A stretch of DNA of 64,000 bases from Chloroflexia bacterium (GTDB lineage Bacteria > Chloroflexota > Chloroflexia > QHBQ01 > JADMIH01): contig DATEOC010000092.1 in assembly GCA_035274425.1 (NCBI GenBank), positions 3,562-67,561 on the forward strand. The letters are read 5' to 3'. Shown here piece after piece: positions 1 to 64,000 of this stretch. Positions within the stretch are counted from its first letter, which is position 1, and every line of letters begins with the position of its first letter. A program made the position numbers and the translations under genes. The notes beneath the pieces are model-generated. The model had not been told where the DNA came from, made no database searches, and saw nothing but the letters and a program-made list of their open reading frames with translations.

Positions 1-109
1 CAAGACTTCTCTAGATGCCATCGAATATGTGCATCATACTTGTTCCAGAGCCAGTTATAGCCGCGTCATTCCACTATCAATCGCGATCTTGCCCTCTTCG
101 TGGCTATCT

Positions 110-430
110 ACTTTGCCCTTGATAGCAGGAATGTTGATGCTGTCGCCCAATGGTTGAGTGGGTAGGACTCAAACTTCAGCCAGTGCTGGAGCCAAGGTCG
201 CAAAGTGCGAAACACGGGTGCTGGCATGTCGCACTCCTCACCACCAGGCGACGAACCGCACGATGTTCATAGCTTCATAACTACAGCCGTCAAGATGTGC
301 TGCAGATACGTGTGAGCCAACCCCTATAGCGCGTCTATCTGAGCCCAGGTAGCGCTCATGGATAGTTGAGTCCGATTGGCTCAACCGTTGGGCGACAGCA
401 TCAACATTCCTGCTACCAGGGGCAAAGTAA
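110..430. repeat. Imperfect ~65-bp inverted repeat pair (110-175 vs 365-430) separated by a ~190-bp loop. MITE-like or remnant element ends.
   Basis: Reverse complement of 110-175 (gtttgagtcctacccactcaaccattgggcgacagcatcaacattcctgctatcaagggcaaag) matches 365-430 with a few mismatches. No convincing ORF lies inside. Confidence 0.5.
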
Positions 431-960
431 CCAAGCTTCAAGTTCTTCCAATTGAGCTTGTGAATTCCTTAATTTGACGCCTATGGGGTGGTTATCAAGA
501 ATATCCTGAAGGACCTCTATACCAAGTTGACCCCGCATTTAGCCAGAACCATTTCATAAACTCAGATTACGCGGTATAATAGTTACGGGATTAGGTATTT
601 GCCTCTGAATATTGTCCAAATGATAGCTACGCTGGCACAGCCATTGGAGACGGTTGAGTGAGTTCCCTGTATCCTAACGATCTTGAGAAGCAGGTAACGT
701 AGGCTCAGGTGGTAGGCTGATACGGTTGTGCCTTTGCATAGTGCGTTGCACAGCCTAGATCACGCTGCCCGCTCTCATAATTCATATCTCGTCCCTTCAT
801 TCTTCCGTCCGTCCGTCCTTACCGTCCACTTTCGTACGCATGATGCTCGGAGGACAATCCTGACACTTCCCCTATAGCGACCCCCCATTCCATTGCCACT
901 CTTGGACCTAATACCATCAAATCGTCCAGTGTAAAGTAGGCTTCCCGATATGAAACGGAG

Positions 961-3900
961 ATGGTCATGTCTAATGCTTTGGACAAACTTGTCCATTGGT
1001 TTGACCACCACGATTGGCCCCACCAATGGGATGGTGAGCGCGGCCTTTTGAAGGTAGTGCTCAATCATCCTGATGGTAAATTAGAGCTCGGCGTCAGACC
1101 GATTTATGCAGGCATGATGCTGCTGGACATCGTGGGTCTGGAAACGGTGAGGGCTGAGGATGAGAGGGCACTCCTAGATCTAGCTTGGCGATTGCCTCTG
1201 ATTGGATTGGCTCGGAACCCTGATGATGGGGAACTGTATGCCAGGCTGACGCTACAGAGCAGTGCCGGAGAGGAGGAGGAAGTCATCATCAGCGAAGCCC
1301 TTAAGCTCCAGCTTAGTCAAGCCATAATGGCGCGGGCCGCCCTGCCTCTGATACGCGCGGGGATGACAACAGAGCAGGCGCTAGATCGGGTGATGGACGA
1401 CTTCGATGCAAGCAAAGTTACGGAGACAGACCCCCTGTTGTCGTTGCCTGCCGAGGCCGGGGACCTGCTAGGCGCGATGAGGGGGGAACGGAATCAGTTA
1501 GCCTTTGTCCGAGACAATCTGGAGCGTTTCAGCGACAGTGTACTGAGTGCCTGCAGCGAGTTGATGAGGAGAACACGTGGTCCGAGGGCGTCAGATCTGT
1601 GGAGGTTTTTAGAAATGGTTTGGGCCTTCCGGCGTGTACGAGAATTAGCGTCACTACCAGCCAACATACAGCAGTTGCTGCAAGACCTCAAAGACGTGAA
1701 GATAGGCGATGAGATGGTCCGGGTTATCCGCACGGTCGAGGCCTGCCAAGAGTTGCTAAAATACCTCGGGCGCACCAACACGTCCGCTCTGCTGTGCGCC
1801 ACGCTAATCATACAGGGCAACGCCCACCAAGTCATATACGACTATGCCAACAATCCTGACGAGGCGGATAGAGCAGAGGCAGCTTATCAGGAGGCACTGG
1901 AGGTGCATACTGCACCGGAAGCTGACCCCTCAGATTGGTCGAAAATTCAAAGCAATTTGGGCCTATTGTTCAGCACACGGTACGCACGCACAGGTGAGGA
2001 CCGGTACGCCCAGGAGGCAGAACGAGCCTTTCGGTGGGCGCTAGAGGTCTGTACTCAGCAAGCTGACCCTTACGGTTGGGCGCGAACGCAGAACAACCTG
2101 GGTAGTCTCTTCAGCAGAAGGTACGATCGTACAGGCGAGGAGCGCTACGCCCAAGAGGCAGAACGGGCGTATCAGGAAACATTGCAGGTGCATACGCGAG
2201 AAGCTGCCCCCTCAGCTTGGGCTGGAACTCAGAGTAATTTGGGTACTCTTCTAACCACAAGGTATGAGCAAACAGAAGAGGATAGGTATGCTGAGGAGGC
2301 AGAGCGGGCATTTCGGATGGCGATTGAGGTACTAACCTGGGAAGCAACGCCTTACGCTTGGGCACAAATACAAAGCAGTCTAGGTAACTTGTTCTCCAGA
2401 CGATACACACAGAGCCACGAAGAGCGCTATGCCAAGAAAGCGTACAGGGCTTATCGTGCAGCATTGGGAGTGCGCACTCAGGAAGTTGCTCCCTCAGATT
2501 GGGCAGGCACTCAGGGCAATCTGGGTAATCTGCTAACCACAAAGTATGAGAGGACAGGCGAGGAGTTCTATGCTCAAGAGGCGGAGGAGGCCTACCGTGC
2601 GGCGCTCAGCGTAATGAATCCTCTAGTTGAGCCTGCCTTTTCACTGCCCCCGCAGCGCAATCTGGCACGTCAGTTAGCCCAGAGGGGGCAGTGGGTACAG
2701 GCGGACGCTGCCTATGCAGATGCTGTCCATACTGCGGAGCTTCAGTACCTTGCTGCGCCAAGTGATGCCGAGCGTAGGCGCCTGATGACAGAGCATGTCA
2801 CGCTGTACCAGGAGCACGCTTATTGCCTGTTGCGCATGGGCGCACCTGCACGCGCACTTGCCCGCCTAGACGAAGGTCGCGCCCGAGGGTTGGGCGAGAC
2901 ATTAGGACTGGAGGGGGAGGCGCGTTCAGCACACGGTGAAGAGAGAGTGGCACGGTTGCGAGCCCTGCGTGGAGTGTTACGTTACGTTGAGGGGAAGTTG
3001 GACGTTGCTGAAGGTCTGTTGCGAGCATCAACCCCCGGCCCTGCCCTCAACAATGCGGCAGACGAACGAGATAGAGCCGCAGCGCAGGTTCGATCAGCAT
3101 ACGATGAGTTACGAGCAGAGGTGCGAGCACTTGGCCTTGATCCACCTGTGCTCACCGTGGATGATCTGGCAGAACTGCCGCTGCCGTCCTATGTGGCCGT
3201 CGTTGCTCTGCTCCCGAGTTCTGTTTCTCATGCTCTTCTGCTTCATGAGGGCATCGTCCTCGCTGTAGAGTTGCCAGACTTCAGAAAGGTGGATATCCAA
3301 GCGCTGGTATATGCTTTATCACCCCAGGTGGAAGTGTGGGCTGATGACTACAGTGCCTATACAGCCCAAAAGGCATTAGCATATGCGCTACACGAAAACA
3401 GGGAAAGCGCGAGGACTAGCGCAGGACCTGGAGCCACTGTCGAAGCAGAACTGCACGAGGCCGTCGGCAACTGGTTTAGAACGCTGGATGAGGTGGCGGC
3501 CACACAGGGCAACTATGAAGCAGGATGGTATTATGGCTACCAGCTGGCCTTTGAAGCGGTACGAGGTGAGGGGCATCTGAGTGCAGAGCGTGCGGCCCTG
3601 AAGGCCTGGAAGGGGCTTGTGGAGAGAACTGTGAAGGTGATCAGGGAGGGATTTTGGTCACCGATAAGGGCTGTGCTGTCAGATGAGGTAAGGGAGGTAT
3701 TGCTATTGGTAGGTGGTGAGGCGGCACTGCTACCCTTGCACGCAGCCACAGATATGACAGTAGGATATGCGCCATCATTAGGTGTGTGGCTGCGATGCCG
3801 GGAGGCTGCGATAGAACGCGAAGCCAACTCATTGCTGATAGCTACCCCAAGCCCACCAGACGACCTGGCGTTCACATCTGCCGAAGCAGAATGGCTCGTC

Positions 3901-4608
3901 CAACTTTTCGCCAAGATAGGCGGTCCAGAGTCTATAATGGAACCTTTGCATCTCGACCAGAAGGAGGCGACCGTAGAGAGGGTGCTGCGTGATTCCGCGG
4001 GTCGAGGCGTGGTACACTTTTCGGGCCATGCTGGGTACAACTGGAACCAGCCACTGCTTTCAGGTCTACTATGCCATGATGGAGTACTGACCCTGGCCCG
4101 AGCACGACAAGAGATGGATCTACAGACGACACGCCTCGTGGGGTTGAGTGCTTGTTCTACTGGGGTGAGTGACGTATTCCAATCGGGTGATGAGTGGGTG
4201 GGGCTGCCAGCTGGGCTGTTGGAGGCTGGAGCGTCAGCGGTGGTGGCGAGCCTGTGGCCGGTCAATGATTTGAGCACGGCCTTCCTGATGGACCGCTTCT
4301 ATTCACTGTGGCTGGAGCCGGAGGCGAGGCGAACTATATCAGGAGCACTGCGCGAAGCAGCTCAGTGGCTGCGTAGAGCGAGTTGGGCTGACCTGGGGGA
4401 GCGGGTTGCGGCTAGTGAACTGTCGGACGAACTGCGCTCTCTGCTTGACAGTTTATTGGCAGAGATGCAGACGGCGAGCTCGCTAAAAATGCCCCATTCA
4501 GCGGGGAGCGATTTCATCATCGAGATGGCGAGAGCTAACCCTGATGAGAAGCCGTTTGCATCCCCTTACTACTGGGGGACGTTTGCTGCGTATGGTGCTG
4601 TGTTCTAG
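961..4608 (+). CDS. Fusion protein with an N-terminal YbjN-like domain, a helical linker, about 9 TPR-like repeats and a C-terminal CHAT (caspase-like) protease domain.
   Basis: 1215-aa ORF. The RBS GGAG precedes ATG 961/967. The repeated block 'W(A)xTQxNLGxLxxxRYxxTGEExYAxEAExAYR' is TPR-like. The C-terminus has the CHAT His/Cys dyad context 'VVHFSGHAGY...LVGLSACSTG'. The N-terminal 130 aa are homologous to the N-terminus of the 8289-9671 protein. Confidence 0.8.
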   Translation: MVMSNALDKLVHWFDHHDWPHQWDGERGLLKVVLNHPDGKLELGVRPIYAGMMLLDIVGLETVRAEDERALLDLAWRLPLIGLARNPDDGELYARLTLQSSAGEEEEVIISEALKLQLSQAIMARAALPLIRAGMTTEQALDRVMDDFDASKVTETDPLLSLPAEAGDLLGAMRGERNQLAFVRDNLERFSDSVLSACSELMRRTRGPRASDLWRFLEMVWAFRRVRELASLPANIQQLLQDLKDVKIGDEMVRVIRTVEACQELLKYLGRTNTSALLCATLIIQGNAHQVIYDYANNPDEADRAEAAYQEALEVHTAPEADPSDWSKIQSNLGLLFSTRYARTGEDRYAQEAERAFRWALEVCTQQADPYGWARTQNNLGSLFSRRYDRTGEERYAQEAERAYQETLQVHTREAAPSAWAGTQSNLGTLLTTRYEQTEEDRYAEEAERAFRMAIEVLTWEATPYAWAQIQSSLGNLFSRRYTQSHEERYAKKAYRAYRAALGVRTQEVAPSDWAGTQGNLGNLLTTKYERTGEEFYAQEAEEAYRAALSVMNPLVEPAFSLPPQRNLARQLAQRGQWVQADAAYADAVHTAELQYLAAPSDAERRRLMTEHVTLYQEHAYCLLRMGAPARALARLDEGRARGLGETLGLEGEARSAHGEERVARLRALRGVLRYVEGKLDVAEGLLRASTPGPALNNAADERDRAAAQVRSAYDELRAEVRALGLDPPVLTVDDLAELPLPSYVAVVALLPSSVSHALLLHEGIVLAVELPDFRKVDIQALVYALSPQVEVWADDYSAYTAQKALAYALHENRESARTSAGPGATVEAELHEAVGNWFRTLDEVAATQGNYEAGWYYGYQLAFEAVRGEGHLSAERAALKAWKGLVERTVKVIREGFWSPIRAVLSDEVREVLLLVGGEAALLPLHAATDMTVGYAPSLGVWLRCREAAIEREANSLLIATPSPPDDLAFTSAEAEWLVQLFAKIGGPESIMEPLHLDQKEATVERVLRDSAGRGVVHFSGHAGYNWNQPLLSGLLCHDGVLTLARARQEMDLQTTRLVGLSACSTGVSDVFQSGDEWVGLPAGLLEAGASAVVASLWPVNDLSTAFLMDRFYSLWLEPEARRTISGALREAAQWLRRASWADLGERVAASELSDELRSLLDSLLAEMQTASSLKMPHSAGSDFIIEMARANPDEKPFASPYYWGTFAAYGAVF

Positions 4609-4632
4609 TTCAAATCCTAGAGGGGATGCTGG

Positions 4633-5205
4633 ATGAATCGTGAACTGCGAGTAGATGATCTGGTCGCAAATTTGCTTGCTTTAGCTGAGGTAGCGCAGAG
4701 CCTACCAGCGGAGAGGCTTACTCTCTTGATGGGTTATGCGCCTGAGGCGGCCGCGTTAGTTGCGGACATTGATGGTATGTTCGCGAAGTTGGGCAACTTC
4801 GCGCCTGGTGAAGCTCCGCAGTTGCCGGAGGAGATTTGGGACCAGTTGAGGGAGATGTGCGAAAACAAGTTGAAATTGCTTACAGGACGTATTGCCGTGG
4901 CGCTCTATAATGTACCTGGGTTTCGCTCAGCCGTACGCACCTGGGCGCTACTACAGCCGGAGAAAGTAAGCCTAAGCGACGAAAGCCTTGCCCAACGGCA
5001 AGCGGAAGCGGAACCGGTTCCTGCCGGGGGGGCAGGAGGGTTGGGTAGTCTGGACGAGACAGTGCTAGGCCGGATGCGCCGTCTTACTGCGCTAACGCAA
5101 GCGGCGCTGGAGCGGCCAAAGGAGTTTGCGGTGTGGACCGACCAATTGCGTTGGCTAGCTGGCTGGCTGAAGAGTGCATGGCCTCGGCTGAGCAGCCAAC
5201 CGTGA
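4633..5205 (+). CDS. Hypothetical protein (190 aa) immediately downstream of the CHAT fusion gene.
   Basis: The ORF starts 25 bp after the upstream stop, with a GAGGGG RBS. It is Ala/Leu-rich with genome-typical codon usage. No recognisable domain. Confidence 0.5.
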   Translation: MNRELRVDDLVANLLALAEVAQSLPAERLTLLMGYAPEAAALVADIDGMFAKLGNFAPGEAPQLPEEIWDQLREMCENKLKLLTGRIAVALYNVPGFRSAVRTWALLQPEKVSLSDESLAQRQAEAEPVPAGGAGGLGSLDETVLGRMRRLTALTQAALERPKEFAVWTDQLRWLAGWLKSAWPRLSSQP

Positions 5206-5565
5206 GTACATTCGAGGGGTTAGGACTGCACCAGATCTTCATCTTAGCTATAGGTATGGCATCGCACCTTCCGAACTTGGATATCACTATGGCAACGAAT
5301 CATATAGCCCACCTGTTGACCCCAACTGACTCTGAACAAATGAGGAAGTGCTTGGCCATGGACCATGCTAGCGACTGGCAGAGGGACCTTCACTTCACAA
5401 TGCACTGGTGCGCAAGTCGCGCCTCTACAATGTAGTGGGTAACGAGCCGTTGCAAGTGGTATTACGAGCTACCAGGTATGGAGAGAGCGAAGCCAACACC
5501 AGGGGGCAAAGTATCCTAATAGAGAGAAACTCAGATCTGACTGAAATCCCCCTAGGTGGATGATC

Positions 5566-8286
5566 CTAGTAGCCGATAGGGCCTAAAGTACGGTTCTGCT
5601 CGAATATGGCACCATAGGAGGCGAAGGCAGCCCAGTAGTATGGCTCGGCGAATGGCCGTTCATCCGGCTCCGCCTCCGCCATCCGGATGATAAAGTCTCC
5701 GCCTACAACGTTGGGCATCTTCACGGCCCCTACCGCTTGCATTTTACCCAACAACTCACTCAGCAATACGTGCTGCTCCATTGACAATCCGCCACCTGTC
5801 ATGCGCGCTCCTAGCTCTGCCCATGTCGCCTGCCGCAGCCATTCTGCCGCATCATGCAACGCTTCAGCGATCGTCCGCTCTGTCCCTGGTTCTAACCACA
5901 GTGCGTAGAATCGGTCCATCAGGAATGCGGTGCTTAGATCGTTGACTGGCCAAAGACTAGCTACAACAGCGGGTGCACCCATCTCTAATAGCCCCGCTGG
6001 CAATCCTAGCCATTCCTCTCCTGAGTGAAACACGTCACTTATGCCGGTCGAACAAGCACTGAGCGTCACCAACCGCGCTGTACTCAGGTCCAACTCCTGG
6101 CGGATCTGTGATAGCGTCAGTACATTATCATGACATAGCAACCCTGAACGCAGTGGATCGTCCCAGTTATAAAAAGCATGGCCGGAGAAATGGACCACTC
6201 CCCGTCCGATTGCACCACGCAGTACCCCGTCTATTGTAGCCTCCTTCTGATCAAGACGGAGAGGGGCTGGGTAGCCAGGTGCACTGAAATGCCCGGTGAG
6301 CCATTCAGGGGCAGAGGTAGACACCAGATCATGTGGCGAGGCTGGCGTAGCCAGGATGAGAGAGTTGGCAAAACGCTTAGGAACCAACTCCTGACAGCGC
6401 CGCCAAACCGCTAGTGAGGGCGTATAGGCAACTGCTAGGTGCGGTGGGGCCGCTGCATGTATAGGGAGTAGGGCGGCAGCTCCACTGGGCAGCAGTAACA
6501 CCCTAGCCACGGTAGCTGGCATTGCCGCAGCCAATGGTTCCCACAACCACGCTTGCAAGGCGGCTAACGTGCGATTCACAGTCGCCTTCCAAGCATCAAA
6601 GGCGGCACGTTCGGCAGCAGGGTGCTGCTCGCCGCTTGTCAACACAAACGCGAACTGATAGGCGAAGTACCAACCTAGCTGATAGGTTCCTTGTGTGGAT
6701 GCGATAGCTTCTAATGTGGCTCTCCAGGTCCGTTCCGCCAGTAGCGCCTCAGCCTCTACGACTGATGAGTCGCCCCCCGCCTCCCGCGCAGTTCGCAATG
6801 TAAGCCATTTTGCCCTTCGGGCGTTGTAGGCCTGAAGCCACACTTCAATTGATGCGGGCAGATCACCTATCAAGCGCGCAACCGCATCCATGTTAAAATT
6901 GGGGAGTGGCACTACACGAACGGCATTTTCGTACAAGACTAGAGCGTAGGTATCTGGACCGATCAGAAGGGCAACGGCTGCTGTACCAAGCGGCAGCATC
7001 TGTACCAAGTCAGTGTTATTAAGGATGGGTGGCTCCAGTCCAAGCGACTGCACCTCTTCACGTAAAGCATTGTAGGCGGCACGCACCTGGGATGCCGCCT
7101 GTTCACGAGTGGATAATTCGACCTCGATGCTGCTGGGAACTCCCACACGCAGTCGGGCCTCAGCCCTGTCTAAATCTCCCTCAGCAATGTGTAGTGCTCG
7201 ACGCCGGCTCCGCAATCGCTCTACGCCATCGGCGCCATAGGCCAATCGAGCCGTCTCGTCTAGCCCCAGCGCTTCGCCTAAGATGCGGGCGCGGCCTTCA
7301 TCCAAACGGGCAAGTGCACTTACTGAGTCGCCTAAGCGCAACAGAGAATAAGCGTGAGCATTGTATAGAGCAACATGGTCAGCCATGAGACGGCGACGCT
7401 CGGCATCGCTGGCCGCCACCAAGTACTGACGTTCCAATGTCCCGATGGCTTCGGCGAAGGCCGTGCTTGCCTCGACCCAACGTTCGCGGCGGGCTAACAG
7501 GAGGGCCAAGTTACGCTGCGGCGGTAAGATATCAACCGGAATGGAAGCTAAGTCTACGATCTCTAGCGCAGCACGGAAGGCTGCTTCCGCCTCGTCTGCC
7601 CAGCGTTCCTCTCCCGTCCGTTCATAGCGCGTGATAAATAGGCTGCCTAGATTGTGCTGTGTCGTTGCCCACTCTACGGGTGCTGCTTTTCGTGTACGCA
7701 ATTCCAACGCAGCACGGAAGGCTGCCTCTGCTGCCTCTGCCCAGCGCTCCTCTCCTGTCCTCTCATAACGTTTTGCCAGCAGGCTGCCCAGGTTGGTCTG
7801 TACCTGTGCCCATTCTGCCTGAGCTGCTTCCTGTGTTTGTTCTTCCAGCACCTCCCGGTAAGCTGCTCCTGCCACCTCAGCCCAATACGACTCCCCAGTT
7901 CGCTCATAACGTATTGCATATAGGTTACCCAGGCTGTGCTTTATCACTGCCCACTCCGACGGGGTTATCGCCCGGGTAAGTACTTCCAACGCCGCTCGAT
8001 ATGCTTTGTCCGCTTCTTCTGCCCACAATTCCTCACCTGTTTGCTGATAGCGCCTCGTGAGCAGGCTACCGAGGTTGAGCTGCGTTGCTGCCCACTCTCT
8101 CGGAGCCTCTTTCACTGTCACAACTTCCATCATTGACCGGTAAGCTTCGTCGGCCTTATCAGCCTCCGACGGATCACTGGTGGCACGGTATAATGCCATG
8201 TGCGCGTCGCCCAATGTACCCTGCACTGCTGCCCAGGGCCATGGGGCTTGAGTACAGTCCACCAGCGCCAGGAAAGCCCGACCCAA
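5566..8286 (-). CDS. TPR-repeat CHAT-domain protease, a paralog of the C-terminal two-thirds of the 961-4608 protein.
   Basis: 906-aa ORF with the same TPR-like repeat family. Its CHAT block 'VVHFSGHAFY...LVTLSACSTGISDVFHSGEEWLGLPAGLLEMGAPAVVASLWPVNDLSTAFLMDRFY' is nearly identical to the gene at 961-4608. The ATG at 8286 overlaps the upstream stop (ATGA coupling). Confidence 0.8.
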   Translation of the reverse strand: MGRAFLALVDCTQAPWPWAAVQGTLGDAHMALYRATSDPSEADKADEAYRSMMEVVTVKEAPREWAATQLNLGSLLTRRYQQTGEELWAEEADKAYRAALEVLTRAITPSEWAVIKHSLGNLYAIRYERTGESYWAEVAGAAYREVLEEQTQEAAQAEWAQVQTNLGSLLAKRYERTGEERWAEAAEAAFRAALELRTRKAAPVEWATTQHNLGSLFITRYERTGEERWADEAEAAFRAALEIVDLASIPVDILPPQRNLALLLARRERWVEASTAFAEAIGTLERQYLVAASDAERRRLMADHVALYNAHAYSLLRLGDSVSALARLDEGRARILGEALGLDETARLAYGADGVERLRSRRRALHIAEGDLDRAEARLRVGVPSSIEVELSTREQAASQVRAAYNALREEVQSLGLEPPILNNTDLVQMLPLGTAAVALLIGPDTYALVLYENAVRVVPLPNFNMDAVARLIGDLPASIEVWLQAYNARRAKWLTLRTAREAGGDSSVVEAEALLAERTWRATLEAIASTQGTYQLGWYFAYQFAFVLTSGEQHPAAERAAFDAWKATVNRTLAALQAWLWEPLAAAMPATVARVLLLPSGAAALLPIHAAAPPHLAVAYTPSLAVWRRCQELVPKRFANSLILATPASPHDLVSTSAPEWLTGHFSAPGYPAPLRLDQKEATIDGVLRGAIGRGVVHFSGHAFYNWDDPLRSGLLCHDNVLTLSQIRQELDLSTARLVTLSACSTGISDVFHSGEEWLGLPAGLLEMGAPAVVASLWPVNDLSTAFLMDRFYALWLEPGTERTIAEALHDAAEWLRQATWAELGARMTGGGLSMEQHVLLSELLGKMQAVGAVKMPNVVGGDFIIRMAEAEPDERPFAEPYYWAAFASYGAIFEQNRTLGPIGY

Positions 8287-8288
8287 TT

Positions 8289-9671
8289 CTACCTGCTGCC
8301 GGCTATGACCAGGTCTTCTTGATTTGCGAGCGCGAGTAGTTTGATGAATATTGATCGCGCCTCATGAGGTAGAGCAGCCAAATTTGGATTGTCTTCTACC
8401 TCTGGGTGATCAGGCGCAAAATTATTCTGCTGCCAACTGTTCAGGCGCTCCTGATGTTCTAGGTAAGCACGCGCACGGCTTTCATCGCCGCGAGAGGCAG
8501 CCCGGGTGGCCAGATCAGCGAGTGCAGCCAGGGCTGTTGGGCTGTGAAGTTGGGTATCGGCCTGTGCGGCTCGACGGGTGTCCTCCCAATGATCCAATGT
8601 CATAAGGGTGAGTAGGGCAACGTGTAGCGGGCGAGCCATCTGCTCACTCTCAATCCACCTTCGCAATTCCTCCAGGTGTGCCGCTATTCCTAATTCGCCT
8701 CTGGCTACAGCAGTCCGATGTAAGCTAGCTACCCGGTCCCGGAATTTGTGGGCCAGGACTTCGGGCCATGTATCTATCAGCACAGCTAAAGCCTCTGGCG
8801 TTGGTACTTCAAGAAGTTGATAGAGCAACTCCATCTCACGTCGGGTGGTGGAATTGAGGGCCAAGCGTGCGGCTTGAATCATGCCGATCAGAAGCTGAAG
8901 TCCATCGGCGATGCTGTTTTGCCCCTGCTGCTGAGCACGTTCGGCGGAGGAGACTAGAATCGTGAGGATCTCATCGTCAAACTCATCAAGATGCTCACGG
9001 ACAAACGCTTCCCGATCAGATGCACCCGCGAGTCCAGTCAGCAGATGCTGAGTGCGCTCGAACAAGGGACGATCAAGTGATTGCTCCTCCTGAAGTAGAT
9101 TGCCTGCCGCTTGTGTGACCGTGACGTCGGGAGTTACGGGCGACGATGTGCCCAGCAACTGGTCATCTCCAAATGACAGGAGCGGCTTTCGCTGATCGGA
9201 ACCGAGCGCCCGTGCATGATCTGTCAGCGCCTGATCAAGCGCGACCTCTACCGTTAGGCCCTGACGGGTCAAGCGGAGAGCAGTACGCGCTAGATCGGCA
9301 TAAGACAGCAGGACACGCAGAGCTTGGGTCATAATCTCATCATTGACTTTCCCACTGCTAACGGGCACCAGGAGACGAGCACATAGTTCGCCGTCAATAG
9401 GGTCGTACGCCAAATTGACCTGCGGCAAATGCCAAGCTAGAATTGCTAATACCTCCTCCTCGCCGCCCAGTATTGTTTCAATATGTAGAACCTGCACTAG
9501 CACGGCGGTCTCGCCCTCCGCCTGCACAGCAACGTCTAGGTCTCCGCCAGGCGTGCTAATACCAGCAAGCAGCAGAACGTCACTTTCATCGTCGCGCTGA
9601 TAATCTAGGTCATGTAGATCAAGATACCGCACTAACTGATCCATGATACGAGACATGCCAGCCTCCCTCAT
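8289..9671 (-). CDS. YbjN-like N-terminal domain plus helical domain protein, translationally coupled to the TPR-CHAT gene at 5566-8286. Likely true start at 9656 (MSRIMDQ...).
   Basis: The N-terminus 'MDQLVRYLDLHDLDYQ...LAILAWHLPQVNLAYDPIDGELCARLL' aligns with residues 1-100 of the 961-4608 protein. A GGGAGG RBS lies 5 nt before the second ATG. The stop overlaps the downstream start by 4 bp. Confidence 0.7.
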   Translation of the reverse strand: MREAGMSRIMDQLVRYLDLHDLDYQRDDESDVLLLAGISTPGGDLDVAVQAEGETAVLVQVLHIETILGGEEEVLAILAWHLPQVNLAYDPIDGELCARLLVPVSSGKVNDEIMTQALRVLLSYADLARTALRLTRQGLTVEVALDQALTDHARALGSDQRKPLLSFGDDQLLGTSSPVTPDVTVTQAAGNLLQEEQSLDRPLFERTQHLLTGLAGASDREAFVREHLDEFDDEILTILVSSAERAQQQGQNSIADGLQLLIGMIQAARLALNSTTRREMELLYQLLEVPTPEALAVLIDTWPEVLAHKFRDRVASLHRTAVARGELGIAAHLEELRRWIESEQMARPLHVALLTLMTLDHWEDTRRAAQADTQLHSPTALAALADLATRAASRGDESRARAYLEHQERLNSWQQNNFAPDHPEVEDNPNLAALPHEARSIFIKLLALANQEDLVIAGSR

Positions 9672-10410
9672 TTACAGCATGATAAGGGTATGATAACGAC
9701 AAAGAACTGATTCACAAAATGCGTTCAATTGCGAAGTGTCAGGATTCAAAGCACGCGATCTCCACTCTGAGAAAGCATCAGAACGCGGAGACCACAATCT
9801 CTTGCGTAACGCTTAACATGTCTCAATTAAGCGGCGCCTATAGCTATCGCGCACTTTTACGTTCCCAACAACCAGTATTCGAGAAAACCAAATTGATGTC
9901 GAAACATCACACGTTTTTCCGAGCTTGTTTTCATGGTGAAGCTCTAATACTGCGCTCGAAGTATTAAACCGCATACAGCTAGTGTGAGGTCTATGACATC
10001 GTGAAACCTAATACCTATGGGAATCCACCATGGGTCAACCAGTATTGCAGGAAATTGCCTTAGATCATCTTTCTTATCTCTGGAAAGGTGCGACTACTTT
10101 CTTGCCTGTACGTTGGAGATGTACTGAGTGCGTGGAAAGCAAGCATACATTGCAAGATCAGTAGCGCCCAATGAAGCTGATAACGCGACACAACAGATCC
10201 TCCTTGGAGAAGGCACATTGGCGCTGAAACCTCGCAGGATACCGCTTTAGATCGAGATATAACCATCCCAACCAGTGATGTATACTTGATTACTCGTACA
10301 GCAATTGATAGTATACTTCTGAATTCCTGGAAGAACAAGGCTGAAAAGTTAAATCACGGAACGAGATGCCAGGCAACAATACCTAAAGCTCACGATTGCA
10401 GGAATCGGAA

Positions 10411-12453
10411 TCATATCCGATCAACGTCCCAGAGCCAAGTGTTGCCCTGACTTCTGAAACTTCCTTTGTTCTCAGTGTTCACAGTACCGCCGAAGTTGTA
10501 GACCGCATGGTCGTGGTAGTCATATGTGTATGTAGTAATGACCTCTGATCCACTGCGCATGTCGACGATGCTGCTATTGTTGATGGTCGCAGTACCCAGA
10601 TACACATTGACCCCAACGCCTAATCCTGAGGCAACTGTACTATTGCGAATCATTAGAGATCCCCCATCCACGTACAAACTGGACCAGGTTTGGGAATAAT
10701 TGAGGGAACCACTAACTGCTGGATCTGAGTGCGGGATACTAGATGTCTGCCCTGCATACGTGACCACAGCGTTCTCCAGTAGATTACCCGTGCTGGTCGA
10801 AGCGAAGTACATACCTGACCAGTCCCCCGCAGCAGGCAAACTCATGCTGCTGTCATTATTGGTATCACCACCATGGGTATCGTCCTTCAGTGAGGTGAAG
10901 ATAATCTGATTAGATGCCGTGCCTTGCGCCAGCAAGGTGCCTTGCACATTCAATCGGGCAGGGGCTGAGAAGTGGGCCGTCGGGGCGAACTTCAGAATCT
11001 GGCCCGGCATCAAGGCGAGGGTTGTGCCCTTGTTTACTGTGACCCCATTCAGTATGTAGGGGATGTTGCTGTAAGGCCAGGTGGTATCTGCGGATATAGT
11101 TGCGTCTACGGCTATCCCGTTGATCCCATTGCCTGTGGCAAAGTTGTTTCCGCTGGCCGAAGAGAGTGAGTGTCCCGTCAGTTGTATTGCAGCGCCAGCG
11201 TTGCTGGTAAAAGTGTTGTTGGTGATAGTAGGGGGCTGTTCGTTTCTCACGGATACACCTGTAGCAGCGTTGCTGATGACCCTGCTTCCGGTGATGGAGA
11301 AAGCAGCAGTCGGGGCATCATCATTGTACGCAAATACTCCATGACCGTTGTAGCTAAAGGTAGCCGTACCGACCACTTCCGTGCCGGAGAGCATGTTGGA
11401 GATGGTGCTGTCAGTGATTGAGGCCGAGCCTTTGTATATGTTTACACCCACGCCCCGACCATCAGAGATAACGCTATTGGAGATGGTGATCGAAGATTCA
11501 TCTACGTACAAGCTCGACCAAGTGCGGTCGAGGCTGACATTGGTTCCACTAGCTGCGTAATCCAAGTGAGGCAAACTGGCGACCTGCCCAGCATAAGTCA
11601 CGATTACATGGTCGAGTGTGTTTCCGCTGCTGGTCGGGGCGAAGTAGATGCCTAACCAATCTCCAGCCGCAGGTGTAGATTGTCTTGATGTAAAGATCAC
11701 TTTGTTATTTGGTGAACCTTCCGTACGTAACGTACCGTTCACAATTAGCCCAGCATTGGATTCGAACTTCATCATTACCCCTGATCCGATAGTCAATGTC
11801 ACCCCGCTACTTACAGTCAAGTTGCAGGACACGACATATGGGCTCTCTGATAACGTGAGAGTGGTATTCTGTGCGATGGATCCGCAAAGCACTATCGACG
11901 TTACGGGCGTCGGGGGTGTAACCCGGACTACCGGCCCGGGGCAGTCTAGATCTGGTGGAGGGTTTGGTCCACTGCATGTATCGGACAATGGATATCCGAT
12001 GACAGCCTGAGTGGGCATCTCCGCAGGCGAGTGAGTAGCTAGCAGGGTGAATAGGAGCATAACGTAGCACAGGAAGCTGCCCAGTATCACCCGAAGTATG
12101 ACCAAGCCTGCCATAGGTCTCTTCTGGCGATGTGTAGGAACGCTGGAGGGATCCCTTGAATATGGCTGCTTCCACAACTGCCTGCTCGTTGAAAGAAACG
12201 TCGGCACAACCTGTGCCCTCAAGGTTGTTCGTTGTGTCGGGACGTTAGCGGCTATACTAGCGGCAACTCTTGCATCCAACCGAGCCATAATCTCTTCACT
12301 TGGCTCCGGCCAATAACCAAATCGGTGCTCTTGCACATAGTCTGCGACTTTCGCGAGACTGTGGTCCAAGCCTGGCGGCAATGGATGTTCTCCGCGCTTC
12401 AAGGCTTCACAATAGGTGTCGAGCAGGTCTGCTTCTTTGTTGTGGAACATCAT
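10411..12453 (-). CDS. Anti-sigma-factor-like membrane protein with a cytoplasmic N-domain, one TM helix and a large extracytoplasmic right-handed beta-helix domain.
   Basis: 680-aa ORF starting 1 nt after the stop of the ECF sigma gene. A hydrophobic segment 'LVILRVILGSFLCYVMLLFTLLA' follows about 110 aa in. It is followed by repeated G/S/T/N-rich beta-helix turns (NSVISDGRGVGVNIYKGSASITDSTISN...). Confidence 0.65.
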   Translation of the reverse strand: MMFHNKEADLLDTYCEALKRGEHPLPPGLDHSLAKVADYVQEHRFGYWPEPSEEIMARLDARVAASIAANVPTQRTTLRAQVVPTFLSTSRQLWKQPYSRDPSSVPTHRQKRPMAGLVILRVILGSFLCYVMLLFTLLATHSPAEMPTQAVIGYPLSDTCSGPNPPPDLDCPGPVVRVTPPTPVTSIVLCGSIAQNTTLTLSESPYVVSCNLTVSSGVTLTIGSGVMMKFESNAGLIVNGTLRTEGSPNNKVIFTSRQSTPAAGDWLGIYFAPTSSGNTLDHVIVTYAGQVASLPHLDYAASGTNVSLDRTWSSLYVDESSITISNSVISDGRGVGVNIYKGSASITDSTISNMLSGTEVVGTATFSYNGHGVFAYNDDAPTAAFSITGSRVISNAATGVSVRNEQPPTITNNTFTSNAGAAIQLTGHSLSSASGNNFATGNGINGIAVDATISADTTWPYSNIPYILNGVTVNKGTTLALMPGQILKFAPTAHFSAPARLNVQGTLLAQGTASNQIIFTSLKDDTHGGDTNNDSSMSLPAAGDWSGMYFASTSTGNLLENAVVTYAGQTSSIPHSDPAVSGSLNYSQTWSSLYVDGGSLMIRNSTVASGLGVGVNVYLGTATINNSSIVDMRSGSEVITTYTYDYHDHAVYNFGGTVNTENKGSFRSQGNTWLWDVDRI

Positions 12454-12454
12454 T

Positions 12455-13036
12455 CTATACCTCGATATCCAGCCACGTTCGTAGTTTTCCGTATGCCCGG
12501 TGGCGTCGGCTCGACACTGCCCGGGGATCTATCCCTAAGATATCGGCGATTTCCCCTCGAGTAAAACCCCGCCAGATTAGCAACATCACGGTACGCTCCT
12601 GAAAAGGGAGCCGGGCTATTAGCCGTGCGAGCTCAACTCGTCTTTCGTCAATTAATGCCTCATCCTCGGGACCTGGCTCGTTCGAGGCCATATTCTCTGC
12701 TACTTCATCGTCTAAGTAGCCTACATCTGTATGGCGACGCTTTCGAAGCTGACTGATACATGCCTGAGTCGCCAATCGATACATGAGCCCCTTATCAGGA
12801 AAATGTGTCCATTGGCCAGAGAACACCTTTATGAACGCGTCGTGTGTGACTTCCTCTGCTTCTCCCCAGTTCCCCATCATGCAGTAGCAGAACTTCATAA
12901 GTTGCGCACCATAAAGGTTATATATGAGATGAAACTCAGCCTCATTTAGACGTGTGGGCGCAGCCTCACCCTCTCGCTTGGCTCGTTCGGTGAACCTGCG
13001 GAAGATATCGCTGAATTCTAACGAGTCAAACCCCAA
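12455..13036 (-). CDS. ECF-family RNA polymerase sigma-70 factor.
   Basis: 193 aa. Region 2 reads 'THDAFIKVFSG...LYRLATQACISQLRKRR'. Region 4 HTH reads 'LPFQERTVMLLIWRGFTRGEIADILGIDPRAVSSRRHRAYGKLR'. Confidence 0.85.
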   Translation of the reverse strand: MGFDSLEFSDIFRRFTERAKREGEAAPTRLNEAEFHLIYNLYGAQLMKFCYCMMGNWGEAEEVTHDAFIKVFSGQWTHFPDKGLMYRLATQACISQLRKRRHTDVGYLDDEVAENMASNEPGPEDEALIDERRVELARLIARLPFQERTVMLLIWRGFTRGEIADILGIDPRAVSSRRHRAYGKLRTWLDIEV

Positions 13037-13321
13037 CTACATCCCATATCCGCCCGATGGTCCTTGGTGGGCGAGCCTGCAACTTACTGCTTCCTACGAC
13101 CTACTTCTATATACGTCCGTCGCAAGAAACGGTCACGTGGGAAGAACTGTTCAACACGATCTTGCCATCTACTTAATTATCACGCGAAATGATGACAAAT
13201 GTTACTGCCAAAACAGCACCATCTTGGAGCAGTTTTATGCTAATGACCCTCTTTATGGATGAAAAAAGCGAGCCTGGCGCGTGGATGTCAGTAAGAGGGT
13301 CGCACAACACGAGGGAGGGAG

Positions 13322-13774
13322 ATGGCAATGGAAGAAGAGTCGTTTCTAGCGTTTTTGGGGGCGGGCATTATGCTCGGGGCGGTACTGGTGCTCTTCTACC
13401 ACACTGATCGACCCGACAGGAAGGGAAAAAGGACGCTGGCCTTTGGAGTTCTATTGCTGGGTGAGCTAATTCTGTTTCCATGGGGGTCACCGGTAGAGTG
13501 GCTTAGGGTAGCTGTTATTGCGAGCGTGAACTACGTACTTGGGGCTGATCGCCGGGTTCTAGATGGGGTAATTGAGACAATAACAGACCTATTCCGGAGA
13601 CCACCTACATCTGGTGGCGCGAGTAGTGCCAGCGGCTCGCTCGCTCCTGAACAGGTCGCAGTCGAGGAGTTACCAGTGGAAGAAAAGGCCAGTATTGATG
13701 CTGCATTCCAAAAGACTAACTTTGCACTCTTAGAAATTGTGCGACGTATGATTTGGCCAGACCTCCCTGTGTGA
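13322..13774 (+). CDS. Hypothetical small membrane protein with two predicted TM helices, divergent from the ECF sigma gene.
   Basis: 150-aa ORF with hydrophobic stretches 'FLGAGIMLGAVLVLFY' and 'LAFGVLLLGELILFPW'. No known domain. Confidence 0.35.
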   Translation: MAMEEESFLAFLGAGIMLGAVLVLFYHTDRPDRKGKRTLAFGVLLLGELILFPWGSPVEWLRVAVIASVNYVLGADRRVLDGVIETITDLFRRPPTSGGASSASGSLAPEQVAVEELPVEEKASIDAAFQKTNFALLEIVRRMIWPDLPV

Positions 13775-14690
13775 ATCTGTGGATCTGACCTGCTGAGATT
13801 GATCGTAATATCTCAAATGGAGCGTGTGGCTGAATGCATAAACGGCGGCTGTCACGCCGCTCGCGCTTCTGTTCCTATCTGTCATAGCCCTCGTGCCTGT
13901 CTTGGCTACCTCAGCTTTCACACATATCGTATCCATAACCAGCATAGCCCATCGATAAGACTCTGGTGCCCCGAACCTCTACGATATGCGCAAGGCACAC
14001 TCCCCTACAGTCTTGCTTCGCCTGGATACCTTCCCAGGTGAGCGCTCTCTGGTATGAACTTCCGATACTACGTTTGTTACCTTGCAGGACGGCGCCCGCG
14101 AAACTCTATCTAATACAGCTCAAACCGTGCGACGACATCCTCTTACGCCTCATGGGCGATACCGTGCTGCCGCTCTTCACCGGTTAGCACCGAGCGTGAA
14201 GCAGGCTTACATCCGGCCGCGTCTCGCAGCTCGCGATACGACGCGTCTGCCGCCGCCCGGCTCCTGAATCCCCCAGCCACGATCTGCCCTCGCTCAAAGA
14301 TGTAGAAGAGGCCTTGCCGCGGCGTCCGTCGGTTATTGCGCTCAACGTAGAGGTCGATGCAAGGGATGCCCCGACGATAGTAGCCGCTCACTGCTGCCCA
14401 CGCCTCCCCGTCCCTATCCCCACCCATATCCGCCTACGTGGAGATCTGCGAAGGCCTAGCCAGAGGGGTCAGCGCCGACGACTCCTCAGTCGAGTGATCA
14501 ACCTTGGCACATCGACTAATACTTGCCTCAGCACTATCAGTACTGGCGTCGGCTCTTTGCTCGTAGCCGACTTGAAGTCTATTGGGCAACCGCAGCCGTC
14601 CTTTCTGCGCAGGAGAGTGTACGTGATATACTGTTTCGGAAGCGGAACGAACAGGACGGCTACCAGGTGCCGCTAGAATGCTGAGGACAA

Positions 14691-17600
14691 ATGGCTCGTC
14701 GCGAACAATTGATCACGGGCATTATGGCAGTTGCGATTACAGCTGTCGGCGCAATTTCCTTGAATCCAGTTATAGCCGCAATCTGCCTGAATATTGGTAG
14801 CGGCTTGGCTACGACGCTGCTTCAAGAGCATATCAATGAGGTGTTCCCCCGAGTCTATACGCTATGGCTTAGGGACCCTGATATTCAGCGGGCTCTCAAA
14901 CGTGCATTCTCAAATGCCCTGAAACAGATAGAGAAGGACTGCATATCGCGCTTCTGCCGAAGTAATATAGACCCCAACAAGATTGTGATCCAGGCTGCGT
15001 TCAAGGACCTACGAAACCATGTGGATATCTTCCTACAGCAGACGACGGCACATGCGGCTCAGGAGTTGGTTGGTCAAGGGGGTGCATCAGACCGAGGCAG
15101 CCTCAAAGCTAAGCTTGACGCCTATCTTGATGAGTATCTTACCGGGCACGACGACGACCTGAAGAGGTTTGTGAGAGAGCGCCTAGTAGACCGGTTCACT
15201 CAAGCGTTTGTGAACGAACTGAAGAACGATGACAGAGCATGGCGTGCCACGCAGCTCCAAGCTCAGAAGGGTCTCCATGCTCAATTGGCCGATTTGAATA
15301 CGTCGTCCGGTCAAGAACTCCCCTTGCTGAGAGAACTGGTCGAGTGGAAGCGGAAGCTGGATAGCACTCCACCGGCGGAGCGTGATCCTCTGGGTCAGGA
15401 CACCCTCAATACGCTGGAAGACAAGCTGAAACAAGCCCTTGCAGAGCAGACCGACGTTCTCACGGAGACCATTCGTAACGCTGCAGACCAAACGGTCGCT
15501 CGTGTGGGCGAACTCCTTCAGCCGGGTTCGGGCACCTCACCTCAGCTTCTGGAGGGTTATCTTCGCGCTCATCGGACCTACTGCGATAACCTACCGTATG
15601 TTGGGCTGAGTTACAGTCTATCAGGCGCGGGTACCCAATCCATTGACGAACTCTATGTTCCGTTGAGCGTGCGCGGGCTCCACCGCCGCCAGCCAGCGAA
15701 CGATGACTCAGAGGCATCAGATCCTACCTCTCCTACCTCGCTTTACACCGATATCAGCGTGCCACAGGCCATCAGGAGCCTTGTAGGCAATATAGCACTG
15801 CCCCATCTGTTCATCACTGGCGATGCTGGAGCCGGTAAGTCGACCCTGCTTCGGTACGTCGCCAAACGGGTATGGGATGCTCCCGCAGAAGTTGGGTTCG
15901 ACAAACCGTACCTTCCCATGGTACTTCGTGCTAGATGGCTCGGCGCCGTGGAGGGCTTGCAGATAGAGGACAGATTGCGAGCGGCGCTAGACCGGGCAGG
16001 GGAGATAGCCCAGCTTGAGCCAATCCCGCAGGGGTTCTTTGCTGAATGGCCCAAGCAAGCAGATACCCGTTGGGTGCTCTTTCTCGATGGCCTGGATGAG
16101 GTTCCTGATCCTGCCAGGCATAGGTTCCTCCGATGGCTGAACTCACTAATAGACGTAGCTAAGGAGTCGATTGCGCACATTGTCATGACTTCAAGGCCAT
16201 CGACCAATCTGAGTGCAGAGCTAGAAGCCCGCTTTCAGCATTGTAAGGTCTTACCTTTCACGGCTCTTCAAGAGACAGACCTGGCTCGTAAGCTATTGGG
16301 AGACCAGTACCATGAATTCGTCACCCAGCTCGACAGACTAGAAATCACGAGCCAGGAGCCGAGAACAATAGGTAGCACCAGGCCGCTCATCAACGGCGCG
16401 CCTCTCCTTATCACAGTTGCAGCGAACGTCTATAGCAAGAGTGGTCAGCTCCCGATACGCCGCACGGAACTCTACCGTCAGTTTATCGATACCTGGCTGT
16501 CCGAGGCACGCGAGCACGGTTTAGCAACTGAGATCGAGGAGTCACTCGTTAGGCTATCCAGCAAGATACTTGAACGCTTGGCTTTCTCCACGTCGGATCA
16601 GCCCCAGTTTGACACCGTCCTGACGCTGTCGCCCATAGTCGCCGCCTACCTGAGACAAACGCTAAACTTATCTGAAGATCTGGCGGAGGTTACTGCCGAA
16701 CAAGTGATCCAGGTGCTGGGTAGGCGGAGCGGCGTTCTCTTCTGCAAGGATGGCATATGCGAATGGATACATCCTACGTTTCGCGAGTACCTGGCAGCGC
16801 GCGTGCTGCACAAGCAGCTAAACGAGTCCCATTCAGATTACGAGCGGATACTGGATGGTCGGCCATTCACGAGCCAATGGGACGGCGCAGTAGAAATGCT
16901 CAGGGAGCTCCTGGCTGAACCCCAGGAGCTCGATAGCTGGCTGCAGTCTCAAAGATTAGCAGTTATCGCCGATGGTAAGCAGCGCATCGAGCGTAGGCAA
17001 AGATGTCTCAGGACGATAGGCATCAATGGCTACAAGGATGCGAGTATAGTTTCGGCTCTGCAACGATGCTTCGAGACCATACCCCCCGCAGACATAGAAC
17101 TCCTCAGCAACGCACTTTGGGCAGCCCTTCGGCTTCGAGAGCTCCAGTACGGCGAGCATGCCGCCGTTGCGCTTGCTTCTGATGATTGGGAAACGGTAGA
17201 TCGCGCGGCCTCATACCTGAGCCACTCGCCTTCGCCCGGCGCCCTATCTACCTTGCGCGCTGCTCTACATAGGTGGCAGTTCGTAGAGGAAGAGGACAGC
17301 CGTACTCTCTTCTTATTGCCGAGTTTGCTTACGGCACTGGCCAAGCTCAATTTGGCGGAGGCGCATGAGATCATCATCCACTCCTTAGAGACCGCGCTAA
17401 GAGGAAGTGGAAACCTGTCTGAAGTAGAGGCATTGTGGGCAGCCGACTATCTTAACCTGGCTGCGGCGCACGGCTTAGTGCTGGAGACGCTTCTCCTTAG
17501 CTTGGAGGATGGAGGACTATCTGATGGTAAGGTGTTTCAGGCTCTAACCAGAATAGAGAGGACATGGCGGCCGGAGCTCTTGCGAGCCCTCGTTGATGCG

Positions 17601-19283
17601 AGGCGGCGTCTGGACAGCAAGGGAAGAAGCGTCGCTCAACGGTTAGTAGAGCCCCTTGTGGAGAAGCTTGCGCCAGCCAAACTCGAGATTCGAATGGATG
17701 CCCATAATCAGATTCCAATACTATATACGCTGGCTGTCTGCCAGGCACCCGATTTTGTTCCGCAGTTGGGGCGGCTCCTGCACAATAACGTCGATTGGAT
17801 GAAGAGAAAAATAGCGGAGGCATTCTGGGTGTTGGGAGACCCTGGCGCTGAGGCGTTTCTCCTGGATGAAGTGGAGGAGGCTAGCAAAAGGAATTGGGAA
17901 GGTACCCGCGACACTATTCATGACATCATTCGTGCTTTGGGCACCTGCGCCACTTCCACGAGCGCAGAGGCTATCATGCGCTATCTCTATTCGTCTCCCG
18001 AAATAGAGCTCCATATTCCCGAAGAGGCAATTGTGCCTCTACTCACTCGGGGTGTCCTTGACGCGAACCGCCTACAGCAACTTGTGAGGGATAACACTGC
18101 TTCCGAGGAGGGCCGCAATGCGGCTCTCATAGCAATCGGGTACTTTTCCCCGAAGGAGCAGGCGCAGCTCTGCCGAGAAATCCTGGCCAAGCATGACCGT
18201 TCGGATGTGTTCCATTTCGCGCTCACGGTGGCTGGCTGGACGAGAGATAGAAGTCTCGGCGACGTACTGCATCACGCATTGAGAACTACTACCGACAGCC
18301 GTGACGCCGAGCGCGCTGCCAGAAGCTTGGCGCTCATCAACTACCAGCCTGCTGTTCATGATATCGAACGCGCATTGGGCAAGTTCACCGATAGCAGGGA
18401 CGTAAGAGGATTCGCCTTTGCGCTGTCTCGCTTCAAGAGGAAGTCGTCGCTACCCGTTTTATTGGATGTTCTTGCCAGGAACAGATGGGATCGCGAAACG
18501 GCTTTGCTCGAAGCGCTGGGCGTGTACTGGCCGCAACAGCAGGTCCGAGAAACCTACGCACAGACGCTAAATTCGCCGTCAGCGGCCGGTGTCGTCTTCG
18601 CGCTTTCAACTCGTGACCCCAATTTCCTTTTGCGACGTTCGCTAGATACACTGGAGAACCGTCCGGATGAGGCAGATGTTGATCTAAGGAAAGCTCTTGC
18701 CGTCCACATTGTTAAAATTGCAAAGCATCACGACACCGACGTTGCGATGCTTGTCGAGCTTTTGGCCTGGCTAATCTGCGACCGCGAACTGGACGTCCGC
18801 GAGAAGATGAACCTGCAACTCAGGCGGTTAGCTCCGGAGTTGCTCAACCTCATTTATGCATGGCTCCATGCCAACACCGATGAGTGGACAAGGGCTTGCA
18901 TAGGTTACAGCCTGGGCTTCTGGGATGCTCAACCAGACCGCATGAGCCCCTTCTTGGGTGATGGCAGCCCCCTTGTTCGCAAACTTGCCGAAGAGGCCAC
19001 GCTCATGCGTGAAAAACACACAGCCCTTCGGGGGCTTGTGAAGCAGTTCAACTCTGTAAGGAAAATGCCCAGACTCTCCTCGTACTTGTGCCTCAAGGCG
19101 CACGCAGATATGCGTACTGTACGCGAGTTGGCGGAGACGCGCTCAAGCGTGCCGTTTCTTGACTTGTACGTTGCGCAGCTTTTGGAGGACGTGCAAGACC
19201 GTCTTAAGAAGGAGCGCAAGGAAAGAGAGGAGAACGAAAGCAAATTGATGCCTGGAAATCACCAAGCTTTGGATGACGCTTAG
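14691..19283 (+). CDS. bNACHT-type STAND NTPase (1530 aa) with a hydrophobic N-terminal segment and C-terminal HEAT/PBS-lyase-like repeats.
   Basis: Walker A 'FITGDAGAGKSTLLRYVA' and Walker B 'VLFLDGLDEV' are NACHT-like. The first ~45 aa are strongly hydrophobic (LITGIMAVAITAVGAISLNPVIAAICLNIGSGLATTLL). The C-terminal 600 aa carry repeated helical HEAT-like units. Confidence 0.8.
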   Translation: MARREQLITGIMAVAITAVGAISLNPVIAAICLNIGSGLATTLLQEHINEVFPRVYTLWLRDPDIQRALKRAFSNALKQIEKDCISRFCRSNIDPNKIVIQAAFKDLRNHVDIFLQQTTAHAAQELVGQGGASDRGSLKAKLDAYLDEYLTGHDDDLKRFVRERLVDRFTQAFVNELKNDDRAWRATQLQAQKGLHAQLADLNTSSGQELPLLRELVEWKRKLDSTPPAERDPLGQDTLNTLEDKLKQALAEQTDVLTETIRNAADQTVARVGELLQPGSGTSPQLLEGYLRAHRTYCDNLPYVGLSYSLSGAGTQSIDELYVPLSVRGLHRRQPANDDSEASDPTSPTSLYTDISVPQAIRSLVGNIALPHLFITGDAGAGKSTLLRYVAKRVWDAPAEVGFDKPYLPMVLRARWLGAVEGLQIEDRLRAALDRAGEIAQLEPIPQGFFAEWPKQADTRWVLFLDGLDEVPDPARHRFLRWLNSLIDVAKESIAHIVMTSRPSTNLSAELEARFQHCKVLPFTALQETDLARKLLGDQYHEFVTQLDRLEITSQEPRTIGSTRPLINGAPLLITVAANVYSKSGQLPIRRTELYRQFIDTWLSEAREHGLATEIEESLVRLSSKILERLAFSTSDQPQFDTVLTLSPIVAAYLRQTLNLSEDLAEVTAEQVIQVLGRRSGVLFCKDGICEWIHPTFREYLAARVLHKQLNESHSDYERILDGRPFTSQWDGAVEMLRELLAEPQELDSWLQSQRLAVIADGKQRIERRQRCLRTIGINGYKDASIVSALQRCFETIPPADIELLSNALWAALRLRELQYGEHAAVALASDDWETVDRAASYLSHSPSPGALSTLRAALHRWQFVEEEDSRTLFLLPSLLTALAKLNLAEAHEIIIHSLETALRGSGNLSEVEALWAADYLNLAAAHGLVLETLLLSLEDGGLSDGKVFQALTRIERTWRPELLRALVDARRRLDSKGRSVAQRLVEPLVEKLAPAKLEIRMDAHNQIPILYTLAVCQAPDFVPQLGRLLHNNVDWMKRKIAEAFWVLGDPGAEAFLLDEVEEASKRNWEGTRDTIHDIIRALGTCATSTSAEAIMRYLYSSPEIELHIPEEAIVPLLTRGVLDANRLQQLVRDNTASEEGRNAALIAIGYFSPKEQAQLCREILAKHDRSDVFHFALTVAGWTRDRSLGDVLHHALRTTTDSRDAERAARSLALINYQPAVHDIERALGKFTDSRDVRGFAFALSRFKRKSSLPVLLDVLARNRWDRETALLEALGVYWPQQQVRETYAQTLNSPSAAGVVFALSTRDPNFLLRRSLDTLENRPDEADVDLRKALAVHIVKIAKHHDTDVAMLVELLAWLICDRELDVREKMNLQLRRLAPELLNLIYAWLHANTDEWTRACIGYSLGFWDAQPDRMSPFLGDGSPLVRKLAEEATLMREKHTALRGLVKQFNSVRKMPRLSSYLCLKAHADMRTVRELAETRSSVPFLDLYVAQLLEDVQDRLKKERKEREENESKLMPGNHQALDDA

Positions 19284-19388
19284 CCCATACGAGGGCAAGA
19301 AGGTGGTGATCCTTTATCTTCTACAACCCTGTAAGGCGACTGATAGGAGGAAACCGTCGGTCACCCAGTTCCTTGAATTCGCTACATC

Positions 19389-22300
19389 ATGCTGCAACAA
19401 CAATTCGTAACTGAACGTGATCGAGACGCCTGGGCTACAATAGCGGGATTTGTATACCAGGTGGACCTCACCATCCTTCGGTGGCTCGAACTCGGTGACG
19501 GCCAGTATCTAGAGCTTGAGTGCGGCGAGGATATCGACCTAATCACGGCGGATCTGCATGGCGGTGCTCATTCAGGCCAGTTAGGACAGCGCCTACTGGA
19601 GCAGGTGAAGCGTTATCAAAGTCCAATCAGCCTTCGGTCGCGGGTAGCGCTTGAAGCGCTCGCTTCTGCTGTTGAGCACCTGGCGAATAACCCTGGCTTG
19701 GACTTGGCATTCCAGTTTACCACCACAGCCGCCATCAGTCGAGAACAACCCTCTCCCCTGCCAGACCGCATTCCGGCCATAACGGCGTGGCATGAAGTGC
19801 GAGCAGGAACACTCACCTCAGACCTTCAAGGACGCATACTGCAAGGAATCCGCGCCATCTTAACTGGTGCTTCCCGTCCGGCCAACCTGAACGAAAATAC
19901 CTGGCAGCGGTTCAAAACCTTTGCAGCTGAGGCATCTCAGGAGGACTTGCTTAGTTTCGTCAAGCGCTTCGAGTGGAGCACAGGTGCCGCAGACCCGGAA
20001 GAGGTCATGCTGCAGGTTCGGGCAGTGCTAATCGAACGAGGTGCAGCAAAGGACACAACTGAAGCTTGGTCCCTATATCAGAGACTTTTCCATCACGTGT
20101 TCAGGGTATTGACCAGCCCAGACCTAAAGCGCCTCAGCTCCGCTGATCTATCAGAGCAGCTCACGCAACGCACGTTGACTGCCGATGAGCTTGCACTGGT
20201 GGAGGGCGTTCACTCAATACTCGCGGACCTAACGAGCCGCGTCCAGAGCTTGGAGCGGGTTCAGGAGGAACAGGTCCGTAGTATCGAGGCCATTCAGAGT
20301 CAAGTCGCTGGCCTCGCTGAGAGATACGGCATCTATCCTGCCCAAGTTCGGCAGTTACCCAGGTCATTTAGAGAGCTACCCCCCATCCCGCCTGCTGTCA
20401 GTCGGAGGAGCAAAACAGTTGCTAACCTGCTTGACACGATTCAGCAGTTCACATGGACTGCGCTGCATGGAAGCATCGGGTCGGGCAAGACCCTATTGGC
20501 AGCGTTATCGGCATACGAGCGGGGCCAGTGGGAAGCGTGGATAAAGCTGTCGACCAACCAGCTGGAGCAAGCAAGTATTGACTTGGACGAGGTTTGCTAT
20601 GAGTTGATAGGTGACTTTTCACCGGGGCCGTGGCAAGACCTATACCGTAAAGCCTGCACAGAGGTGGGCACCGGGAAACTGGTTATCATCCATGACCTGC
20701 CAAGACTCAACGGCAATGACCCTCTTACGGAACGGCTTGTGCTACTCACATTGACTGCAGCCAAAGCTGGACTAAAGCTCCTCACAACAAGCCCTTTTAG
20801 ACCGCCTAATCGCGTGAGAACAGCTCTCAGAGGGACCACCTTAAGAATTGTTGCGGTACCCGCATTCACTGACGAAGAGGTACTGGAAGTTCTTGAGCGA
20901 CACGGGGCGCCGCGAGAAGTCCTCAACGACAAGTTCATCTCCGCTATGTCAAGCCTGACTGACAGACACCCTCAGCGACTGGCGTCCCTCGCCCAGTACC
21001 TTGAGCAACGGCGATGGCAGATTACCGACGAGGTGGTAGAAGGGCTGCTCCGCAGCGAGTATAGCCAAGAGCTCGACAGAGAAACGACACACGCACTGAT
21101 TTCCAAGATAGATGATGTTGACAGCCGCGAGTTGCTTTACCGTCTCGGACTGAGTAAGCGTTCCTTTTCACTCGAAGACGTCAGGGCTATAGCCAGCTTG
21201 GAGCGAGTGATAGATAGGCCCACTGAACGCTTGGATGCTCTCGTCGGTGTGTGGGTACAGCCTGAAACGGATGTCCTTATGTCCGTATCGCCCTTGATTA
21301 CTGCGCTCGATGGCCGGGACTTAACTGCTAATACATACAGGGCGTGTCATAAAACGTTTGGTCGGCGAATAATGGCGAAAGGCACCATTACAGCGTCTCA
21401 GCTTATTGATGCTCTAACTCACTTCAACGAGGCTCAGGAATACGATCAGGCCGCCCTGACTCTAAGCGTAGGCCTTACCGAATTGAGCAGGTTGGAGCCT
21501 ACTGCTCCTGATGCAGGGCTATCAGCTGTGTGGGCGAATACCCCACTCCCTGAGCAGATGAACCTTGGGTTGCGCATCTACGCCCGGCTGCGACAGATAC
21601 TCGCCAGAACACAGAGGGGACTGCAGACCGCGCACGCCGTCCGTGACCTGGACGCCCTTATCGACCGGGCTGGTGAAGAGGAGATATGGGCTCTCTCTGC
21701 AGTAATGGGATTGACCCCAATTGCGGAAACCAGCCCCATTCCGGCAGCTAACCTATACAAGTATCTTCTACGTGTTGTCAGGCACTTTGATACTGCCATG
21801 CTACCAAACGGCACGCCGTTACGTGATGTGGTTCCGATCCGACCCGAACTGATCATCTGGTGGCATGTCGTAAACATAAGAACGGTTGATGACATGTTTG
21901 CTTGGCTGAACACGTTCGAGCACTTTAGCGACGAGGAGCGAGGGCGTGTATTGGCAGATGACTTGGCCGTAGAGGGTTGCCTATGGGTGGCGAGCCGGGT
22001 TTGGCTGACGGAATGCGAAAAGCCAGCAGAAAAGCAGGAGTGGGCGCCAATACTTGCTGCACTTAAGGAACTAGAGCAGCGAGCGCGTGGGCTTGGCGTA
22101 GAGTTATTGTGGGCTTCGGCAGTTCACTCGCAGATTATCATACTTGCGGAGAGTTGTCACGACCTCCCAGCCGCGAAGAAACAAGCCGAAGAGGCGTTAG
22201 CTGAAGCTTCAGTAGACCCGCGAGTTCAGTTTCTGATCAGAGAAGCTATTGGCAAGCAAGGTACCTTGCCGGAGGCAGAAGCCATAGAATGGCTGCGGTC

Positions 22301-23702
22301 GGCACTACAACAAGAGACTTCAGCCTACCCTGCGGATCGCATGCGTGCGTTCCTAAAGCTTAGTCGCCTAATCGCACCCACTGACTTGGCGAGTGCGCTT
22401 AGCTATAGTGAACAGGCTGTAGAGGTAGCGAATAACTCCGATGAAGTGGCCGACACCGAGGTTGTCAAGGCTCTGGGGGAGCTCACCATAGCTCGGTACC
22501 TTTCGGACGAACTAGCAAGTACCTATGATGACTGGGAGTTAGCAGGCGAGAAGCTGTTGGGAGCGAAGGAACACACGGAAGACTGGAAGAGCACTTTCGT
22601 GATTTACGGTCACTGCGCTGGCTATTTTGCCCGATTCGCAATGACAGGTCATCCACCTGAAGCGATAGCCTCTGGAGAGCCATACGTAGCGCCTCAGCTT
22701 GGGATGTTTACCGGCCATGTGCCAGAACGTGCCCAGTATTACGATACCAAGACCAGCATACTCCATATCTCTTACCTTATGGCCAACCTGGCGATGTACG
22801 CAGGTGCAGTCGGTAAAGTAGAGCGCGTAATCGCCTGGTCTGTGCAAGGGTTTGACTTGGCGCGTGCTGCCGGCGAAACGCTGGCCGTATCACAGATGGG
22901 CTTTGACGTAGTACCAGCACTCCTTATCAACAACCGATTCGGTGAGGCCCTGGACACTGCACTGGCGACTGGCATAGGTGGGGTGGCAGTCAGGCTAGAT
23001 TACAGGAAGGACACGACATCAGTGAGAACCAGAATCGATGTCGATGAGGTGCTGGGGCCAAAGCCAAATGAGAACTGGGTAAATGCAGAACAGATAGCGG
23101 GTGAACTCGGCGTACTGCCCGCAGCATTCAGACTTGGGTCTATCGCCTTGAAGGACGCTGGGGAAGCACGCGATTGCGCTCAGGAAATAGCATCTCTGTG
23201 CCGACAGGTTGGTATCGAGGCAGCTGAACCTGCCTTCTGGAATACAGCGGCAGAGATTTTCGAGGAGTCTTTCGTAAGGCCAGTTGGGGCCAAGCGGCTG
23301 ATTGAGCGCCCATCTGCTACAGTCATTAAGGACCGGGTGTTGCACGCTGTTGCCTATATAGGAGCGTCATTACAGACTGATTGCATACCTTCTATGGCGC
23401 TGGAAGCGCACCTCGCCATTGCCTCCGCTGTGGAACTGCTCAGAAGCGCAGATCTGGTACACAGGCTCATCGTTACACCTTTCTTCAAGGAATACTGGCA
23501 ACGCTCGTTCGCACGCTCAAGGTTCCGCTTCAGAGCCCCAATAGTTGTCCAGCGCGGCCTCGAAGCCGCGGAGCAGGTGGGACTTGACGATCAGCCTCAA
23601 GCTGTACTGCGCGCCGTAGCTACTGGCCTAGATGTGCGAATCCCTACCGACCACTTTAACTGGTTGCACAAGAAAGTAGATTCAGGCGTCCCCAGGCCGT
23701 GA
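19389..23702 (+). CDS. STAND/AAA-like P-loop NTPase (1437 aa) with a possible N-terminal PD-(D/E)xK/Cap4-like nuclease domain and a long C-terminal helical sensor region. Avs-like architecture.
   Basis: Walker A 'GSIGSGKTLLAALSAY' and Walker B 'LVIIHDLPRL'. The N-terminus 'GFVYQVDLTILRWLELGDGQYLELECGEDIDLITAD...LLEQVKRY' resembles a D...(E/Q)xK nuclease core. The gene lies 105 bp downstream of the NACHT gene on the same strand. Confidence 0.7.
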   Translation: MLQQQFVTERDRDAWATIAGFVYQVDLTILRWLELGDGQYLELECGEDIDLITADLHGGAHSGQLGQRLLEQVKRYQSPISLRSRVALEALASAVEHLANNPGLDLAFQFTTTAAISREQPSPLPDRIPAITAWHEVRAGTLTSDLQGRILQGIRAILTGASRPANLNENTWQRFKTFAAEASQEDLLSFVKRFEWSTGAADPEEVMLQVRAVLIERGAAKDTTEAWSLYQRLFHHVFRVLTSPDLKRLSSADLSEQLTQRTLTADELALVEGVHSILADLTSRVQSLERVQEEQVRSIEAIQSQVAGLAERYGIYPAQVRQLPRSFRELPPIPPAVSRRSKTVANLLDTIQQFTWTALHGSIGSGKTLLAALSAYERGQWEAWIKLSTNQLEQASIDLDEVCYELIGDFSPGPWQDLYRKACTEVGTGKLVIIHDLPRLNGNDPLTERLVLLTLTAAKAGLKLLTTSPFRPPNRVRTALRGTTLRIVAVPAFTDEEVLEVLERHGAPREVLNDKFISAMSSLTDRHPQRLASLAQYLEQRRWQITDEVVEGLLRSEYSQELDRETTHALISKIDDVDSRELLYRLGLSKRSFSLEDVRAIASLERVIDRPTERLDALVGVWVQPETDVLMSVSPLITALDGRDLTANTYRACHKTFGRRIMAKGTITASQLIDALTHFNEAQEYDQAALTLSVGLTELSRLEPTAPDAGLSAVWANTPLPEQMNLGLRIYARLRQILARTQRGLQTAHAVRDLDALIDRAGEEEIWALSAVMGLTPIAETSPIPAANLYKYLLRVVRHFDTAMLPNGTPLRDVVPIRPELIIWWHVVNIRTVDDMFAWLNTFEHFSDEERGRVLADDLAVEGCLWVASRVWLTECEKPAEKQEWAPILAALKELEQRARGLGVELLWASAVHSQIIILAESCHDLPAAKKQAEEALAEASVDPRVQFLIREAIGKQGTLPEAEAIEWLRSALQQETSAYPADRMRAFLKLSRLIAPTDLASALSYSEQAVEVANNSDEVADTEVVKALGELTIARYLSDELASTYDDWELAGEKLLGAKEHTEDWKSTFVIYGHCAGYFARFAMTGHPPEAIASGEPYVAPQLGMFTGHVPERAQYYDTKTSILHISYLMANLAMYAGAVGKVERVIAWSVQGFDLARAAGETLAVSQMGFDVVPALLINNRFGEALDTALATGIGGVAVRLDYRKDTTSVRTRIDVDEVLGPKPNENWVNAEQIAGELGVLPAAFRLGSIALKDAGEARDCAQEIASLCRQVGIEAAEPAFWNTAAEIFEESFVRPVGAKRLIERPSATVIKDRVLHAVAYIGASLQTDCIPSMALEAHLAIASAVELLRSADLVHRLIVTPFFKEYWQRSFARSRFRFRAPIVVQRGLEAAEQVGLDDQPQAVLRAVATGLDVRIPTDHFNWLHKKVDSGVPRP

Positions 23703-24212
23703 GTACATCTGGACGCCGGTCAGGCATAGGGTATATAGTACGGAAAATGCCTACGGGTGGATATGCGCGGCCTCAGACCTGACAGCAATGTAGCTCTAGG
23801 CTTGGTGACAGCGAAGCTGGGGCAAGGCGTCTTGATAGGTAGAGACTCAAGGTAGACGTTAATGGGCGATGTAAGTGCCGATGTCGTGGTGAGATGGTGC
23901 TCATAGAGTAAAAATGGTGGCTCTGTAAACCGGTTGCATGCTGCGCAAGCAGCCAAATATGGTCGAGTGCCGCTACCATATGGATAATCGGCACTTTTGT
24001 CATCACCTTGAGTCTCTATCTATCAAGATACCTTGCCCCTGGTGTCAGCTTCGCTCACTTTACCCCTCAAATTGATGCATCCCTATAAGCTCTCACCAAA
24101 ATGGCTCTGGTAGACCATCGTGGACATCCGTTCCCAAGGGCAATGATCCTGCTAATATCAGTCTCGGCGAGCAACTCGACTGGCATCGTATTATTTCTCC
24201 TAAGGTTCAATT

Positions 24213-25124
24213 ATGTCTATTGCATTCCAGACCCCCTACGGCACATCCTTCCACGGCCCCGCAGAGGTGATCCTTACCTCGCCTCAAGCTGAACAGTACC
24301 AAAAGCAGGTACGCCTTATTTTCACCTCACCACCCTTTCCTTTGAACAGGAAGAAGAAGTACGGTAATTTGAACGGGCAAGCATACATCGACTGGCTAGT
24401 GAGCTTTGCTCCCCTCTTCAAAGACCTTCTCATGGCGGATGGCTCTATAGTCATAGAGATGGGGAATTCATGGGAGCCCGGCCGGCCAATCATGTCTACA
24501 CTTGCCTTGCGCGCGCTCCTCGCATTACAGGAACATGGTCAATTCCACCTATGCCAGCAGTTCATCTGGCATAATTCGGCACGCCTCCCAAGTCCAGCGC
24601 AGTGGGTCAATGTTGAACGCATCCGCCTCAAAGACGCGTTCACATACTTATGGTGGCTTTCGCCCACCGAGCGTCCTAAGGCGGATAATCGCCGTGTGCT
24701 CAAAGAATACAGCGACTCCATGCAGAAACTGTTAGTCTCTGGGCGCTATAATGCCGGAAAGAGACCATCTGAGCATCACATTGGCCAAGCTTCCTTTCTC
24801 AACGATAACAACGGCGCTATTCCCTCAAACGTGATTACGCTTGCCAACACCCAGGCATCCAGTGATTACCTGAACTACTGCCGGGAGAACGGCCTCCAAC
24901 CGCACCCAGCCCGTATGCCGCCTGAACTAGCGAGCTTTTTCATTCGGTTCTTGACCGACCAAAACGATTTGGTGTTAGATCCGTTCGCTGGTAGCAATAC
25001 AACGGGGTCAGTAGCCGAAAGTCTCCAACGCCGATGGATTGCCGTTGAAGCGAGCAATGAATATATAGCGGGCTCCAAAGGACGCTTCAATCTCGATCCT
25101 GCCATATCCCAAAGCACCAGCTGA
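24213..25124 (+). CDS. Beta-class amino DNA methyltransferase (N4-cytosine or N6-adenine), with motif IV before motif I.
   Basis: Motif IV 'FTSPPF' sits near the N-terminus. Motif I 'VLDPFAGSNTTG' sits near the C-terminus. SPPF is typical of N4mC/N6mA MTases. Confidence 0.85.
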   Translation: MSIAFQTPYGTSFHGPAEVILTSPQAEQYQKQVRLIFTSPPFPLNRKKKYGNLNGQAYIDWLVSFAPLFKDLLMADGSIVIEMGNSWEPGRPIMSTLALRALLALQEHGQFHLCQQFIWHNSARLPSPAQWVNVERIRLKDAFTYLWWLSPTERPKADNRRVLKEYSDSMQKLLVSGRYNAGKRPSEHHIGQASFLNDNNGAIPSNVITLANTQASSDYLNYCRENGLQPHPARMPPELASFFIRFLTDQNDLVLDPFAGSNTTGSVAESLQRRWIAVEASNEYIAGSKGRFNLDPAISQSTS

Positions 25125-25166
25125 TCTCGCTAGGACTCAAAGCCGCAGTGTTCTGTTGGCCCTACC

Positions 25167-25222
25167 TCTAGACTAAGGTACCATGGGACTAAGGACGATG
25201 TACCATTCATCCTTAGGTCTAG
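25167..25222. promoter_or_regulatory. Stem-loop downstream of the MTase gene, with an ~11-bp stem (ctagactaagg / ccttaggtctag) and an internal ggtaccatgg palindrome.
   Basis: The inverted repeat is seen directly in the sequence. No U-tract follows, so it may be a structural or regulatory element rather than a classic terminator. Confidence 0.3.
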
Positions 25223-25614
25223 TATCGCTTGGGAACATGATTGGGTGGAGCAATCCCACGGCGTCATACCTGTTATGGACAAGGGGTATTATAGAATAGG
25301 CTAATTTGGCCTATTGACTTAACGCATACCAATAGTGTAGCATTACCCATAGTTGGAGTTGTACCTCTTTTCATTATCGCCACTATATTCCTGCGTTCCT
25401 GTGCTGACATAGACAGAACGCACCTTTGTTGCTGCCCTGGAAAAGGCGGCATTAACGTCTGGAACGGCACGACTGATCAATAGCCTAGTCAGTGTTGTGG
25501 TGGTCAGTTTTTGATCATTGTCGTTTTCTAACGCAGCAAATCCTGCTACCTCATGGACCAGATGGACCAGATAGGACAAGGACATTCAAGGAGCCTTCAG
25601 GAGATAAATAGTAG

Positions 25615-27333
25615 ATGGCGCGCATGTATCCCCAGAACTTACCAGGCAGCGTCGAAAGCAAAGCGGAGGAGATCCTTTACCAGGAACTTCAAGCACAACT
25701 CCCCGATGGTTACACTGTACTCTACAGCGTTAAATGGCTCATGCGCGATCGAAAACGGCATGACAACGATGGCGAGATTGATTTTCTCATAATCCACCCT
25801 GATCTAGGTGTGCTCGTCTTGGAAGTCAAGGGGGGCCGCATACGTGTAGAGGGCCCAAGCGGTCACTGGTATACGATAGACAAGCACGACCAAGAGCATC
25901 TTATCAAAAACCCGTTCGATCAGGCTACGAAGAACCTGCATGCTCTGAGGGACAAGCTCGATGAAGCTCCAGCCACTCAGCCCTATTCGTATCGCATGCA
26001 GCATGCCGTAGCCTTCCCCAATGTGATCCTGGGGCAAACTAACATCGGTCTTTACGGCGATCGCGAGCTGATCATCGACTCCACAGATATGCCTCGGCTG
26101 GAAATGGCGATCCGCCGTATTATGGGGACCCCAAACAAGCAGCCCGTGTTGAGCAGCTTGGCCCTACGTGCCTTCGTCAATACCCTGCAACCTACGATGG
26201 AGATCAGCCGCATCGGTATCGGCACACACGTGCTCGAATCGGAAAGACAAATCGCTATCCTCACCGAGAACCAGTTCCGCATCCTCGACTATCTAGCCCT
26301 GCATCCACAGGCCCTGATATCGGGCTGCGCAGGCTCAGGTAAGACGATGCTCGCAATGGAAAAGGCCCGCCGTCTTGCCAACGAAGGCTTCACGGTACTG
26401 TTTACCTGCTTCAACAGAAACCTCGCACAGTGGGTGCGCTCACGCTTCCAGAGCGATCCTAACACCATTAGCGAGCGCATTTACGTAAATCACTACCATG
26501 GACTGGTGATCGAATTCTGCAAGAAGTCCGGTATAGCTCTCCAGCAAGAGATCGAAGCTCTGGACCCGCAGGCACTATCTGAATATCTCAACGATACGCT
26601 GCCAGAGAAGATGCATGAAGCCAATACAAAGCTCAGGTTGCGCTTCGACGCCATCGTAGCTGATGAGGGGCAAGACTTCGCTGAAATGTGGTGGGTAACA
26701 TTGCTAGACCTGCTCAAGGACAGAGAGCAGGGTGTCTTCTACATCTTCTATGACCCCAATCAACGTATTTATGGGCGAGACTTGTCTCTCCCCTTCACCG
26801 ATGCGCCTTTCACCCTCAATACTAATTGCCGTAACACCGCGACAATACACAACGAGGTACAGCGCTTCTACCAGGGTACTCCACAGCCCTTATCAGGTGG
26901 GCCAGCCGGCATCAAACCAGCAATTATCCCTATACTGCAAACAGGGGAGAGAGAAGCGTTGCGCAAGGCTTTTACCCACCTCTTCACCGAGGAGAAAGTC
27001 CCACCCCGTAATGTAGTCGTACTCACTCCACGAGGGCTACGTACTAGTGAGTTCAAGGAGGGGACCACGGTCGGCACTTACACTCTAACTTGGGGCGAGG
27101 CTGGACCTGGCCAGGTGCCGATACGCTCGATCTACAGTTATAAGGGCCTCGAAAGCCCCGTCGTCATCCTCGCTGAACTCGACAAGATCGAGTCTCAGCA
27201 GCAGGACTATCTCATGTATGTGGCTCTATCTCGCCCTAGGAACCATCTCATAGTGCTGGGCCGCTTGCCTCAACCTCTCGCTGAGCCCGTGACGATCAGA
27301 CCTGGGGATCGATATGCATATGGAGAACTCTAA
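25615..27333 (+). CDS. NERD (nuclease-related domain) fused to a UvrD/PcrA-like SF1 helicase.
   Basis: N-terminal NERD signature 'GEIDFLIIHPDLGVLVLEVKGG'. Helicase Walker A 'ISGCAGSGKTMLAMEKA' and motif II 'IVADEGQDF'. The stop lies 2 nt before the start of the next gene. Confidence 0.85.
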   Translation: MARMYPQNLPGSVESKAEEILYQELQAQLPDGYTVLYSVKWLMRDRKRHDNDGEIDFLIIHPDLGVLVLEVKGGRIRVEGPSGHWYTIDKHDQEHLIKNPFDQATKNLHALRDKLDEAPATQPYSYRMQHAVAFPNVILGQTNIGLYGDRELIIDSTDMPRLEMAIRRIMGTPNKQPVLSSLALRAFVNTLQPTMEISRIGIGTHVLESERQIAILTENQFRILDYLALHPQALISGCAGSGKTMLAMEKARRLANEGFTVLFTCFNRNLAQWVRSRFQSDPNTISERIYVNHYHGLVIEFCKKSGIALQQEIEALDPQALSEYLNDTLPEKMHEANTKLRLRFDAIVADEGQDFAEMWWVTLLDLLKDREQGVFYIFYDPNQRIYGRDLSLPFTDAPFTLNTNCRNTATIHNEVQRFYQGTPQPLSGGPAGIKPAIIPILQTGEREALRKAFTHLFTEEKVPPRNVVVLTPRGLRTSEFKEGTTVGTYTLTWGEAGPGQVPIRSIYSYKGLESPVVILAELDKIESQQQDYLMYVALSRPRNHLIVLGRLPQPLAEPVTIRPGDRYAYGEL

Positions 27334-27335
27334 AG

Positions 27336-30239
27336 GTGAAATTACGCTTCAGCACAGACTCGTACCGAGACATCCTTCTTAGAGTTGCCAAGGACAACAG
27401 CCTCTATCCGCGGCCAGACTGCGAACCCTGGTTGCAGGAGATAGCCACGGCATTCCGCAATGATCTGGGCCTATTAGCGCTCCACAGCATCTCTGGCCTT
27501 TCTGAGCAGTTACCAGGACAGCCCCTGGTGCGCATCCCACTTTGTGCGGTGGACAACCTCATTCTCCTGCTCACTCGCGACGCGGTGCAGTCACGCCGTC
27601 ATATAGGCATTGCACTGCCAACCGGTACGGTGATGCTGCCGATGCTCATGATCTGCAAGACCCTCCTGGGCGACCTACTAAGCCAGCAGGAGATGCTCAC
27701 CGATCCACACCGCCCTCTTAGTTTGAAGGAGCGCGGCGGAATTCTCTTGGTCAGCCCGGATACAGAGATGCGGACGCGCTACTTCAGCATGCGCGTCGGC
27801 GAGGCAACTGTAGATAAGGTATACCCAGCGTGCAGGATGCGCCCCGACGGCAGTGTAGCTCCAATCACTGCTTCTCCTGAGGGCGTGCTTTCGGTTTGTT
27901 TTTTCCTCGCTCATTTGAAGCGATTGCCCGACCCGGGGGAGGTGAAGTTCAAGCCCGCCGTCGTCATCCTCGACCTCACCCATGACCACTGGATTGACCG
28001 ACTCGAAGATATCATCGGCTGGTGTACTCGGCTTCACGACACACAGGGTGAGCCAACGACGATCATTGCCATCCTCCCGCTCGGCGATAGACCAATGCGG
28101 GAGGCACTTGCTCGCCAAGACATTCCCACATTCCCACTCAATGCAGACGCCATAAACAGTATTGTAGAGGGCTTCTCCTCAATCGCGCCCCCTTCTACAG
28201 CTATCGAGCGCGAAGCATATAGCACATGGTCTTTCAGCTCGTTTGCGCTCGAAAAACCCCTGGAGCGCGCTCACACTATATATTGCGTGCCGGAGCAGGC
28301 CGCAAGTGATGTGGTAGAGATAGTCACAGATATTTACCAGGCCCTCGATAGCGCCGATAACCTAAATGACCGTCATGTTCACTCAGGAAGACATCCCGAC
28401 TTGCGCTTGGCCTCTTGGCTTGTAGGAACTTTGCTACAATTGCCTGTGCCTGCACAGTGGTACGAGCAGCATGCCTTCCTAGCAGGCAATCGCCAAACCC
28501 TCAAGAAGTTGATCGGCAGCATTGGCACCGGACCCCACAGCAGCCTTAATCGTGAAATAGCTCCGATTCTGCAAAGCGTGCGCGGCCAACTTGACCTGCT
28601 GTACATGCGCCTCTCCACAGCTAATCCGAAGAGCGAAGCGTTCCTACGCTACTACCAAGACTACCTGGCGCCGAGGCTAGCAGAGGAAAAAGAGGTAGTC
28701 GTGCTGGCGCGCAACGACGTCGTTGCGCGCGCACTATGGCCTTGGCTGCAAAGCGAGGGCGTACCAATAGAGCACCAGGCTAGACTGCGTATTCTCACAT
28801 ATAAGCAGATAGACGGTCGGGAGCTCTACGATATTGTAGTTGCTACCGGCCCCTGGCCTTATCGCTATCGCTGGCAAGTGGGTGGACGACTAGGACGCAA
28901 CATCGATTTCATCCTCTACGATCGCGAGGAGGGTATCCTAAAGCAGCAGGTAGCATACTTCTACGGCCAGCGCGCCCGTAAGTACCTAGAACGGGAACGC
29001 TTTTCGATCTTGCAGGGTTACAGCAACTTGCATGCTATTCCCCCAGATGAAACCCTAGCAGCTGACGATATAGCATTGATCCTCAACAGGATTGGACGCG
29101 TACCGACATATGACGAGCTGGCTGATGCCCAGGTTTCGACACCAGGAACATCGAAGCTGGGCTTGGAGGAAGAAGACGAGCAGGATGGAGACCTGCCTTC
29201 TATCTTCAGCGTTCACAGGTTTGATCCTGCCACCTTCACAATCAGGCCTCCACTCCCGCGGAGCAATCTTGGAGAGGCATTTCAAGAGCAAGGGGAAGCA
29301 TCGAGCGCCACTAGCTCAGCGCTTATATGGCGGGAGGATCGAATAGCAGAAATGGACAACCAGCCTGATCTCGGAGACGCAGATGCTCCGATTAATGCGG
29401 AGCATCTAGGTGGCCCTACAGAAGCCTGCTTACGCCTGACCATGCAGTTGCTGTCAATGGGTCCACCGGATGAGGAAGGTGAGGTCAGATACCTATACCT
29501 AAGCTCAGAGGCCAGCACCGAGTGCTATCTGCCTGGCGGAGAGGAGGCCCTAGCTTCCATACTTAACGATGAGATCGAACCAGGCTACATTATCATACGA
29601 ACCGACCAAGAAGATCGAGACTCCCTGTTCGACCGCATCATTCAAATGGCCGATGCGCAACCCACTATGAAGTACCTAAAGGTATGGCGCACCTACTGGT
29701 TAGAGGCGGCGGATAGCCTGGTGCGCAAAGGGGCAATGGGGCAGGCGGTGCGCGGAAGCTACAAGCAGTTACAGACACAGCTCGCGCAGTCAGGGGTGCA
29801 AGTCACCACCATGACAGTACGCGATTGGGTGCTTGGGGCACGCATCGGCCCCAGGGACATCAAGGCCGTCAAAGCGGTTGGTGCCTTGACGCAACATCCT
29901 ATGCTTATGCAATACCCTGATCAAGTGGATGCAGCTTTCAAGCAAATTCGGGTCATCCACCAACTGCTTGGGCGGCGGATTGCAGCCACGCTACAGAGGC
30001 TCGGCAAAGTGGCCAGTCAAGGCCTGAACCGGACCAGTGGAAGAAATGATTATACATCTTCGAGCGGCATCGTGAAGAGAGGAAAGCGAAATCTCAATAT
30101 AGACCCCGCATTGGCGGTGCCAATAGATGATCTATTGGACCTGCTGGAGTTCTGGGAAGTATTGGAAGTGAGCCAGGATCCTTGTCAAGTGCCTAGCAGC
30201 CGTGTAGGAAAGCTTCTCACGCGCTCCGTGTTCGGCTGA
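27336..30239 (+). CDS. Large hypothetical protein (967 aa), operonic with the NERD-helicase and upstream of the DrmA-like helicase. Candidate DrmE-like component.
   Basis: Long ORF with genome-typical composition and no recognisable catalytic motif. Its position matches DrmE in class-2 DISARM (inference). Confidence 0.6.
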   Translation: MKLRFSTDSYRDILLRVAKDNSLYPRPDCEPWLQEIATAFRNDLGLLALHSISGLSEQLPGQPLVRIPLCAVDNLILLLTRDAVQSRRHIGIALPTGTVMLPMLMICKTLLGDLLSQQEMLTDPHRPLSLKERGGILLVSPDTEMRTRYFSMRVGEATVDKVYPACRMRPDGSVAPITASPEGVLSVCFFLAHLKRLPDPGEVKFKPAVVILDLTHDHWIDRLEDIIGWCTRLHDTQGEPTTIIAILPLGDRPMREALARQDIPTFPLNADAINSIVEGFSSIAPPSTAIEREAYSTWSFSSFALEKPLERAHTIYCVPEQAASDVVEIVTDIYQALDSADNLNDRHVHSGRHPDLRLASWLVGTLLQLPVPAQWYEQHAFLAGNRQTLKKLIGSIGTGPHSSLNREIAPILQSVRGQLDLLYMRLSTANPKSEAFLRYYQDYLAPRLAEEKEVVVLARNDVVARALWPWLQSEGVPIEHQARLRILTYKQIDGRELYDIVVATGPWPYRYRWQVGGRLGRNIDFILYDREEGILKQQVAYFYGQRARKYLERERFSILQGYSNLHAIPPDETLAADDIALILNRIGRVPTYDELADAQVSTPGTSKLGLEEEDEQDGDLPSIFSVHRFDPATFTIRPPLPRSNLGEAFQEQGEASSATSSALIWREDRIAEMDNQPDLGDADAPINAEHLGGPTEACLRLTMQLLSMGPPDEEGEVRYLYLSSEASTECYLPGGEEALASILNDEIEPGYIIIRTDQEDRDSLFDRIIQMADAQPTMKYLKVWRTYWLEAADSLVRKGAMGQAVRGSYKQLQTQLAQSGVQVTTMTVRDWVLGARIGPRDIKAVKAVGALTQHPMLMQYPDQVDAAFKQIRVIHQLLGRRIAATLQRLGKVASQGLNRTSGRNDYTSSSGIVKRGKRNLNIDPALAVPIDDLLDLLEFWEVLEVSQDPCQVPSSRVGKLLTRSVFG

Positions 30240-30297
30240 CATTTCTAACCTTTAGCAAGGTTATTCTGGAAGAAGTAATTCCCGAAGGATATTTCAT

Positions 30298-33200
30298 ATG
30301 GATCAAAGCCAAGAGCTACGCTTTGTAAACTACCTATTTGACCGAGTGAGAGGCGGCCTGACAGGGGGATCGGAAGACGAGATCGTCGGCGCAGGCCCTC
30401 GAGAGCAGTTCCACGCTGGAGTTCTACTGCCAATGCAGATTGGGCTACCCAGCAATGGATCAGCGCCTAGTTCCTCAGGAGGGGATAGCCTCAGTGGGTT
30501 CATGGAGGCGGCTGGGAATGTGCCCACAGAGGCGCGGGTCCTAAAGGTTGACACCGACTCTTCGATGGGCATAGATTTCCAGGTGCGCCTGCCTGAAGGT
30601 AGCGGCGAATTCGTGCTGAGAATACAGCCACGCTTCAGTGTCTATTACGCCGTATTTCCCACTTACCAGGAAGTAATAGCCCATCAGTACGCCCTTCAGG
30701 AAGCCGCTCCAGATGAAGAACAGATAGCGAATGGTGCCGTCGGGGGTGCCGAGATTAACGATAGTGCTGATGTGGTGCTAGCAGACGGGGAGAGCCAGCA
30801 GGTAGAACCCGATCTGGACTTGGTCAAGCCCGCGGTTGCCGATATACCACACCAGTTGGCTGATGAGGTTGACCGTTCCTTCACAACGGATACCGTGCGT
30901 GAGGTCGAGGCCCATGATGACACCGTCAGCCTACCTCGCAAGTTCCGGCGTAAATCTGTCGAGCTTCCAGTGCTTGAGATTCCGGTTAGCGTGCGGCGGC
31001 TGGGCGCATCGCTGGAGATACGCGATCCCTTTACTGAGGTGCTAGCCGATCTGCGCTCAGCAGTGCTGAACGATCCAGACTTGTGGCGACATCTGGGCAA
31101 GCCTTCGGACGGCGCACGGGAACTGCCTGGACACAGGGTGCTTGTGGATGAGCAAAGTTATATGGCGGCCCTTGGGAGTTCGGCAGTAGGTGAAGTAGCT
31201 CTACCTGCTTGGCGCGCATACCTCTCAATTTCGGGGGCGTCCGTCCTAGCAGGCGCGGTGGCCCAACCAGGTGCTCGTACCGATCTACGAGCAGTTCGAG
31301 GTGATGGGCAGACACAGACAGAGGTCCAGACACCAAGACAGGAACAGGTATTGCGGCTCAACGTAGCACTGGTCAACGCCACGCCAGGACTCTCACCTAC
31401 CGATAGCCGCCGCGCCCAACTCGAAGAAGGTGCCCTCTTCAACAGTGGCCTCTCAGTCGAGATAAATGAGGCGGAAATCGTACCGTTTGTGTTCCATGGC
31501 ACGCCCAAAGACTATCGCTACAATCGCGATTTCCCAGCCCTGGGGAGCAATTGTGTGGCTTTGTCGGACCCTAATAACCCCCAAAGGCTCTACACTGAGA
31601 CGGTGCCTCTATATATTCAGCCTTGGTATCGGACGCGCGATCCTCTCCCTGTAAAGTTCGCTGAGCTTGATATTTCGCCAGGCAATGACCCGCTGGGCAA
31701 GCTGGGGAGCATCACTTCAGCTATGGACGATTACTTGGCCGAATGGGACGACTATCTAAAGGAGCGCGCCCCGCATGAGCTGGACCGGGACCAAGTGGCG
31801 GTTTGCCTGCGGGATCGCGAAGCGTTTCGAGTTGAAATAGATCGCTATAAGCTCGGCTTGGCTGCTCTGAGGCGCGACGCCGACCTGCTGCGCGCCTTCC
31901 GGCTCATGAACACAGTATTTGAGCGAACCGGGGAGCAAAGGAAGCCGCCTATTCGCAGCTGGCGTCTTTTCCAAATTGTCTTCATGGTAATCCAGCTACC
32001 CGCCTTGGCAGCGCGCGAGCACGATGTGACCACTGGTGATGAGTACAGTCAAGGGCTCAAGGCCGCCCTCGACAAGGTCGATGTGCTTTGGTTCCCTACG
32101 GGCGGCGGCAAGACGGAGGCATACCTGGGGCTGATCGCCACGACCCTATTTTATGATCGGCTCCGAGGCAAGGACCGGGGCCTCACCGCATGGATGCGCT
32201 TCCCTCTGCGGATGCTCAGTCTCCAGCAGTTAGAGCGTCTGGCGCAGGTAGTCGCGCAGGCTGAGATGCTAAGGGCCGCCGAGCCAGACCTTGCCACAGC
32301 AGGCAGCCCCTTCTCGATAGGCTATTACGTTGGGTCCAACAACACACCCAACATCCTCCGCGAGAACGCCCAAACCTCGGGAAGTCTGACTAGCAGAGAT
32401 TGGTCTAAGCAGCAGATAATCAGGAGTTGCCCATTCTGCAGAAGTAATGCTGGTGTCAAATTCGATAGAGAAAAGTGGCGCTTACTTCACTATTGCTCAA
32501 ACTCGCACTGCTACTCTAACACCGCCAATTCGCTAGGCGAATTCAAGGGCAGTCTGCCGATATTCGTTGTAGATAACGAAGTCTATCGCTACCGGCCTTC
32601 GGTGCTGGTCGGAACTGTTGATAAGTTGGCCATCCTAGGTTTCCAGAAGAACTTCGCTCACCTATTTACGTCAGTCAACGAGCGTTGCCCCACGCATGGT
32701 TACCTCTCCTTCGGGCAGTGCTTGGAAAGCACAAGCGGTGGACCGTGCACGCACAAGCCCAGAGAATATGTACAGCTCCGGCCCGAAAAGGATCCAGTGC
32801 CCGCACTCCTGATCCAGGACGAATTGCACTTGCTCAAAGAAGAACTGGGCACGTTCAACGCCCATTATGAGGGCTTTCTGCACCACTTAGCGATCAAACA
32901 GGGTCTAAAACCTCCCAAGGTGTTAGCCGCTACGGCGACTATCGAATCATATGAAGAGCAGATCGCCCATCTCTACCTCAAGGAGGCCAATCGCTTCCCG
33001 CAGCCCGGCTGGCGCATCGGCGAGTCTTTCTACGCCACGTCCACACCACTTGTCCAGCGCCGACTGTACACAGGCATACTCACCCACCAGCGCAGCCCTG
33101 AAACCACTGCGCTCAGAGCGCTATTCCTTTACCACCAAGAAATATTGAGGATGAAGGCAGATCCTGGGGCTGCTATCGCTCAACTGGGTCTCGAAGACGT

Positions 33201-34119
33201 ATCGGAGGAGTACTTCTCCGGCTTCCTTCACCTGTATGACCTCTCCCTTACTTATGTGAACCGCAAAGCCACAGGGGGCAATATCGCGTTTGGCCTGTAC
33301 CAGTCCGTTGCGCCACAGCTCAGTCAAATCCTTCGCCAGCCAGACTTGCATCTCGGCGTAGAGATGCTTACCGGAGACAACACTATGACGGAAGTAGGCG
33401 GGGCCATCGAGCGAATAGAGCGGGAACGCAACGACACAGACGATGAACGACTAGATGCCCTCATAGCCACCAGTCTGATCAGCCACGGTGTGGATCTGGA
33501 ACGGATCAACTTCCTATGCATGGTCGGTATGCCTTCTAGGTACGCTGAGTACATTCAGGCCTCGAGCCGGGCCGCTCGCAGCCACGTTGGGTTGGTGCTG
33601 GTATGCTTCAAGCGTGGCGACCTGCGCGAGCGGTCTCAGTATCACTACTTCCTACCCAACCATCGCTACTTGGATCGGCTGGTCGAACCAGTGGCCATCA
33701 ATCGCTTCTCATCGTTTGCACCTAAGCGCACGGTGCCGGGTCTGCTCGTGGGTATGCTCCTCTCTTACTATAGTGGAGTGCTATTTAAGGGGGGCCGCAT
33801 CAAGAAACCGCTGGACAACATGAAAGAACTACAAAGCATGATTAGCTCGGACAACATCACTTTCCAACAGTTGCACCAGGACCTTGAGGCGATAATCGGC
33901 GCTCATTACTCCCGACTGACGCCAATGCAACGTGACTATCTTGCTGAGGCTATCAAAGAAGCGTTAGAGCAGAACTGGGACGCGCTTCGTCGCTCCTACG
34001 ACAGCCGCATCGGTGACGTAATCCATCCGATGCTCAGCTTCCGCGACGTAGATGAGACGATTAGCTTTGTCGCAGACGGCGCTGCGGCTTCGTTCGTAGA
34101 GCGCATCACTGCGGGTTAG
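30298..34119 (+). CDS. DrmA-like DEAH-box SF2 helicase (1273 aa) of the kind partnered with DUF1998 proteins.
   Basis: Motif I 'WFPTGGGKTEAYLG', motif II 'LIQDELHLL', motif III 'LAATATIESY' and motif VI 'YIQASSRAARSHVG'. A ~590-aa N-terminal region of unknown function precedes the helicase core. Confidence 0.75.
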   Translation: MDQSQELRFVNYLFDRVRGGLTGGSEDEIVGAGPREQFHAGVLLPMQIGLPSNGSAPSSSGGDSLSGFMEAAGNVPTEARVLKVDTDSSMGIDFQVRLPEGSGEFVLRIQPRFSVYYAVFPTYQEVIAHQYALQEAAPDEEQIANGAVGGAEINDSADVVLADGESQQVEPDLDLVKPAVADIPHQLADEVDRSFTTDTVREVEAHDDTVSLPRKFRRKSVELPVLEIPVSVRRLGASLEIRDPFTEVLADLRSAVLNDPDLWRHLGKPSDGARELPGHRVLVDEQSYMAALGSSAVGEVALPAWRAYLSISGASVLAGAVAQPGARTDLRAVRGDGQTQTEVQTPRQEQVLRLNVALVNATPGLSPTDSRRAQLEEGALFNSGLSVEINEAEIVPFVFHGTPKDYRYNRDFPALGSNCVALSDPNNPQRLYTETVPLYIQPWYRTRDPLPVKFAELDISPGNDPLGKLGSITSAMDDYLAEWDDYLKERAPHELDRDQVAVCLRDREAFRVEIDRYKLGLAALRRDADLLRAFRLMNTVFERTGEQRKPPIRSWRLFQIVFMVIQLPALAAREHDVTTGDEYSQGLKAALDKVDVLWFPTGGGKTEAYLGLIATTLFYDRLRGKDRGLTAWMRFPLRMLSLQQLERLAQVVAQAEMLRAAEPDLATAGSPFSIGYYVGSNNTPNILRENAQTSGSLTSRDWSKQQIIRSCPFCRSNAGVKFDREKWRLLHYCSNSHCYSNTANSLGEFKGSLPIFVVDNEVYRYRPSVLVGTVDKLAILGFQKNFAHLFTSVNERCPTHGYLSFGQCLESTSGGPCTHKPREYVQLRPEKDPVPALLIQDELHLLKEELGTFNAHYEGFLHHLAIKQGLKPPKVLAATATIESYEEQIAHLYLKEANRFPQPGWRIGESFYATSTPLVQRRLYTGILTHQRSPETTALRALFLYHQEILRMKADPGAAIAQLGLEDVSEEYFSGFLHLYDLSLTYVNRKATGGNIAFGLYQSVAPQLSQILRQPDLHLGVEMLTGDNTMTEVGGAIERIERERNDTDDERLDALIATSLISHGVDLERINFLCMVGMPSRYAEYIQASSRAARSHVGLVLVCFKRGDLRERSQYHYFLPNHRYLDRLVEPVAINRFSSFAPKRTVPGLLVGMLLSYYSGVLFKGGRIKKPLDNMKELQSMISSDNITFQQLHQDLEAIIGAHYSRLTPMQRDYLAEAIKEALEQNWDALRRSYDSRIGDVIHPMLSFRDVDETISFVADGAAASFVERITAG

Positions 34120-34172
34120 GGCAATTCGGCAAAGACAGTAGATGCCACACCTACTTTCTAGGAGTTCCTATT

Positions 34173-36143
34173 ATGCCTGAGATGCACAGAGGCAAGAGCC
34201 AAGTGCTCTTCCGTTATACTCCATACGCGATGTTTAGGTACAATGAGACGAACGCCTGGTGCGAAGTTACCTCGATTCCGATGGCTAACACACGATCCCT
34301 GTCCGAAGGTGTTGCGGAGGCCCTTTACCAGCTCCTGCACGCCTGGGACGCTATAGGCAGCGACAATTTCCCCGACCCGCGTCTCTTCCCTAACAAATAC
34401 GAAGTGGGGGAGCCTTATCAGGTGCATTACACGCTGCGGCCCTTGGTCTTTGTATGCAAAGTATGCAAGCGCGTGCAGTGGTATTCTGATTTGGACCAAC
34501 TCAGTCGCTACAATTACAATCTCAACTGTCGCCAGTGTAAAGGCGTTCGCACCCTAATGCAGATACCCTATATCTACATACACGAGTGCGGCAGAGCCGA
34601 GAACGTTTTCATCCCGAAGCACCCCACTGATCACGTTATCACTCTCAACAACCGGGGCCGCTTCCAAGAATCGAATTGGTACTGCCAAACGTGCAGGAGG
34701 CCATTGACCAAGCCCGGCACCCAGGGATTAGGCAAGCGGGCGTGCCAGTGTGGGAAGAAAAAGCTACAGCGCGGTACCACGCTGCAAGATCCAGCTGTGC
34801 ATTACAACCACACCCTTAGTTTGGTAGATACTGAGGATCCTCTGTTAGCAGGAGCTGGTCTAAATCCGCAACTAGGCGAGAATCTGTTAGCAGGCCTACT
34901 GCGCACCCCGCACTACAACCCAGCCGATTTCAAAGATCTGTTGCAGCCTGCCCCGGGTGAGGAGGAAACCGAAACAAAACGGGAGCAAATGCGCCAGGAC
35001 CTCAAGGCCACTGGGCTGACCGATCCCAACCAGATTGAGATGCTCATAGGGATCATGCTCGCGCAGGTAGCATCTCCAGTTGCCGACACGCAACGCAGGC
35101 TGCGTAAAGAGGTGCGGGATCTGCTCACGGAGGAGTCGCCCCTCATTGGTGAGGCGGCAGCCAGTCGTCAACTGCGCGAATATCTGTTTGTGCGGGACCA
35201 TCCACGCATGCAGGCGTCGAGACTTTCCGATTTGTTGCGGCAGGCGACCGAACAGGGCGATACCCACGCAACCGAGCGCTACACAGAGGATTTAGCCCTC
35301 AGTGAGAGTATAGGCTTTGCCGATCTACGTCTCCTGGAGAAGTTTCCATTACTGCTCGCTGCCGTTGGCTACAGCCGGGTACAAGTGTCTCCCGCGCCGG
35401 GCACCACTACCGCTCTCAGACCGTTTGATGCTAATAAGCCGAAAATCCCCATCTACGCCATCCGAAGCACTACTGAGGCATTCATGTTTGAGATCGATCC
35501 CTGGTGGGAGGCCGCTTGGCTACTGGAGAACGATTGGGCCGAAGCGCCAAATGCGCCGTTCACCAGTGTGCAGGAGTTGCGCGCCTGGCTCTTGAGAATG
35601 AGCGATTACTTGTTGCGATACAACGCGGCGCACCTCGAACAACTGACATGGGAGAGGGAGAAGAACCATCCTGTGCCTGAGACTGCTGTTGCCTGTCGGT
35701 TTGGTCTGCTCCACACAATCAGCCATATGCTCACAATTGCAGCGACAACGCAGGTAGGCTTCGAGGCGGACAGCTTAGCCGAGTATCTTTTTCCGGTCAG
35801 TAGCGCAGGCATCGTATATGCTACAGGCCACCAAGAGTTTACGCTCGGCGGTATCGTGTCGGCTTTCAAGTTGAACCTCGGCATGTGGCTGAGTGCCACT
35901 TATGAGGCTGCGCAGCGCTGCATTTACGACCCTCTCTGCCGATCCAGAGGCAGCGTGTGCCATGCCTGTGGTTACCTGCGCTTCAGTTGCCCCCACTTCA
36001 ATCGCACTGTGAGCAGAGCCTTTCTGCTAGGAGGTCCTGTGACAGGTCTCCAACAGGATGTTGTAGGATACTGGAGCCCCAGGACTCATGAACGCTCGCT
36101 CCGCCTAAAGCAGGAAGCAGGTCTTCTTTCATTGATGTCCTGA
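34173..36143 (+). CDS. DUF1998-like (DrmB/MrfB-family) multi-zinc-ribbon protein.
   Basis: Several CxxC pairs (CKVCKR, CRQCKG, CQTCRR, CQCGKK). The C-terminal cluster 'CIYDPLCRSRGSVCHACGYLRFSCPHFNRTVSRAFLLGG' is typical of DUF1998. It lies directly downstream of the DEAH helicase. Confidence 0.7.
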   Translation: MPEMHRGKSQVLFRYTPYAMFRYNETNAWCEVTSIPMANTRSLSEGVAEALYQLLHAWDAIGSDNFPDPRLFPNKYEVGEPYQVHYTLRPLVFVCKVCKRVQWYSDLDQLSRYNYNLNCRQCKGVRTLMQIPYIYIHECGRAENVFIPKHPTDHVITLNNRGRFQESNWYCQTCRRPLTKPGTQGLGKRACQCGKKKLQRGTTLQDPAVHYNHTLSLVDTEDPLLAGAGLNPQLGENLLAGLLRTPHYNPADFKDLLQPAPGEEETETKREQMRQDLKATGLTDPNQIEMLIGIMLAQVASPVADTQRRLRKEVRDLLTEESPLIGEAAASRQLREYLFVRDHPRMQASRLSDLLRQATEQGDTHATERYTEDLALSESIGFADLRLLEKFPLLLAAVGYSRVQVSPAPGTTTALRPFDANKPKIPIYAIRSTTEAFMFEIDPWWEAAWLLENDWAEAPNAPFTSVQELRAWLLRMSDYLLRYNAAHLEQLTWEREKNHPVPETAVACRFGLLHTISHMLTIAATTQVGFEADSLAEYLFPVSSAGIVYATGHQEFTLGGIVSAFKLNLGMWLSATYEAAQRCIYDPLCRSRGSVCHACGYLRFSCPHFNRTVSRAFLLGGPVTGLQQDVVGYWSPRTHERSLRLKQEAGLLSLMS

Positions 36144-36291
36144 GTTCATTTGATTGTGGAATCGCACACATGAGTTTCCCGAATGATCGTCAAAACTTAT
36201 AAAGCGTGCTCTTGTAGTTCCTTCTTTTGGGCTTTCGATGCAACTTGCGCTTAGCAAGGCACTCGCCGCACTCGGCGCTCCTAGAATTAAA

Positions 36292-36897
36292 CTATGAGCC
36301 TAGACGCGCTGCTTGGGCGCACTCAGCGCGCAATTCCTTTATGTACAGAGCCAGCGGATTGGGCCATTTGTTTAAGCACAGCACTGGCTCTAGTTCCTGG
36401 ATCACCACGGTCTCTAGACTTTCGAGTTCTTTGATGCGGCCCTTGTACTCAGGCAACGCGCATATCCCCACTTCAAGGCTTGTTACCATCCACCTGGTCA
36501 AACTTTCCTCGCCTTGACGCTCGAATCGATAGTTGTAATAATCTGCCTCGCTCCTCCCTCGGCCCCGCGGAATGGGCACGAGCTGCAAGCTCATCGCCTT
36601 ATTGAGGAGCGCTCCCAGCGAGCGGCGCACTGTCGAGCGGCCCGTCTTCGTAGAATCAAAGTGTGTATCGTGCTGTCTTTCCGATAGGTCGCTGGAGACG
36701 CCGATATAAATGAGACCGCCTGGTGGTGCGTATTGGCTGAAGAGCGCCCTTATTTCAGGCGGGCAATCTTTGGGTAGAGGCAAGCTAAGGCCTGCCCTAA
36801 GAAAGAAGGCGTAGAGACCAGGCTCTGATGGCACACGTAGGCCAACAATAGTAACTCGTGTCTTTTCCAGGGTACCAATAATATCTTCAACAGTCAT
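36292..36897 (-). CDS. Hypothetical protein with a GIY-YIG-like motif, possibly a nuclease.
   Basis: 'PGLYAFFLRAG' followed by 'LIYIGVSSDLSERQ'. The spacing is longer than in canonical GIY-YIG, so the call is tentative. It overlaps the upstream gene by 11 bp. Confidence 0.4.
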   Translation of the reverse strand: MTVEDIIGTLEKTRVTIVGLRVPSEPGLYAFFLRAGLSLPLPKDCPPEIRALFSQYAPPGGLIYIGVSSDLSERQHDTHFDSTKTGRSTVRRSLGALLNKAMSLQLVPIPRGRGRSEADYYNYRFERQGEESLTRWMVTSLEVGICALPEYKGRIKELESLETVVIQELEPVLCLNKWPNPLALYIKELRAECAQAARLGS

Positions 36898-37945
36898 TAT
36901 CCGCCCCCGCCTGCTCGCCCAACTCTAGTGCACGTGACGAATCACCTGCTAATAAACTCTCCTGTTCCACAACAGCAGGTTGATCGCCATCTTCTTGAAT
37001 TACAATGTCCCTGGCCATCCGCAGACTCTCCTTGACGAAGTCCTCCACAAACCGCATCTGCTCATCTGTGCTCATCGAGAAGAACCCAGCCTCCTCGGCC
37101 GACAAATCGATGACATGCTCCCACCTCAGGCGGCCTCCTTCGGTCCACAACCTCCCGCGACCCAGAGCTTCGGCCTTCGCTCTGTCGATGCGATCATTTA
37201 AGGTCCGGAACCTCAGCAGGAAGGCTTCGTGTAAGTACACTCCCACATAATACTGGCCCGTTCCGATCTTACAGCCCCACCAGTTATATTCTAAGCTTTT
37301 CCCAAGATCCAATCCTGCGCTTGTCAGCGCCTTGTGCAGCATGCTATATAGACTGGTCAGCGACCTCGCCCCGGCTGCCATTTCACTTCCTATACGCTCC
37401 ATGGTCATCCTCCTCCCACGTAAAAACCCCAGAAATTGCTCAACCAGGAAGACACTTGAAGGCTGCTTTACCAATTCTGCGCGCATCGCGTTTTCGAGCC
37501 ACTGCGCTACCTGATACCAAAGGACGGCGCTATCCGGCTGCTGGGACTCGGGAGCTTGCTCCTCGTAGCGGGTAAGAAGCACCAAATAGGTTCTCGCGAC
37601 ACCGCTGGTTTGCAGGATCTTCCTGTAATTGAGCAGCTGCTCCACTCCAAGGGTCGATTCGACCTTGACTTCCACGTATACCAGCAGCCCTGGCGCGCTG
37701 ATCTCTATGTCAGGACGCTTTCCGCCAACTGTTACCTGCGTGCTGACCTTAGTGCTGGTCGCGTCCCAATCCGCCGCGGGGACGGCGCCCCCTGTCAGAT
37801 TTGCCAACATAATTGACGCCGCACTCCCGTCAAACTGTAACAGGTGCTGGAGCAGGTAGGCGAACAACTCCGTCACGAAGTTTTCCTCCTGACCCCACGC
37901 CCACTTTTGCAGCCTCAAGAATAAGTTGTTTCTTGTATCTACCAT
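36887..37945 (-). CDS. PD-(D/E)xK nuclease superfamily protein.
   Basis: Core 'GGKRPDIEISAPGLLVYVEVKVES' (D...E.K) follows an N-terminal helical segment 'FVTELFAYLLQHLL', as in PDDEXK families. Confidence 0.5.
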   Translation of the reverse strand: MVDTRNNLFLRLQKWAWGQEENFVTELFAYLLQHLLQFDGSAASIMLANLTGGAVPAADWDATSTKVSTQVTVGGKRPDIEISAPGLLVYVEVKVESTLGVEQLLNYRKILQTSGVARTYLVLLTRYEEQAPESQQPDSAVLWYQVAQWLENAMRAELVKQPSSVFLVEQFLGFLRGRRMTMERIGSEMAAGARSLTSLYSMLHKALTSAGLDLGKSLEYNWWGCKIGTGQYYVGVYLHEAFLLRFRTLNDRIDRAKAEALGRGRLWTEGGRLRWEHVIDLSAEEAGFFSMSTDEQMRFVEDFVKESLRMARDIVIQEDGDQPAVVEQESLLAGDSSRALELGEQAGADNDC

Positions 37946-38034
37946 GCGACCTCCCGAGCCCTCGTTCTAGACGGCTGCGTTGTGGAATCCTGCAGCGGCG
38001 CAGGTCTTATTTTCCTCGACGCTTGACCTATGTG

Positions 38035-38889
38035 TTAAATCCCTAACTCCTGCTGCGCACTCGAAATGAAATCAACCCTATTTCTGCCGGTCTTGCGACC
38101 CTGTATGTAGAAATTCCCGCTGGCCACGAGCCAGAATAGCTTGTCGACATCGTAGGCGCTCTTACCATTATTTTGGGCGACCCTGCTCACAGCTGCGAAC
38201 ACATCATAATCGTTTGTCGAGCCGCTCAACCCTAATTCAGCGAAGATTGCCTTTATGTGCACGTCTGGCTTGCTGAAATTGTAGAAGCCTAACTCCTTGA
38301 TGAAGTCACAGGCCAGTCCAAAGCCGATGCCATGAACTTCACGAGCTATCTCCATCGGTAGGGTGGAACGCTTAGACTCATCGGCGTCGAAGCGCTCGAC
38401 CCACTCGTAGAATTCGCCAGCATGCTCGAACTTTGCCAAGAATACAGCCCCCGAAATGACCGCTCTACAGAAGCGCACCCAAAGGCTGCCCGGAGCGCTT
38501 CTGACCTGCCCCGTCGGGTGCAGCTTGCCCTTGATAGTATCGAGCAGTAACAACGCGCCCTGTATGTCGTTTGGGTAGCGCGCGGAAACTGCTGCAGGGC
38601 TGAAGCCAAATAGGATGTCTTCTAGCTTGTCTATCCCGCCGATTGACCCGCCAATTACACTAGGCATCATTTGCGCGTTCTGCGCGGAGCTGATCAAGCG
38701 CTTGTACACCCCTCCCAAAGTGTCAGGCCGCTCCTCTACCGTGTGGGACAAGTAGCCTTCCACCACCTCTGGAGTTACGCCATCAAGACCGAGGAGATAT
38801 TCTTTCGCTAGTTCGTAGGCTCTTCTATCACGCTCGGCCTGCTGCTCATCCGACAGCACCTGCTTGTTCATATTGAACATCAGCTGCAC
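38035..38889 (-). CDS. Hypothetical protein with a helix-hairpin-helix-like motif, possibly glycosylase-like.
   Basis: 'EIAREVHGIGFGLACDFIKELGF' resembles an HhH GIG hairpin. No other known signature. Confidence 0.4.
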   Translation of the reverse strand: MQLMFNMNKQVLSDEQQAERDRRAYELAKEYLLGLDGVTPEVVEGYLSHTVEERPDTLGGVYKRLISSAQNAQMMPSVIGGSIGGIDKLEDILFGFSPAAVSARYPNDIQGALLLLDTIKGKLHPTGQVRSAPGSLWVRFCRAVISGAVFLAKFEHAGEFYEWVERFDADESKRSTLPMEIAREVHGIGFGLACDFIKELGFYNFSKPDVHIKAIFAELGLSGSTNDYDVFAAVSRVAQNNGKSAYDVDKLFWLVASGNFYIQGRKTGRNRVDFISSAQQELGI

Positions 38890-38992
38890 TCCTCCTATAA
38901 TGCATGCTCTTGTAGCGCCTTCTTCTGGGCTTTCTTCGCTAAGTGTGCAGATAGATAATCAGTTTCACAAGAGAAGCGTGACATGGACATCG

Positions 38993-39397
38993 TCAAACTC
39001 GAACTCTTCGGTAAGTGAGCATCCAATACTCTGATGAGACCGTAATGAAATCACTATCTACTACCTGTAAGACCGCACTAACAAATGATCGATGTCGTGA
39101 ATTCGGACCACCGCTAAATTGAACCTGGACTGGGAACGTGTACCCGCTGTACACACCTGTCCAGGTGATTTCTCCAGATCTAATACAGTCATCCCCTGTG
39201 ATTTTGACAGCCTGCAATTTATTGCCTATAAGCTCTATCTTTATGAGCTCTGGGGATTCCGCGCCTCTGCATGTGTAACCATAACCCAGCCACAAACCGG
39301 TTAATTTTCCCACTAATAATGGTTTTTGTGGAGCCCCACAAGTGGGGCAGAAATTAGCTTCCGAACCGATTTGTGTGCCGCAGTTATGACAGAACAT
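38993..39397 (-). CDS. Zinc-ribbon domain protein.
   Basis: N-terminal 'FCHNCGTQIGSEANFCPTCGAP'. Confidence 0.5.
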   Translation of the reverse strand: MFCHNCGTQIGSEANFCPTCGAPQKPLLVGKLTGLWLGYGYTCRGAESPELIKIELIGNKLQAVKITGDDCIRSGEITWTGVYSGYTFPVQVQFSGGPNSRHRSFVSAVLQVVDSDFITVSSEYWMLTYRRVRV

Positions 39398-39416
39398 TAT
39401 TAGCCCTCCTTTCCTA

Positions 39417-40400
39417 TCATAATCTACAAAGCATGCTCCTGTAGCGCCTTCTTTTGAGCTTTCTTGGCGAGTTGGACATAGATAGTTGTTGTGTCGCCAA
39501 GCTCGCGTGTCCTAGCGTTTCCTGCACCGTCTTGAGGTCGGTTCCTCGCGCTACATGATGTGTCGCCATTGTATGTCTCAATGTGTGAACTGACGCGCCT
39601 TTGATGTCGGCCTCTTTCATGTAGCCAGCTACGATGTACTGGATCGCCCTGGCCGTCATTGGCGTCTTGAACTTTGATACGAATACCTCATCGAAGGGCA
39701 TTTTGGGCCGGGCCTTCAACCAGGCGGCCAGGACCTGGCACGCCTTGTAGTTCAAGGGGATGGTATCTACCTTGCCGCCTTTGCGCCTGACACGAGCTGA
39801 GCCGGTGTTATCAAGGTCGCGGGTGATGAGCGCAGGCAGTTCCAGATCGCCCACCGTGAGATTAGCAAGCTCCGACAGCCTCATGCCTGTTTGCAAAAGC
39901 ACTTCGATGATGGCTGCATCTCTGATGTTATGGCTGCACGCCCGGAGCAATCGCCGGTACTCGTCCTCCGATAAGAAGCGCGGCTCTCTCTTCTGCGCCT
40001 TCGGGGGCTTCAACCTGAGTGCCGGATTGCTCGATATTATCCCCTGGGGTTCAAGGAAGGAGAAAAAGATCTTTATAGTATGAGCTTTCCGATTGCGGGT
40101 TGAGGGTTTGTGGCCGCGCCGATCAAGCTCGGCCATGTACGCTTCGAGGTGTGGCAGAGTGACATCGGCAAGAGCGCGCACTCCCCGACCATCAAGGAAC
40201 TTCACCAGGTCGTGCAGGTCATTCGCATACTCGCCCCTGGTCCTGGCCGCCAAGTTCCTAGCAGGCATACCTACCACTTCAAATAAAGCCACAGCATGGC
40301 GCACTGTATCGCCCTCAGCGGAACCAATTGCTCCAAACTCCTCCATAATATCTCCTGGAATTGGCTCAAAACGGCTCATACATTGGCTGTTAAATATCAC
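39417..40400 (-). pseudogene. Tyrosine recombinase/integrase with a frameshifted extreme C-terminus. The catalytic-Tyr segment is out of frame.
   Basis: In frame: 'RHTMATHHVARGTDLKTVQETLGHASLA', then nonsense 'TQQLSMSNSPRK...'. Dropping a 2-nt 'ca' within the acacaacaac run (about 39486-39497) gives the canonical 'LGHASLATTTIYVQLAKKAQKKALQEHAL*'. Confidence 0.55.
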
Positions 40401-40495
40401 CTTCGTCTAAGTATCGCACTTACGAAACTTATTTAACGGGAAAGCGGGCCAAATGGCCCATTACCTTCGTCTAAATAGTAGTTAGACGAAAGTAA
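40396..40495. repeat. Cluster of short repeats immediately upstream of the integrase start. Candidate recombinase binding or att-related sites.
   Basis: Direct repeat accttcgtctaa at 40399-40410 and 40463-40474. Inverted repeat ttaccttcgtctaa / ttagacgaaagtaa at 40461-40495. Palindrome gggccaaatggccc at 40445-40458. Confidence 0.4.
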
Positions 40496-40799
40496 TGCTA
40501 ACAAACAAGCTGAGATAAATCAATAGCAACATAATATTGGTTTTCCGCGAAGCATCATTGGCACAAGTGGAAATCGCCTGTTAAAGATCTGCACCAACGT
40601 ATGACGCTCGTGCTATACTTCTCTGGAAGAACGATAGCCCAACCAAAGGCGGAAATCAACTGCGCCTTTGGGAGATTGATTAGCTTTTTCGTCGTTATGC
40701 AAGCTGTGAAAATGGTATCCAGAAGCACATTAAGCTAGAGTCCCATCCACGTTATTCGCAGGCTGATACTCTGAACTACGTCGCTCAGGAGTATAACTC

Positions 40800-43700
40800 A
40801 TGGACACGAATCCTGGTGTTGAAGGATCCCTGATCATGGCTGCAGCTGTCGGATCAGTATCCCTAGGTGGAGACATCCATGATACTCTAATTGTCACCGG
40901 GAACGGCAATATAATATCAGTCGGAAACCAAGGAACCTTCCAATTTTATCTCCTTGATCAGCGTTTTCGCGAAAGACAACTGCTTCGTACACCAGCAGCA
41001 TTTTATGATGGAACCCGTCCTAGCTGGGCCAATATTGGACGCGATGAAGACGCACACAGGGTGCTATATGGCCAAGTCCGTTCCTTCGTAGAAGACGGTT
41101 TACTACCGCCGCAGCGCATAGGCCTCATATTGGGGCTGGCTGGTGAAGGCAAGACGACGCTGCTAATGAGACTGGCATGGGATCTCTCGGAGGCTGGATA
41201 TCCTGTCCTTTGGAAACATTCAGGCAAAGCCTTCCTAACATCGGACCCCAATTATGAGAGACTATACTCAAAGCCCCTTGTGCTTTGTTTCGACCAAGCT
41301 GATGAGGAAGGAGATTTATCCGCACTGGTCACTGATCTTAGTGAGAATGGTATACCATTCGTTGTCTTGGCTAATGCCCGTACTCATGAATGGCATAATA
41401 GTGGCATTGAACCTAGATTACGCCGTGCTGCACGCTTGCAGTCATTCTCGATCACCCAGTTGGAGCGCACGGAAGTAGAGTTGCTTCTAGACAAGCTAGC
41501 AAATGCTAATAAGCTGGGTGCTCTGGCCAACATGACTCGGAGCAGCCAAGTAGACCATTTTCTAGATCAACTGAAGGCCAACGGTCAATTACTACCAGCA
41601 TTGCTAACTGCAAGATATGCGGGCACCAGTTTTGATTCAATTATAGAGGACGTTCTCCGAAAGATATATCAACGACAGCATGGTAGCTTCTTGTTGCAAG
41701 CACACGCAGTAATAAGTGCGGTGCATCGTTTTGGATACGGGTTATCTCGCAAGAATCTTGCGAGCATATTAGGAATCCCTGAAGCTCAAGTGAGCCCACG
41801 TGTGCTTAGCGCTTTGATGGGGGAATTATTGGAAGTCACTTTGGGAGGGACCGGACGGCTGTACACGCGGCATCCAGTAATTGCAGACCATGTTTTTTCC
41901 CTTTGTATCAGCAACCGATTTGTTCCTGAAGCCGAGTACATATATGAGAGCATTATCAGCAGTTTGGCTGACTCGAATAAAACAGAGCCATTCAATTCGG
42001 ATCGTAAATTACTCACCAGGATCCCTATGTCTTTGAGACGTCTCGGTGAATACGATTTGACTCGCAGAATTTTCCAGCAAGTAGATAGCTCTGGAAATGG
42101 TAGTTCCTTCTTATGGCTCCAATGGGCGTTAACTGAGAGTAAGGTAGGTAACTATGGAAAAGCTAGGGATCTATTCAGACAGGCGAGAGACGTTAGTCCT
42201 TCCAATCCTTATATCACACGAGAATGGGCGCAAATGGAGAGAAAGCTAGGCAATGTTGAAGATGCAAGGAGCCTATTTGGTCAGAGCATAAAGGCTGACC
42301 CTACTGATGGGAATGCGTGGCAGGCGTGGGCCGTTATGGAGAAGGAACAAGGAAACATAGAACGAGCACGCGAACTGTTCCGAAAAAGCACTAACGTTGA
42401 TCCACTCAATGTGGCCACATGGCAAGCGTGGGCCTTGTTGGAGAAGAAACAAGGAAACATAGATGGCTGGATAGTACTCTGCCAGCAAGCCATCGATTTA
42501 GACCCTAACAGTCCGGAAGGCCTGCATCTTCGTGCATTAATGGAGAAGGAAAAGAGGCGTTTTGAGGAAGCAAGACTACTCTTCCGGCAAGTTTCAGTCG
42601 TTCGGCCAGATGACCTCAATGCGCTGCAAACATGGGCAGCAATGGAAGAGAAAAACGGGAACACAGAGTTAGCACGTGAACTGTTTCAGAGGATCATTGA
42701 CGCAATTCCTGATGATGTCTACACGTGGCAGGCGTGGGCCATTATGGAGAAGGAACAAGGAAACATAGAACGAGCACGCGAACTGTTCCGAAAAAGCACT
42801 GACGTTGATCCGACTGATGCTAAGTCTTGGCAGGCGTGGGCCGTTATGGAGAAGGAACAAGGAAACATAGAACGAGCACGCGAACTGTTCCAGCAGGCAA
42901 GCTCCTGCAACCCACGTGATGCGTACGTGTGGCAACCTTGGGCTTCAATGGAACACCATATGGGAAACATAGAACTAGCCCGTGAGTTATACCAACATGC
43001 TGTAGACTGCGACTCGCAAAATAGACATACCTGGCGACAATGGGCCATTATGGAGAAGGAACAAGGAAACATAGAACGAGCACGCGAACTGTTCCAACGA
43101 GCTGTAGACTCTGGTCCGAAAGATCAGCTTACGTGGAAGATGTGGATTCTCTCTGAAAAGGAAAACGGCAACATAGAACAGGCACGGGAATTGTTCAAGC
43201 GCGCATTGGAGGTGAGGCCCACTGATAGATATCTACTTGAAGCATGGCCAACTATGGAAAAGGAAAACGGCAACATAGAACAGGCACGGGAATTGTTCAA
43301 GCGCGCATTGGAGGTGAGGCCAAGAAACAGAGATTTACTCGCAGCATGGCTGGCTATGGAAAAAGAAAACGACTCATATGTAGACCACATAGTTCAATTC
43401 TTCGCACAATTAGAAGATAGGAGAGAAGGCGCCGGGGCCATACACATGCTGGCAATCTGGGCCAAAAAGCAAGGTAACTATGAGCAAGCTCGAGAGCTAT
43501 TTCAGCAGAGCGTTAGCATTAACCCGAATAACCCCCATATCTGGGAAGATTGGGCCTCTATGGAAGGGGACCTAGATAATACAGAAACGGCCCGACGTCT
43601 ATTTAGTAAGGCCGTTGAGTCGGATCCAGCGAATTCTCATCCGTGGCACAAATGGGCACAATTTGAGGAGGAACAAGGAAACATAGAACGAGCACGCGAG

Positions 43701-44606
43701 TTGCTTCGCAGTGGCGCAGACACTAACCCCGCAAATCCGTTCATATGGAGCTTCTGGGCACGTCTTGAAAAGGATTCAGGCAACTATGAAGAAGCTATAG
43801 ACCGCTTGAGGCAAGGTTTGATTGCTATTCCTAGCAATACGCAACTCTGGATGGAATGGGTCTATTTAGAAGAGAACCGCGGTAATCACACTGAAGCAAT
43901 GCGGTTACTTGATCTCTCTATGCAAGCGCATCCAGGGAACCGAGATCTTCAAGCACTTGAGCGGGCAATTCAGAAGAAGCAACTAAACACATCGCCGCGT
44001 CAGCATACGAAAAAGATATCAGCCCAGGAGGTTCAGATCGCAAGAAGCATACTAAAACAAGCGATAGGTATGAAAGCAAAGGGAAACTACGAAGAAGCAC
44101 GTCGGCTGTTTCAGCAAGGGACCGAGATTTCTCTGATACAAGCTGAGAGCTGGACAGGGTGGGCCATAATGGAGGGGAATCTTGGTAATTATGAGAAAGC
44201 AGATACACTAATTGAACAAGGATTAGCAGTGAGTCCCGAGAATCCGGCGCTTTGGTTAAACCGCGGGTTATTAAAGAAGAACCATGGGGATTACGACGGC
44301 GCTCGGCGTGTATTCCAAAATGGCATTGACGCTACCAGAGGCAATGCGCACGTATGGATGGGATGGGCACGCCTTGAAGCGGATTTAGGCAACTCTGAAG
44401 AGGCTCGCCGCCTCTTCGAGGATAGCCTTATCGCCAATCCTGGGAACGCCGAGATATTAAGACGTTGGGCGCAAATGGAACAGTCTTGTGGGCAAACCGC
44501 TATTGCGGGGCGTCTTCTATCCGACGCTCACAACAATACAAAACGGATTAAACGGTTAGATCCTAACAAGCGAGAACCGAATGGCGACGAGGTGAATACT
44601 GTATAA
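40800..44606 (+). CDS. P-loop NTPase fused to more than 20 HAT/TPR-like repeats (1268 aa).
   Basis: Walker A 'GLAGEGKTTLLMRLA'. This is followed by iterated 'WQAWAxMEKEQGNIERARELFxxA' half-a-TPR units. Confidence 0.8.
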   Translation: MDTNPGVEGSLIMAAAVGSVSLGGDIHDTLIVTGNGNIISVGNQGTFQFYLLDQRFRERQLLRTPAAFYDGTRPSWANIGRDEDAHRVLYGQVRSFVEDGLLPPQRIGLILGLAGEGKTTLLMRLAWDLSEAGYPVLWKHSGKAFLTSDPNYERLYSKPLVLCFDQADEEGDLSALVTDLSENGIPFVVLANARTHEWHNSGIEPRLRRAARLQSFSITQLERTEVELLLDKLANANKLGALANMTRSSQVDHFLDQLKANGQLLPALLTARYAGTSFDSIIEDVLRKIYQRQHGSFLLQAHAVISAVHRFGYGLSRKNLASILGIPEAQVSPRVLSALMGELLEVTLGGTGRLYTRHPVIADHVFSLCISNRFVPEAEYIYESIISSLADSNKTEPFNSDRKLLTRIPMSLRRLGEYDLTRRIFQQVDSSGNGSSFLWLQWALTESKVGNYGKARDLFRQARDVSPSNPYITREWAQMERKLGNVEDARSLFGQSIKADPTDGNAWQAWAVMEKEQGNIERARELFRKSTNVDPLNVATWQAWALLEKKQGNIDGWIVLCQQAIDLDPNSPEGLHLRALMEKEKRRFEEARLLFRQVSVVRPDDLNALQTWAAMEEKNGNTELARELFQRIIDAIPDDVYTWQAWAIMEKEQGNIERARELFRKSTDVDPTDAKSWQAWAVMEKEQGNIERARELFQQASSCNPRDAYVWQPWASMEHHMGNIELARELYQHAVDCDSQNRHTWRQWAIMEKEQGNIERARELFQRAVDSGPKDQLTWKMWILSEKENGNIEQARELFKRALEVRPTDRYLLEAWPTMEKENGNIEQARELFKRALEVRPRNRDLLAAWLAMEKENDSYVDHIVQFFAQLEDRREGAGAIHMLAIWAKKQGNYEQARELFQQSVSINPNNPHIWEDWASMEGDLDNTETARRLFSKAVESDPANSHPWHKWAQFEEEQGNIERARELLRSGADTNPANPFIWSFWARLEKDSGNYEEAIDRLRQGLIAIPSNTQLWMEWVYLEENRGNHTEAMRLLDLSMQAHPGNRDLQALERAIQKKQLNTSPRQHTKKISAQEVQIARSILKQAIGMKAKGNYEEARRLFQQGTEISLIQAESWTGWAIMEGNLGNYEKADTLIEQGLAVSPENPALWLNRGLLKKNHGDYDGARRVFQNGIDATRGNAHVWMGWARLEADLGNSEEARRLFEDSLIANPGNAEILRRWAQMEQSCGQTAIAGRLLSDAHNNTKRIKRLDPNKREPNGDEVNTV
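42300..43400 (+). repeat. Near-identical tandem DNA repeats (~100-bp units) inside the HAT-repeat gene.
   Basis: The ~65-bp 'gagaaggaacaaggaaacatagaacgagcacgcgaactgttccgaaaaagcact(a/g)acgttgatcc' segment occurs at 42337-42401 and 42735-42799. Its ~41-bp core 'gagaaggaacaaggaaacatagaacgagcacgcgaactgtt' recurs at ~42848 and ~43054. A separate unit 'gaaaaggaaaacggcaacatagaacaggcacgggaattgttcaagcgcgcattggaggtgaggcc' occurs at ~43150 and ~43255. Spurious minus-strand ORFs at 42273-43390 arise from these repeats. Confidence 0.7.
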
Positions 44607-44697
44607 TATTCGCGGTACCGATGAAATGTACGTCATGTCCGGCTCATACGTTACGTACTGATATGCAAGCTGGTGTGATTACCCAAGGAGGCGAACG

Positions 44698-45135
44698 ATG
44701 GATATTTCGCAGATGGCCCAAGAAGTAACCCGCTTTCTCCTGCCATTCATGCCGTTCTTACTCAAAATGGGAGAAGCCTCAGCAAGTGAGGCTGCCAAGA
44801 AGTTCGGAGCCGCAGCATGGGATAAGGCACAAAGCCTTTGGTCTAAATTGCGCCCTCATGCTGAAGCACAACCTGCTGCAAAGGAAGCATTACAGGACAG
44901 TGCTGATATGCCAGGCGATACGGACGCCGAGGCTGCCTTGCGGTTGCAAATCAAGAAGCTCCTGAGCAATAATCCGACGTTGGCCGATGAGATTAATGAA
45001 CTGTGGGCTAAAACGCGGGACGTAGGTTCTTCTGTAATAGCAAGCGGAGAACGCTCAGTGGCTATTGGAGGCACTGCCAGTAATAGTTCGATTATTACTG
45101 GGGACCATAATAGACTACGTGTTGACAAAGAATGA
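44698..45135 (+). CDS. Hypothetical small protein.
   Basis: 145-aa ORF 91 bp after the HAT-repeat gene, with a GGAGG RBS. No known domain. Confidence 0.4.
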   Translation: MDISQMAQEVTRFLLPFMPFLLKMGEASASEAAKKFGAAAWDKAQSLWSKLRPHAEAQPAAKEALQDSADMPGDTDAEAALRLQIKKLLSNNPTLADEINELWAKTRDVGSSVIASGERSVAIGGTASNSSIITGDHNRLRVDKE

Positions 45136-45293
45136 GGTTCACAGACCTTGCGAGCGAAGAATCGGAGGTTCTCTTCGTCTAACTGGTACATAGACGAAAT
45201 TCAGAATACCACTAAGGTAAGTAGAAGTCAAGAGACCAGATCAGGGGCATAATGACGTCAGGCCGTCGGGGCGGCTAAACGGTACCTGAGGCT

Positions 45294-46595
45294 TCAACGG
45301 CGTGGTACCACTACATCGATCGCCTGGGGCTGCCGCAAGTCGAGCAGGAACCTGAGCAGCCCTTGTTGGTGCGAGTCTACCGTCTTTGACTGTCCACGAC
45401 CAGTGTCCAGGCCCATACCGGTATCAAGGAGCTCGCCCAGCCCCCAGTGGGCCCACACCCCATAGCGAGTGAAGTAGAACCCTATCCGACGTATCTCGTA
45501 GTCGTCGCGCTCGTCCATCAATGCGTAGGTAAGTATCTGCCTCAGCACAACCAGCATTCCCGAGGGCTCTATCCGCTTGGCAGACTTGAAGTCTATCAGG
45601 GAGCCGGTCCCCTCCTTGCTACGCACTATCAGGTCCCCGTCAGCTGGGAGGCGTGTGCTCCCAGCGAAGGTTGGGTTGGCCGCTATCACCCTCGGTGGCT
45701 GCTCTCCCCGCCTAGCAGGATTGCGGTGCCATAGTGCCAGTTGAGCGGCGAGATCGCAGCGCAGCAATTGTAGCCTACCGGACCCCCCAGCACGCCCCTG
45801 CCTGCACGCTACAGCGGCCAACTCCTCTAACGTCAGCGTAGATGCATGAGCACGGGCATGGCACAGGTAGGCGAAGAGGGGCCACGCGCGCTCCAGTTCC
45901 CTGACTATCTGGACTGAGGCATCGCGTTGCCGGGCGACAGTCATGTCATCCGTGCTCCCAGCCCTGGTTCCTGTTCCTGTTCCGGTTCCAGGTCCAGGGC
46001 CTCCAGCGCCGGAGCGATGCCCCCAGAAGTCGGAACGACCCGCATGGCCGGAGGCGTACAGCGCACTGCGGTAGCCAGAAGGCGTGAGGAGAGGCGTGAA
46101 ATCGAAGCGAGTCGCCCCAAGGGCGAGGGCAGGCGCGCAATCTGCGAGCAGTGCGGACGCAGCATGGGCCAGCGAGCCTCTCTTACCTCCCCATGCCCTG
46201 GTGAAGGCGCTTCTGGCGGGATCGCCACCCCACTGCCTGGTGAACTCCATGCGCATGCGATAGTCGATGGCACCTCCCAGCTGGCCGTAGTCATAATAGC
46301 GCAGCCCGGGAGTGTCTACGGGGATGCTGGGGATGCTATCATTGCCGGCGTTTTGATGATCCAACGGCTCGCTCGTTGTATTGGCGGCCTGTACCCGCGC
46401 AGCTAGTTCGCGTGACACCTCGCGCAGCCCTGGGTAATTACTCTGCCACCATAGAGCCAGCGGCTGGCGCGGCTTAAGCCACTCCGTGACTGTTCCTGAC
46501 AATTCGGGAAACGCTGACATCGCTGATATTGTGTTCCTCTCTGTTCGCTGTCTTGTCAGTCTAGCCCAAGACGACCCCTCTCGCAAGCACCTCAA
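45294..46595 (-). CDS. Hypothetical protein containing a Gly/Pro/Thr low-complexity linker. Probable start at about 46520 (MSAFPELSG).
   Basis: Long ORF. Its 'GPGPGTGTGTGT' linker is encoded by a hexanucleotide microsatellite at ~45955-46000. No recognisable domain. Confidence 0.45.
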   Translation of the reverse strand: MRCLREGSSWARLTRQRTERNTISAMSAFPELSGTVTEWLKPRQPLALWWQSNYPGLREVSRELAARVQAANTTSEPLDHQNAGNDSIPSIPVDTPGLRYYDYGQLGGAIDYRMRMEFTRQWGGDPARSAFTRAWGGKRGSLAHAASALLADCAPALALGATRFDFTPLLTPSGYRSALYASGHAGRSDFWGHRSGAGGPGPGTGTGTGTRAGSTDDMTVARQRDASVQIVRELERAWPLFAYLCHARAHASTLTLEELAAVACRQGRAGGSGRLQLLRCDLAAQLALWHRNPARRGEQPPRVIAANPTFAGSTRLPADGDLIVRSKEGTGSLIDFKSAKRIEPSGMLVVLRQILTYALMDERDDYEIRRIGFYFTRYGVWAHWGLGELLDTGMGLDTGRGQSKTVDSHQQGLLRFLLDLRQPQAIDVVVPRR

Positions 46596-47320
46596 GAAGG
46601 TGCGAATGCGGCAAATGGCGCAGGCTCATTCCTGCGAGGCCGGTACTCGTGCAGCGTGAAGCTCTTCCACAGGGCGGGCCGGTTGTAGAAGCGGGCGAAG
46701 TCCCTCAGGCGCTGCGTGGTCCAATCATGGCGCACCTGCTCAGGGCATTCAGGTCCATCACGGGCTGGCAGTACGGCTCCCCACCCAACTTAATGACCAT
46801 CTGAGCGCGCCCGTATTGCCCCTGCTTAAGGAGATGGGATATAAGGCGGCCTTCGTGGGGCAGGATGGCTTGGAAAATACCGAGATCGAATGGGATAGGT
46901 TTGATTGCCTCTTCATCGGCGGCAGTACTAAATGGAAAGTAGGTCCGCATGCGTACCGGCTTATCCAGGAAGCGAGGGAGAGAGGTAAATGGGCACATCT
47001 AGGGCGCGGCAATTCGAGGAGACGCGTGCTCGCATGGTCTTTGAGTAGGGAGCGCCGGGTACGTAGAGCTGGCGCCGCCTTTGCGTGTCTAGCTGCCCGT
47101 CTTAGGGTTGCACCGGAAGTTCCATTCAGTTATATAATACGATGAACCCAACATGCCGATTGATAAATATACGGGTATGCGAGCTTGGTGACTCTCGGGT
47201 TATCCGTATGTGTAGATGGCGGTAGCGGTTACACGGCTATGAGTTCACAAGTCAAAGTCTGTTCTAGCTTTTACGCCTAGACGAGGCCTCGATGCCCCTT
47301 ACATCAGCAAACCACACAAC

Positions 47321-49558
47321 ATGAGCGATATATTCGGGTCCGACAATCTCAATAACCGGGATGATAGCAACGCACGCGACGATGGGCGACCGCGGATCAT
47401 TTTCGCCACGTTTCGCGCCTCTGGCTCAGGTCCCTACGAGCAGAGTCGTCCCATACTCTCGGACGTAGGTTATTCAGTGTTCTCTGCTTCAAGTTCGTCC
47501 ACCTGGTTCTTGATGGTCTTCTTCATTTGGGTTTTCCAATTCCAGCTCAGCCCATCCAAGGAGTTAATCACTCAGATCGCAGGGTCGAGCGTAGAATTGG
47601 CTGCCCTGGCCATTGCCGTGTTAGCGTTGCTCCTGCAACTGAATAAGGCAGATAGATGGTTCAAGCTCGGCCTTCTCCTTGTCGCGTTCCTTTTCACTAG
47701 CGTTGTGGTGAGTGGCTTCTACATCGCGCTCACCTGGCAAGAAGCCTTCGGAGCGTCACAACAGGTCACAGTTGCCGTTGTCGGATTGCTCGGTATATCC
47801 GCAGTCCTCCAGATCGACTGGAAGGCAATGAAAGGTTTTCTAAGGACAACAGGAATTCCATACTTCTCACGTTACCTGCGACGGCGCCGTAAGCGGACCT
47901 CCACAGTCTCTGCCGTACCCGATTCACCTGAGCCGGATATAGATGGCTTGACTGACGAAAATGCTCCACCCGACACCATCAGCCTGGCCGCGTCGTTGGG
48001 AAGAGTGAAGGGTTCTCTTCGGATTAGGGTCGGTATCCAGTTCACTCTGCCTGTTGGTCTGGTGTGGTTGCCTGGCCTCAGCACAGTTACAACCATTCTA
48101 GTGCTATTCTTAGGCTCGATGCTCTCCCTCATGATACTCATGTTAGTAACTACCATATCGGTTTTGAGGTCTAAGCAGACTGCGGGAAAAGAGATCGAGA
48201 CGCAGCGGGAAGACCCCTTTATCGGCACTCTACGCACGCGGTACGAGGAAGATATAAGAGTGCTGATTCGCATCGGTGAACTGAAAGCTGGAATAGAAAA
48301 CGCATTGATTAGCCTTCAAAGGGAGGAAATACGATTAGCTCGAAGAGACAATCCGGGTGTAGCACGGCTTGGGAATATTCCCGCACTTATCACATGGGCG
48401 GAGCTCAAGCAGCATCTTCGCGGGACCGGGGTTAAGGATGATGAGCAACTGCTGGAGCGAGCCTTGGACGCGCTCAAGCGCGAGGCCAGGGTATTTTGCG
48501 ACGGATACCGAAACAGTATATGGCTAGTGCCAACTGAAGCGGAGATATCGACTTGTGTTACGGCTTTGCAAACCCTCCAACTCATATTTGCGGACCCTTG
48601 CCAGGAGCACAACGTGAAGCGGGATAGGCCCTGCATGAATGAAATTGACGTTACGACGTTGGCGAACTGGCTAGCGAAGGAGTGCAGTTTCCCCTTGCCC
48701 GTGGTGCGGGAGTACATGTTACCGAGAGTACTTAAGGTACTATTGGACGAAACGCATTACGTGCATCATGAGGTCCAGCTTTCGACCCATCCTGTGCATC
48801 TATTCGTCAGTCGGATGCTAGCGTTGAGCTATGATGATTGGGAAAGTTACATTGAGCCGGTTCTAAGCGATCTCAACAGTTCTCGCCGCGATCTCTCGGA
48901 ACTGTCGGAACGGGTGGTAGCCCGTCTCCTAAAGAGTGTTCCTCATATAAACAGCGCCACAGTTGGCTCCTATCATTGGGCTCCGATAGCATACGCCCTT
49001 GCAGGAGAGGATATCTGGGGGCGGAGCGCACTCGGCTGGATATTCGCCACGAGCCGGCTATATGGAAGTCTGAGCCGCTACAAGCCGGGCCGCAACTGGA
49101 CGGATCCCACAACGGGAGTGACTTATTCGGAGCATACCGGTTATGCCGAGCGTAATGATATGTCTGGTAACCTAAGCCGATTAACATCCAGTTCGCCCTA
49201 TCGTCAGCGGACCAATCATGACATCGGCTACTTTATTGGTAAGGGGTATCTCCCTGGAACAGGACGCACCGTAGAGGTCAATAAGCTCTTATTTGTCATA
49301 GAGGTACGATCAAAGGGCGATTATGGCCCAGCAGCCGAAGAAGCTTTTGCTGACAGGAGGGCTGAATACTTCAGGAATGGTGTTCTTGTCGTCTGGGACA
49401 TAGACTTGGTCCGGTCTGATACAATTCGTGCATATATCTTTAGATTACCTGAGTACGCTATCATCTCTCGACGTAGCGACAATGCTTCAGGGAAACCAGC
49501 GCTATGGAACTGGGTCTTCCCGGTTGATGATCTGTTTCCATTTGAGGGTCCCAATTAA
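47321..49558 (+). CDS. Polytopic membrane protein with a C-terminal Uma2/DUF820-like PD-(D/E)xK endonuclease domain.
   Basis: At least five hydrophobic helices between aa 60 and 290. The C-terminus 'LLFVIEVRSKGDYGPAAEEAFADRRAEYFRNGVLVVWDIDLVRSDTIRAYIF' matches the Uma2 pattern 'VIEVxS...D...K...Y...GV.EYW.VD...V.VY'. Confidence 0.6.
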   Translation: MSDIFGSDNLNNRDDSNARDDGRPRIIFATFRASGSGPYEQSRPILSDVGYSVFSASSSSTWFLMVFFIWVFQFQLSPSKELITQIAGSSVELAALAIAVLALLLQLNKADRWFKLGLLLVAFLFTSVVVSGFYIALTWQEAFGASQQVTVAVVGLLGISAVLQIDWKAMKGFLRTTGIPYFSRYLRRRRKRTSTVSAVPDSPEPDIDGLTDENAPPDTISLAASLGRVKGSLRIRVGIQFTLPVGLVWLPGLSTVTTILVLFLGSMLSLMILMLVTTISVLRSKQTAGKEIETQREDPFIGTLRTRYEEDIRVLIRIGELKAGIENALISLQREEIRLARRDNPGVARLGNIPALITWAELKQHLRGTGVKDDEQLLERALDALKREARVFCDGYRNSIWLVPTEAEISTCVTALQTLQLIFADPCQEHNVKRDRPCMNEIDVTTLANWLAKECSFPLPVVREYMLPRVLKVLLDETHYVHHEVQLSTHPVHLFVSRMLALSYDDWESYIEPVLSDLNSSRRDLSELSERVVARLLKSVPHINSATVGSYHWAPIAYALAGEDIWGRSALGWIFATSRLYGSLSRYKPGRNWTDPTTGVTYSEHTGYAERNDMSGNLSRLTSSSPYRQRTNHDIGYFIGKGYLPGTGRTVEVNKLLFVIEVRSKGDYGPAAEEAFADRRAEYFRNGVLVVWDIDLVRSDTIRAYIFRLPEYAIISRRSDNASGKPALWNWVFPVDDLFPFEGPN

Positions 49559-49690
49559 CCCGATACGTCTCGGATCCAACATCGTTGCCGTACGTTGGAG
49601 CCTTGCTCGATGGAATTCCAGCCGCGCGTGCTGCAATTGGTGGGCAGAGGATAACGTCAATATGCCTCTGAAGGTGACAGGAGAACAGGA

Positions 49691-50473
49691 TTGACCGAGG
49701 CTCTTACATTCGCGCAGTGGTTCAAACGGCGCTCCCGCGAGCTAGGCATCTCGGTGAAACAGTTACACCGTCTCCTTATATTATCTGTTTCATCCATTGA
49801 GAAAGTACTGAGAGGTGACCCACCATCAAAGGGGTTCGCGTTAGAAGTAGCCCATTTATTTGCTATCCCTGACGACCAACGTGATGCATTCGTGGAGTGG
49901 GCACGTGGCGAGGGTGGTCTCCCTTCCTCAGGAGCAGTAGATGCGGAGATAGATGGAACAGCAAAGGCGCAAAGCAAAGCGGATGGGCCTATTAGAGATA
50001 GAATGCCGTGGTTGGATCCTCCTGCTGGACATGATTCTATTCGGGTGTTCTTGTGCCATGCTTCAGAAGACAAGCCCACTGTTCGCGACGTCTATTTTCG
50101 CGTCAGGGCTGCGGGCTTTTCAGTCTGGCTCGATGAAGAGGACCTCCTTCCAGGCCAGGACTGGCGGGTAGAGATACCAAGGGCGGTGAAGCACTCGGAC
50201 GTTGTGCTGGTATGTCTCTCAAAGCGAGCTGTGACCAAGGCTGGATACGTTCAAAAGGAGCTTGGATCTGCCCTCGATATTGCTGAGGAGCAGCCAGAAG
50301 GCACGATCTATTTGATACCGGTGCGCCTGGAAGAATGTGAGGTACCGAACCGATTGGAGCAGTGGCAGCGGGTCGACCTTTTCAGTCTTGGATCACAATC
50401 AGGTTACTCCTGGCAAGGTTACCGTAAGCTGTTCCGTGCGCTTCGCGAGCGTGCGCGGCAGCAAAATCAATGA
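49691..50473 (+). CDS. XRE-like HTH domain fused to a TIR domain (TTG start).
   Basis: N-terminal 'TFAQWFKRRSRELGISVKQLHRLL'. TIR block 'RVFLCHASEDKP...VWLDEEDLLPGQDW...AVKHSDVVLVCLSKRAVTKAGYVQKELGSALD', with the conserved Glu in 'VQKEL'. Confidence 0.7.
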   Translation: MTEALTFAQWFKRRSRELGISVKQLHRLLILSVSSIEKVLRGDPPSKGFALEVAHLFAIPDDQRDAFVEWARGEGGLPSSGAVDAEIDGTAKAQSKADGPIRDRMPWLDPPAGHDSIRVFLCHASEDKPTVRDVYFRVRAAGFSVWLDEEDLLPGQDWRVEIPRAVKHSDVVLVCLSKRAVTKAGYVQKELGSALDIAEEQPEGTIYLIPVRLEECEVPNRLEQWQRVDLFSLGSQSGYSWQGYRKLFRALRERARQQNQ

Positions 50474-50588
50474 TGGCTAGGCAGTCTATCAAGCCGACCT
50501 GGCCAATGTAAGTTTTCGATTGACCCGGGTGGCACCCAGGCACCATTGATTGGCACATGGTCAGCCACAGGTGCATTCGAGACAATGG

Positions 50589-50903
50589 TTAGCTGCCGTC
50601 AGTCTCCCGATCAAGTATGTTCGCCAGGTCCCCACCGGCCATAAGCTCATTGAACTGGTCGTCCGTGAGAGGCGCAGCGCTTTCTCTCTCGATGGGCTGT
50701 ACCTGTTCGATCAGGTTGAAGGGAATAAACACAACATTGTCCCTGCCGATAACTATAACCTGCCCATTGCTGTAATCAGGCACGAAGCCGACGAACTGGT
50801 CACCAGCGGACTCAATGGAGGTCCTCATATAGTCTGCCGACAGAAAGGGGGTTTCTGTATTCCAATATCTATCGGTGATCTCCTTACTTGGAGAATGCGT
50901 CAT
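50589..50903 (-). CDS. Hypothetical protein (104 aa), convergent with the TIR gene.
   Basis: Beta-rich sequence 'GQVIVIGRDNVVFIPFNLIEQV'. It is preferred over the overlapping plus-strand ORF at 50550-50909 on composition grounds. Confidence 0.35.
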   Translation of the reverse strand: MTHSPSKEITDRYWNTETPFLSADYMRTSIESAGDQFVGFVPDYSNGQVIVIGRDNVVFIPFNLIEQVQPIERESAAPLTDDQFNELMAGGDLANILDRETDGS

Positions 50904-51069
50904 GGCTAATTAGGCCTAGCGACGAAATTTACAACGCTAAGAGGCGCAGAGCACTTTAAGCCTGAATCTGCTGCTATCTACGGCGCGGAGCTTCCCTTAG
51001 GAACTAAGTTCCCTGGTCCCCTAGTTTAGAACCAGCCCAAAGCCAACAAATCGTCGATAATGGAAACTA

Positions 51070-52690
51070 TTCAAAATCGGGGGCTAGAAGTATGTAATCC
51101 TTGCCTGGCAAGGACCCGCTGTAGATGCCGGGGAGCGAACCAGGGGATAGCAACTCGAGAGTAAACGCAAGCAAGTTGCCACCTTCAAAAGTCTAGCCCC
51201 CGATTTTGAATGGTCTCCAAACTGACGGCCAAACTTCCAAAAAGAGCATTCATAAGCCTGTGACATACTGCTGGGGCTAAAGCCCCGCAGCTTCTTGCTT
51301 CAACGCTTCTTGCCACCCACAGGTGGTCTTACAAAAGCTCCACAAGCGTTTACACTCTCCGTGTGCCCCACGGCCAGTATACCTAACTCCCCGGCCCCGG
51401 ACCCTCCCGCCCTGGACACCCCAGACCGTAATATCCTCATGCCTTCTGTCCGTATGTTGTGCGCAGCGTTGATGTCCCGATCATGCACCGTACCGCATTC
51501 GCACACCCACTCTCTGTCTCTAAGGGTGAGATCGCTCTTCAACGCTCCACACATACGGCACAGCTTTGACGATGGGAACCACCTCGATATCTTCACGAAG
51601 TGCTTCCCTTCCCACAAGCACTTGTACTCCAACATACGTACAAAGCTGCCTAATCCTGCATCGTGTACCGAGCGGGCCAGCTTGGTTCTCGCCATACCCC
51701 TCAGTGACAGCTCCTCAACACAGATTGCTGAATTGGACTTGACAAGTGCGTGTGATTGCTTATGCAGGAAATCATTACGCTGGTTGGCCACTTTGCGGTG
51801 GGTGCGGGCTACCACCAGGCGCTGCTTAACCCTGTTGTTTGACCCTTTCTTCTTGCGGGAGAACGAACGTTGTACCCTCCTTAGTTTGCGTGCCGCCCGT
51901 CTCATATGTTTTTGTGAGGGTATCTTCTGTGTCTTGCTGCCGTCTGTGCCATTTGTGACTGTAGCAAAGCTCGCAAAGCCAAGATCGATGCCCACTGTTG
52001 TCTCTGGCCGAGATGGGGCTTTAGCATCAGGCATCTCCACCTGGCAGACCAGGGTGATGTGCCAGTTGCCTGTGCAGTCCCTCTTGAAGGTGGCAGATCG
52101 TGTCTTACCTTCCACTGGACGATGCTGCTTTACTTTTATGTGGCCTACCTTGGGCAGGTATACCTTACCCTTACCCTTACCCTCGCCCTTAGCATCTTGT
52201 GGGTTCAGGACACAGCGTTGAGGGATCCTGAACGATTGGGAAGGGTCCTTCTTACTCTTGAAGTGGGGGAAGCGTGCCCGTTTCTCGAAGAAGTTGAGGA
52301 AGGCCCTATCGAGGTCAGAGACTGCTTGCTGCAGCAGTTGGCTATCTATATCACGAAGCCAGCGAGTCTCTTCTCTCTTTTTGAGGGCGGTAAGCTGTCT
52401 CATCAACTCCCTTCTGGGGAGGGTCTTACCATGGTGGGCGTAATATCCCCTACGAGTGGCGAGTGCCCAGTTGAAGACCCAACGCCTGGCACCGGCATAC
52501 CTACCTAGAGCCATAACTTGCTCGTGGGAAGGGAATAGCCTGAAACGATATGCCTTTTGTACAGTAATCATGCTGGTGATAATTTTAGATATATGGTCTG
52601 CACCTCAGACCCATTATAGCACAAATGTGCTGACAAATCGAGGGATTACACGCTTCCTGTCGTGGGCTTCTGAGGCATGGGAAAGATCAA
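51070..52690 (-). mobile_element. IS200/IS605-family (IS1341-like) element carrying tnpB only, with no tnpA.
   Basis: A tnpB ORF plus a subterminal hairpin 'agcacaaatgtgct' at ~52622 (left end). A 19-bp perfect inverted repeat (51072-51090 / 51193-51212) downstream of tnpB, where a TnpB guide RNA (omega-RNA) or right end is expected. Confidence 0.6.
51300..52571 (-). CDS. tnpB: TnpB (IS605 OrfB family) RNA-guided nuclease.
   Basis: N-terminal 'MITVQKAYRFRLFPSHEQ'. C-terminal zinc finger and RuvC-III 'CRMCGALKSDLTLRDREWVCECGTVHDRDINAAHNI'. Confidence 0.9.
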   Translation of the reverse strand: MITVQKAYRFRLFPSHEQVMALGRYAGARRWVFNWALATRRGYYAHHGKTLPRRELMRQLTALKKREETRWLRDIDSQLLQQAVSDLDRAFLNFFEKRARFPHFKSKKDPSQSFRIPQRCVLNPQDAKGEGKGKGKVYLPKVGHIKVKQHRPVEGKTRSATFKRDCTGNWHITLVCQVEMPDAKAPSRPETTVGIDLGFASFATVTNGTDGSKTQKIPSQKHMRRAARKLRRVQRSFSRKKKGSNNRVKQRLVVARTHRKVANQRNDFLHKQSHALVKSNSAICVEELSLRGMARTKLARSVHDAGLGSFVRMLEYKCLWEGKHFVKISRWFPSSKLCRMCGALKSDLTLRDREWVCECGTVHDRDINAAHNIRTEGMRILRSGVSRAGGSGAGELGILAVGHTESVNACGAFVRPPVGGKKR

Positions 52691-52942
52691 TCATTAGTCT
52701 TGAGATAGCTTAGCCGCGCCTAACCACAGCCCCTAAAAGGAGCGTGCCTTTACCCTTTTCTGAATTTGCTTTGCTTGAACTCTTTTGAGAACTTCGCCTA
52801 GTTGGTGCTGGTCCCCCATCCACTTCTGAGAAGATTACCGTAAGATACTTGACAAACGTAGTATCCTGGGCCATAATTACGATATAAGCGCGACGTTTTT
52901 ACGACGTAATGAAACGGTATCGCAAAGACTGGGGGTGCAGAG

Positions 52943-53395
52943 ATGGTCATAAGACACTACAATACGGAGGCAGCGACAACTGACATAGTTGCTCCCGATA
53001 TGCAGGCCATAGACGAGCGAGAGAAAGCTTTCGCCAGGGCTGTGAACGAAGTACACAGTCAGGCCATGCGCACATCGCCTGTCCAGATGGCACAATCGCT
53101 CAGGGACGCGCTCTCGACACAACTGCTCGCATATATAACCGGCCAGAGTGAGCGCACTGTTCAGCGTTGGGCAAGGGGAGACGTCGGGGATATCAGGCAG
53201 GAGAGCAAGCGCCGCCTGGTTACGGCTTACGAGATCCTGCAGATCATAAACCGCTTTGAGGCACCCGGCGTTGCACAGACATGGTTCATAGGCAGCGAGC
53301 CCCAACTCGATTTCGTCATGCCCGCCAAAGCGTTACGTGAGGACCAATTGGAAGAGGCCCTGGCTGCTGCGCGTTCCTTCGTTGCAGTCGGGTAG
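52943..53395 (+). CDS. Xre/MbcA/ParS-family antitoxin (DUF2384-type C-terminal domain).
   Basis: C-terminal 'AQTWFIGSEPQLDFVMPAKALREDQLEEALAAARS'. Directly upstream of a RES-domain gene. Confidence 0.7.
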   Translation: MVIRHYNTEAATTDIVAPDMQAIDEREKAFARAVNEVHSQAMRTSPVQMAQSLRDALSTQLLAYITGQSERTVQRWARGDVGDIRQESKRRLVTAYEILQIINRFEAPGVAQTWFIGSEPQLDFVMPAKALREDQLEEALAAARSFVAVG

Positions 53396-53428
53396 CCTTC
53401 GGTAACGCCAGGTAGCCAGGAAGTATTC

Positions 53429-54157
53429 ATGAGAACAGTCCATGCCCCGGCTCTGCCGGTGTTTCGGATTGCCACGATCCGGGGAGGCGGGGCGGATGAA
53501 GTCTATGACCCGCCCCCTTTGAGCACTTCTTTTCGAGGTCGCTTCGATGATCAGCGTATCAACGACCCCAACAGGACCTTTCCCAAAAAGCATTGCTATC
53601 GCGTTCTCTACTTTGCGACGGAACGAGCGGGGGCTTTTGGGGAGATCCTGCAGAGACACATACCAAACCCTCAAGCGCTGCAGGATATATTCAGAAATCG
53701 ACCTCCATCAGATCCGCTTCTGCTAGGCGGGCAGGTCAAACAAGCAGAGCTCACCAGGAGGCAAATAGGCGCTACCCGTCTCGACCCCACGCTTCGGTTC
53801 GCTGATGTCATAGCACCGGAGTCCCGCATGGAACTCTACTACACTCCCTCTATCACACCACTCGTGGAACAGTTAGACCTGAACTTCCTGGATGTCAGCG
53901 CGATCACCGGCGACACGAAGGAGCATCGCCAGCTCACGCAGGCAATAGCTCTCCACATCTACAATCTGACCGACGATCAAAGCCAACCGCTCTTCGATGG
54001 TATCCGCTATCTATCGCACGTGAACATGGACTGGGAATGCTGGGCAGTATTCCATGACCGCTTCCGTCACACTCCTGTTTCTACCGAGCCTGTGGACCTC
54101 GGTGATCCTGAGCTACATCGCGCCCTTTCAGCCATCAATGTGAAGGTCATGCCATGA
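53429..54157 (+). CDS. RES-domain toxin (MbcT/ParT-like NAD+-targeting toxin).
   Basis: Conserved R...E...S spacing in 'FRGRFDD...RVLYFATERAGAFGE'. Canonical Xre-RES gene order with a 33-bp gap. Confidence 0.7.
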   Translation: MRTVHAPALPVFRIATIRGGGADEVYDPPPLSTSFRGRFDDQRINDPNRTFPKKHCYRVLYFATERAGAFGEILQRHIPNPQALQDIFRNRPPSDPLLLGGQVKQAELTRRQIGATRLDPTLRFADVIAPESRMELYYTPSITPLVEQLDLNFLDVSAITGDTKEHRQLTQAIALHIYNLTDDQSQPLFDGIRYLSHVNMDWECWAVFHDRFRHTPVSTEPVDLGDPELHRALSAINVKVMP

Positions 54158-54467
54158 GAGCAAAGCACTCACTCGTCCTGGCTTCCAAGCTGCGCCGGGC
54201 GCCTTACATCGCGATTACAGAAGGGTAGCATGAGTCTCGAACTGCTGGCAACCGTGCCTGAGAACCAGCGGATGAGTATGGTAGCCAGTACAGGCAGAGA
54301 GGGCCTTCTGTGTGGCAAAAGGCACGACTCGAAGAGTCCGCATTACCACCATTTATACCACCAAACACATGGACTCGGTGGTACAAAATGGACAATTCAG
54401 CACAGCTTCGTCCCAGTTCACACACAAAAAGGACCCTCTCGGACACAGTAGACGCTCACCAATGTAG

Positions 54468-54512
54468 TTGACATCGTAGGGGTCACTGGTTCAAGTCCAG
54501 TACTTCCCACCA
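54468..54512 (+). repeat. Truncated tRNA 3'-end-like sequence (T-arm, acceptor 3' strand and CCA). Copy 1 of a direct repeat.
   Basis: T-stem ACTGG/CCAGT with loop TTCAAGT, then ACTTCCC-A-CCA ending at 54512. No matching 5' acceptor strand (GGGAAGT) lies within 100 nt upstream, so this is a fragment and not a gene. Confidence 0.5.
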
Positions 54513-54850
54513 ACTAAATAAGCACCAAAAAGCCCTCGGATAGCACTTCCGGGGGCCTTTTATATGCCTGTGAAAGCAAAACAGACAATACTAGCAATCG
54601 GGGGTTTAGCCGTCAATCCTGACAGCAATAGTAAACTGCCTCGTCTTCGTAGCTGGGCAATCTTGACACAACACTCTGAGCATTACTGAGGTGGTGTGCG
54701 TGTAATAGCAATAACCCAAAGTCGTTTTGACGGTGGGATGCATGGCCATCTGTCGGGCGGCATCAGGATTTGCGCTCGCCTCCCTTATGGCAACACCTGG
54801 GCCTGGCCTCTCGCGCTCTTCGGGTGCATTCCGGGTGTGCCGTTTTCGAT

Positions 54851-54862
54851 GGGGGGGGGGGG
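54851..54862. repeat. G12 homopolymeric tract about 140 bp upstream of the DUF4238 gene.
   Basis: The sequence 'ttttcgatggggggggggggaaagctc' is seen directly. Confidence 0.8.
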
Positions 54863-55000
54863 AAAGCTCTCACCGCAAGCGGTGCTGGGCGCACCCTCGC
54901 ATTTTCTTGAATTCAATAGAACGAATGTTTTATAATGGACCTAAAGTAACGGCATTGTCACAATATGGGAGCAGGCAGTGGGAAAGCTGAGGTAGCCACG

Positions 55001-55984
55001 ATGACACCGATCCAACGTCCAAAAGGGCAACATTACTTGCCTCAACTCTACCTTAAAAGGTTCTCTATTCCAGGTGGGAAGAATCAACCTGCTATCTGGA
55101 CATACAACAAGATGAATGATAGTGTGGAAGCCATTGGAATAGGCAACGTCTGCAAGGAGTCGAGTTTCCACGATGTGATAGATGGAGAAGGCAACGCCAA
55201 GTCGTTAGAGTCGAATATAACAGAGAATGAGGTTAGACTTGGTAAAGCATATTACGCATTTTGTGACGATCCAACTTTGGAGGTTCTTTGGTCTAAATTC
55301 ACAGATATTACGACGTATATTGCCTTCCTCATAGCCCGTTCCCGACGATATAGGCAAGTCCTGCACTCTTTTGTGGCTCAGGTTGTTGAGGCGCAGAAGG
55401 GTGTCGGTATAGAATCGATGTGGTCGGGTTTCGATGAGAACGACATTAAGATCAACCACTTAAATCTCATTGGGGAGGAGACTGACAAGATTGTACAACG
55501 GCTAAGCCAGATGAAGTGGGTGATCTGCATCAACAGGACGCCCAGGCGATTCTACACTTCCGATTATCCATTTGCATTCGAGCCAATTACTGAAGAGCGC
55601 ATGCGAGGACAAGGGCTGATTATACCCTCTATCTCTTGGTTGTTGGAGCGGAAAGGGATGAGAATGTACTTCCCTGTTACGCCACGTGTAGCCCTCATAA
55701 TTGGCGACCCTGCTACACATTCCCATATTCCCGACACCATTTCCCTCAGCTTGGGGGACATACTAACAACCGTGCGGACGCTGAATCAAACGCAGGTAAT
55801 TTGGTCGGAGCGATTCGTATTCTCCCAGGAGAATGATTTTTCGCTCGTAAAGACAATGCTCAAAGCAGATGAGTCTCTGCGAAACCCCAACAAACGCCGC
55901 TTCAATGTGAGTGTTAGTTTGAAGACTGGGGAGGCAGAGGGTGGATCGCTCGCTCCCTCGTCCATGCTAATACACACTGGGTAG
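55001..55984 (+). CDS. DUF4238 domain protein (alternative start at 54965).
   Basis: N-terminal hallmark 'QHYLPQLYLKRF' (HYxPQxxLxxF). A GAGGT RBS precedes the ATG at 55001. The region has lower GC than its flanks. Confidence 0.6.
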   Translation: MTPIQRPKGQHYLPQLYLKRFSIPGGKNQPAIWTYNKMNDSVEAIGIGNVCKESSFHDVIDGEGNAKSLESNITENEVRLGKAYYAFCDDPTLEVLWSKFTDITTYIAFLIARSRRYRQVLHSFVAQVVEAQKGVGIESMWSGFDENDIKINHLNLIGEETDKIVQRLSQMKWVICINRTPRRFYTSDYPFAFEPITEERMRGQGLIIPSISWLLERKGMRMYFPVTPRVALIIGDPATHSHIPDTISLSLGDILTTVRTLNQTQVIWSERFVFSQENDFSLVKTMLKADESLRNPNKRRFNVSVSLKTGEAEGGSLAPSSMLIHTG

Positions 55985-56013
55985 TAAGGCAACGATTTAC
56001 GCACTGAATTGTG

Positions 56014-56063
56014 CGTTGGCATAGTAAGGGTCACTGATACAAGTCCAGTGCTTCCCACCCATA
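56014..56063 (+). repeat. Degenerate second copy of the tRNA-3'-end-like repeat.
   Basis: 'gcatagtaagggtcactgatacaagtccagtgcttcccaccca' aligns with 54468-54512 with about 5 mismatches over 44 bp. Confidence 0.45.
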
Positions 56064-56134
56064 ATTTAGGCACGAAGAAGGCACTTCCAATAAGAATGGA
56101 AGTGCTTTCGCTTTCGTCAATTCCGTATGATCGT

Positions 56135-56812
56135 CTACCCTTCAGCGATCAGCAGCCCCGCATCGTCATTTCGGACGCTGTTCACGCGCTGGGAGACCTG
56201 GGCAGCGGCCATCTTCTGAGGCTCATAGGGGGCCAGCAGGTTCATCAGCCTGGAGATAGGCGTCGTGGGGTCGAGCCACATATCTTCCGCGTCGTCACCC
56301 AGGATGACGGGCATACGGTGGTGCAGCCTCTCCATAAAGGTGTTGGCGGATGTGGTGATGATGGTGTAGGTATCGAGTGGGTGCCCTTGAGGGTCGAGCC
56401 ATGTGTCGTACAGGCCGGCCAATGCAAATACCGGCTCGTCTTTGAGGTAAATATGGTACGGCACCTTCCCCTGGCCCGTGTCCTGCCACTCGTAAAAGCC
56501 GCTCACCGGCACGAGGCAGCGCTTTGACTGGAGGGGCTTGCGGTAGGAGGGCTTCTCCAGCACCGTTTCAGCCCTCGCATTGATCATATTGAAGCCGGTG
56601 CGAGGGTCCTTAGCCCAGGAAGGGACCAGGCCCCACTTCATCATCTCTAGGCTGTTATGCCCGTCTCTATTCCCATTCCTGCGCACGACGACGGGCATAA
56701 CCTGGCCCGGCGCGACGTTGTACCTGGGGGTGGCGAGGTCAAGCCTCTCAGAGGTGGCGTTGAACCTGGCAGCCAAACCGGCTATTTCTTTTAGCTCATA
56801 TCTACCGCACAT
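56135..56812 (-). CDS. SOS-response-associated peptidase (SRAP/YedK/HMCES family, DUF159).
   Basis: Starts 'MCGRY' (catalytic Cys2). Also 'RYNVAPGQ', 'MINARAET' and 'RCLVPVSGFYEWQ' align with E. coli YedK. Confidence 0.85.
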   Translation of the reverse strand: MCGRYELKEIAGLAARFNATSERLDLATPRYNVAPGQVMPVVVRRNGNRDGHNSLEMMKWGLVPSWAKDPRTGFNMINARAETVLEKPSYRKPLQSKRCLVPVSGFYEWQDTGQGKVPYHIYLKDEPVFALAGLYDTWLDPQGHPLDTYTIITTSANTFMERLHHRMPVILGDDAEDMWLDPTTPISRLMNLLAPYEPQKMAAAQVSQRVNSVRNDDAGLLIAEG

Positions 56813-57057
56813 GCCATAATTATACCACACATTTGTTCTAAAAACAATCCGTCGTAAGCCCTATCTTTCTCTTTTTCTCATATAAGCTTGTTAATAAAGT
56901 AACAATCTTAAGGCGCTCTTATGGTGGTGCTCCATTCTCTAAGGCCTTCTTAAGTGCGCGCCTGGTAAGATTAGGGCAGAGAGATAAAGAAAGCATCTCG
57001 AACAAAATAACAAAACCAAACACAACAAACAAAACCAGAAGGAGATATAGAAACACA

Positions 57058-57474
57058 ATGAACCTCATATCAAACATCAACAAAGTAATCAGGACACTCG
57101 GCGTTATGGGCATCATGCTTGCCCTGGCAGGCTTCACAGCTTCGGTTGCTCCCTCCGCCTCGGCTGCCTCGGCTCCGACCAGCGTACGCGGCGACTACGG
57201 CGCACTTTCTGTGGCGGTAGGCTTCCAGTATAGCACTTCGGACCAGAACGTGGCCACAGTGGTAGTGCAGAACCGCAACGGCAAGCTGATCGAAAAAGGC
57301 ACCACGAACAGCGAAGGCGTCTACATCGTCAAGATTATGCCCGATGCCTACAAGGTAACTGTGACGGCAGATGGTTACAAGCCTTACAGCCTGGCAGTAA
57401 GGGTGAACTCCAGCCAGACCTCGGAAGTGAAAGTCGCGCTTGAAAGCGACTCAGATCCTGCGGTCCGCCAGTAA
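57058..57474 (+). CDS. Small secreted protein with a signal peptide and a CarboxypepD_reg/prealbumin-like beta-sandwich domain.
   Basis: Signal peptide 'MNLISNINKVIRTLGVMGIMLALAGFTASVAPSASA'. Domain 'NGKLIEKGTTNSEGVYIVKIMPDAYKVTVTADGYKPY'. An AGGAGA RBS precedes the start. Confidence 0.6.
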   Translation: MNLISNINKVIRTLGVMGIMLALAGFTASVAPSASAASAPTSVRGDYGALSVAVGFQYSTSDQNVATVVVQNRNGKLIEKGTTNSEGVYIVKIMPDAYKVTVTADGYKPYSLAVRVNSSQTSEVKVALESDSDPAVRQ

Positions 57475-57502
57475 TCATAAAGACCGAAACTGAACCAAAC
57501 GA

Positions 57503-57545
57503 AAAATGGAAGTGGAACTAAGTTCCACTTCCATTTTTCGTTTTA
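57503..57545 (+). terminator. Rho-independent terminator.
   Basis: 'aaaaatggaagtggaac taagt tccacttccatttttcgtttt' forms an 11-bp stem followed by a T-run. Confidence 0.65.
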
Positions 57546-57634
57546 TATACCCTAATCAGCCAATATGCCTGGGCTTCTCTTGTAATCAGTATCAAACAGC
57601 AGCTCAATAAATCGTGGATAGTTGCTCCCCGCAG

Positions 57635-58636
57635 CTATCCAAAGCAATTTAGTACAGCATCCCAGGCCAGTTCGCTAGCCACGACGGCCAATGCCAGGTC
57701 CGGCAAGCTCGGATTATCTACCTCATTAGTGGTTACGGCCCACAATACATCGCCATCCCTGGGAGTGTTGAACGGCTCAATGGCCCTGCTCATAGAGCCA
57801 TGCACCTGGCGAGCGAACTGCCGCAATGACCAGTCAGTTCCGCGCTCAGTGCTCAGCTTCTGGTTCGTGACTACTATGGTCAAAGTGGTGTTGCCTTGTT
57901 GGGGCACCTCTGGCCTGGTCGCTGGATTCGTACCAGCATCTGCATCGATGCGCTGAGCCAATCCTTCCATGTGACGATACCGCCGCCCGGTCTCAGGGTC
58001 GAGATGGCCTCTGACCGCCATCCCCTGCCTGTCTATGATAGCGCCCACGGAGTTGACCACTGTGAAGACGGCAAGCCTGGTAGGCCCTATCTGGCGGAAC
58101 GCGCCTCCCTGCCCTCCCCACTCCCGCCAGTCGAAGCCCAGGCCCTTCCCTACCGTAGCCGATGCTCCCGCCCCTCGCCTGCCCAGCGGGAATATGCCGG
58201 GCGAGGTGGAGCGTAATGCTGCCCGCAAAGCTGCCCTCCCTAATGCCTGATCTGGATAGATTGCATTCTCCCTGGAGCCGTAATCAAATATGATCCCGCC
58301 CGATACGAGCGGTATGCCGTTCCAGTTGGCATTATGGCCTCTAAGAGCAAATAGCTCTTCGCTGACGCCGGTAGCGGCTGAGAGTCCGAGGAGCGAGCCA
58401 CCAGCGAAGCAGACGGCATCAACTGCCTGGCGCTCGTCGGTGAGCAGCGTCCCGTGGGAGCCGCCACGCACGTCTACCGCTGCCTGCGCTAAAGTCGGAA
58501 AGTAAAAGACGGTACAGCCCGTTGGGCCTTCCTCGTATTCAGCTACGCCGACCAGCAGTGAGGGGAAATCAAAAGTCAGGCCAGGCTCCCCGGAGAAGTC
58601 GGTCCTGACCGTAAGTTGGGTGTTACTATTGTTCAC
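57635..58636 (-). CDS. P1 (formerly S58, DmpA/L-aminopeptidase D-Ala-esterase) family peptidase.
   Basis: 333 aa with 'LLVGVAEYEEGPTGCTVFYFP' near the N-terminus and typical length. Confidence 0.65.
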   Translation of the reverse strand: MNNSNTQLTVRTDFSGEPGLTFDFPSLLVGVAEYEEGPTGCTVFYFPTLAQAAVDVRGGSHGTLLTDERQAVDAVCFAGGSLLGLSAATGVSEELFALRGHNANWNGIPLVSGGIIFDYGSRENAIYPDQALGRAALRAALRSTSPGIFPLGRRGAGASATVGKGLGFDWREWGGQGGAFRQIGPTRLAVFTVVNSVGAIIDRQGMAVRGHLDPETGRRYRHMEGLAQRIDADAGTNPATRPEVPQQGNTTLTIVVTNQKLSTERGTDWSLRQFARQVHGSMSRAIEPFNTPRDGDVLWAVTTNEVDNPSLPDLALAVVASELAWDAVLNCFG

Positions 58637-58821
58637 ATTCTTGTTCCCCTGCTGCTTTGGGATGTTACATTGCCCCTATTGTACATTTACATTGAACACT
58701 CAACCACCACTGAATAATTCAGGTATAATTGCCTTCCTAGAACTCGATATTGCACAAAACAGGTAGGTCCTCGCCAGTGGCGAGTTCTGATGAGATATTT
58801 ACCGTATGTTCGGGAGGCAGC

Positions 58822-59490
58822 ATGAGGGAACAAATGGAACCGCAGCGGCCTGTTGCCCAGGTCTTTTGCCCTAATTGCCGGGGAGGGAACCCGCCTGGGG
58901 CGCTTCGCTGTATGTGGTGCGATGCTTTGTTGGCTGCGTATCCGCCTGTAGCGCCCGTAGCTCCCAGGCGCAATATGACGTGGTGGATCGTTGGGGTGGC
59001 TGGCGTACTGGTTGCGCTGAGTGTCGTTATCTTTCTAATCGCGTTTGGAGGAAGGCGCTCAAGTAATCAAATCGGTGTCTACGGGATGAACGAGACTATT
59101 ACGCTCGGCATCTGGAAGGTGGTGGTCGAGAAAACGGAGCTGGTTCCTGAGATTACAGGGAACAGCACGAGCGACAAACAGGTGGCGGCAGGCCACTATC
59201 TCAAGGTCTACATGACGGTGGAAAACATATACGATACGACGGAGCGACTCAAGCCTTCCGACTACAACGTGCGAGACAGCAACGACATCCGATACCCGCA
59301 CTGTGATCTGCCCGCCTGCTTCACCTACCCTGAGCGTGAGCAGCGCCTAAACCTCAATAGTGAAATGCCACCTCACACCCCAGGCAAAGTCCTTGCTATT
59401 TATGACGTGTTGAAGGGTGCCTCCGGTCTCAAGCTGGAGATGGAGGGGCCATTTGAGCGAGACCGGATAACTATTATCCTGGACAAATAG
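58822..59490 (+). CDS. Protein with a zinc ribbon, one TM helix and a DUF4352-like extracytoplasmic domain.
   Basis: 'CPNCRGGNPPGALRCMWCDA', then 'WWIVGVAGVLVALSVVIFLIAF', then a beta-rich domain. A GGGAGG RBS lies before ATG 58822. The ORF track begins at 58750. Confidence 0.55.
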   Translation: MREQMEPQRPVAQVFCPNCRGGNPPGALRCMWCDALLAAYPPVAPVAPRRNMTWWIVGVAGVLVALSVVIFLIAFGGRRSSNQIGVYGMNETITLGIWKVVVEKTELVPEITGNSTSDKQVAAGHYLKVYMTVENIYDTTERLKPSDYNVRDSNDIRYPHCDLPACFTYPEREQRLNLNSEMPPHTPGKVLAIYDVLKGASGLKLEMEGPFERDRITIILDK

Positions 59491-59596
59491 CTGCCCAGCA
59501 TAACCTAATCGCATTGGCGGCACGCTTCGTGCAACCCCCTGCTCACTTACATCTAATCGCCTCTCTATCGTCTTCTATTTAGAAAGGAGTGAGATT

Positions 59597-61945
59597 ATGG
59601 TAAAGCTCAGGGGCGTCACAACCACACGCGAGCGCTCTGGACTTCTCGCGCTGGCGCTTGTGACTCTGCTCATGCTAGTAATGATGTCAGGCAAGGGAGA
59701 GAACGTCGCGGGTGCGGGTACTTCGGCAAGTGCTGCCGCAATGCCCTCCGCAGACACCCTCAGCAAGATCAGCGCAGAAGTCTTTCAGGACACCGCGAAT
59801 GGTAAGAGCGCTTCCTTCTTCGTCCTCATGTCGGACCAGGCCAACCTCAGCGCCGCTTATGGCATGAAAGACCAGGACGCACGCGGTTGGTATGTCTACA
59901 ACACCCTTACCCAGCTCGCCGACCGCACCCAGGCAGACATTCGCGCTACCTTGAGGTCCGCAGGGGTCCAATACCGGGTCTTCTGGATCGCCAACGCACT
60001 ATTCGTGACGGGTGATCGCGCCCTGGTCGAGAGCCTGGCCGCACGCGTTGACGTGCGCCGGATCGAGGCCAACCATCCCTTCCAGGGGATAGACCCCATC
60101 AGGGAAGCCTCCTCGCCTGTCATACCCAACGCACCCGAATGGGGCGTGCAAAACGTGAAAGCGCCCGAAGTTTGGGCGATGGGCTACAGGGGACAGGGCA
60201 TCGTAGTCGGCAACCAGGACACGGGCATGAGGTGGACCCACGAGGCCATCAAGCCTAAATACCGGGGCTGGGATGGCGCTACCGCCGACCATAATTACAA
60301 CTGGTGGGATGCTATTCACTCTGCCGACCCGCTCAATGCGTGCGGTTCCAGCTCCCCTGAGCCATGCGACGATGATGAATTACTTGGCGGAGGGCACGGC
60401 ACGCACACTACCGGCAGTGCGGTGGGAGGCGATAGCGTCAACCAGATAGGGGTCGCCCCCGATGCTAAGTGGATAGGGTGCCGCAATATGGAGCGCGGCG
60501 TGGGCGTGCCCGTGACCTACCTGGAGTGCTTCGAGTTTTTCCTCGCGCCGTGGGACCAGAACGAAGAGAACCCTGATCCAACGAAGCGCCCGCACGTGAT
60601 GAACAACAGCTGGGGCTGCGTCGAGGGGTGCCCACCTGAGCTGATACGCCCCGCGGTGGAGGCGTCGAGCGCTGCCGGCATCTTCGTTGAGGCCTCGGCG
60701 GGCAACGACGGCCCTACCTGCTCTACGGTGGCATTCGCTCCCGCTATGTTCGAGGCTTCGTTCGCGACCGGCGCGATTGACATCAACAATACGCTGGCGG
60801 AGTTCAGCAGCCGGGGACCCGTGGTCAGCGATGGCTCGATGCGCTTGAAGCCTAATTTATCGGCTCCCGGCGTGGACGTTCGCTCATCCCTGCGAGGGAG
60901 CGACAACGAGTATGGCAACCTGTCGGGAACGTCAATGGCAGGGCCACACACTGTTGGCGTGGTCGCGCTCATCTGGTCGGCGCGTCCCGACCTGGTGCGC
61001 AACATCACGGAAACAAAGACATTGCTCCAGGGCTCGGCCAATCCCGACGTGATAGTGGACACACAGCAAACACCGGACTGCGGCGGCACTCCACCTGAGG
61101 CTATCCCGAACAACTACTTCGGCTGGGGACGGATAGACGCTTTCGCGGCTCTCAACAGTGCGGAGGCTACCGTAACTCCGGGCGCGACCGTCACACCGCA
61201 GCCTACCTTTACGGTCGGCACGCCGATGCCTACGCGCACTCCGTCTACACCTCTCCCCAGCGCGACCCCCAGGCCACCCACCAATACTGCCGTCGCGGCC
61301 ACAGCTACCTCCTGCACTATCAGCTTCTCCGATGTGCCATCAGACCACACCTTCTACTCATTCGTCAGATGCCTCGCTTGCAGGGGTATCATCTCTGGCT
61401 ACTCCGACGGCACCTTCAAGCCCGGTAACGACATCACCAGAGGGCAGATAGCCAAGATGGTATCTAACTCTGCCGGTTTCGATGAGGACCCAGGTCCTCA
61501 AATATATGAGGACGTTGACCCCGACAACCCCTTCTACGCATGGATCAATCGGCTGTCGATGAGAGGACACATGGGAGGCTATGACTGTGGATTGGTGCTA
61601 CAGGAGCCATGTGTCCCTCCTAGCAATAGGCCATACTTCCGACCTTACTCTAGCTCCACTCGCGGGCAGTTAGCTAAGATAACCTCGAATGCAGCAGGGA
61701 TAGGAGGCACGCCCACAGGTCTGTATTATACAGACGTAGCTGAGGAGAATCCCTTCTACATATGGATAATGCGCCTTACCGAGCTAGGCACAATATCCGG
61801 TTACCCATGCGGCGGAGAGGGCGAGCCATGCGATGACCAGGACCGGCCATACTTCCGTCCCTTCGCCAACGTGACGAGAGGACAGGCATCCAAGATAGTG
61901 GCTTTCACCTTCTACCCTAACTGCCTGACGCCTTCGAGGCGCTAA
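59597..61945 (+). CDS. S8 (subtilisin-like) serine peptidase with three C-terminal SLH domains.
   Basis: Catalytic triad contexts 'VVGNQDTGM', 'HGTHTTGSAVG' and 'GTSMAGPHTVGVVAL'. C-terminal repeats 'FSDVP..H.FY..V..L...GIISGYSDGTFKP' match the SLH pattern. Confidence 0.85.
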   Translation: MVKLRGVTTTRERSGLLALALVTLLMLVMMSGKGENVAGAGTSASAAAMPSADTLSKISAEVFQDTANGKSASFFVLMSDQANLSAAYGMKDQDARGWYVYNTLTQLADRTQADIRATLRSAGVQYRVFWIANALFVTGDRALVESLAARVDVRRIEANHPFQGIDPIREASSPVIPNAPEWGVQNVKAPEVWAMGYRGQGIVVGNQDTGMRWTHEAIKPKYRGWDGATADHNYNWWDAIHSADPLNACGSSSPEPCDDDELLGGGHGTHTTGSAVGGDSVNQIGVAPDAKWIGCRNMERGVGVPVTYLECFEFFLAPWDQNEENPDPTKRPHVMNNSWGCVEGCPPELIRPAVEASSAAGIFVEASAGNDGPTCSTVAFAPAMFEASFATGAIDINNTLAEFSSRGPVVSDGSMRLKPNLSAPGVDVRSSLRGSDNEYGNLSGTSMAGPHTVGVVALIWSARPDLVRNITETKTLLQGSANPDVIVDTQQTPDCGGTPPEAIPNNYFGWGRIDAFAALNSAEATVTPGATVTPQPTFTVGTPMPTRTPSTPLPSATPRPPTNTAVAATATSCTISFSDVPSDHTFYSFVRCLACRGIISGYSDGTFKPGNDITRGQIAKMVSNSAGFDEDPGPQIYEDVDPDNPFYAWINRLSMRGHMGGYDCGLVLQEPCVPPSNRPYFRPYSSSTRGQLAKITSNAAGIGGTPTGLYYTDVAEENPFYIWIMRLTELGTISGYPCGGEGEPCDDQDRPYFRPFANVTRGQASKIVAFTFYPNCLTPSRR

Positions 61946-61963
61946 TCTACGATAGACGCGAGA

Positions 61964-62020
61964 AGGTGAGACAAGGAAAGAGCCGAGACTTGTAATCTCG
62001 GCTCTTTCCTTGTCTCACCT
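61964..62020. terminator. Perfect 25-bp stem-loop after the S8 peptidase gene, with no U-tract.
   Basis: aggtgagacaaggaaagagccgaga - cttgtaa - tctcggctctttccttgtctcacct. Confidence 0.45.
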
Positions 62021-62107
62021 TGCGAATAATGTTAAGACGTCGATTTGCGCGTGATATAATATGCCCGTACACCTACTATTCTTTTCTTTACTCGACACAC
62101 CAAACAA

Positions 62108-63325
62108 GTGATGACACCAGAGCCGCGAAAACATACTGTCTACCTTCCTTCCCTCAGCGGAGGCACTGCCTTCGCGCGCCTGTCGCGGCTGTATGAAATC
62201 GTGCGCTCCCTAGCCTCCATCACCGAGCTTGACAGGTTGCTTAACCAGATCGTGGCTTCAACGGCGGATATGCTTGAAGCGCATGGGGCGGCGCTTCTGC
62301 TGGCAGAGAACGAGAGCGGCAACCTCAAGGTGGAGGTAACATCGGGAAGGAATATCGCCCACTTCAAGAATAGTGTGCTTAGCGTAGATGACCGTAGCGT
62401 GGAGGGGAGAGTCGCGCAGATCGGTGAGCCGTGTATCGAGAACCTCGTTGAGTATAGCTCTTATCTTTTCGGGCAGGCGGGCCAGCTCACGGAGAACAAG
62501 GCGCGCAAGCTGGTGTGCGTGCCCCTGAAGGTGCAAGAGCGCGTCACGGGAGTGCTTGAGGTACTCGACAAGAATTCGGGTAAGGATTTCAACGAGGAAG
62601 ATGTCAAGCTGCTGGAGGCGCTGGCCGATACCGCCTCGGTAGCCATCGAGAATGTGCGCCTCTACGAAGAGGAAAAGCGCCAGGCACAACTCCTGACGCA
62701 CGCATACGAGGAGCTACAGAATACCTATAAGGCGACGTTGCAGGCACTCACCGGCCTGCTGGACTTGCGGGACGACGAGACGCACGGCCACAGCCTCCGC
62801 GTGGTCGCATACACCCTCCGGCTGGCCCAGGAGATGGGAATTGACGACCCTGAGCGTCTGCGCAACATGGAGCAGGGCGCGCTCCTCCACGATGTGGGGA
62901 AGGTGGGTGTCGCGGACTCGGTGCTGCGCAAGACCGCCAAGCTGGATGACATCGAGTGGATGGAGATGAAGGGGCACCCGGAGCTGGGTTACAGGATGCT
63001 CAAGGATATAGACTTCTTGAAGGAAGCACTGACGATTGTGCGCTACCACCATGAGCGCTGGAATGGCAGTGGCTATCCAAAGGGCCTCAAGGGGGAGCAG
63101 ATACCCCTGGATGCCCGCATCTTCGCTGTGATAGATGCCTTCGACGCCATCACCAGCGACCGCCCCTACAGCCGCGCTCGCTCCTACGAGCAGGCGACAG
63201 AGATAATAATCAGGGACAGCGGCGTGCTCTTCGATCCACAGGTAGTGGAAGCGTTCCTGCGAGTGCCCAGAGATGAATGGCAGGAGATACGCGAGCAGAT
63301 AGCTTCAACAGCCAAGCCGCGCTAA
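62108..63325 (+). CDS. Protein with GAF and HD-GYP domains (c-di-GMP phosphodiesterase-type).
   Basis: The HD-GYP region reads 'ALLHDVGKVGV...VRYHHERWNGSGYPKGL'. The N-terminal region is GAF-like. Confidence 0.85.
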   Translation: MMTPEPRKHTVYLPSLSGGTAFARLSRLYEIVRSLASITELDRLLNQIVASTADMLEAHGAALLLAENESGNLKVEVTSGRNIAHFKNSVLSVDDRSVEGRVAQIGEPCIENLVEYSSYLFGQAGQLTENKARKLVCVPLKVQERVTGVLEVLDKNSGKDFNEEDVKLLEALADTASVAIENVRLYEEEKRQAQLLTHAYEELQNTYKATLQALTGLLDLRDDETHGHSLRVVAYTLRLAQEMGIDDPERLRNMEQGALLHDVGKVGVADSVLRKTAKLDDIEWMEMKGHPELGYRMLKDIDFLKEALTIVRYHHERWNGSGYPKGLKGEQIPLDARIFAVIDAFDAITSDRPYSRARSYEQATEIIIRDSGVLFDPQVVEAFLRVPRDEWQEIREQIASTAKPR

Positions 63326-63647
63326 CGTCGTTCAAAAAACAGGAAATCCAGACGATCCGTGAGGACCCTCTGGATTTCTGTTCCTCCGAAGCTCCGGGCG
63401 AACCCGTAACCTCGAAGTAGCTTGATTATAGGGGATGCTCTCTGGCGAGTCAATAGCTCATTCTCGGACTTTTCCACATCCGTAGAGCAATTGGAAGGGG
63501 CTGTTACCCTTCCTCTCGTGCGCGGCACATAAAGTGGGAGAGAATACTCCTTGAGACGGTGGTAGACCCTCTCCACAGGTGCTATATTATTCGGATGTAA
63601 CGCAAATATCCCTTTCCCTTTACCCTCAGAACAGGAGCATATATAAG

Positions 63648-64000
63648 ATGATTGACACGGCTGTAGAAAAAAGAACAGGCGCGGAGGATGTTATCTGGGA
63701 CCTCTCTATCTTCTATTCGGGCGTGGACGACCCGGCGATAGGGGACGACATGGAGAGGAACCACGCGCAGGCCGACAGATTCGTCACCAGTTATAAAGAC
63801 CGGGTTGCCGGGCTGAGCACAGAAGAGATGCGCAAGGCTCTGCAAGAATATGAAGAGATTCAAGACCTGATGGGGCGCATAGCCACCTTCGCCTATCTCA
63901 CCTTCAGCGAGGACACCAATAACCCGCAGTACGGCGCGCTCGTCCAGTGCTTCTCTGAGCACCAGGCGGCGGTTGACCAGAAGCTCGTCTTCTTCAACCT
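63648..64000 (+). CDS. pepF: M3B oligoendopeptidase F. N-terminal part only, as the window ends.
   Basis: 'DLSIFYSG...AQADRFVTSYKDRVAGLSTEEMRKALQEYEEIQDLMGRIATFAYLTF' matches pepF N-termini. An AGGAGC RBS is present and there is no stop before 64000. Confidence 0.7.
   Translation, partial: MIDTAVEKRTGAEDVIWDLSIFYSGVDDPAIGDDMERNHAQADRFVTSYKDRVAGLSTEEMRKALQEYEEIQDLMGRIATFAYLTFSEDTNNPQYGALVQCFSEHQAAVDQKLVFFN

Follow-up and report, generated by a model that had tools for sequence, protein, structure and literature searches.

Two adjoining STAND proteins in a Chloroflexia defence island are probably separate immune receptors

Each of two large genes that adjoin each other in the genome of a Chloroflexia bacterium probably encodes a separate, self-sufficient immune receptor of the NLR-like (STAND) type, the two genes being neighbours through clustering within a defence island and not through mutual need. 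The first protein, P1, is NLR-like and combines an N-terminal helical domain, which carries a putative hydrophobic hairpin, with a NACHT NTPase and a HEAT-type sensor. The second, P2, is a single-chain Avs-like STAND protein headed by a nuclease domain. Both are encoded in a 64,000-nucleotide stretch of contig DATEOC010000092.1 (the window).

Organisation of the locus

P1 is encoded by an open reading frame of 1530 aa at 14691–19283 and P2 by one of 1437 aa at 19389–23702, each with an ATG start on the forward strand, to which all coordinates below refer. The ORF listing agrees exactly with the first-pass annotation, which had described two very large same-strand genes 105 bp apart. The spacer (19284–19388) contains no promoter-like or terminator-like site in a scan whose site counts for the whole region were at chance level; as it lacks a terminator, P1 and P2 may be co-transcribed. 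P2, whose reading frame is matched by homologues, is listed at NCBI as a hypothetical protein (HKP54939.1). The NCBI version of P1 (HKP54938.1, 1420 aa) begins at a GTG at codon 111 and is 110 aa shorter, whereas the ENA/Logan gene call has 1530 aa. The NCBI start, which deletes the hydrophobic hairpin, is probably wrong; homology and the ENA/Logan call favour the ATG at 14691.

The two genes are flanked by CHAT proteins on one side and on the other, downstream, by a DISARM-like set comprising DrmA (4e-132), DrmB (1.5e-32), DrmE_C and a methyltransferase. Among the other products encoded in the window are two CHAT proteins, an nSTAND5-TPR protein, TIR, RES and GIY-YIG proteins and an integrase, and TnpB is likewise present around P1 and P2. 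This neighbourhood is a large defence island.

P2 is an Avs-like protein with a Cap4/DUF4297-type nuclease

The N-terminal region of P2 (aa 1–260; 19389–20168) is a Cap4/DUF4297-type PD-(D/E)xK nuclease domain, with its core at aa 15–112 followed by a helical subdomain. It is matched by the PADLOC models LmuA (4.9e-12, covering aa 11–298) and DUF4297 (6.3e-7), by NCBIfam DUF4297_antiphage and by the DUF4297 structure in PDB entry 8xav (E 5e-5), and the AlphaFold model shows the alpha-beta-beta-beta-alpha-beta core of the fold. Residues E44, E47, D48, D50, Q72 and K74 are identical in 38 of 38 homologues with 23–40% overall identity, and are the putative catalytic residues. The D..(E/Q)xK-like segment that had been noted at the start of the protein, and tentatively compared with Cap4/DUF4297, corresponds to D48/D50 and Q72-V-K74.

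A single long helix (aa 265–313; 20181–20327) joins the nuclease to a STAND NTPase composed of a nucleotide-binding domain (NBD), a helical domain (HD) and a winged helix (WHD) (aa 341–640; 20409–21308). The latter assignment draws on the AlphaFold and Foldseek results, weak profile matches and invariant residues. P2 has its own Walker A (GSIGSGKT, aa 361–368) and Walker B (LVIIHDLP, aa 431–438), as had been read from the sequence, and R340, just upstream of the NTPase, is invariant among 38 family members together with G366 and K367. The first Walker B position is His435 in P2; 27 of the 38 family members have D there, 6 have N, 4 have E and 1 has H, while the adjacent D436 is kept in 37 of 38. 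The histidine, at a site that is Asp in most relatives, might alter nucleotide handling. The remainder of the chain (aa 641–1437; 21309–23699) is an alpha-helical, TPR-like sensor region of about 800 aa, conserved over its whole length in the family, whose profile resembles TPR proteins at positions ~913–1050.

All of the PD-(D/E)xK core, NBD, HD and WHD are present in the AlphaFold model (pLDDT 83). Its best Foldseek match in the PDB is terminase-bound Avs3 (8dgc_A, E 1.8e-11, 829 columns), ahead of Apaf-1, MalT (8bob), CED-4 and HerA-DUF4297; TM-scores are low (0.23) because the domain arrangement differs. The sequence profile gives weak matches to Apaf-1 and Sr35. Like Avs3 and Avs7 (Gao et al. 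2022, 8dgc; Lee et al. 2026, PMC13581612), P2 carries a Cap4-type nuclease, an NBD-HD-WHD NTPase and a large helical/TPR sensor in the same order on one chain of ~1400 aa, and, like P2, the Avs genes are single genes without a conserved partner. It differs from these proteins in the single helix of ~50 residues that joins its nuclease to its NTPase, in the (D/N/E/H)-D-L-P Walker B of its family and in its unclassified sensor. It has no sequence-level match to Avs3 or Avs4 chains or to the PADLOC Avs and Dsr models. The earlier description of P2 as Avs-like therefore holds for architecture and structure but not for sequence.

The nuclease domain itself is modular: with ~40% identity it heads other STAND scaffolds with NACHT, WD40, TPR or HEAT parts. 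Within aa 9–49, P2 shares the motif IRG(F/Y)xYQVD...ExxED(I/V)D with the DUF4297 protein of HerA-DUF4297 (PDB 8xav). In that system, in Lamassu LmuA and in CBASS Cap4, the nuclease is activated by the HerA ATPase, the SMC-like LmuB or a cyclic nucleotide, whereas P2 carries it on the same chain as a STAND NTPase and a sensor.

P2 most likely works like the Avs proteins. The ~800-aa sensor would bind a phage protein and so lift autoinhibition; the ATP-bound NTPase would then oligomerise, gathering the N-terminal nuclease domains into an active DNase, and degradation of DNA would abort the infection.

P2 has about 90 full-length homologues across many phyla. Their distribution is patchy and one copy lies on a cyanobacterial plasmid, a pattern typical of mobile defence genes. 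This distribution also bears on whether P1 and P2 could instead be housekeeping signal-transduction ATPases, regulators of the MalT or AfsR type without an immune role. The MalT-like fold of the P2 NTPase (8bob) fits such a role, and STAND clades are known to switch between defence and non-defence functions (Lee et al. 2026, PMC13581612). However, no DNA-binding output domain is matched by Pfam in either protein, P2 retains an invariant nuclease active site, its homologues are scattered, one of them being plasmid-borne, and both genes are surrounded by the CHAT, DISARM-like, TIR, RES, integrase and TnpB genes of the island. We regard a housekeeping role as very improbable.

P1 combines a NACHT module with a HEAT-type sensor

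P1 was proposed earlier to be a bNACHT protein with its own Walker motifs and HEAT-like repeats, and the profile matches bear this out. The central part of P1 (aa 259–759; 15465–16967) comprises a pre-NACHT helical region, the NACHT NTPase and a helical/winged-helix extension. Pfam NACHT matches aa 373–537 with E 1.7e-11 and 44.6 bits, above the gathering score of 26.7. Walker A is GDAGAGKS (aa 377–384), and Walker B, FLDGLDE, includes the NACHT signature DGLDE (aa 466–470), which fits D[GAS]hDE. The whole segment aligns with the homologues P0111–P0116 from their residue ~70 onwards; in place of the P1 N-terminal domain, the nearest NACHT relatives carry an N-terminus of ~70 aa, for most of which Pfam PF19954 (EAD10) is among the precomputed matches.

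The C-terminal region (aa 756–1518; 16956–19244) is a helical-repeat sensor of the HEAT type, with a HEAT_2 match at aa 1191–1276 (E 1.9e-10) and 31% identity to P0111. Over ~760–800 aa it is also 25–29% identical to the C-terminal parts of P0097 and P0099–P0101, in which a P1-type sensor stands behind a P2-type nuclease, which marks it as a sensor with swappable outputs.

With the bNACHT proteins of Kibby et al. (preprint 10.1101/2022.07.19.500537) P1 has in common a D[GAS]hDE NACHT module, an output domain at the N-terminus and a HEAT sensor at the C-terminus; the preprint names HEAT as one of its 'antigen receptor-type' sensor repeats. In contrast, the P1 N-terminal domain matches none of the enzymatic and adaptor domains of that preprint that can be checked in Pfam. 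No bNACHT-named PADLOC family is among the matches.

The N-terminal domain of P1

The N-terminal domain (aa 1–258; 14691–15464) occupies the effector position, its boundary at aa 258/259 being the point where NOD relatives begin to align. It has no match in Pfam, PADLOC or NCBIfam and none in the PDB by fold or by sequence, HeLo, MLKL and CC domains included. The AlphaFold model is all-helical, with pLDDT about 90 at aa 55–200, and predicts a confidently folded, soluble helical core. A search of 1.84 billion representatives gave 80 matching clusters at E<=1e-3. In nearly all of them the alignment starts at residues 2–30 of both proteins; in five exceptions it begins internally, with a target offset of 30–70 residues. 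A Pfam scan of 34 of the 80 found NB-ARC (8), NACHT (7), AAA_16 (12) and nSTAND1 (4), and the domain is always N-terminal, in proteins that pair an NB-ARC, NACHT or nSTAND1 module with a TPR or WD40 sensor. The domain also occurs in short, NTPase-free proteins in which its sole partners are Clp_N, HEAT, TPR or DUF7910 modules; P0138, one such protein, comes from the same metagenome sample and has a housekeeping neighbourhood.

The family alignment shows the conserved motifs LNxDLQxALxRAF, YLxGHDxQLVxFV, FxEELKxD..RAWRAxQ and W..RL..P..ER.PTG. Near-invariance is confined to F173, L177, A183, W184, R185, Q188 and L239, among which there is no catalytic-type motif. The strongly hydrophobic N-terminus of about 45 residues reported previously is a conserved feature of the family. 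In P1, aa 6–45 (14706–14825) are rich in Gly, Ala and Ile, contain no charged residue and include the highest 19-residue Kyte-Doolittle value of the protein (2.05). An uncharged stretch of 24–45 aa lies at the matching place in 20 of 21 other aligned members, and in the remaining one an Asp shortens it to 15 aa. AlphaFold gives aa 1–44 a pLDDT below 50. We read aa 6–45 as two helices of ~18 aa flanking a turn at Asn25-Pro26, a putative membrane-inserting element.

P1 most likely follows the same sensor-switch-effector logic as P2, with NACHT as the switch, the HEAT-type region as the sensor and the non-enzymatic ~258-aa helical domain as the output. Oligomerisation would expose and cluster the 40-residue hydrophobic hairpins, which may then insert into the cytoplasmic membrane and permeabilise it.

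Alternatively, this domain might not kill but serve as a membrane anchor or homotypic adaptor, either positioning the NACHT sensor at the membrane or bringing in a separate effector, with the output of P1 lying elsewhere. The confidently predicted soluble core is compatible with this, as are the short N-termini of the closest NACHT relatives, mostly the adaptor EAD10, and the short proteins in which the domain is joined only to Clp_N, HEAT, TPR or DUF7910, with the housekeeping surroundings of P0138. However, the domain invariably forms the very N-terminus of the chain, where bacterial NACHT proteins carry their effectors (Kibby et al., preprint 10.1101/2022.07.19.500537); it is not repeated in any gene adjoining P1, and P1 has no other candidate effector. 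The small-residue richness and low-confidence prediction of the hairpin are no less compatible with conditional exposure than with a fixed anchor. An anchor or adaptor role is accordingly the less likely one, and we favour a membrane-attacking output.

Bell/Bab, fungal HeLo, plant CC and MLKL domains (Dyrka et al., preprint 10.1101/2020.01.06.895854; Ibarlosa et al., preprint 10.1101/2024.11.07.622273) resemble the P1 domain in their all-alpha, non-enzymatic nature and the hydrophobic character of their very N-terminus, in standing at the N-terminus of NLR-type proteins or under their control, and in occurring mainly in bacteria rich in NLR-like proteins. The P1 domain is longer (~258 aa versus ~100 aa for Bell), has a 40-aa two-segment hairpin where this type has one helix, and is joined directly to NACHT, with no amyloid motif as the link; it also has no Pfam match to HeLo, RPW8 or Rx_N and no fold match in the PDB. 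The likeness to CC-NLR resistosomes, HeLo, Bell/Bab and MLKL is one of functional analogy only.

P1 and P2 as probably independent sensors

The first-pass annotation had left it undecided whether the two proteins are independent sensors or a cooperating pair, and the comparative evidence leans towards independence. Among 145 confirmed genomic relatives of P2, 80 loci were fetched; tblastn with P1 found a P1-like gene within 10 kb at none of them (0/80). The P2 family has no conserved neighbour, the largest neighbour family being present at just 6 of the 80 loci. Conversely, no P2-like gene lies beside P0111, the closest and only full-length homologue of P1. Together, the absence of P1-like genes from the P2 loci and the solitary state of this closest relative point to two independent sensors and not to a sensor-helper pair.

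In such a pair, as in paired plant NLRs, one protein would sense the phage and the other would execute through its nuclease or membrane domain. The genes share a strand, with only 105 bp and no terminator-like site between them, and the occurrence of a P2-type nuclease and a P1-type sensor in one polypeptide (P0097, P0099–P0101) looks on its face like a Rosetta-stone fusion. However, these chimeras are complete STAND proteins with their own, different NTPase, which fits domain shuffling rather than interaction, and P1 and P2 are each already complete, with effector, NTPase and sensor. Given also the missing partners at the homologous loci, we think a cooperating pair improbable and retain the reading of two self-sufficient receptors.

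The undescribed, modestly novel part of the locus is the N-terminal domain of P1, whose hydrophobic hairpin may attack membranes. P2 is a further member of an already known Avs-like architecture, and the P1 domain is the newer part.

Genes and genomic surroundings

Two adjacent genes on the forward strand encode P1, a 1530-aa NACHT protein with a HEAT sensor and a hydrophobic N-terminal domain (window 14691-19283), and P2, a 1437-aa Avs-like nuclease-STAND protein (19389-23702). Both start with ATG and they lie 105 bp apart; the ORF listing thus reproduces the extent (14691-23702), the sizes and the gap given in the first-pass annotation. In NCBI, P2 is deposited as HKP54939.1 ('hypothetical protein') and P1 as HKP54938.1 ('NACHT domain-containing protein'), the latter annotated as 1420 aa from the GTG of codon 111. 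This start drops window 14691-15020 (codons 1-110), including the conserved hydrophobic hairpin (uncharged aa 6-45). The ENA/Logan gene call gives P1 as 1530 aa. Since most matches to the N-terminal domain align from both N-termini, the conserved domain includes the hydrophobic end, which favours the ATG at 14691; judging from these alignments, the NCBI start is probably wrong. As the public start deletes the hairpin, automated surveys would miss it.

The approximately 900 bp 5' of P1 (13775-14690) contain only weak ORFs, one of 94 aa on the reverse strand (14143-14427; a gene in the ENA call, no Pfam match) and one of 120 aa on the forward strand with a TTG start (14314-14676). No regulatory element was identified in this stretch. 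Farther out, the reverse strand encodes an ECF sigma factor (12455-13036), divergently oriented, and a beta-helix protein (10411-12453).

The surroundings of P1 and P2 are a defence island. Two proteins with a C-terminal, caspase-like CHAT domain, of 1215 aa (961-4608, forward) and 906 aa (5566-8286, reverse), have long N-terminal regions that match no Pfam or PADLOC model; an ORF (8289-9671, reverse) that adjoins the second is likewise without an assignment. A DISARM-like set (24213-36143) follows directly 3' of P2. It comprises a Type II N6/N4 methyltransferase (24213-25124), a NERD-UvrD helicase (25615-27333; best PADLOC match 'RTasNERD-Hel', 9e-69), a DrmE_C protein (27336-30239), DrmA (30298-34119; 4e-132) and DrmB (34173-36143; 1.5e-32). 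To our knowledge, the NERD-helicase is no standard part of DISARM. Further downstream, a GIY-YIG_2 protein overlaps a PDDEXK_4 protein with a weak PADLOC match to PDC-S26 (36292-37945, reverse), followed by a tyrosine integrase (39417-40400, reverse) and a third STAND protein of 1268 aa that combines nSTAND_NTPase5 with many TPRs (40800-44606, forward). The window also encodes a TIR_2-domain protein (49691-50473), an IS605 OrfB/TnpB (51300-52571, reverse), a RES-domain toxin with a 150-aa ORF before it, possibly its antitoxin (52943-54157), and a DUF4238 protein (54965-55984). No tRNA genes were found in the window.

NACHT switch and sensor of P1

The NTPase of P1 matches the Pfam NACHT family (PF05729) with 44.6 bits, the gathering cut-off being 26.7, and the match spans aa 373-537 and profile positions 3-165 of 167. 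Walker A is GDAGAGKS (aa 377-384) and the Walker B region reads FLDGLDE (aa 464-470). A D[GAS]hDE signature after the Walker B aspartate sets NACHT apart from other STANDs (Kibby et al. preprint, 10.1101/2022.07.19.500537), and DGLDE (aa 466-470) fits it, so that profile and signature both place P1 in the NACHT clade, at the level of sequence. The proposed assignment as a NACHT STAND with Walker motifs is thereby borne out, as are the HEAT-like repeats, through a Pfam HEAT_2 match at aa 1191-1276. PADLOC assigned P1 to no named bNACHT family, returning mad8 (5.7e-4, aa 371-394, in the Walker A region) and, by chance, a Type I specificity subunit.

The sole near-full-length homologue of P1 in a set of 5.8 billion proteins is P0111 (31% identity), which aligns from P1 residue 259 to the end and has its own N-terminus of 68 aa. 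Five further relatives (P0112-P0116) cover only the NTPase region (P1 aa 259 to approximately 790), with the alignment starting at about their residue 70; most of them have PF19954, listed as EAD10 in a neighbouring gene table, among their precomputed Pfam matches.

The N-terminal domain of P1

P1 residues 6-45 are free of charge and contain the hydropathy maximum of the protein (Kyte-Doolittle mean over 19 residues, 2.05). This hydrophobic N-terminus, pointed out in the first-pass annotation, is conserved in a family of domains. In a full HMMER search of 1.84 billion representatives with P1 aa 1-330, 80 matches reached E<=1e-3 and 21 of these E<=1e-10. Leaving aside the shorter NCBI version of P1, most align from residues 2-30 in both query and target, while five align from a point inside the query with a target offset of about 30-70 residues. 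Because the alignments run from the N-terminus, the domain is always in the N-terminal, effector position. Among 34 matches scanned with Pfam, the domain precedes NB-ARC (8), NACHT (7), AAA_16 (12) or nSTAND1 (4), together with TPR or WD40 sensors. Short forms of 300-490 aa have no NTPase and join the domain directly to Clp_N, HEAT, TPR or DUF7910. The domain itself was covered by no Pfam family in these 34 proteins and by neither PADLOC nor NCBIfam, and literature searches found no description of it. By these searches, the NACHT-HEAT receptor P1 carries an N-terminal domain from a family new to the three libraries.

One form without NTPase, P0138 (432 aa, L082:6001-7299; 32% identity to P1 aa 3-261), comes from ENA sample ERZ27257050, the same sample as the window contig. 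Its neighbours (dnaX, ybaB, Band_7/NfeD and metH) are housekeeping genes, with no obvious defence setting.

In the alignment of the domain, a short polar start leads into an uncharged Gly/Ala-rich stretch, usually of 24-45 residues, which is broken by an (L/T)(N/G)(P/Q) turn. Conserved helices with the patterns LNxDLQxALxRAF, YLxGHDxQLVxFV and FxEELKxD..RAWRAxQ are also present. Only F173, L177, A183, W184, R185, Q188 and L239 are near-invariant, and no catalytic-looking constellation of residues was seen in the alignment. An HD-like phosphohydrolase, considered on account of 'NHD' and 'GHD' motifs, was rejected, as neither the His nor the Asp is conserved and the first motif reads DPD in P1. 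An AlphaFold model built from 22 sequences is all-helical with a pLDDT of 73, rising to about 90 for aa 55-200 and falling below 50 for aa 1-44. Foldseek found no match to this model in the PDB (best E 0.26, TM below 0.2), and a profile search of PDB sequences gave no real match.

A hydrophobic extreme N-terminus, an all-alpha fold and a position upstream of an NLR NTPase are features that the domain shares with execution domains of the HeLo, Bell and CC type. No sequence or fold homology to these was found, and the domain differs from them in size (approximately 258 aa compared with about 100 aa for Bell) and in the two-segment build of its hairpin. We therefore regard the likeness to CC, HeLo, MLKL, Bell and Bab domains (10.1101/2020.01.06.895854; 10.1101/2024.11.07.622273) as analogy, not homology.

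We read the hairpin as a conditionally ordered segment at the extreme N-terminus of oligomerizing NLR-type switches. The most economical reading by analogy is that the domain is a membrane-inserting execution domain released on oligomerization, to which we give a little short of an even chance. STAND oligomerization would free the Gly/Ala-rich hydrophobic hairpin from the helical bundle, allowing it to enter the membrane. That this hydrophobic, helical domain instead acts as a membrane anchor or adaptor is the main alternative, and we consider it unlikely. Extending the execution-domain reading, we tentatively propose, at somewhat below even probability, that the approximately 258 aa represent a hitherto undescribed family of cell-death domains, non-enzymatic and under NLR control, in which a bundle would hide a 40-residue hairpin until oligomerization and which would be swappable with a Cap4-type nuclease in front of one and the same sensor.

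P2 as an Avs-like nuclease-STAND protein

Pfam gave no significant match on P2. PADLOC models place LmuA at aa 11-298 (4.9e-12) and DUF4297 at aa 10-55 (6.3e-7), and NCBIfam NF042945 (DUF4297_antiphage) matches at 2.3e-6, below its full-length cut-off. A profile of the P2 family finds the DUF4297 nuclease of HerA-DUF4297 (PDB 8xav, E 5e-5) via the motif IRG(F/Y)xYQVD...ExxED(I/V)D, and the full-length homologue P0089 has PF14130 among its precomputed Pfam matches. Residues E44, G46, E47, D48, I49, D50, Q72 and K74 are invariant in 38 of 38 full-length homologues (23-40% identity), as are R340, G366 and K367.

In the AlphaFold model of aa 1-720 (15 homologues, pLDDT 83), aa 15-112 form a restriction-endonuclease-type core with the order alpha-beta-beta-beta-alpha-beta (helices 15-33 and 85-100; strands 39-44, 48-54, 65-74 and 105-112). 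D48/D50 and Q72-x-K74 sit on its second and third strands. Next come a helical subdomain and a single long helix (aa 265-313), after which the chain forms a P-loop domain, a helical domain, a winged helix and the beginning of helical repeats. Profile, predicted fold and putative active site all identify the N-terminus as a Cap4/DUF4297 PD-(D/E)xK nuclease, in agreement with the nuclease-like D..(E/Q)xK segment proposed earlier.

P2 has its own P-loop motifs, as has P1, in line with the first reading of both sequences: GSIGSGKT (aa 361-368) as Walker A and LVIIHDLP (aa 431-438) as Walker B. At the first Walker B position P2 has His435 (window 20691-20696 for His435-Asp436), the only His among 38 family members (Asp in 27, Asn in 6, Glu in 4), whereas 37 of the 38 keep the following Asp (Asp436 in P2). 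Conservation in the family extends through the C-terminal ~800 aa, part of which is TPR-like.

Like Avs proteins, P2 unites an N-terminal effector, a STAND NTPase (NBD-HD-WHD) and a large C-terminal repeat sensor in a single chain. Against the PDB, Foldseek puts Avs3 with terminase at the top (8dgc_A, E 1.8e-11, 829 aligned columns), followed by Apaf-1, MalT, CED-4 and HerA-DUF4297. This best match and the tripartite order in the model uphold the Avs-like description of its architecture. At the level of named families, the PADLOC models for Avs1-5 and for Dsr1, used as a proxy for the Avs7 sensor, gave no match to P2 at E<=1, and profile searches of the PDB, in which Avs3 and Avs4 chains are present, returned no Avs chain. 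Membership of P2 in a named Avs family is thus not supported by these profile comparisons. Avs7 (Cap4 + STAND + TPR, 1523 aa) was considered specifically and found no support from Dsr1 or the other PADLOC models. Lee et al. 2026 (PMC13581612) describe 589 STAND clades, 684 sensor clusters and at least 90 defence sensor families, and P2 may represent one of these families. P2 adds a member to a known type, the Avs-like Cap4-STAND-TPR proteins.

For Avs3 and Avs4 (8dgc, 8dgf) and Avs7 (PMC13581612), it is established that the sensor binds a phage protein, leading to oligomerization and nuclease activity. Architecture, active-site conservation and the fold match support a corresponding mechanism for P2, by analogy: the sensor would bind a phage protein, the ATP-bound NTPase would oligomerize, and the nuclease would assemble and cut DNA.

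About 90 proteins of approximately 1400 aa align with P2 end to end. With one genome scanned per species, 145 relatives were confirmed, in hosts including cyanobacteria, Acidobacteriota, Planctomycetota, Bacteroidota, Myxococcota, Gemmatimonadota and Firmicutes. A full-length homologue with 36% identity (L054:10001-14203) is located on the 46-kb plasmid p6912-1 of Chlorogloeopsis fritschii PCC 6912, which fits horizontal mobility of the family. Two other homologues (L057:10001-12235 and L076:10001-12235) have 11 and 18 stops, respectively, in their first 745 codons when read in frame with the start of the match; frameshifts or decay may account for this, or else errors in the assembly. The N-terminal ~300 aa of P2 recur at about 40% identity on STANDs with NACHT, WD40, TPR or HEAT parts, which marks the nuclease domain as a mobile effector module.

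Module exchange and probable independence of the two receptors

Four natural chimeras of approximately 1630 aa (P0097, at L085:8001-12923, P0099, P0100 and P0101) begin with a Cap4-like nuclease of the P2 type, 38-41% identical to P2 aa 6-345, and end with a P1-type sensor, which aligns with P1 aa 756-1518 over ~760-800 residues at 25-29% identity (E 4e-65 to 4e-49). Their STAND NTPase is a different one. By these alignments, the P1-type sensor is joined to at least three different N-terminal outputs, the same pattern as reported for Avs sensors. P1 and P0097, with the same sensor on a candidate membrane domain or a nuclease, offer a natural test of effector swapping. We rejected the chimeras as Rosetta-stone evidence for an interaction between P1 and P2: they are complete receptors with their own NTPase, and the adjacency of P1 and P2 is not conserved.

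The first-pass annotation had left open whether P1 and P2 are independent sensors or a cooperating sensor-helper pair. A promoter and terminator scan of 13-25 kb gave counts at chance level and no site in the 105-bp spacer; co-transcription is therefore possible but uninformative. The conserved adjacency or co-occurrence expected of paired NLRs was not found: among 80 fetched loci of P2 homologues, 6 at most share any one neighbour family, and the P2 family is a stand-alone, single-gene system. A tblastn search with P1 detected a P1-like gene in none of these 80 loci (up to 10 kb of flank). Conversely, the locus of P0111 has no P2-like gene and carries a serine recombinase downstream. P1 and P2 are each complete, with their own effector, switch and sensor. 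The lack of conserved pairing and this completeness speak against a sensor-helper pair, which we judge quite improbable, and we favour two independent receptors. Sequence and structural models thus support the earlier description and interpretation overall, with the option of independent sensors preferred over that of a pair.

Significance

Single-chain STAND receptors are currently viewed as the main pattern-recognition receptors of bacteria. New sensor families can each show which phage protein is detected. P2 adds a widespread, unnamed Cap4-STAND-TPR family, and existing phage-gene screens could be used to look for its trigger. P1 is the more instructive of the two, as it exposes a family of N-terminal domains that Pfam, NCBIfam and PADLOC lack. 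This domain occupies the effector position on many bacterial NLR-like proteins, and its hairpin recalls the membrane executioners of eukaryotic NLRs. If the domain does permeabilize membranes, it would give bacteria a directly fused equivalent of the plant CC-resistosome and of fungal HeLo and Bell/Bab executioners. Such an executioner domain would be spread across receptors of the NB-ARC, NACHT and nSTAND1 types, and would extend the parallel in NLR cell death between bacteria and plants or fungi.

Follow-up and report, generated by a model that had tools for sequence, protein, structure and literature searches.

A rare DISARM subtype of uncultured Chloroflexota that apparently pairs DrmE, DrmA and DrmB with a NERD-UvrD nuclease-helicase

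Five neighbouring genes in a 64,000-nucleotide stretch of DNA from a Chloroflexia bacterium (the whole stretch analysed, hereafter the window) probably form one methylation-based anti-phage system that arose from DrmE-containing, class-2-like DISARM by the exchange of two parts; we place the probability of this reading at roughly 0.72. The locus is apparently a real, rare and undescribed DISARM subtype of uncultured Chloroflexota with a presumed role in defence. The genes lie on the plus strand in the order methyltransferase (MTase), NERD-UvrD, DrmE, DrmA and DrmB:

24213-25124, plus strand: beta-class DNA methyltransferase, M.PvuII-like, 303 aa
25615-27333, plus strand: NERD (PD-(D/E)xK) nuclease fused to a UvrD-type SF1 helicase, 572 aa
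27336-30239, plus strand: DrmE-family protein, 967 aa, GTG start
30298-34119, plus strand: DrmA, YprA-family SF2 helicase, 1273 aa
34173-36143, plus strand: DrmB, divergent DUF1998/MZB zinc-module protein, 656 aa

None of the five ORFs is truncated, and their catalytic motifs are all intact. They are separated by 490, 2, 58 and 53 nt, in agreement with the original prediction of five same-strand genes, whose ORF coordinates were exact and whose gaps of 2, 58 and 53 nt were correct. The GTG start codon of DrmE lies 2 nt past the NERD-UvrD stop codon, and DrmB is a separate ORF 53 nt downstream of DrmA. The flanking ORFs encode other domains. Across the whole window, NACHT, LmuA-like and nSTAND5-TPR genes together with an integrase make up a defence island. 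A sigma-70 scan of the window gave 14 promoter-like sites against 7.4 expected, the promoter/terminator scan found no terminator 3' of the MTase, and no Rfam families or tRNAs were detected in the window. Since the 490-nt spacer between the MTase and NERD-UvrD was not conserved with the closest related locus, L001, no regulatory element is proposed there.

Among the PADLOC DISARM models, only those for DrmA and DrmB matched the window. The helicase encoded at 30298-34119, previously described as DrmA-like, was confirmed as such by the PADLOC DrmA profile (4e-132) and by PDB 7s9v_A (1.7e-63 over residues 553-1158). The best-scoring DrmA model was the short NCBIfam DISARM_DrmAS, at 389 bits and under its cutoff of 950. 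The Walker A (GGGKT, 602-606) and DELH (841-844) motifs are invariant in nine homologues. Residues 136-206 (nt 30703-30915) are predicted to be a disordered acidic loop of 71 residues, with 18 D/E versus 3 K/R. This unstructured N-terminal loop is placed similarly to the trigger loop of Serratia DrmA (176-232; PMC9142583) and by analogy may be a candidate auto-inhibitory trigger loop. The model of the DrmA N-terminal part (residues 1-560; pLDDT 58, pTM 0.46) was too poor for domain assignment, and the only significant Foldseek matches of this low-confidence model were weak ones to Serratia DrmA. DrmB was matched by PADLOC DrmB (1.5e-32), by NCBIfam DrmB_fam (1.5e-15, under cutoff) and by the solved Serratia DrmB, 7s9v_B (1.5e-8), the latter over the Cys cluster at residues 492-619. 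Cys583, Cys589, Cys596, Cys599 and Cys606 are invariant in nine homologues. The earlier DUF1998 assignment was upheld by the DrmB profiles and by 7s9v_B, but only in part by Pfam PF09369/MZB, which aligned residues 517-599 to positions 2-79 of its 80-position model with a sub-threshold score (E 0.038; 15.1 bits, gathering 24.2).

The 967-aa protein, which had been called DrmE-like, matched Pfam DrmE_C (1.4e-14; domain at about 744-886) and passed the NCBIfam DrmE_fam cutoff (128 bits, cutoff 80), which substantiates that call. It scored 22 bits against the 250 required by the DISARM_DrmE equivalog, and the PADLOC DrmE models gave no match. Its N-terminal part (about residues 1-570) is predicted to adopt an SF2-helicase-like two-lobe fold (model pLDDT 74). 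No Walker A motif was found, and LDLTHD (212-217) occupies the Walker B position with the Walker B glutamate missing. Judged by these motifs and the model, DrmE is probably an ATPase-dead, non-catalytic adaptor.

The first gene had been predicted to encode an SPPF-type N4C/N6A methyltransferase. This was supported by Pfam PF01555 (N6_N4_Mtase, 5.3e-37), by PADLOC MTase_II (3.2e-88) and by a TSPPF motif at residues 38-42, which, like DPFAGS at 256-261, is conserved in homologues. Motif IV precedes motif I, the order of the beta class. The assignment could be narrowed to an M.PvuII-like enzyme by comparison with PDB 1boo (M.PvuII; E 3.7e-76, residues 7-300, 45% identity). Since the protein is specifically M.PvuII-like, N4-cytosine methylation is expected, and the MTase is probably an N4-cytosine methylase that marks self DNA.

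The fusion of NERD to a UvrD-type SF1 helicase was also predicted correctly, with Pfam matches to NERD (1.2e-14), AAA_19, UvrD-helicase and UvrD_C_2. Its proposed likeness to Nhi was not sustained: the best PADLOC match, over the full length, was RTasNERD-Hel (9.1e-69), C3a187 NERD+UvrD scored 7.8e-31, and Nhi reached only 8.2e-5 over the P-loop alone (residues 216-264). No reverse transcriptase was found near the gene. The catalytic-type residues D56, E70 and K72, a Walker A motif (GSGKT, G240-T244) and a Walker B motif (DEGQ, D350-E351) are all present, and the nuclease and ATPase motifs are invariant in seven homologues. From these residues, the nuclease site and the SF1 motor look intact.

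The module recurs in approximately 18 related metagenomic loci, and DrmE homologues at 43-66% identity are located within it. The hosts are named 'Chloroflexia bacterium' and 'Ktedonobacterales bacterium'. Co-conservation, which the original prediction had put forward as a check, was found for the five genes together in many independent metagenomic loci. The exact gene order recurs as well, since L001 shares the MTase-first arrangement of the window, but this is the minority form; the usual order is NERD/UvrD-DrmE-DrmA-DrmB-MTase (L003, L004, L007, L013, L014 and L018). The three points on which the prediction had been staked all held: DrmB profiles match the last protein, the helicase is DrmA and the genes co-occur elsewhere.

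The predicted lack of a PLD nuclease was borne out in the window by tblastn with two sister-clade DrmC proteins, an HKD-motif scan and Pfam searches of the neighbours. No in-clade locus contained a PLD gene by tblastn with sister DrmC, HKD regex and neighbour Pfam; a match to the HKD motif in L018 arose by chance, out of frame within a 907-aa ORF. Convergent GIY-YIG and PD-(D/E)xK genes downstream of the cluster (36292-37945) were considered as replacement nucleases and rejected because they are absent from the related loci, including L001. Outside the clade, PLD genes are present in the sister loci L023, L024 and L025, the last on a plasmid of Rubrobacter tropicus (NZ_CP045120.1). L023 is a tightly overlapping operon of the order MTase-DrmE-DrmA-DrmB-PLDc_2, with an HxKx4D motif in the PLD and no NERD/UvrD; its proteins are 58% (MTase), 41% (DrmA), 39% (DrmB) and 28% (DrmE) identical to those of the window, and its MTase gene overlaps DrmE. 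Like the window, the sister loci are of the DrmE type with an N6_N4 MTase, but they end in a PLDc_2 DrmC, have no NERD-UvrD and encode a DrmE of ~860 aa rather than the 913-980 aa of the window clade. The presence of a PLD without NERD/UvrD in L023 and the reverse in the window clade point to a nuclease swap. With three PLD-bearing outgroup loci, the sequence comparison suggests that NERD-UvrD replaced the PLD nuclease of the closest relatives. The missing DrmC had originally been listed as unusual in itself; this did not hold, since DrmC is dispensable and often missing, and DISARM works without it (PMC9142583), and what is informative is the sister PLD without NERD-UvrD. The MTase type, also listed as unusual, does differ from the C5 enzyme of class 2, but N6_N4-type MTases occur with DrmE outside the clade too.

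Class 2 DISARM of the Bacillus paralicheniformis type consists of DrmE, DrmA, DrmB, DrmC and DrmMII, as defined by Ofir et al. 2018 according to PMC9252829 and PMC11529989. The window shares with it the DrmE-DrmA-DrmB order on one strand, adjacent but unfused genes for DrmA and the DUF1998 protein, and a DNA methyltransferase within the locus. It differs in that DrmMII is a C5 MTase, whereas the only MTase of the window is the M.PvuII-like beta-class enzyme with expected N4-cytosine specificity, and in that the PLD protein DrmC is missing and NERD-UvrD precedes DrmE. The DrmA, DrmB and DrmE of the window also fall under the cutoffs of their NCBIfam equivalog models (DISARM_DrmE in the case of DrmE). 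Of the general DISARM features, DrmA, a separate DrmB and an associated MTase are present and DrmC is absent. The solved chains of class 1 DISARM from Serratia sp. SCBI (PDB 7s9v/7s9w; PMC9142583) align with the window proteins over the helicase core and over the Cys cluster of DUF1998. Class 1 relies on the SNF2 protein DrmD and the PglX-like N6-adenine MTase DrmMI, whereas the window has DrmE instead; profile searches of the five genes and their neighbours gave no matches to SNF2, DrmD or DrmMI, and the window DrmA is nearer the short type. Nhi, RTasNERD-Hel and C3a187 are stand-alone NERD/SF1 proteins with the same N-terminal NERD and UvrD-type SF1 fusion, but Nhi is a single-gene system, whereas the window NERD-UvrD is embedded in a DISARM core. 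Other DISARM-like operons contain RmuC nucleases (ShdA homologues; PMC10270631), and ARMADA type II combines a YprA helicase with ArmD, a RelE-UvrD fusion (10.1101/2025.09.15.676423). Both add a nuclease or a UvrD-fused nuclease to a YprA helicase, a likeness to the window in design principle; their nuclease domain is RmuC or RelE rather than NERD, and the host clade and YprA branch differ. A literature search returned nothing linking DISARM to NERD, N4-methylcytosine or PF01555.

The original prediction had allowed for either a DISARM variant not yet described or an Nhi-like gene combined with a DISARM core; co-occurrence, adjacency and co-divergence favour the variant. That a stand-alone NERD-UvrD, acting in the manner of Nhi, simply adjoins an independent DrmC-less core of MTase and DrmE/A/B is unlikely. 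Defence genes do cluster in islands, as they do in this window, DISARM can function without DrmC, and among NERD-UvrD homologues the more remote ones (43-50% identity) stand alone in unrelated contexts. Against this, members of the closer subclade (at least 58% identity) turned up in one setting only, immediately 5' of DrmE and on its strand. Of the 12 loci with a visible upstream side, 10 have an intact NERD-UvrD; the gene immediately precedes DrmE in 10 loci, with junctions from -4 (overlap) to +100 nt. Its pairwise identities correlate with those of DrmE, DrmA and DrmB (Pearson 0.92, 0.96 and 0.89, respectively) about as tightly as those of the three core genes with each other (0.95-0.97), and NERD-UvrD has thus co-diverged with DrmE/A/B. 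It is also missing exactly where a PLD is present. In two loci, L002 and L008, DrmE/A/B and the MTase are present but no NERD-UvrD is intact, so NERD-UvrD may be dispensable or these copies may be decaying; in L008 it decayed in place, leaving a C-terminal remnant just upstream of DrmE (query residues 442-568, 44% identity).

It is less probable still, and distinctly improbable, that the MTase stands outside the system as an orphan or as half of another restriction-modification pair, with NERD-UvrD and DrmE/A/B acting free of methylation or against modified DNA. The position and strand of the MTase vary among related loci, its co-divergence with the core genes is weak (r 0.2-0.66 for pairwise identities), and the non-conserved 490-nt spacer sets it apart in the window. 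It is placed in other operons in L008, with HNH/Mrr-like genes, and in L002, with PRTase-CE/ORC-Cdc6-like genes, and none was seen in L009. However, 15 related loci have an SPPF orthologue of 41-81% full-length identity no more than 3 kb from the core, the sister locus L023 has one too, and no cognate PvuII-type endonuclease adjoins the window MTase. We give the least credence, and very little, to the idea that the five genes are a remnant, decaying or no longer functional, or that they serve DNA repair in the manner of MrfA/YprA. The clade is indeed very rare: neither the DrmE alignment nor that of the DrmA N-terminal part found a relative when scanned against 185,579 species-representative genomes, only three full-length 50%-identity clusters exist, and tblastn against 72,556 plasmids found nothing for DrmE and, for DrmA, only relatives of no more than 39% identity. 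Some related loci have broken DrmA or DrmE genes (DrmA in L016 and L020), and YprA relatives include repair helicases (10.1101/2025.09.15.676423). The intact window ORFs, their matches to DISARM-specific DrmA, DrmB and DrmE profiles rather than to MrfA, and the defence-island setting beside an integrase all argue against such decay or repair.

For the preferred reading, a single DISARM-derived system, the homologies suggest the following scheme. The M.PvuII-like MTase would place N4-methylcytosine on a short host motif, by homology possibly resembling CAGCTG. The SF2 motor of DrmA, which looks active, and the OB-CON-DUF1998 zinc module of DrmB would form the core sensor and translocase. DrmAB is a sensor of unmethylated DNA with 5' overhangs and possibly recruits a nuclease (PMC9142583); by analogy with the Serratia complex, the window DrmAB would load on unmodified DNA, whether incoming or replicating, at single-stranded 5' overhangs, with the acidic loop of DrmA as a putative auto-inhibitory trigger. 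DrmE may then link DrmAB to the effector without catalysis of its own. NERD-UvrD would unwind and cut target DNA, the job of DrmC in the sister systems, a role proposed because of its phyletic exclusivity, gene adjacency and co-divergence. More tentatively, and with somewhat less than even odds, the locus could define a 'class 3' DISARM in which N4-methylcytosine is the self-mark and ATPase-dead DrmE physically couples DrmAB to a dedicated, processive NERD-UvrD without which target DNA is not destroyed.

For the DISARM step after DNA recognition by DrmAB, recruitment of an unidentified nuclease has been proposed (PMC9142583). If the 'class 3' reading is true, the missing effector step would be supplied in a form open to in vitro reconstitution. 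With the PLD apparently replaced by a co-evolved nuclease-helicase, the clade offers a natural system for asking if DISARM needs a dedicated effector, and a test case for how DrmE links the effector to DrmAB. DISARM self-marking would extend to N4-methylcytosine. Since the subtype escapes current detection rules, namely the PADLOC type I/II definitions and the NCBIfam equivalog cutoffs, defence-system surveys that cover Chloroflexota or metagenomes from soil and sediment undercount it.

Five ORFs on the + strand of the window form a DISARM-like cluster, and an ORF check of the window returned the positions and the shared strand given in the original prediction. The gaps between consecutive ORFs are, 5' to 3', 490, 2, 58 and 53 nt.

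Genes of the DISARM-like cluster (window coordinates, strand, protein)
24213-25124, +: MTase, 303 aa; PF01555 N6_N4 methyltransferase, 5.3e-37
25615-27333, +: NERD-UvrD, 572 aa; NERD domain (1.2e-14), then UvrD-type SF1 helicase domains
27336-30239, +: DrmE, 967 aa, GTG start; Pfam DrmE_C, 1.4e-14
30298-34119, +: DrmA, 1273 aa; PADLOC DrmA, 4e-132
34173-36143, +: DrmB, 656 aa; PADLOC DrmB, 1.5e-32

Profile searches upheld each of the five protein assignments, with DrmB the weakest call. DrmE passed the NCBIfam DrmE_fam cutoff (128 bits versus 80), and in a Chloroflexia bacterium MAG this third protein already carries the NCBI name 'DrmE family protein'. The helicase core of DrmA matched the solved Serratia DrmA (7s9v_A, 1.7e-63). 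The 34173-36143 protein, predicted to have a DUF1998 domain, was recovered by DrmB-specific profiles (NCBIfam DrmB_fam, 1.5e-15), whereas Pfam DUF1998/MZB, aligning end to end at residues 517-599, remained below its gathering score (E 0.038; 15.1 versus 24.2 bits). The cysteine cluster of DrmB also aligned with the DrmB chain of the solved structure (7s9v_B, 1.5e-8); within this cluster, Cys583, 589, 596, 599 and 606 were invariant across nine homologues. PHROG families of unknown function matched DrmA (phrog_22462, 2.9e-90) and DrmB (phrog_29393, 3.9e-7), so DrmAB-like pairs are also found on viral or proviral contigs.

The MTase has the beta-class motif order, with TSPPF near its N-terminus and DPFAGS near its C-terminus. 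Over 288 aligned residues it shares 45% identity with the N4-cytosine methyltransferase M.PvuII (E 3.7e-76), which makes N4-methylcytosine its expected mark. The window as a whole contains 18 copies of the PvuII site CAGCTG versus 31 +/- 5.4 expected from dinucleotide-preserving shuffles, a mild depletion that proves nothing. The MTases of related loci are orthologous over their full length (41-81% identity) and all contain SPPF.

The NERD-UvrD protein retains invariant D56, E70 and K72 of the PD-(D/E)xK type, together with GSGKT (240-244) and DEGQ (350-353). Its best PADLOC match was RTasNERD-Hel (9.1e-69). The Nhi model covered only the P-loop (8.2e-5), so the earlier description 'Nhi-like' holds as a functional analogy and not as family membership. 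The wider NERD/UvrD family gave 1,739 matches at E<=1e-10, of which only ~28 clusters at at least 58% identity have a DISARM context; members at 43-50% identity stand alone, with metabolic genes around them or a type III CRISPR locus nearby.

The cluster could be one undescribed DISARM type or a stand-alone nuclease-helicase gene lying beside a DISARM core. We ran tblastn with the window's five proteins against the neighbourhoods of DrmE relatives and against another ten metagenomic loci. A search of 5.8 billion proteins gave only 26 DrmE relatives after clustering at 90%; BLASTP put all of them at 43-63% identity, and nearly all are of metagenomic origin. The five-gene module recurred in related metagenomic loci, most commonly in the order NERD/UvrD-DrmE-DrmA-DrmB-MTase (L003, L004, L007, L013, L014 and L018), and DrmA-DrmB-MTase was seen in four loci cut at the 5' end (L015, L017, L019 and L022). 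The MTase comes first in the window and in its closest relative, L001; it lies on the opposite strand within 3 kb in L002, L005/L006 and L008, and no MTase was found in the L009 sequence in view. Of the 12 loci in which the upstream side of DrmE was visible, 10 had an intact NERD/UvrD, and its junction to DrmE varied between a 4-nt overlap and a gap of 100 nt. L008 has a C-terminal NERD-UvrD remnant immediately 5' of DrmE (L008 6960-7340; query residues 442-568, 44% identity), and tblastn with the window's five proteins detected no NERD/UvrD upstream of DrmE in L002.

Pairwise identities of NERD/UvrD correlated with those of DrmE, DrmA and DrmB (Pearson 0.92, 0.96 and 0.89) about as tightly as those of the core genes among themselves (0.95-0.97), and the MTase tracked core divergence poorly (0.2-0.66); these values rest on pairs that are not independent, include several near-duplicate loci from related samples, and are indicative only. 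Divergence in step with the core, a subclade seen only in the DISARM context and distant members that stand alone together indicate that NERD/UvrD was recruited and is co-evolving with the core, and is not a neighbour by chance. The recurrence of the module and the co-divergence of NERD/UvrD with its core thus support an undescribed DISARM variant over a composite.

Some related loci showed other arrangements. In L002, the SPPF MTase orthologue (60% identical) is apart from DrmE/A/B and opens a divergent operon (L002 1-9279, - strand) that also encodes PRTase-CE, an ORC/Cdc6-like ATPase, Thy1, a radical SAM/SPASM protein and a metallo-beta-lactamase-fold protein; the operon could represent a DNA-modification or conflict system with the methylase in common. 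The L008 orthologue (15950-19432 region) neighbours an MTaX1-HNH protein and an Mrr_cat protein on the opposite strand. DrmA is broken into two to four ORFs without most of residues ~47-478 in L016 (2734-4910) and L020 (1056-3556), and the L019 DrmE (1-3432) is without its first ~400 residues and has an unrelated 386-aa ORF upstream on the opposite strand. These DrmA and DrmE genes are decaying copies or assembly errors.

The original prediction that the cluster has no PLD nuclease was borne out, as tblastn with two sister-locus DrmC proteins and an HKD-motif scan found nothing in the window, and the ORFs flanking the cluster have domains other than PLD. The DrmA clade is small, with about 21 clusters at at least 55% identity. 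The next DrmA relative, P0168 (41% identical), lies in the sister locus L023, where overlapping genes have the order N6_N4 MTase-DrmE-DrmA-DrmB-PLDc_2; the MTase is orthologous to that of the window (58% identity, SPPF), the last gene has an HxKx4D motif and no NERD/UvrD was found. The sister locus L024 (DrmA 32% identical) reads DrmE-DrmA-DrmB-PLDc_2, and the locus of the best plasmid relative of DrmA (Rubrobacter tropicus, 35% identical) likewise ends in a PLD-like gene. PLD is therefore present in 3/3 outgroup loci and NERD/UvrD in 0/3, whereas in-clade loci have no PLD and mostly have NERD/UvrD, so the two are mutually exclusive in this sample. In the simplest reading, from a small outgroup (n=3), the PLD of an ancestral N4C-MTase/DrmE/DrmA/DrmB/DrmC system was lost and the nuclease-helicase gained.

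The cluster would act in the manner of DISARM and is nearest to class 2, since it has DrmE and the short-type DrmA. It departs from the class 2 definition in two tested features, having neither the C5 MTase DrmMII nor the PLD DrmC, and from class 1 in having neither DrmD nor DrmMI. To call type II, PADLOC requires DrmA, B, C, E and MII together (PMC9252829); here the DrmA and DrmB models alone gave matches, and both proteins fell short of NCBIfam equivalog cutoffs. The modularity of DISARM is already recognised: DrmC is dispensable and often absent (PMC9142583), Pseudomonas DISARM-like operons contain embedded RmuC-domain proteins (PMC10270631), and ARMADA II includes a RelE-UvrD fusion (10.1101/2025.09.15.676423). 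The ARMADA preprint speaks of 'many uncharacterized DISARM-like classes', and its text and the supplements searched mention neither NERD with DISARM nor DrmE (10.1101/2025.09.15.676423). A literature search found no publication tying DISARM to NERD, N4-methylcytosine or PF01555. The system is also rare: two scans of 185,579 species-representative genomes found no relative, and a search of 1.84 billion representatives with a DrmE profile recovered 428 relatives at E<=0.001, of which 70 reached E<=1e-30, with only three full-length 50%-identity DrmE clusters falling in this clade.

Genes around the cluster (window coordinates, strand, protein)
14691-19283, +: NACHT-HEAT STAND NTPase, 1530 aa; upstream of the cluster
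19389-23702, +: LmuA/DUF4297-like protein, 1437 aa; N-terminus PADLOC 4.9e-12; directly 5' of the cluster
36292-36897 and 36887-37945, -: GIY-YIG nuclease (PF20815, 2e-16) and PD-(D/E)xK-like protein (PDDEXK_4, 4e-4; PADLOC candidate PDC-S26, 8.9e-8)
38993-40400, -: tyrosine integrase (327 aa) and small zinc-ribbon protein
40800-44606, +: nSTAND5-TPR protein, 1268 aa; adjoins the integrase

The two upstream ORFs are probably one or two more defence genes; profile searches gave no match for the remaining ~1100 residues of the 19389-23702 protein. The GIY-YIG and PD-(D/E)xK-like genes overlap by 11 nt and converge with DrmB. This pair was not found in the related loci and therefore seems to be a nuclease module of two genes in its own right. 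Together, the integrase, the nSTAND5-TPR gene and the other neighbours mark a mobile defence island. Searches of the whole window for tRNAs and Rfam families gave no match.

Beside the observed gene content, motif integrity and comparative patterns, we propose a mechanism of which we infer every biochemical step. The MTase would mark host DNA. DrmAB would load on unmethylated single-stranded 5' overhangs, by analogy with Serratia DrmAB, for which such loading was shown (PMC9142583). DrmE would link DrmAB to NERD-UvrD, which would unwind and cut invader DNA. The N-terminal 560 residues of DrmA gave a poor structure model (pLDDT 58), for which Serratia DrmA provided the only significant Foldseek matches (E 3e-4). 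Residues 136-206 are predicted to be disordered and are strongly acidic (18 D/E, 3 K/R); in position this acidic loop is comparable to the trigger loop at residues 176-232 of the Serratia protein (PMC9142583), an analogy that is speculative. The clade offers a concrete way into the missing effector step of DISARM.

What the first reader, a model, noticed from the sequence alone, without database searches (positions are those of the whole stretch)
54468..56063. Two truncated tRNA-3'-end-like direct repeats bracket a low-GC 1.5-kb minicassette carrying only a DUF4238 gene
Both repeats keep a T-arm, an acceptor 3' strand and CCA. Neither has a 5' half, so they are att-type tRNA remnants and not genes.

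The flanked segment is AT-richer than its surroundings. It carries a single DUF4238 (HYxPQ) gene, a family typical of defence or abortive-infection islands.

This looks like a minimal integrated cassette, or the scar of serial site-specific integrations at a tRNA 3' end. The intact tRNA is not in the window.
Basis: seen in the sequence. Interest (0 to 1): 0.6.

Follow-up and report, generated by a model that had tools for sequence, protein, structure and literature searches.

The report
tRNA-Val integration scars around defence gene
Two leftover 3' pieces of a valine tRNA gene mark where mobile DNA inserted at least twice into the same tRNA in a Chloroflexia genome, trapping a 1.5-kb integrase-less remnant that carries one probable anti-phage gene; this is a clean example of a well-known process.

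Summary
Two direct repeats (54467-54532 and 56015-56080) are the 3' part of tRNA-Val(GAC), running from the anticodon loop to the 3' end.

- **Copy 1** is 100% identical over 46 nt to intact tRNA-Val genes of related Chloroflexia.
- **Copy 2** has 6 substitutions and ends in CCC rather than CCA, as some intact relatives do.
- **No tRNA** lies in the window or in the 3.7 kb of contig upstream of it.

All 28 ORFs left of copy 2 have low GC3 (0.42-0.66). Conserved genes start 70 nt to its right (GC3 0.70-0.79).

A close relative has an intact tRNA-Val where copy 1 sits, about 4 kb of different cargo, then the same SRAP gene.

The 120 nt left of copy 1 are conserved at analogous junctions in other contigs. 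They carry an ACCACCA-N5-ACCACCA motif that looks like integrase arm sites.

The segment between the copies holds a terminator, a promoter-like site and one DUF4238 gene. It has no integrase.

Best reading: serial anticodon-loop integration at tRNA-Val, leaving a decayed element that resembles a cis-mobilizable element (CIME). This is a new member of a known kind, of low to moderate interest. An analogous 1.65-kb cassette in another genome leaves open that such mini-cassettes are themselves mobile.

The parts
54158..54466 (+). Non-coding right end (P-arm side) of the large upstream island. It contains the motif ACCACCATTTATACCACCA at 54345-54363.
   Evidence: 54343-54512 is 79% identical over 170 nt to L011, where it also abuts a tRNA-Val fragment while the neighbouring genes are unrelated. 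L016 is similar. The motif is unique in the window, with 0.01 expected by chance. It recurs about 75-120 nt from the tRNA-Val sequence (75-90 nt past the tRNA end, 105-120 nt before the fragment) in L004, L011 (both sides), L014 and L016.
54467..54512 (+). Copy 1: the 3' part of tRNA-Val(GAC). It comprises anticodon loop TTGACAT, anticodon-stem 3' strand, variable loop, intact T-arm, acceptor 3' strand, discriminator A and CCA. It is the attR core of the upstream island.
   Evidence: 100% identical over 46 nt to intact tRNA-Val(GAC) genes in L002 and L004. No 5' half is present. The T-arm folds as a 5-bp stem with a 7-nt loop.
54513..54566 (+). Flank type A plus an intrinsic terminator (stem 54532-54556, then a T-run).
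   Evidence: Terminator scan and fold z = -3.6. The flank matches the sequence that follows the intact tRNA-Val in close relative L004 (59 nt, 95%).
54567..54964 (+). Non-coding spacer of the cassette. It holds a G12 run (54851-54862) and a promoter-like site TTGAAT-18-TATAAT (54907-54936).
   Evidence: Sequence and promoter scan, 10 of 12 matches. ORFs here have no Pfam hit. The promoter region is conserved in L018.
54965..55984 (+). DUF4238 gene, the only gene between the copies. The source's gene call starts at 55001 and gives 327 aa.
   Evidence: Pfam PF14022, E = 1.5e-25. HYLPQ motif. The source names it a DUF4238 domain-containing protein. AlphaFold2 model with pLDDT 91.6. GC3 is 0.535.
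56015..56060 (+). Copy 2: a decayed 3' part of tRNA-Val(GAC). It has 6 substitutions, including anticodon GAC to GGC and hits in the T-stem and T-loop, and ends ACCC. It is the older, outermost att remnant.
   Evidence: 39 of 46 identical to copy 1. Aligned with intact genes. 87% identical over 63 nt to L002 and L014.
56061..56115 (.). Flank type B (CATAATTTAGGCACGAAGAAGG) plus hairpin 56081-56105, which also serves as the terminator of the convergent SRAP gene.
   Evidence: The flank matches the sequence after intact tRNA-Val genes in L002, L006, L013, L014, L015 and after the fragments in L001 and L016. Hairpin: (I11).
56135..56830 (-). SRAP (YedK-like) gene, the first conserved chromosomal gene to the right of the scars.
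   Evidence: Pfam SRAP, E = 2e-76. 93.6% nt and 92.6% aa identity to L004, where homology starts at window 56133. GC3 is 0.763.

Best explanation
This locus is a tRNA-Val(GAC) integration hotspot in a Chloroflexia genome that has been hit at least twice by elements using tyrosine-integrase-type recombination in the anticodon loop.

Each incoming element carries its own copy of the tRNA 3' part, plus a terminator, in its attP. Integration therefore rebuilds the tRNA gene at the left end and pushes the previous 3' part to the right end.

1. **Copy 2.** It has the widespread flank B and lies 70 nt from the first conserved gene. It is the oldest displaced 3' end and has decayed.
2. **Copy 1 and the cassette.** Copy 1 has flank A and its own terminator. 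It arrived with the element whose remnant is the DUF4238 segment. It served as the working 3' end of the tRNA until a large defence-gene-rich island integrated and displaced it.
3. **The large island.** It covers at least 58 kb up to the contig start, or is several elements in series. Its arrival was recent enough that copy 1 has no substitution.

The 1.5-kb segment has no integrase and no recognisable arm sites. It is most likely a decayed element that resembles a cis-mobilizable element (CIME). What survives is a self-contained expression unit of promoter and DUF4238 gene, probably kept because it protects against phage.

**Shown:** the identity and register of the fragments, the flank types, the composition step, the relative with an intact tRNA at this place, and the conserved arm.

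**Inferred:** the order of events, the integrase (not seen), the location of the intact tRNA, and the defence function.
For: - **Fragments are tRNA-Val 3' parts.** Both start at the anticodon loop. Copy 1 has 0 changes in 46 nt and copy 2 has 6.
- **Signature matches the published model.** A tDNA plus a displaced 3' fragment in the same orientation, with crossover at the anticodon loop, is the described island signature. Tandem arrays are known, 125 in Islander (PMC4383910).
- **Close relative L004.** It has an intact tRNA-Val with flank A at the place of copy 1, then about 4 kb of unrelated low-GC3 cargo, then the same SRAP, DUF4352-like and S8 genes.
- **Composition step at copy 2.** All 28 ORFs to the left have GC3 of 0.42-0.66. 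Conserved genes to the right have 0.70-0.79.
- **Conserved arm.** The arm left of copy 1 is conserved over about 120 nt, with an identical 25-mer, at the same junction in L011 and L016 while the cargo differs.
- **Arm motif.** ACCACCA-N5-ACCACCA lies about 75-120 nt from the tRNA-Val sequence in five independent loci. It lies on both sides in L011, whose ORFs hit PHROG families.
- **Upstream content.** It is defence and mobile genes: RES/Xre pair, TnpB, HTH-TIR, STAND-TPR, Xer-like tyrosine recombinase, DISARM-like genes, NACHT and CHAT.
- **Independent assembly.** A Logan assembly reproduces 54483-57116 at 100% and breaks inside copy 1. That is expected if the 31-mer ending at CCA has a second downstream context in that sample (the last step is inference).
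- **Same architecture elsewhere.** L001 has two tRNA-Val 3' fragments around an integrase-less 1.65-kb cassette.
Against: - The intact tRNA-Val with the left end of the big island was not found. It is absent from the window and from the 3.66 kb of contig upstream, so attL is unobserved and the island's size is only a lower bound.
- No integrase of a tRNA-targeting type was identified. The only tyrosine recombinase, at 39417-40400, is Xer-like and lies 14 kb from copy 1.
- The cassette has no arm motif on either side. L004 lacks any counterpart of copy 2. The segment could therefore have been imported or reshaped by other recombination.
- The source is a metagenome-assembled contig.
Confidence: 0.8

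Rival explanations
1. The 1.5-kb unit (tRNA 3' part, terminator, promoter, one gene) is a bona fide minimal mobile cassette, not a decay product. It lacks an integrase and is inserted and excised in trans by integrases of larger tRNA-Val-targeting elements. Such cassettes would then pile up at the tRNA somewhat as in an integron.
For: A second example has the same size class and layout: L001 has fragments at 3152-3185 and 4866-4905 around three small ORFs and no integrase. Each cassette carries its own terminator and promoter. A DUF4238 homologue at 77% identity, with a conserved promoter region, sits in another context in L018, so the gene moves.
Against: Only two examples were found. No circular or empty-site form was seen. 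The cassette has no arm-type motif. Only 30 nt separate the stop codon from copy 2, which leaves no room for a P arm. L018 shows no tRNA fragment after the gene. Decay of integrated elements into CIMEs is a documented, simpler route (PMC5704250).
Confidence: 0.12
2. The DUF4238 segment with copy 2 did not integrate in this lineage. It was imported as part of a larger stretch by homologous recombination between the tRNA 3' part and SRAP, from a donor that already had the scar. Only one site-specific event (the big island) would then have happened here.
For: L004, 93.6% identical in SRAP, has different DNA between the tRNA and SRAP and no copy 2. Flank B is typical of other Chloroflexia and flank A of this clade.
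Against: Copy 2 still had to arise by integration at a tRNA-Val in some ancestor or donor, so the mechanism behind the scar is unchanged. Only one close relative is available. Loss of copy 2 in L004 by deletion explains the difference equally well.
Confidence: 0.06
3. The repeats are an artefact or chance: a chimeric join in a metagenome assembly at a shared 46-mer, or tRNA pseudogenes made by local duplication without any mobile element.
For: The source is a MEGAHIT-style k141 metagenome contig. The left junction of copy 1 is not covered by the independent Logan contig.
Against: A 46-nt repeat is shorter than k = 141. The cassette and the copy 2 junction are reproduced 100% in another assembly. 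The same arm-to-fragment junction exists in L011 and L016. Chance is excluded, with 0 of 100 shuffles matching. Flanks beyond the tRNA part differ in type, so this is not a simple duplication.
Confidence: 0.02

Closest known systems
Genomic islands and prophages integrated in tRNA genes, marked by a displaced 3' tDNA fragment (Islander signature; anticodon-loop 'A' sublocation; tandem arrays)
   Same: 3' fragments in direct orientation. Identity block from the anticodon loop to the tRNA end and a little beyond. Foreign-composition DNA to the left and conserved genes to the right. Two fragments in series, as in tandem arrays (PMC4383910).
   Different: The intact tDNA is not in the available sequence. 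The inner unit is 1.5 kb with no integrase, so it would fail Islander's integrase filter and its 2-kb minimum length. No tRNA-type integrase was identified for the outer island.
[quoted passage not shown]
   Same: Bounded by two att-type repeats. No recombinase or transfer genes. Lies in tandem with a larger element at the 3' end of a tRNA gene (definition in PMC5704250).
   Different: CIMEs are described mainly in Streptococcus and other Firmicutes and are derived from ICEs. Here the parent element is unknown; the related junction in L011 looks phage-like. Mobilisation in cis is untested. [quoted passage not shown] In the reading proposed here the newcomer instead entered the rebuilt tRNA gene at the left end of the resident remnant.
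Single-gene DUF4238 anti-phage system from the P2 prophage hotspot (Rousset et al. 2022)
   Same: Single gene with a full-length DUF4238 domain and the N-terminal HYxPQ motif, carried on mobile DNA. The only structural neighbour in BFVD is a protein of Stenotrophomonas phage Smp131 (E = 1.4e-9, TM about 0.6). Smp131 is a P2-like phage by my own knowledge.
   Different: At most 36% identity to any other cluster representative. No PADLOC model hit even at E = 10. Different phylum. Activity untested. Molecular function unknown, and there is no fold match in the PDB.

Membership tests
tDNA-integrated island (Islander signature) | A displaced tDNA end fragment, identical or near-identical to the cognate tRNA, in the same orientation | tested here: met
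   Copy 1 matches 46 of 46 and copy 2 matches 40 of 46 against intact tRNA-Val(GAC) genes of relatives. Both are on the + strand.
tDNA-integrated island (Islander signature) | An intact, regenerated tDNA at the other end of the island in the same replicon | tested here: inconclusive
   No tRNA in the window or in the contig's upstream 3.66 kb. The break of the Logan contig inside copy 1 hints at a second context.
tDNA-integrated island (Islander signature) | A tyrosine integrase gene (not Xer or integron type) inside the island | tested here: not met
   There is none in 54513-56014. Upstream, the only tyrosine recombinase (39417-40400) scores best against Xer models.
tDNA-integrated island (Islander signature) | Crossover at a recognised sublocation (anticodon loop, or T-loop/acceptor junction) | tested here: met
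   Identity to the tRNA starts at G-TTGACAT, the anticodon loop, in copy 1, copy 2, L011 and L016.
CIME (cis-mobilizable element) | Bounded by attL- and attR-type sites | tested here: met
   Direct repeats at 54467-54532 and 56015-56080.
CIME (cis-mobilizable element) | Lacks integration and transfer genes | tested here: met
   The only gene is DUF4238. The small ORFs in the spacer have no Pfam hit.
CIME (cis-mobilizable element) | Derived from an ICE or IME, and can be excised or mobilised together with a neighbouring element | not testable with these tools
   No remnant of parent genes is seen. Reads or experiments would be needed.
DUF4238 single-gene anti-phage system | Full-length Pfam DUF4238 domain with the HYxPQ motif | tested here: met
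   PF14022 at 90.6 bits (cut-off 27), profile positions 2-280 of 281. HYLPQ is present, and H is invariant in 98 homologues.
DUF4238 single-gene anti-phage system | Recognised by a defence-system model (PADLOC-DB) | tested here: not met
   No PADLOC family at E up to 10.
DUF4238 single-gene anti-phage system | Protects against phage | not testable with these tools
   Shown only for an E. coli P2-hotspot homologue against T7 (PMC9122126).
Functional tRNA gene (or split tRNA half) | A complete cloverleaf, or a separately transcribed half with a partner | tested here: not met
   ARAGORN and Rfam find nothing. No 5' half is present. No promoter-like site lies upstream of copy 1 on the + strand.
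Integron cassette array | Integron integrase with attI, and attC sites bounding the cassettes | tested here: not met
   No integron integrase is adjacent. The bounding repeats are tRNA fragments, not attC sites.

The most novel reading that the evidence does not exclude
In this group of Chloroflexia, the tRNA-Val(GAC) gene may serve as a collecting site for very small integrase-less cassettes. Each would consist of a tRNA 3' part, a terminator, a promoter and one to three genes. Integrases of larger resident elements, recognisable by ACCACCA-N5-ACCACCA arm sites, would move them in trans. This would give an integron-like, tRNA-anchored array of defence genes.
Probability: 0.1. Interest if true: 0.55.

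Novelty: new member of a known kind. Interest (0 to 1): 0.25.

Why it matters
It fixes the right boundary of a defence-gene-rich accessory region of at least 58 kb in an uncultured Chloroflexia genome. It names the target, tRNA-Val(GAC), with crossover in the anticodon loop.

It points to a family of elements with conserved att arms that use this site in several related genomes.

It also adds a distant DUF4238 gene to the list of candidate single-gene anti-phage systems carried on mobile DNA. The gene has a confident predicted fold with no solved counterpart.

None of this changes current understanding. tRNA-anchored islands, tandem accretion and decayed integrase-less remnants are all well described.

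Tried and rejected
- **tmRNA or unusual tRNA ending at copy 1.** Rejected: there are no Rfam tRNA or tmRNA hits even at E = 10. The only match over copy 1 is a chance His_leader hit driven by the terminator.
- **Third copy or 5' half in the window.** None found. An 11-mer match at 38146 lies inside a coding region and is chance.
- **Finding the intact tRNA by walking the source contig.** Look-ups with the ORF-derived starts of 961-4608 and 8289-9671 failed. The 190-aa protein gave the contig start, which has no tRNA. The downstream look-up returned only a short Logan contig.
- **Viral collection.** The 28-nt tRNA-Val 3' pattern gave 0 hits. The arm-motif pattern gave 8 contigs that share only the 22-nt motif and have no tRNA nearby, so they are uninformative.
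- **Integrase next to attL-like junctions.** None found in L004, L014, L011 or L016. L016 carries a DDE transposase instead.
- **PHROGs and NCBIfam for the DUF4238 protein.** No hits.
Full report
**1. What is in the sequence.**

The two repeats exist. They lie at 54467-54532 and 56015-56080, are 66 nt long, 79% identical and 1548 nt apart. A 24-nt core pattern with up to three mismatches finds only these two sites in 64 kb and none in 100 shuffles.

ARAGORN finds no tRNA or tmRNA in the window. Rfam finds nothing at gathering thresholds in the whole window. It finds no tRNA or tmRNA match even at E = 10 in 53900-56300.

Reading copy 1 by hand gives a loop TTGACAT with anticodon GAC, a stem strand CGTAG, a variable loop, a 5-bp T-stem with a 7-nt loop, an acceptor 3' strand ACTTCCC, discriminator A and CCA. 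That is the 3' part of a tRNA-Val(GAC).

A scan of one genome per species for a 20-nt piece confirmed this. It returned intact tRNA-Val(GAC) genes in Chloroflexia assemblies L002, L004 and L006. Their sequence from the anticodon loop to the end matches 54467-54512 at 46 of 46 positions in L002 and L004 and at 44 of 46 in L006. More intact genes came from metagenome contigs L012-L015.

The 5' half, GGGGAGTTAGCTCAGTTGGCTAGAGCACTAC, is nowhere in the window.

Copy 2 differs from the intact gene at six positions:
- the anticodon is GGC instead of GAC;
- two changes lie in the anticodon stem and variable region;
- one lies in the T-stem and one in the T-loop;
- one lies in the acceptor strand.

Copy 2 ends ACCC rather than ACCA. 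Intact genes in L006 and L013 also end ACCC, so this is probably ancestral rather than damage.

**2. The flanks tell the two copies apart.**

After copy 1 comes AACTAAATAAGCACC and a strong terminator, with its stem at 54532-54556. This 'flank A' matches what follows the intact tRNA-Val in L004 (59 nt, 95%).

After copy 2 comes CATAATTTAGGCACGAAGAAGG and a hairpin at 56081-56105. This 'flank B' follows intact tRNA-Val genes in L002, L006, L013, L014 and L015, and fragments in L001 and L016. Both copies therefore brought along a tRNA terminator region, but of different lineages.

**3. Context.**

The source is a 104,873-nt metagenome contig labelled Chloroflexia bacterium. The window is record positions 3664-67663.

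Genes to the right of copy 2:
- SRAP, ending 70 nt away;
- a CarboxypepD_reg protein;
- a DUF4352-like protein;
- an S8/SLH peptidase;
- a GAF-HD-GYP protein;
- an M3 peptidase.

Genes to the left of copy 1:
- a RES/Xre-like pair;
- TnpB;
- an HTH-TIR protein with PADLOC TIR hits;
- a STAND-TPR protein;
- an Xer-like tyrosine recombinase;
- GIY-YIG and PD-(D/E)XK proteins;
- DISARM-like genes;
- a NERD-helicase;
- NACHT and CHAT proteins.

GC3 is 0.42-0.66 for all 28 ORFs left of copy 2, including DUF4238 at 0.535. It is 0.70-0.79 for SRAP, S8, HD-GYP and M3. The bulk GC of the 1.5-kb segment is 48.9% against a window mean of 54.0%, the 6th percentile.

**4. Comparison with a relative.**

L004 is 93.6% identical in SRAP and also shares the DUF4352-like and S8 genes. 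It has an intact tRNA-Val with flank A, then about 4 kb of unrelated low-GC3 genes, then SRAP. Homology to the window resumes at 56133, and L004 has no counterpart of copy 2.

The place where the window has copy 1 is therefore occupied by a whole tRNA gene in the relative. The DNA between the tRNA and SRAP is variable.

**5. Evidence for an integration module.**

The 120 nt left of copy 1 are non-coding and conserved. Window 54343-54512 is 79% identical over 170 nt to L011, where the same arm abuts a tRNA-Val fragment while the neighbouring ORFs are unrelated and hit PHROG families. L016 shows the same junction.

The arm holds ACCACCATTTATACCACCA at 54345-54363. The pattern ACCACCA-N5-ACCACCA is unique in the window, with 0.01 expected by chance.

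Among the 19 loci fetched by then, the pattern occurs only near tRNA-Val sequences:
- after the intact genes of L004 and L014;
- before the fragment of L016;
- on both sides of the fragment in L011.

It lies about 75-90 nt after the tRNA end or 105-120 nt before the fragment. This looks like arm-type binding sites of an integrase, which is an inference.

The right side of copy 1 and the left side of copy 2 lack the motif.

**6. The segment between the copies.**

It contains:
- the terminator;
- a 340-nt spacer with a G12 run;
- a promoter-like TTGAAT-18-TATAAT 30 nt before the start codon;
- one gene for a DUF4238 protein.

There is no recombinase. The stop codon is only 30 nt from copy 2.

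The protein has one close relative, 77% identical, on a 1.2-kb soil contig (L018). That contig has a conserved promoter region but different DNA downstream and no tRNA fragment. About 1000 distant relatives exist, all at 36% identity or less.

H11 (numbered from the source's 327-aa start, as are the residues that follow; the H of HYLPQ) is invariant. E70, E77, R113, R118, W173, N178 and S187-D188-x-P190 are nearly invariant in 98 sequences.

The AlphaFold2 model is confident, with pLDDT 91.6 and pTM 0.90. It matches nothing in the PDB. In the viral library it matches only an uncharacterised protein of Stenotrophomonas phage Smp131.

A single DUF4238 protein from the P2 hotspot protects E. coli against T7, and its molecular function is unknown (PMC9122126). 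The window's protein hits no PADLOC model.

**7. Explanation.**

The data fit the standard model (PMC4383910). An element whose attP contains the tRNA 3' part recombines in the anticodon loop, rebuilds the gene and displaces the old 3' part to its far end.

1. Copy 2 is the oldest displaced end.
2. Copy 1 came with the element now reduced to the DUF4238 segment.
3. Copy 1 was in turn displaced, recently, by the large island on the left.

The intact gene should lie at that island's left end, more than 58 kb away. It is not in this contig.

An independent Logan assembly reproduces 54483-57116 exactly and breaks 30 nt before the CCA. That is what a k = 31 graph (my assumption about Logan's k-mer size) does if the tRNA end has another downstream context in the sample. 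This is weak, inferential support.

The inner segment fits the description of a CIME: att sites kept, integration genes lost, in tandem with a newer element (PMC5704250).

**8. What stays open.**

- L001 shows two tRNA-Val fragments around another integrase-less 1.65-kb cassette. Small units of this kind may therefore be more than debris. I give that reading about 0.1.
- The order of events and the role of recombination with other genomes cannot be settled with one close relative.
- The integrase was not found.

**9. Verdict.**

This is a well-documented example of tRNA-anchored tandem integration with a decayed inner element carrying a candidate defence gene. It is a new member of a known kind.

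Noticed in passing
L001:3152-3185 and L001:4866-4905: A Chloroflexia MAG has two tRNA-Val(GAC) 3' fragments, each with flank B and its own terminator. They bracket a 1.65-kb cassette of three small ORFs (one DUF3467) with no integrase. One fragment starts at the T-arm and the other at the anticodon loop with a 4-nt deletion. The intact gene of the same MAG is on L006.
   Followed up: partly
L011:1654-1899: A tRNA-Val 3' fragment is flanked on both sides by the ACCACCA-N5-ACCACCA motif. It looks like an attP, or like the joint between two tandem elements. The neighbouring ORFs hit PHROG families of unknown function.
   Followed up: partly
window 54851-54862: A run of 12 G lies in the non-coding spacer about 100 nt upstream of the DUF4238 start. 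It could be a slippage-prone tract or an assembly weak point.
   Followed up: no
window 24213-36143: A DISARM-like cluster: N6/N4 DNA methylase, NERD-UvrD-like helicase, a protein with a DrmE C-terminal domain, a large DEAD/Helicase_C protein, and a 656-aa protein with no Pfam hit.
   Followed up: partly
window 52943-54157: A RES-domain toxin with a weak Xre/ParS-like antitoxin upstream. These are the last genes before the island's right arm, a typical position for an addiction module.
   Followed up: partly
window 51300-52571 (-): A full-length TnpB (OrfB_IS605 plus Cas12f1-like TNB domain) with no TnpA nearby. Rfam calls no guide-RNA family here.
   Followed up: no
window 39417-40400 (-) and 38993-39397 (-): An Xer-like tyrosine recombinase next to a zinc-ribbon protein in the middle of the accessory region. 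It may mark the border of another element inside the region that extends at least 58 kb.
   Followed up: partly
window 961-8286, 14691-19283, 40800-44606, 49691-50473: Many conflict-system proteins: two CHAT proteases, a NACHT-HEAT protein, an nSTAND5-TPR protein of 1268 aa, and an HTH-TIR protein with PADLOC TIR hits.
   Followed up: partly
window 57497-57543: A perfect 23-nt inverted repeat between convergent genes. It shares ATGGAAGTG with the hairpin after copy 2 (56092-56104). The stretch 56868-58713, which contains it, is absent from relative L004.
   Followed up: no
L001:2800-2980: Telomere-like short repeats, (GGTTAGG)n and their complement, flank an AT-rich palindrome just upstream of the first tRNA fragment.
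   Followed up: no
window 55001-55984 (protein): The DUF4238 protein gives a confident predicted structure (pLDDT 91.6) with no match among solved structures. The family's fold appears to be experimentally uncharacterised.
   Followed up: partly
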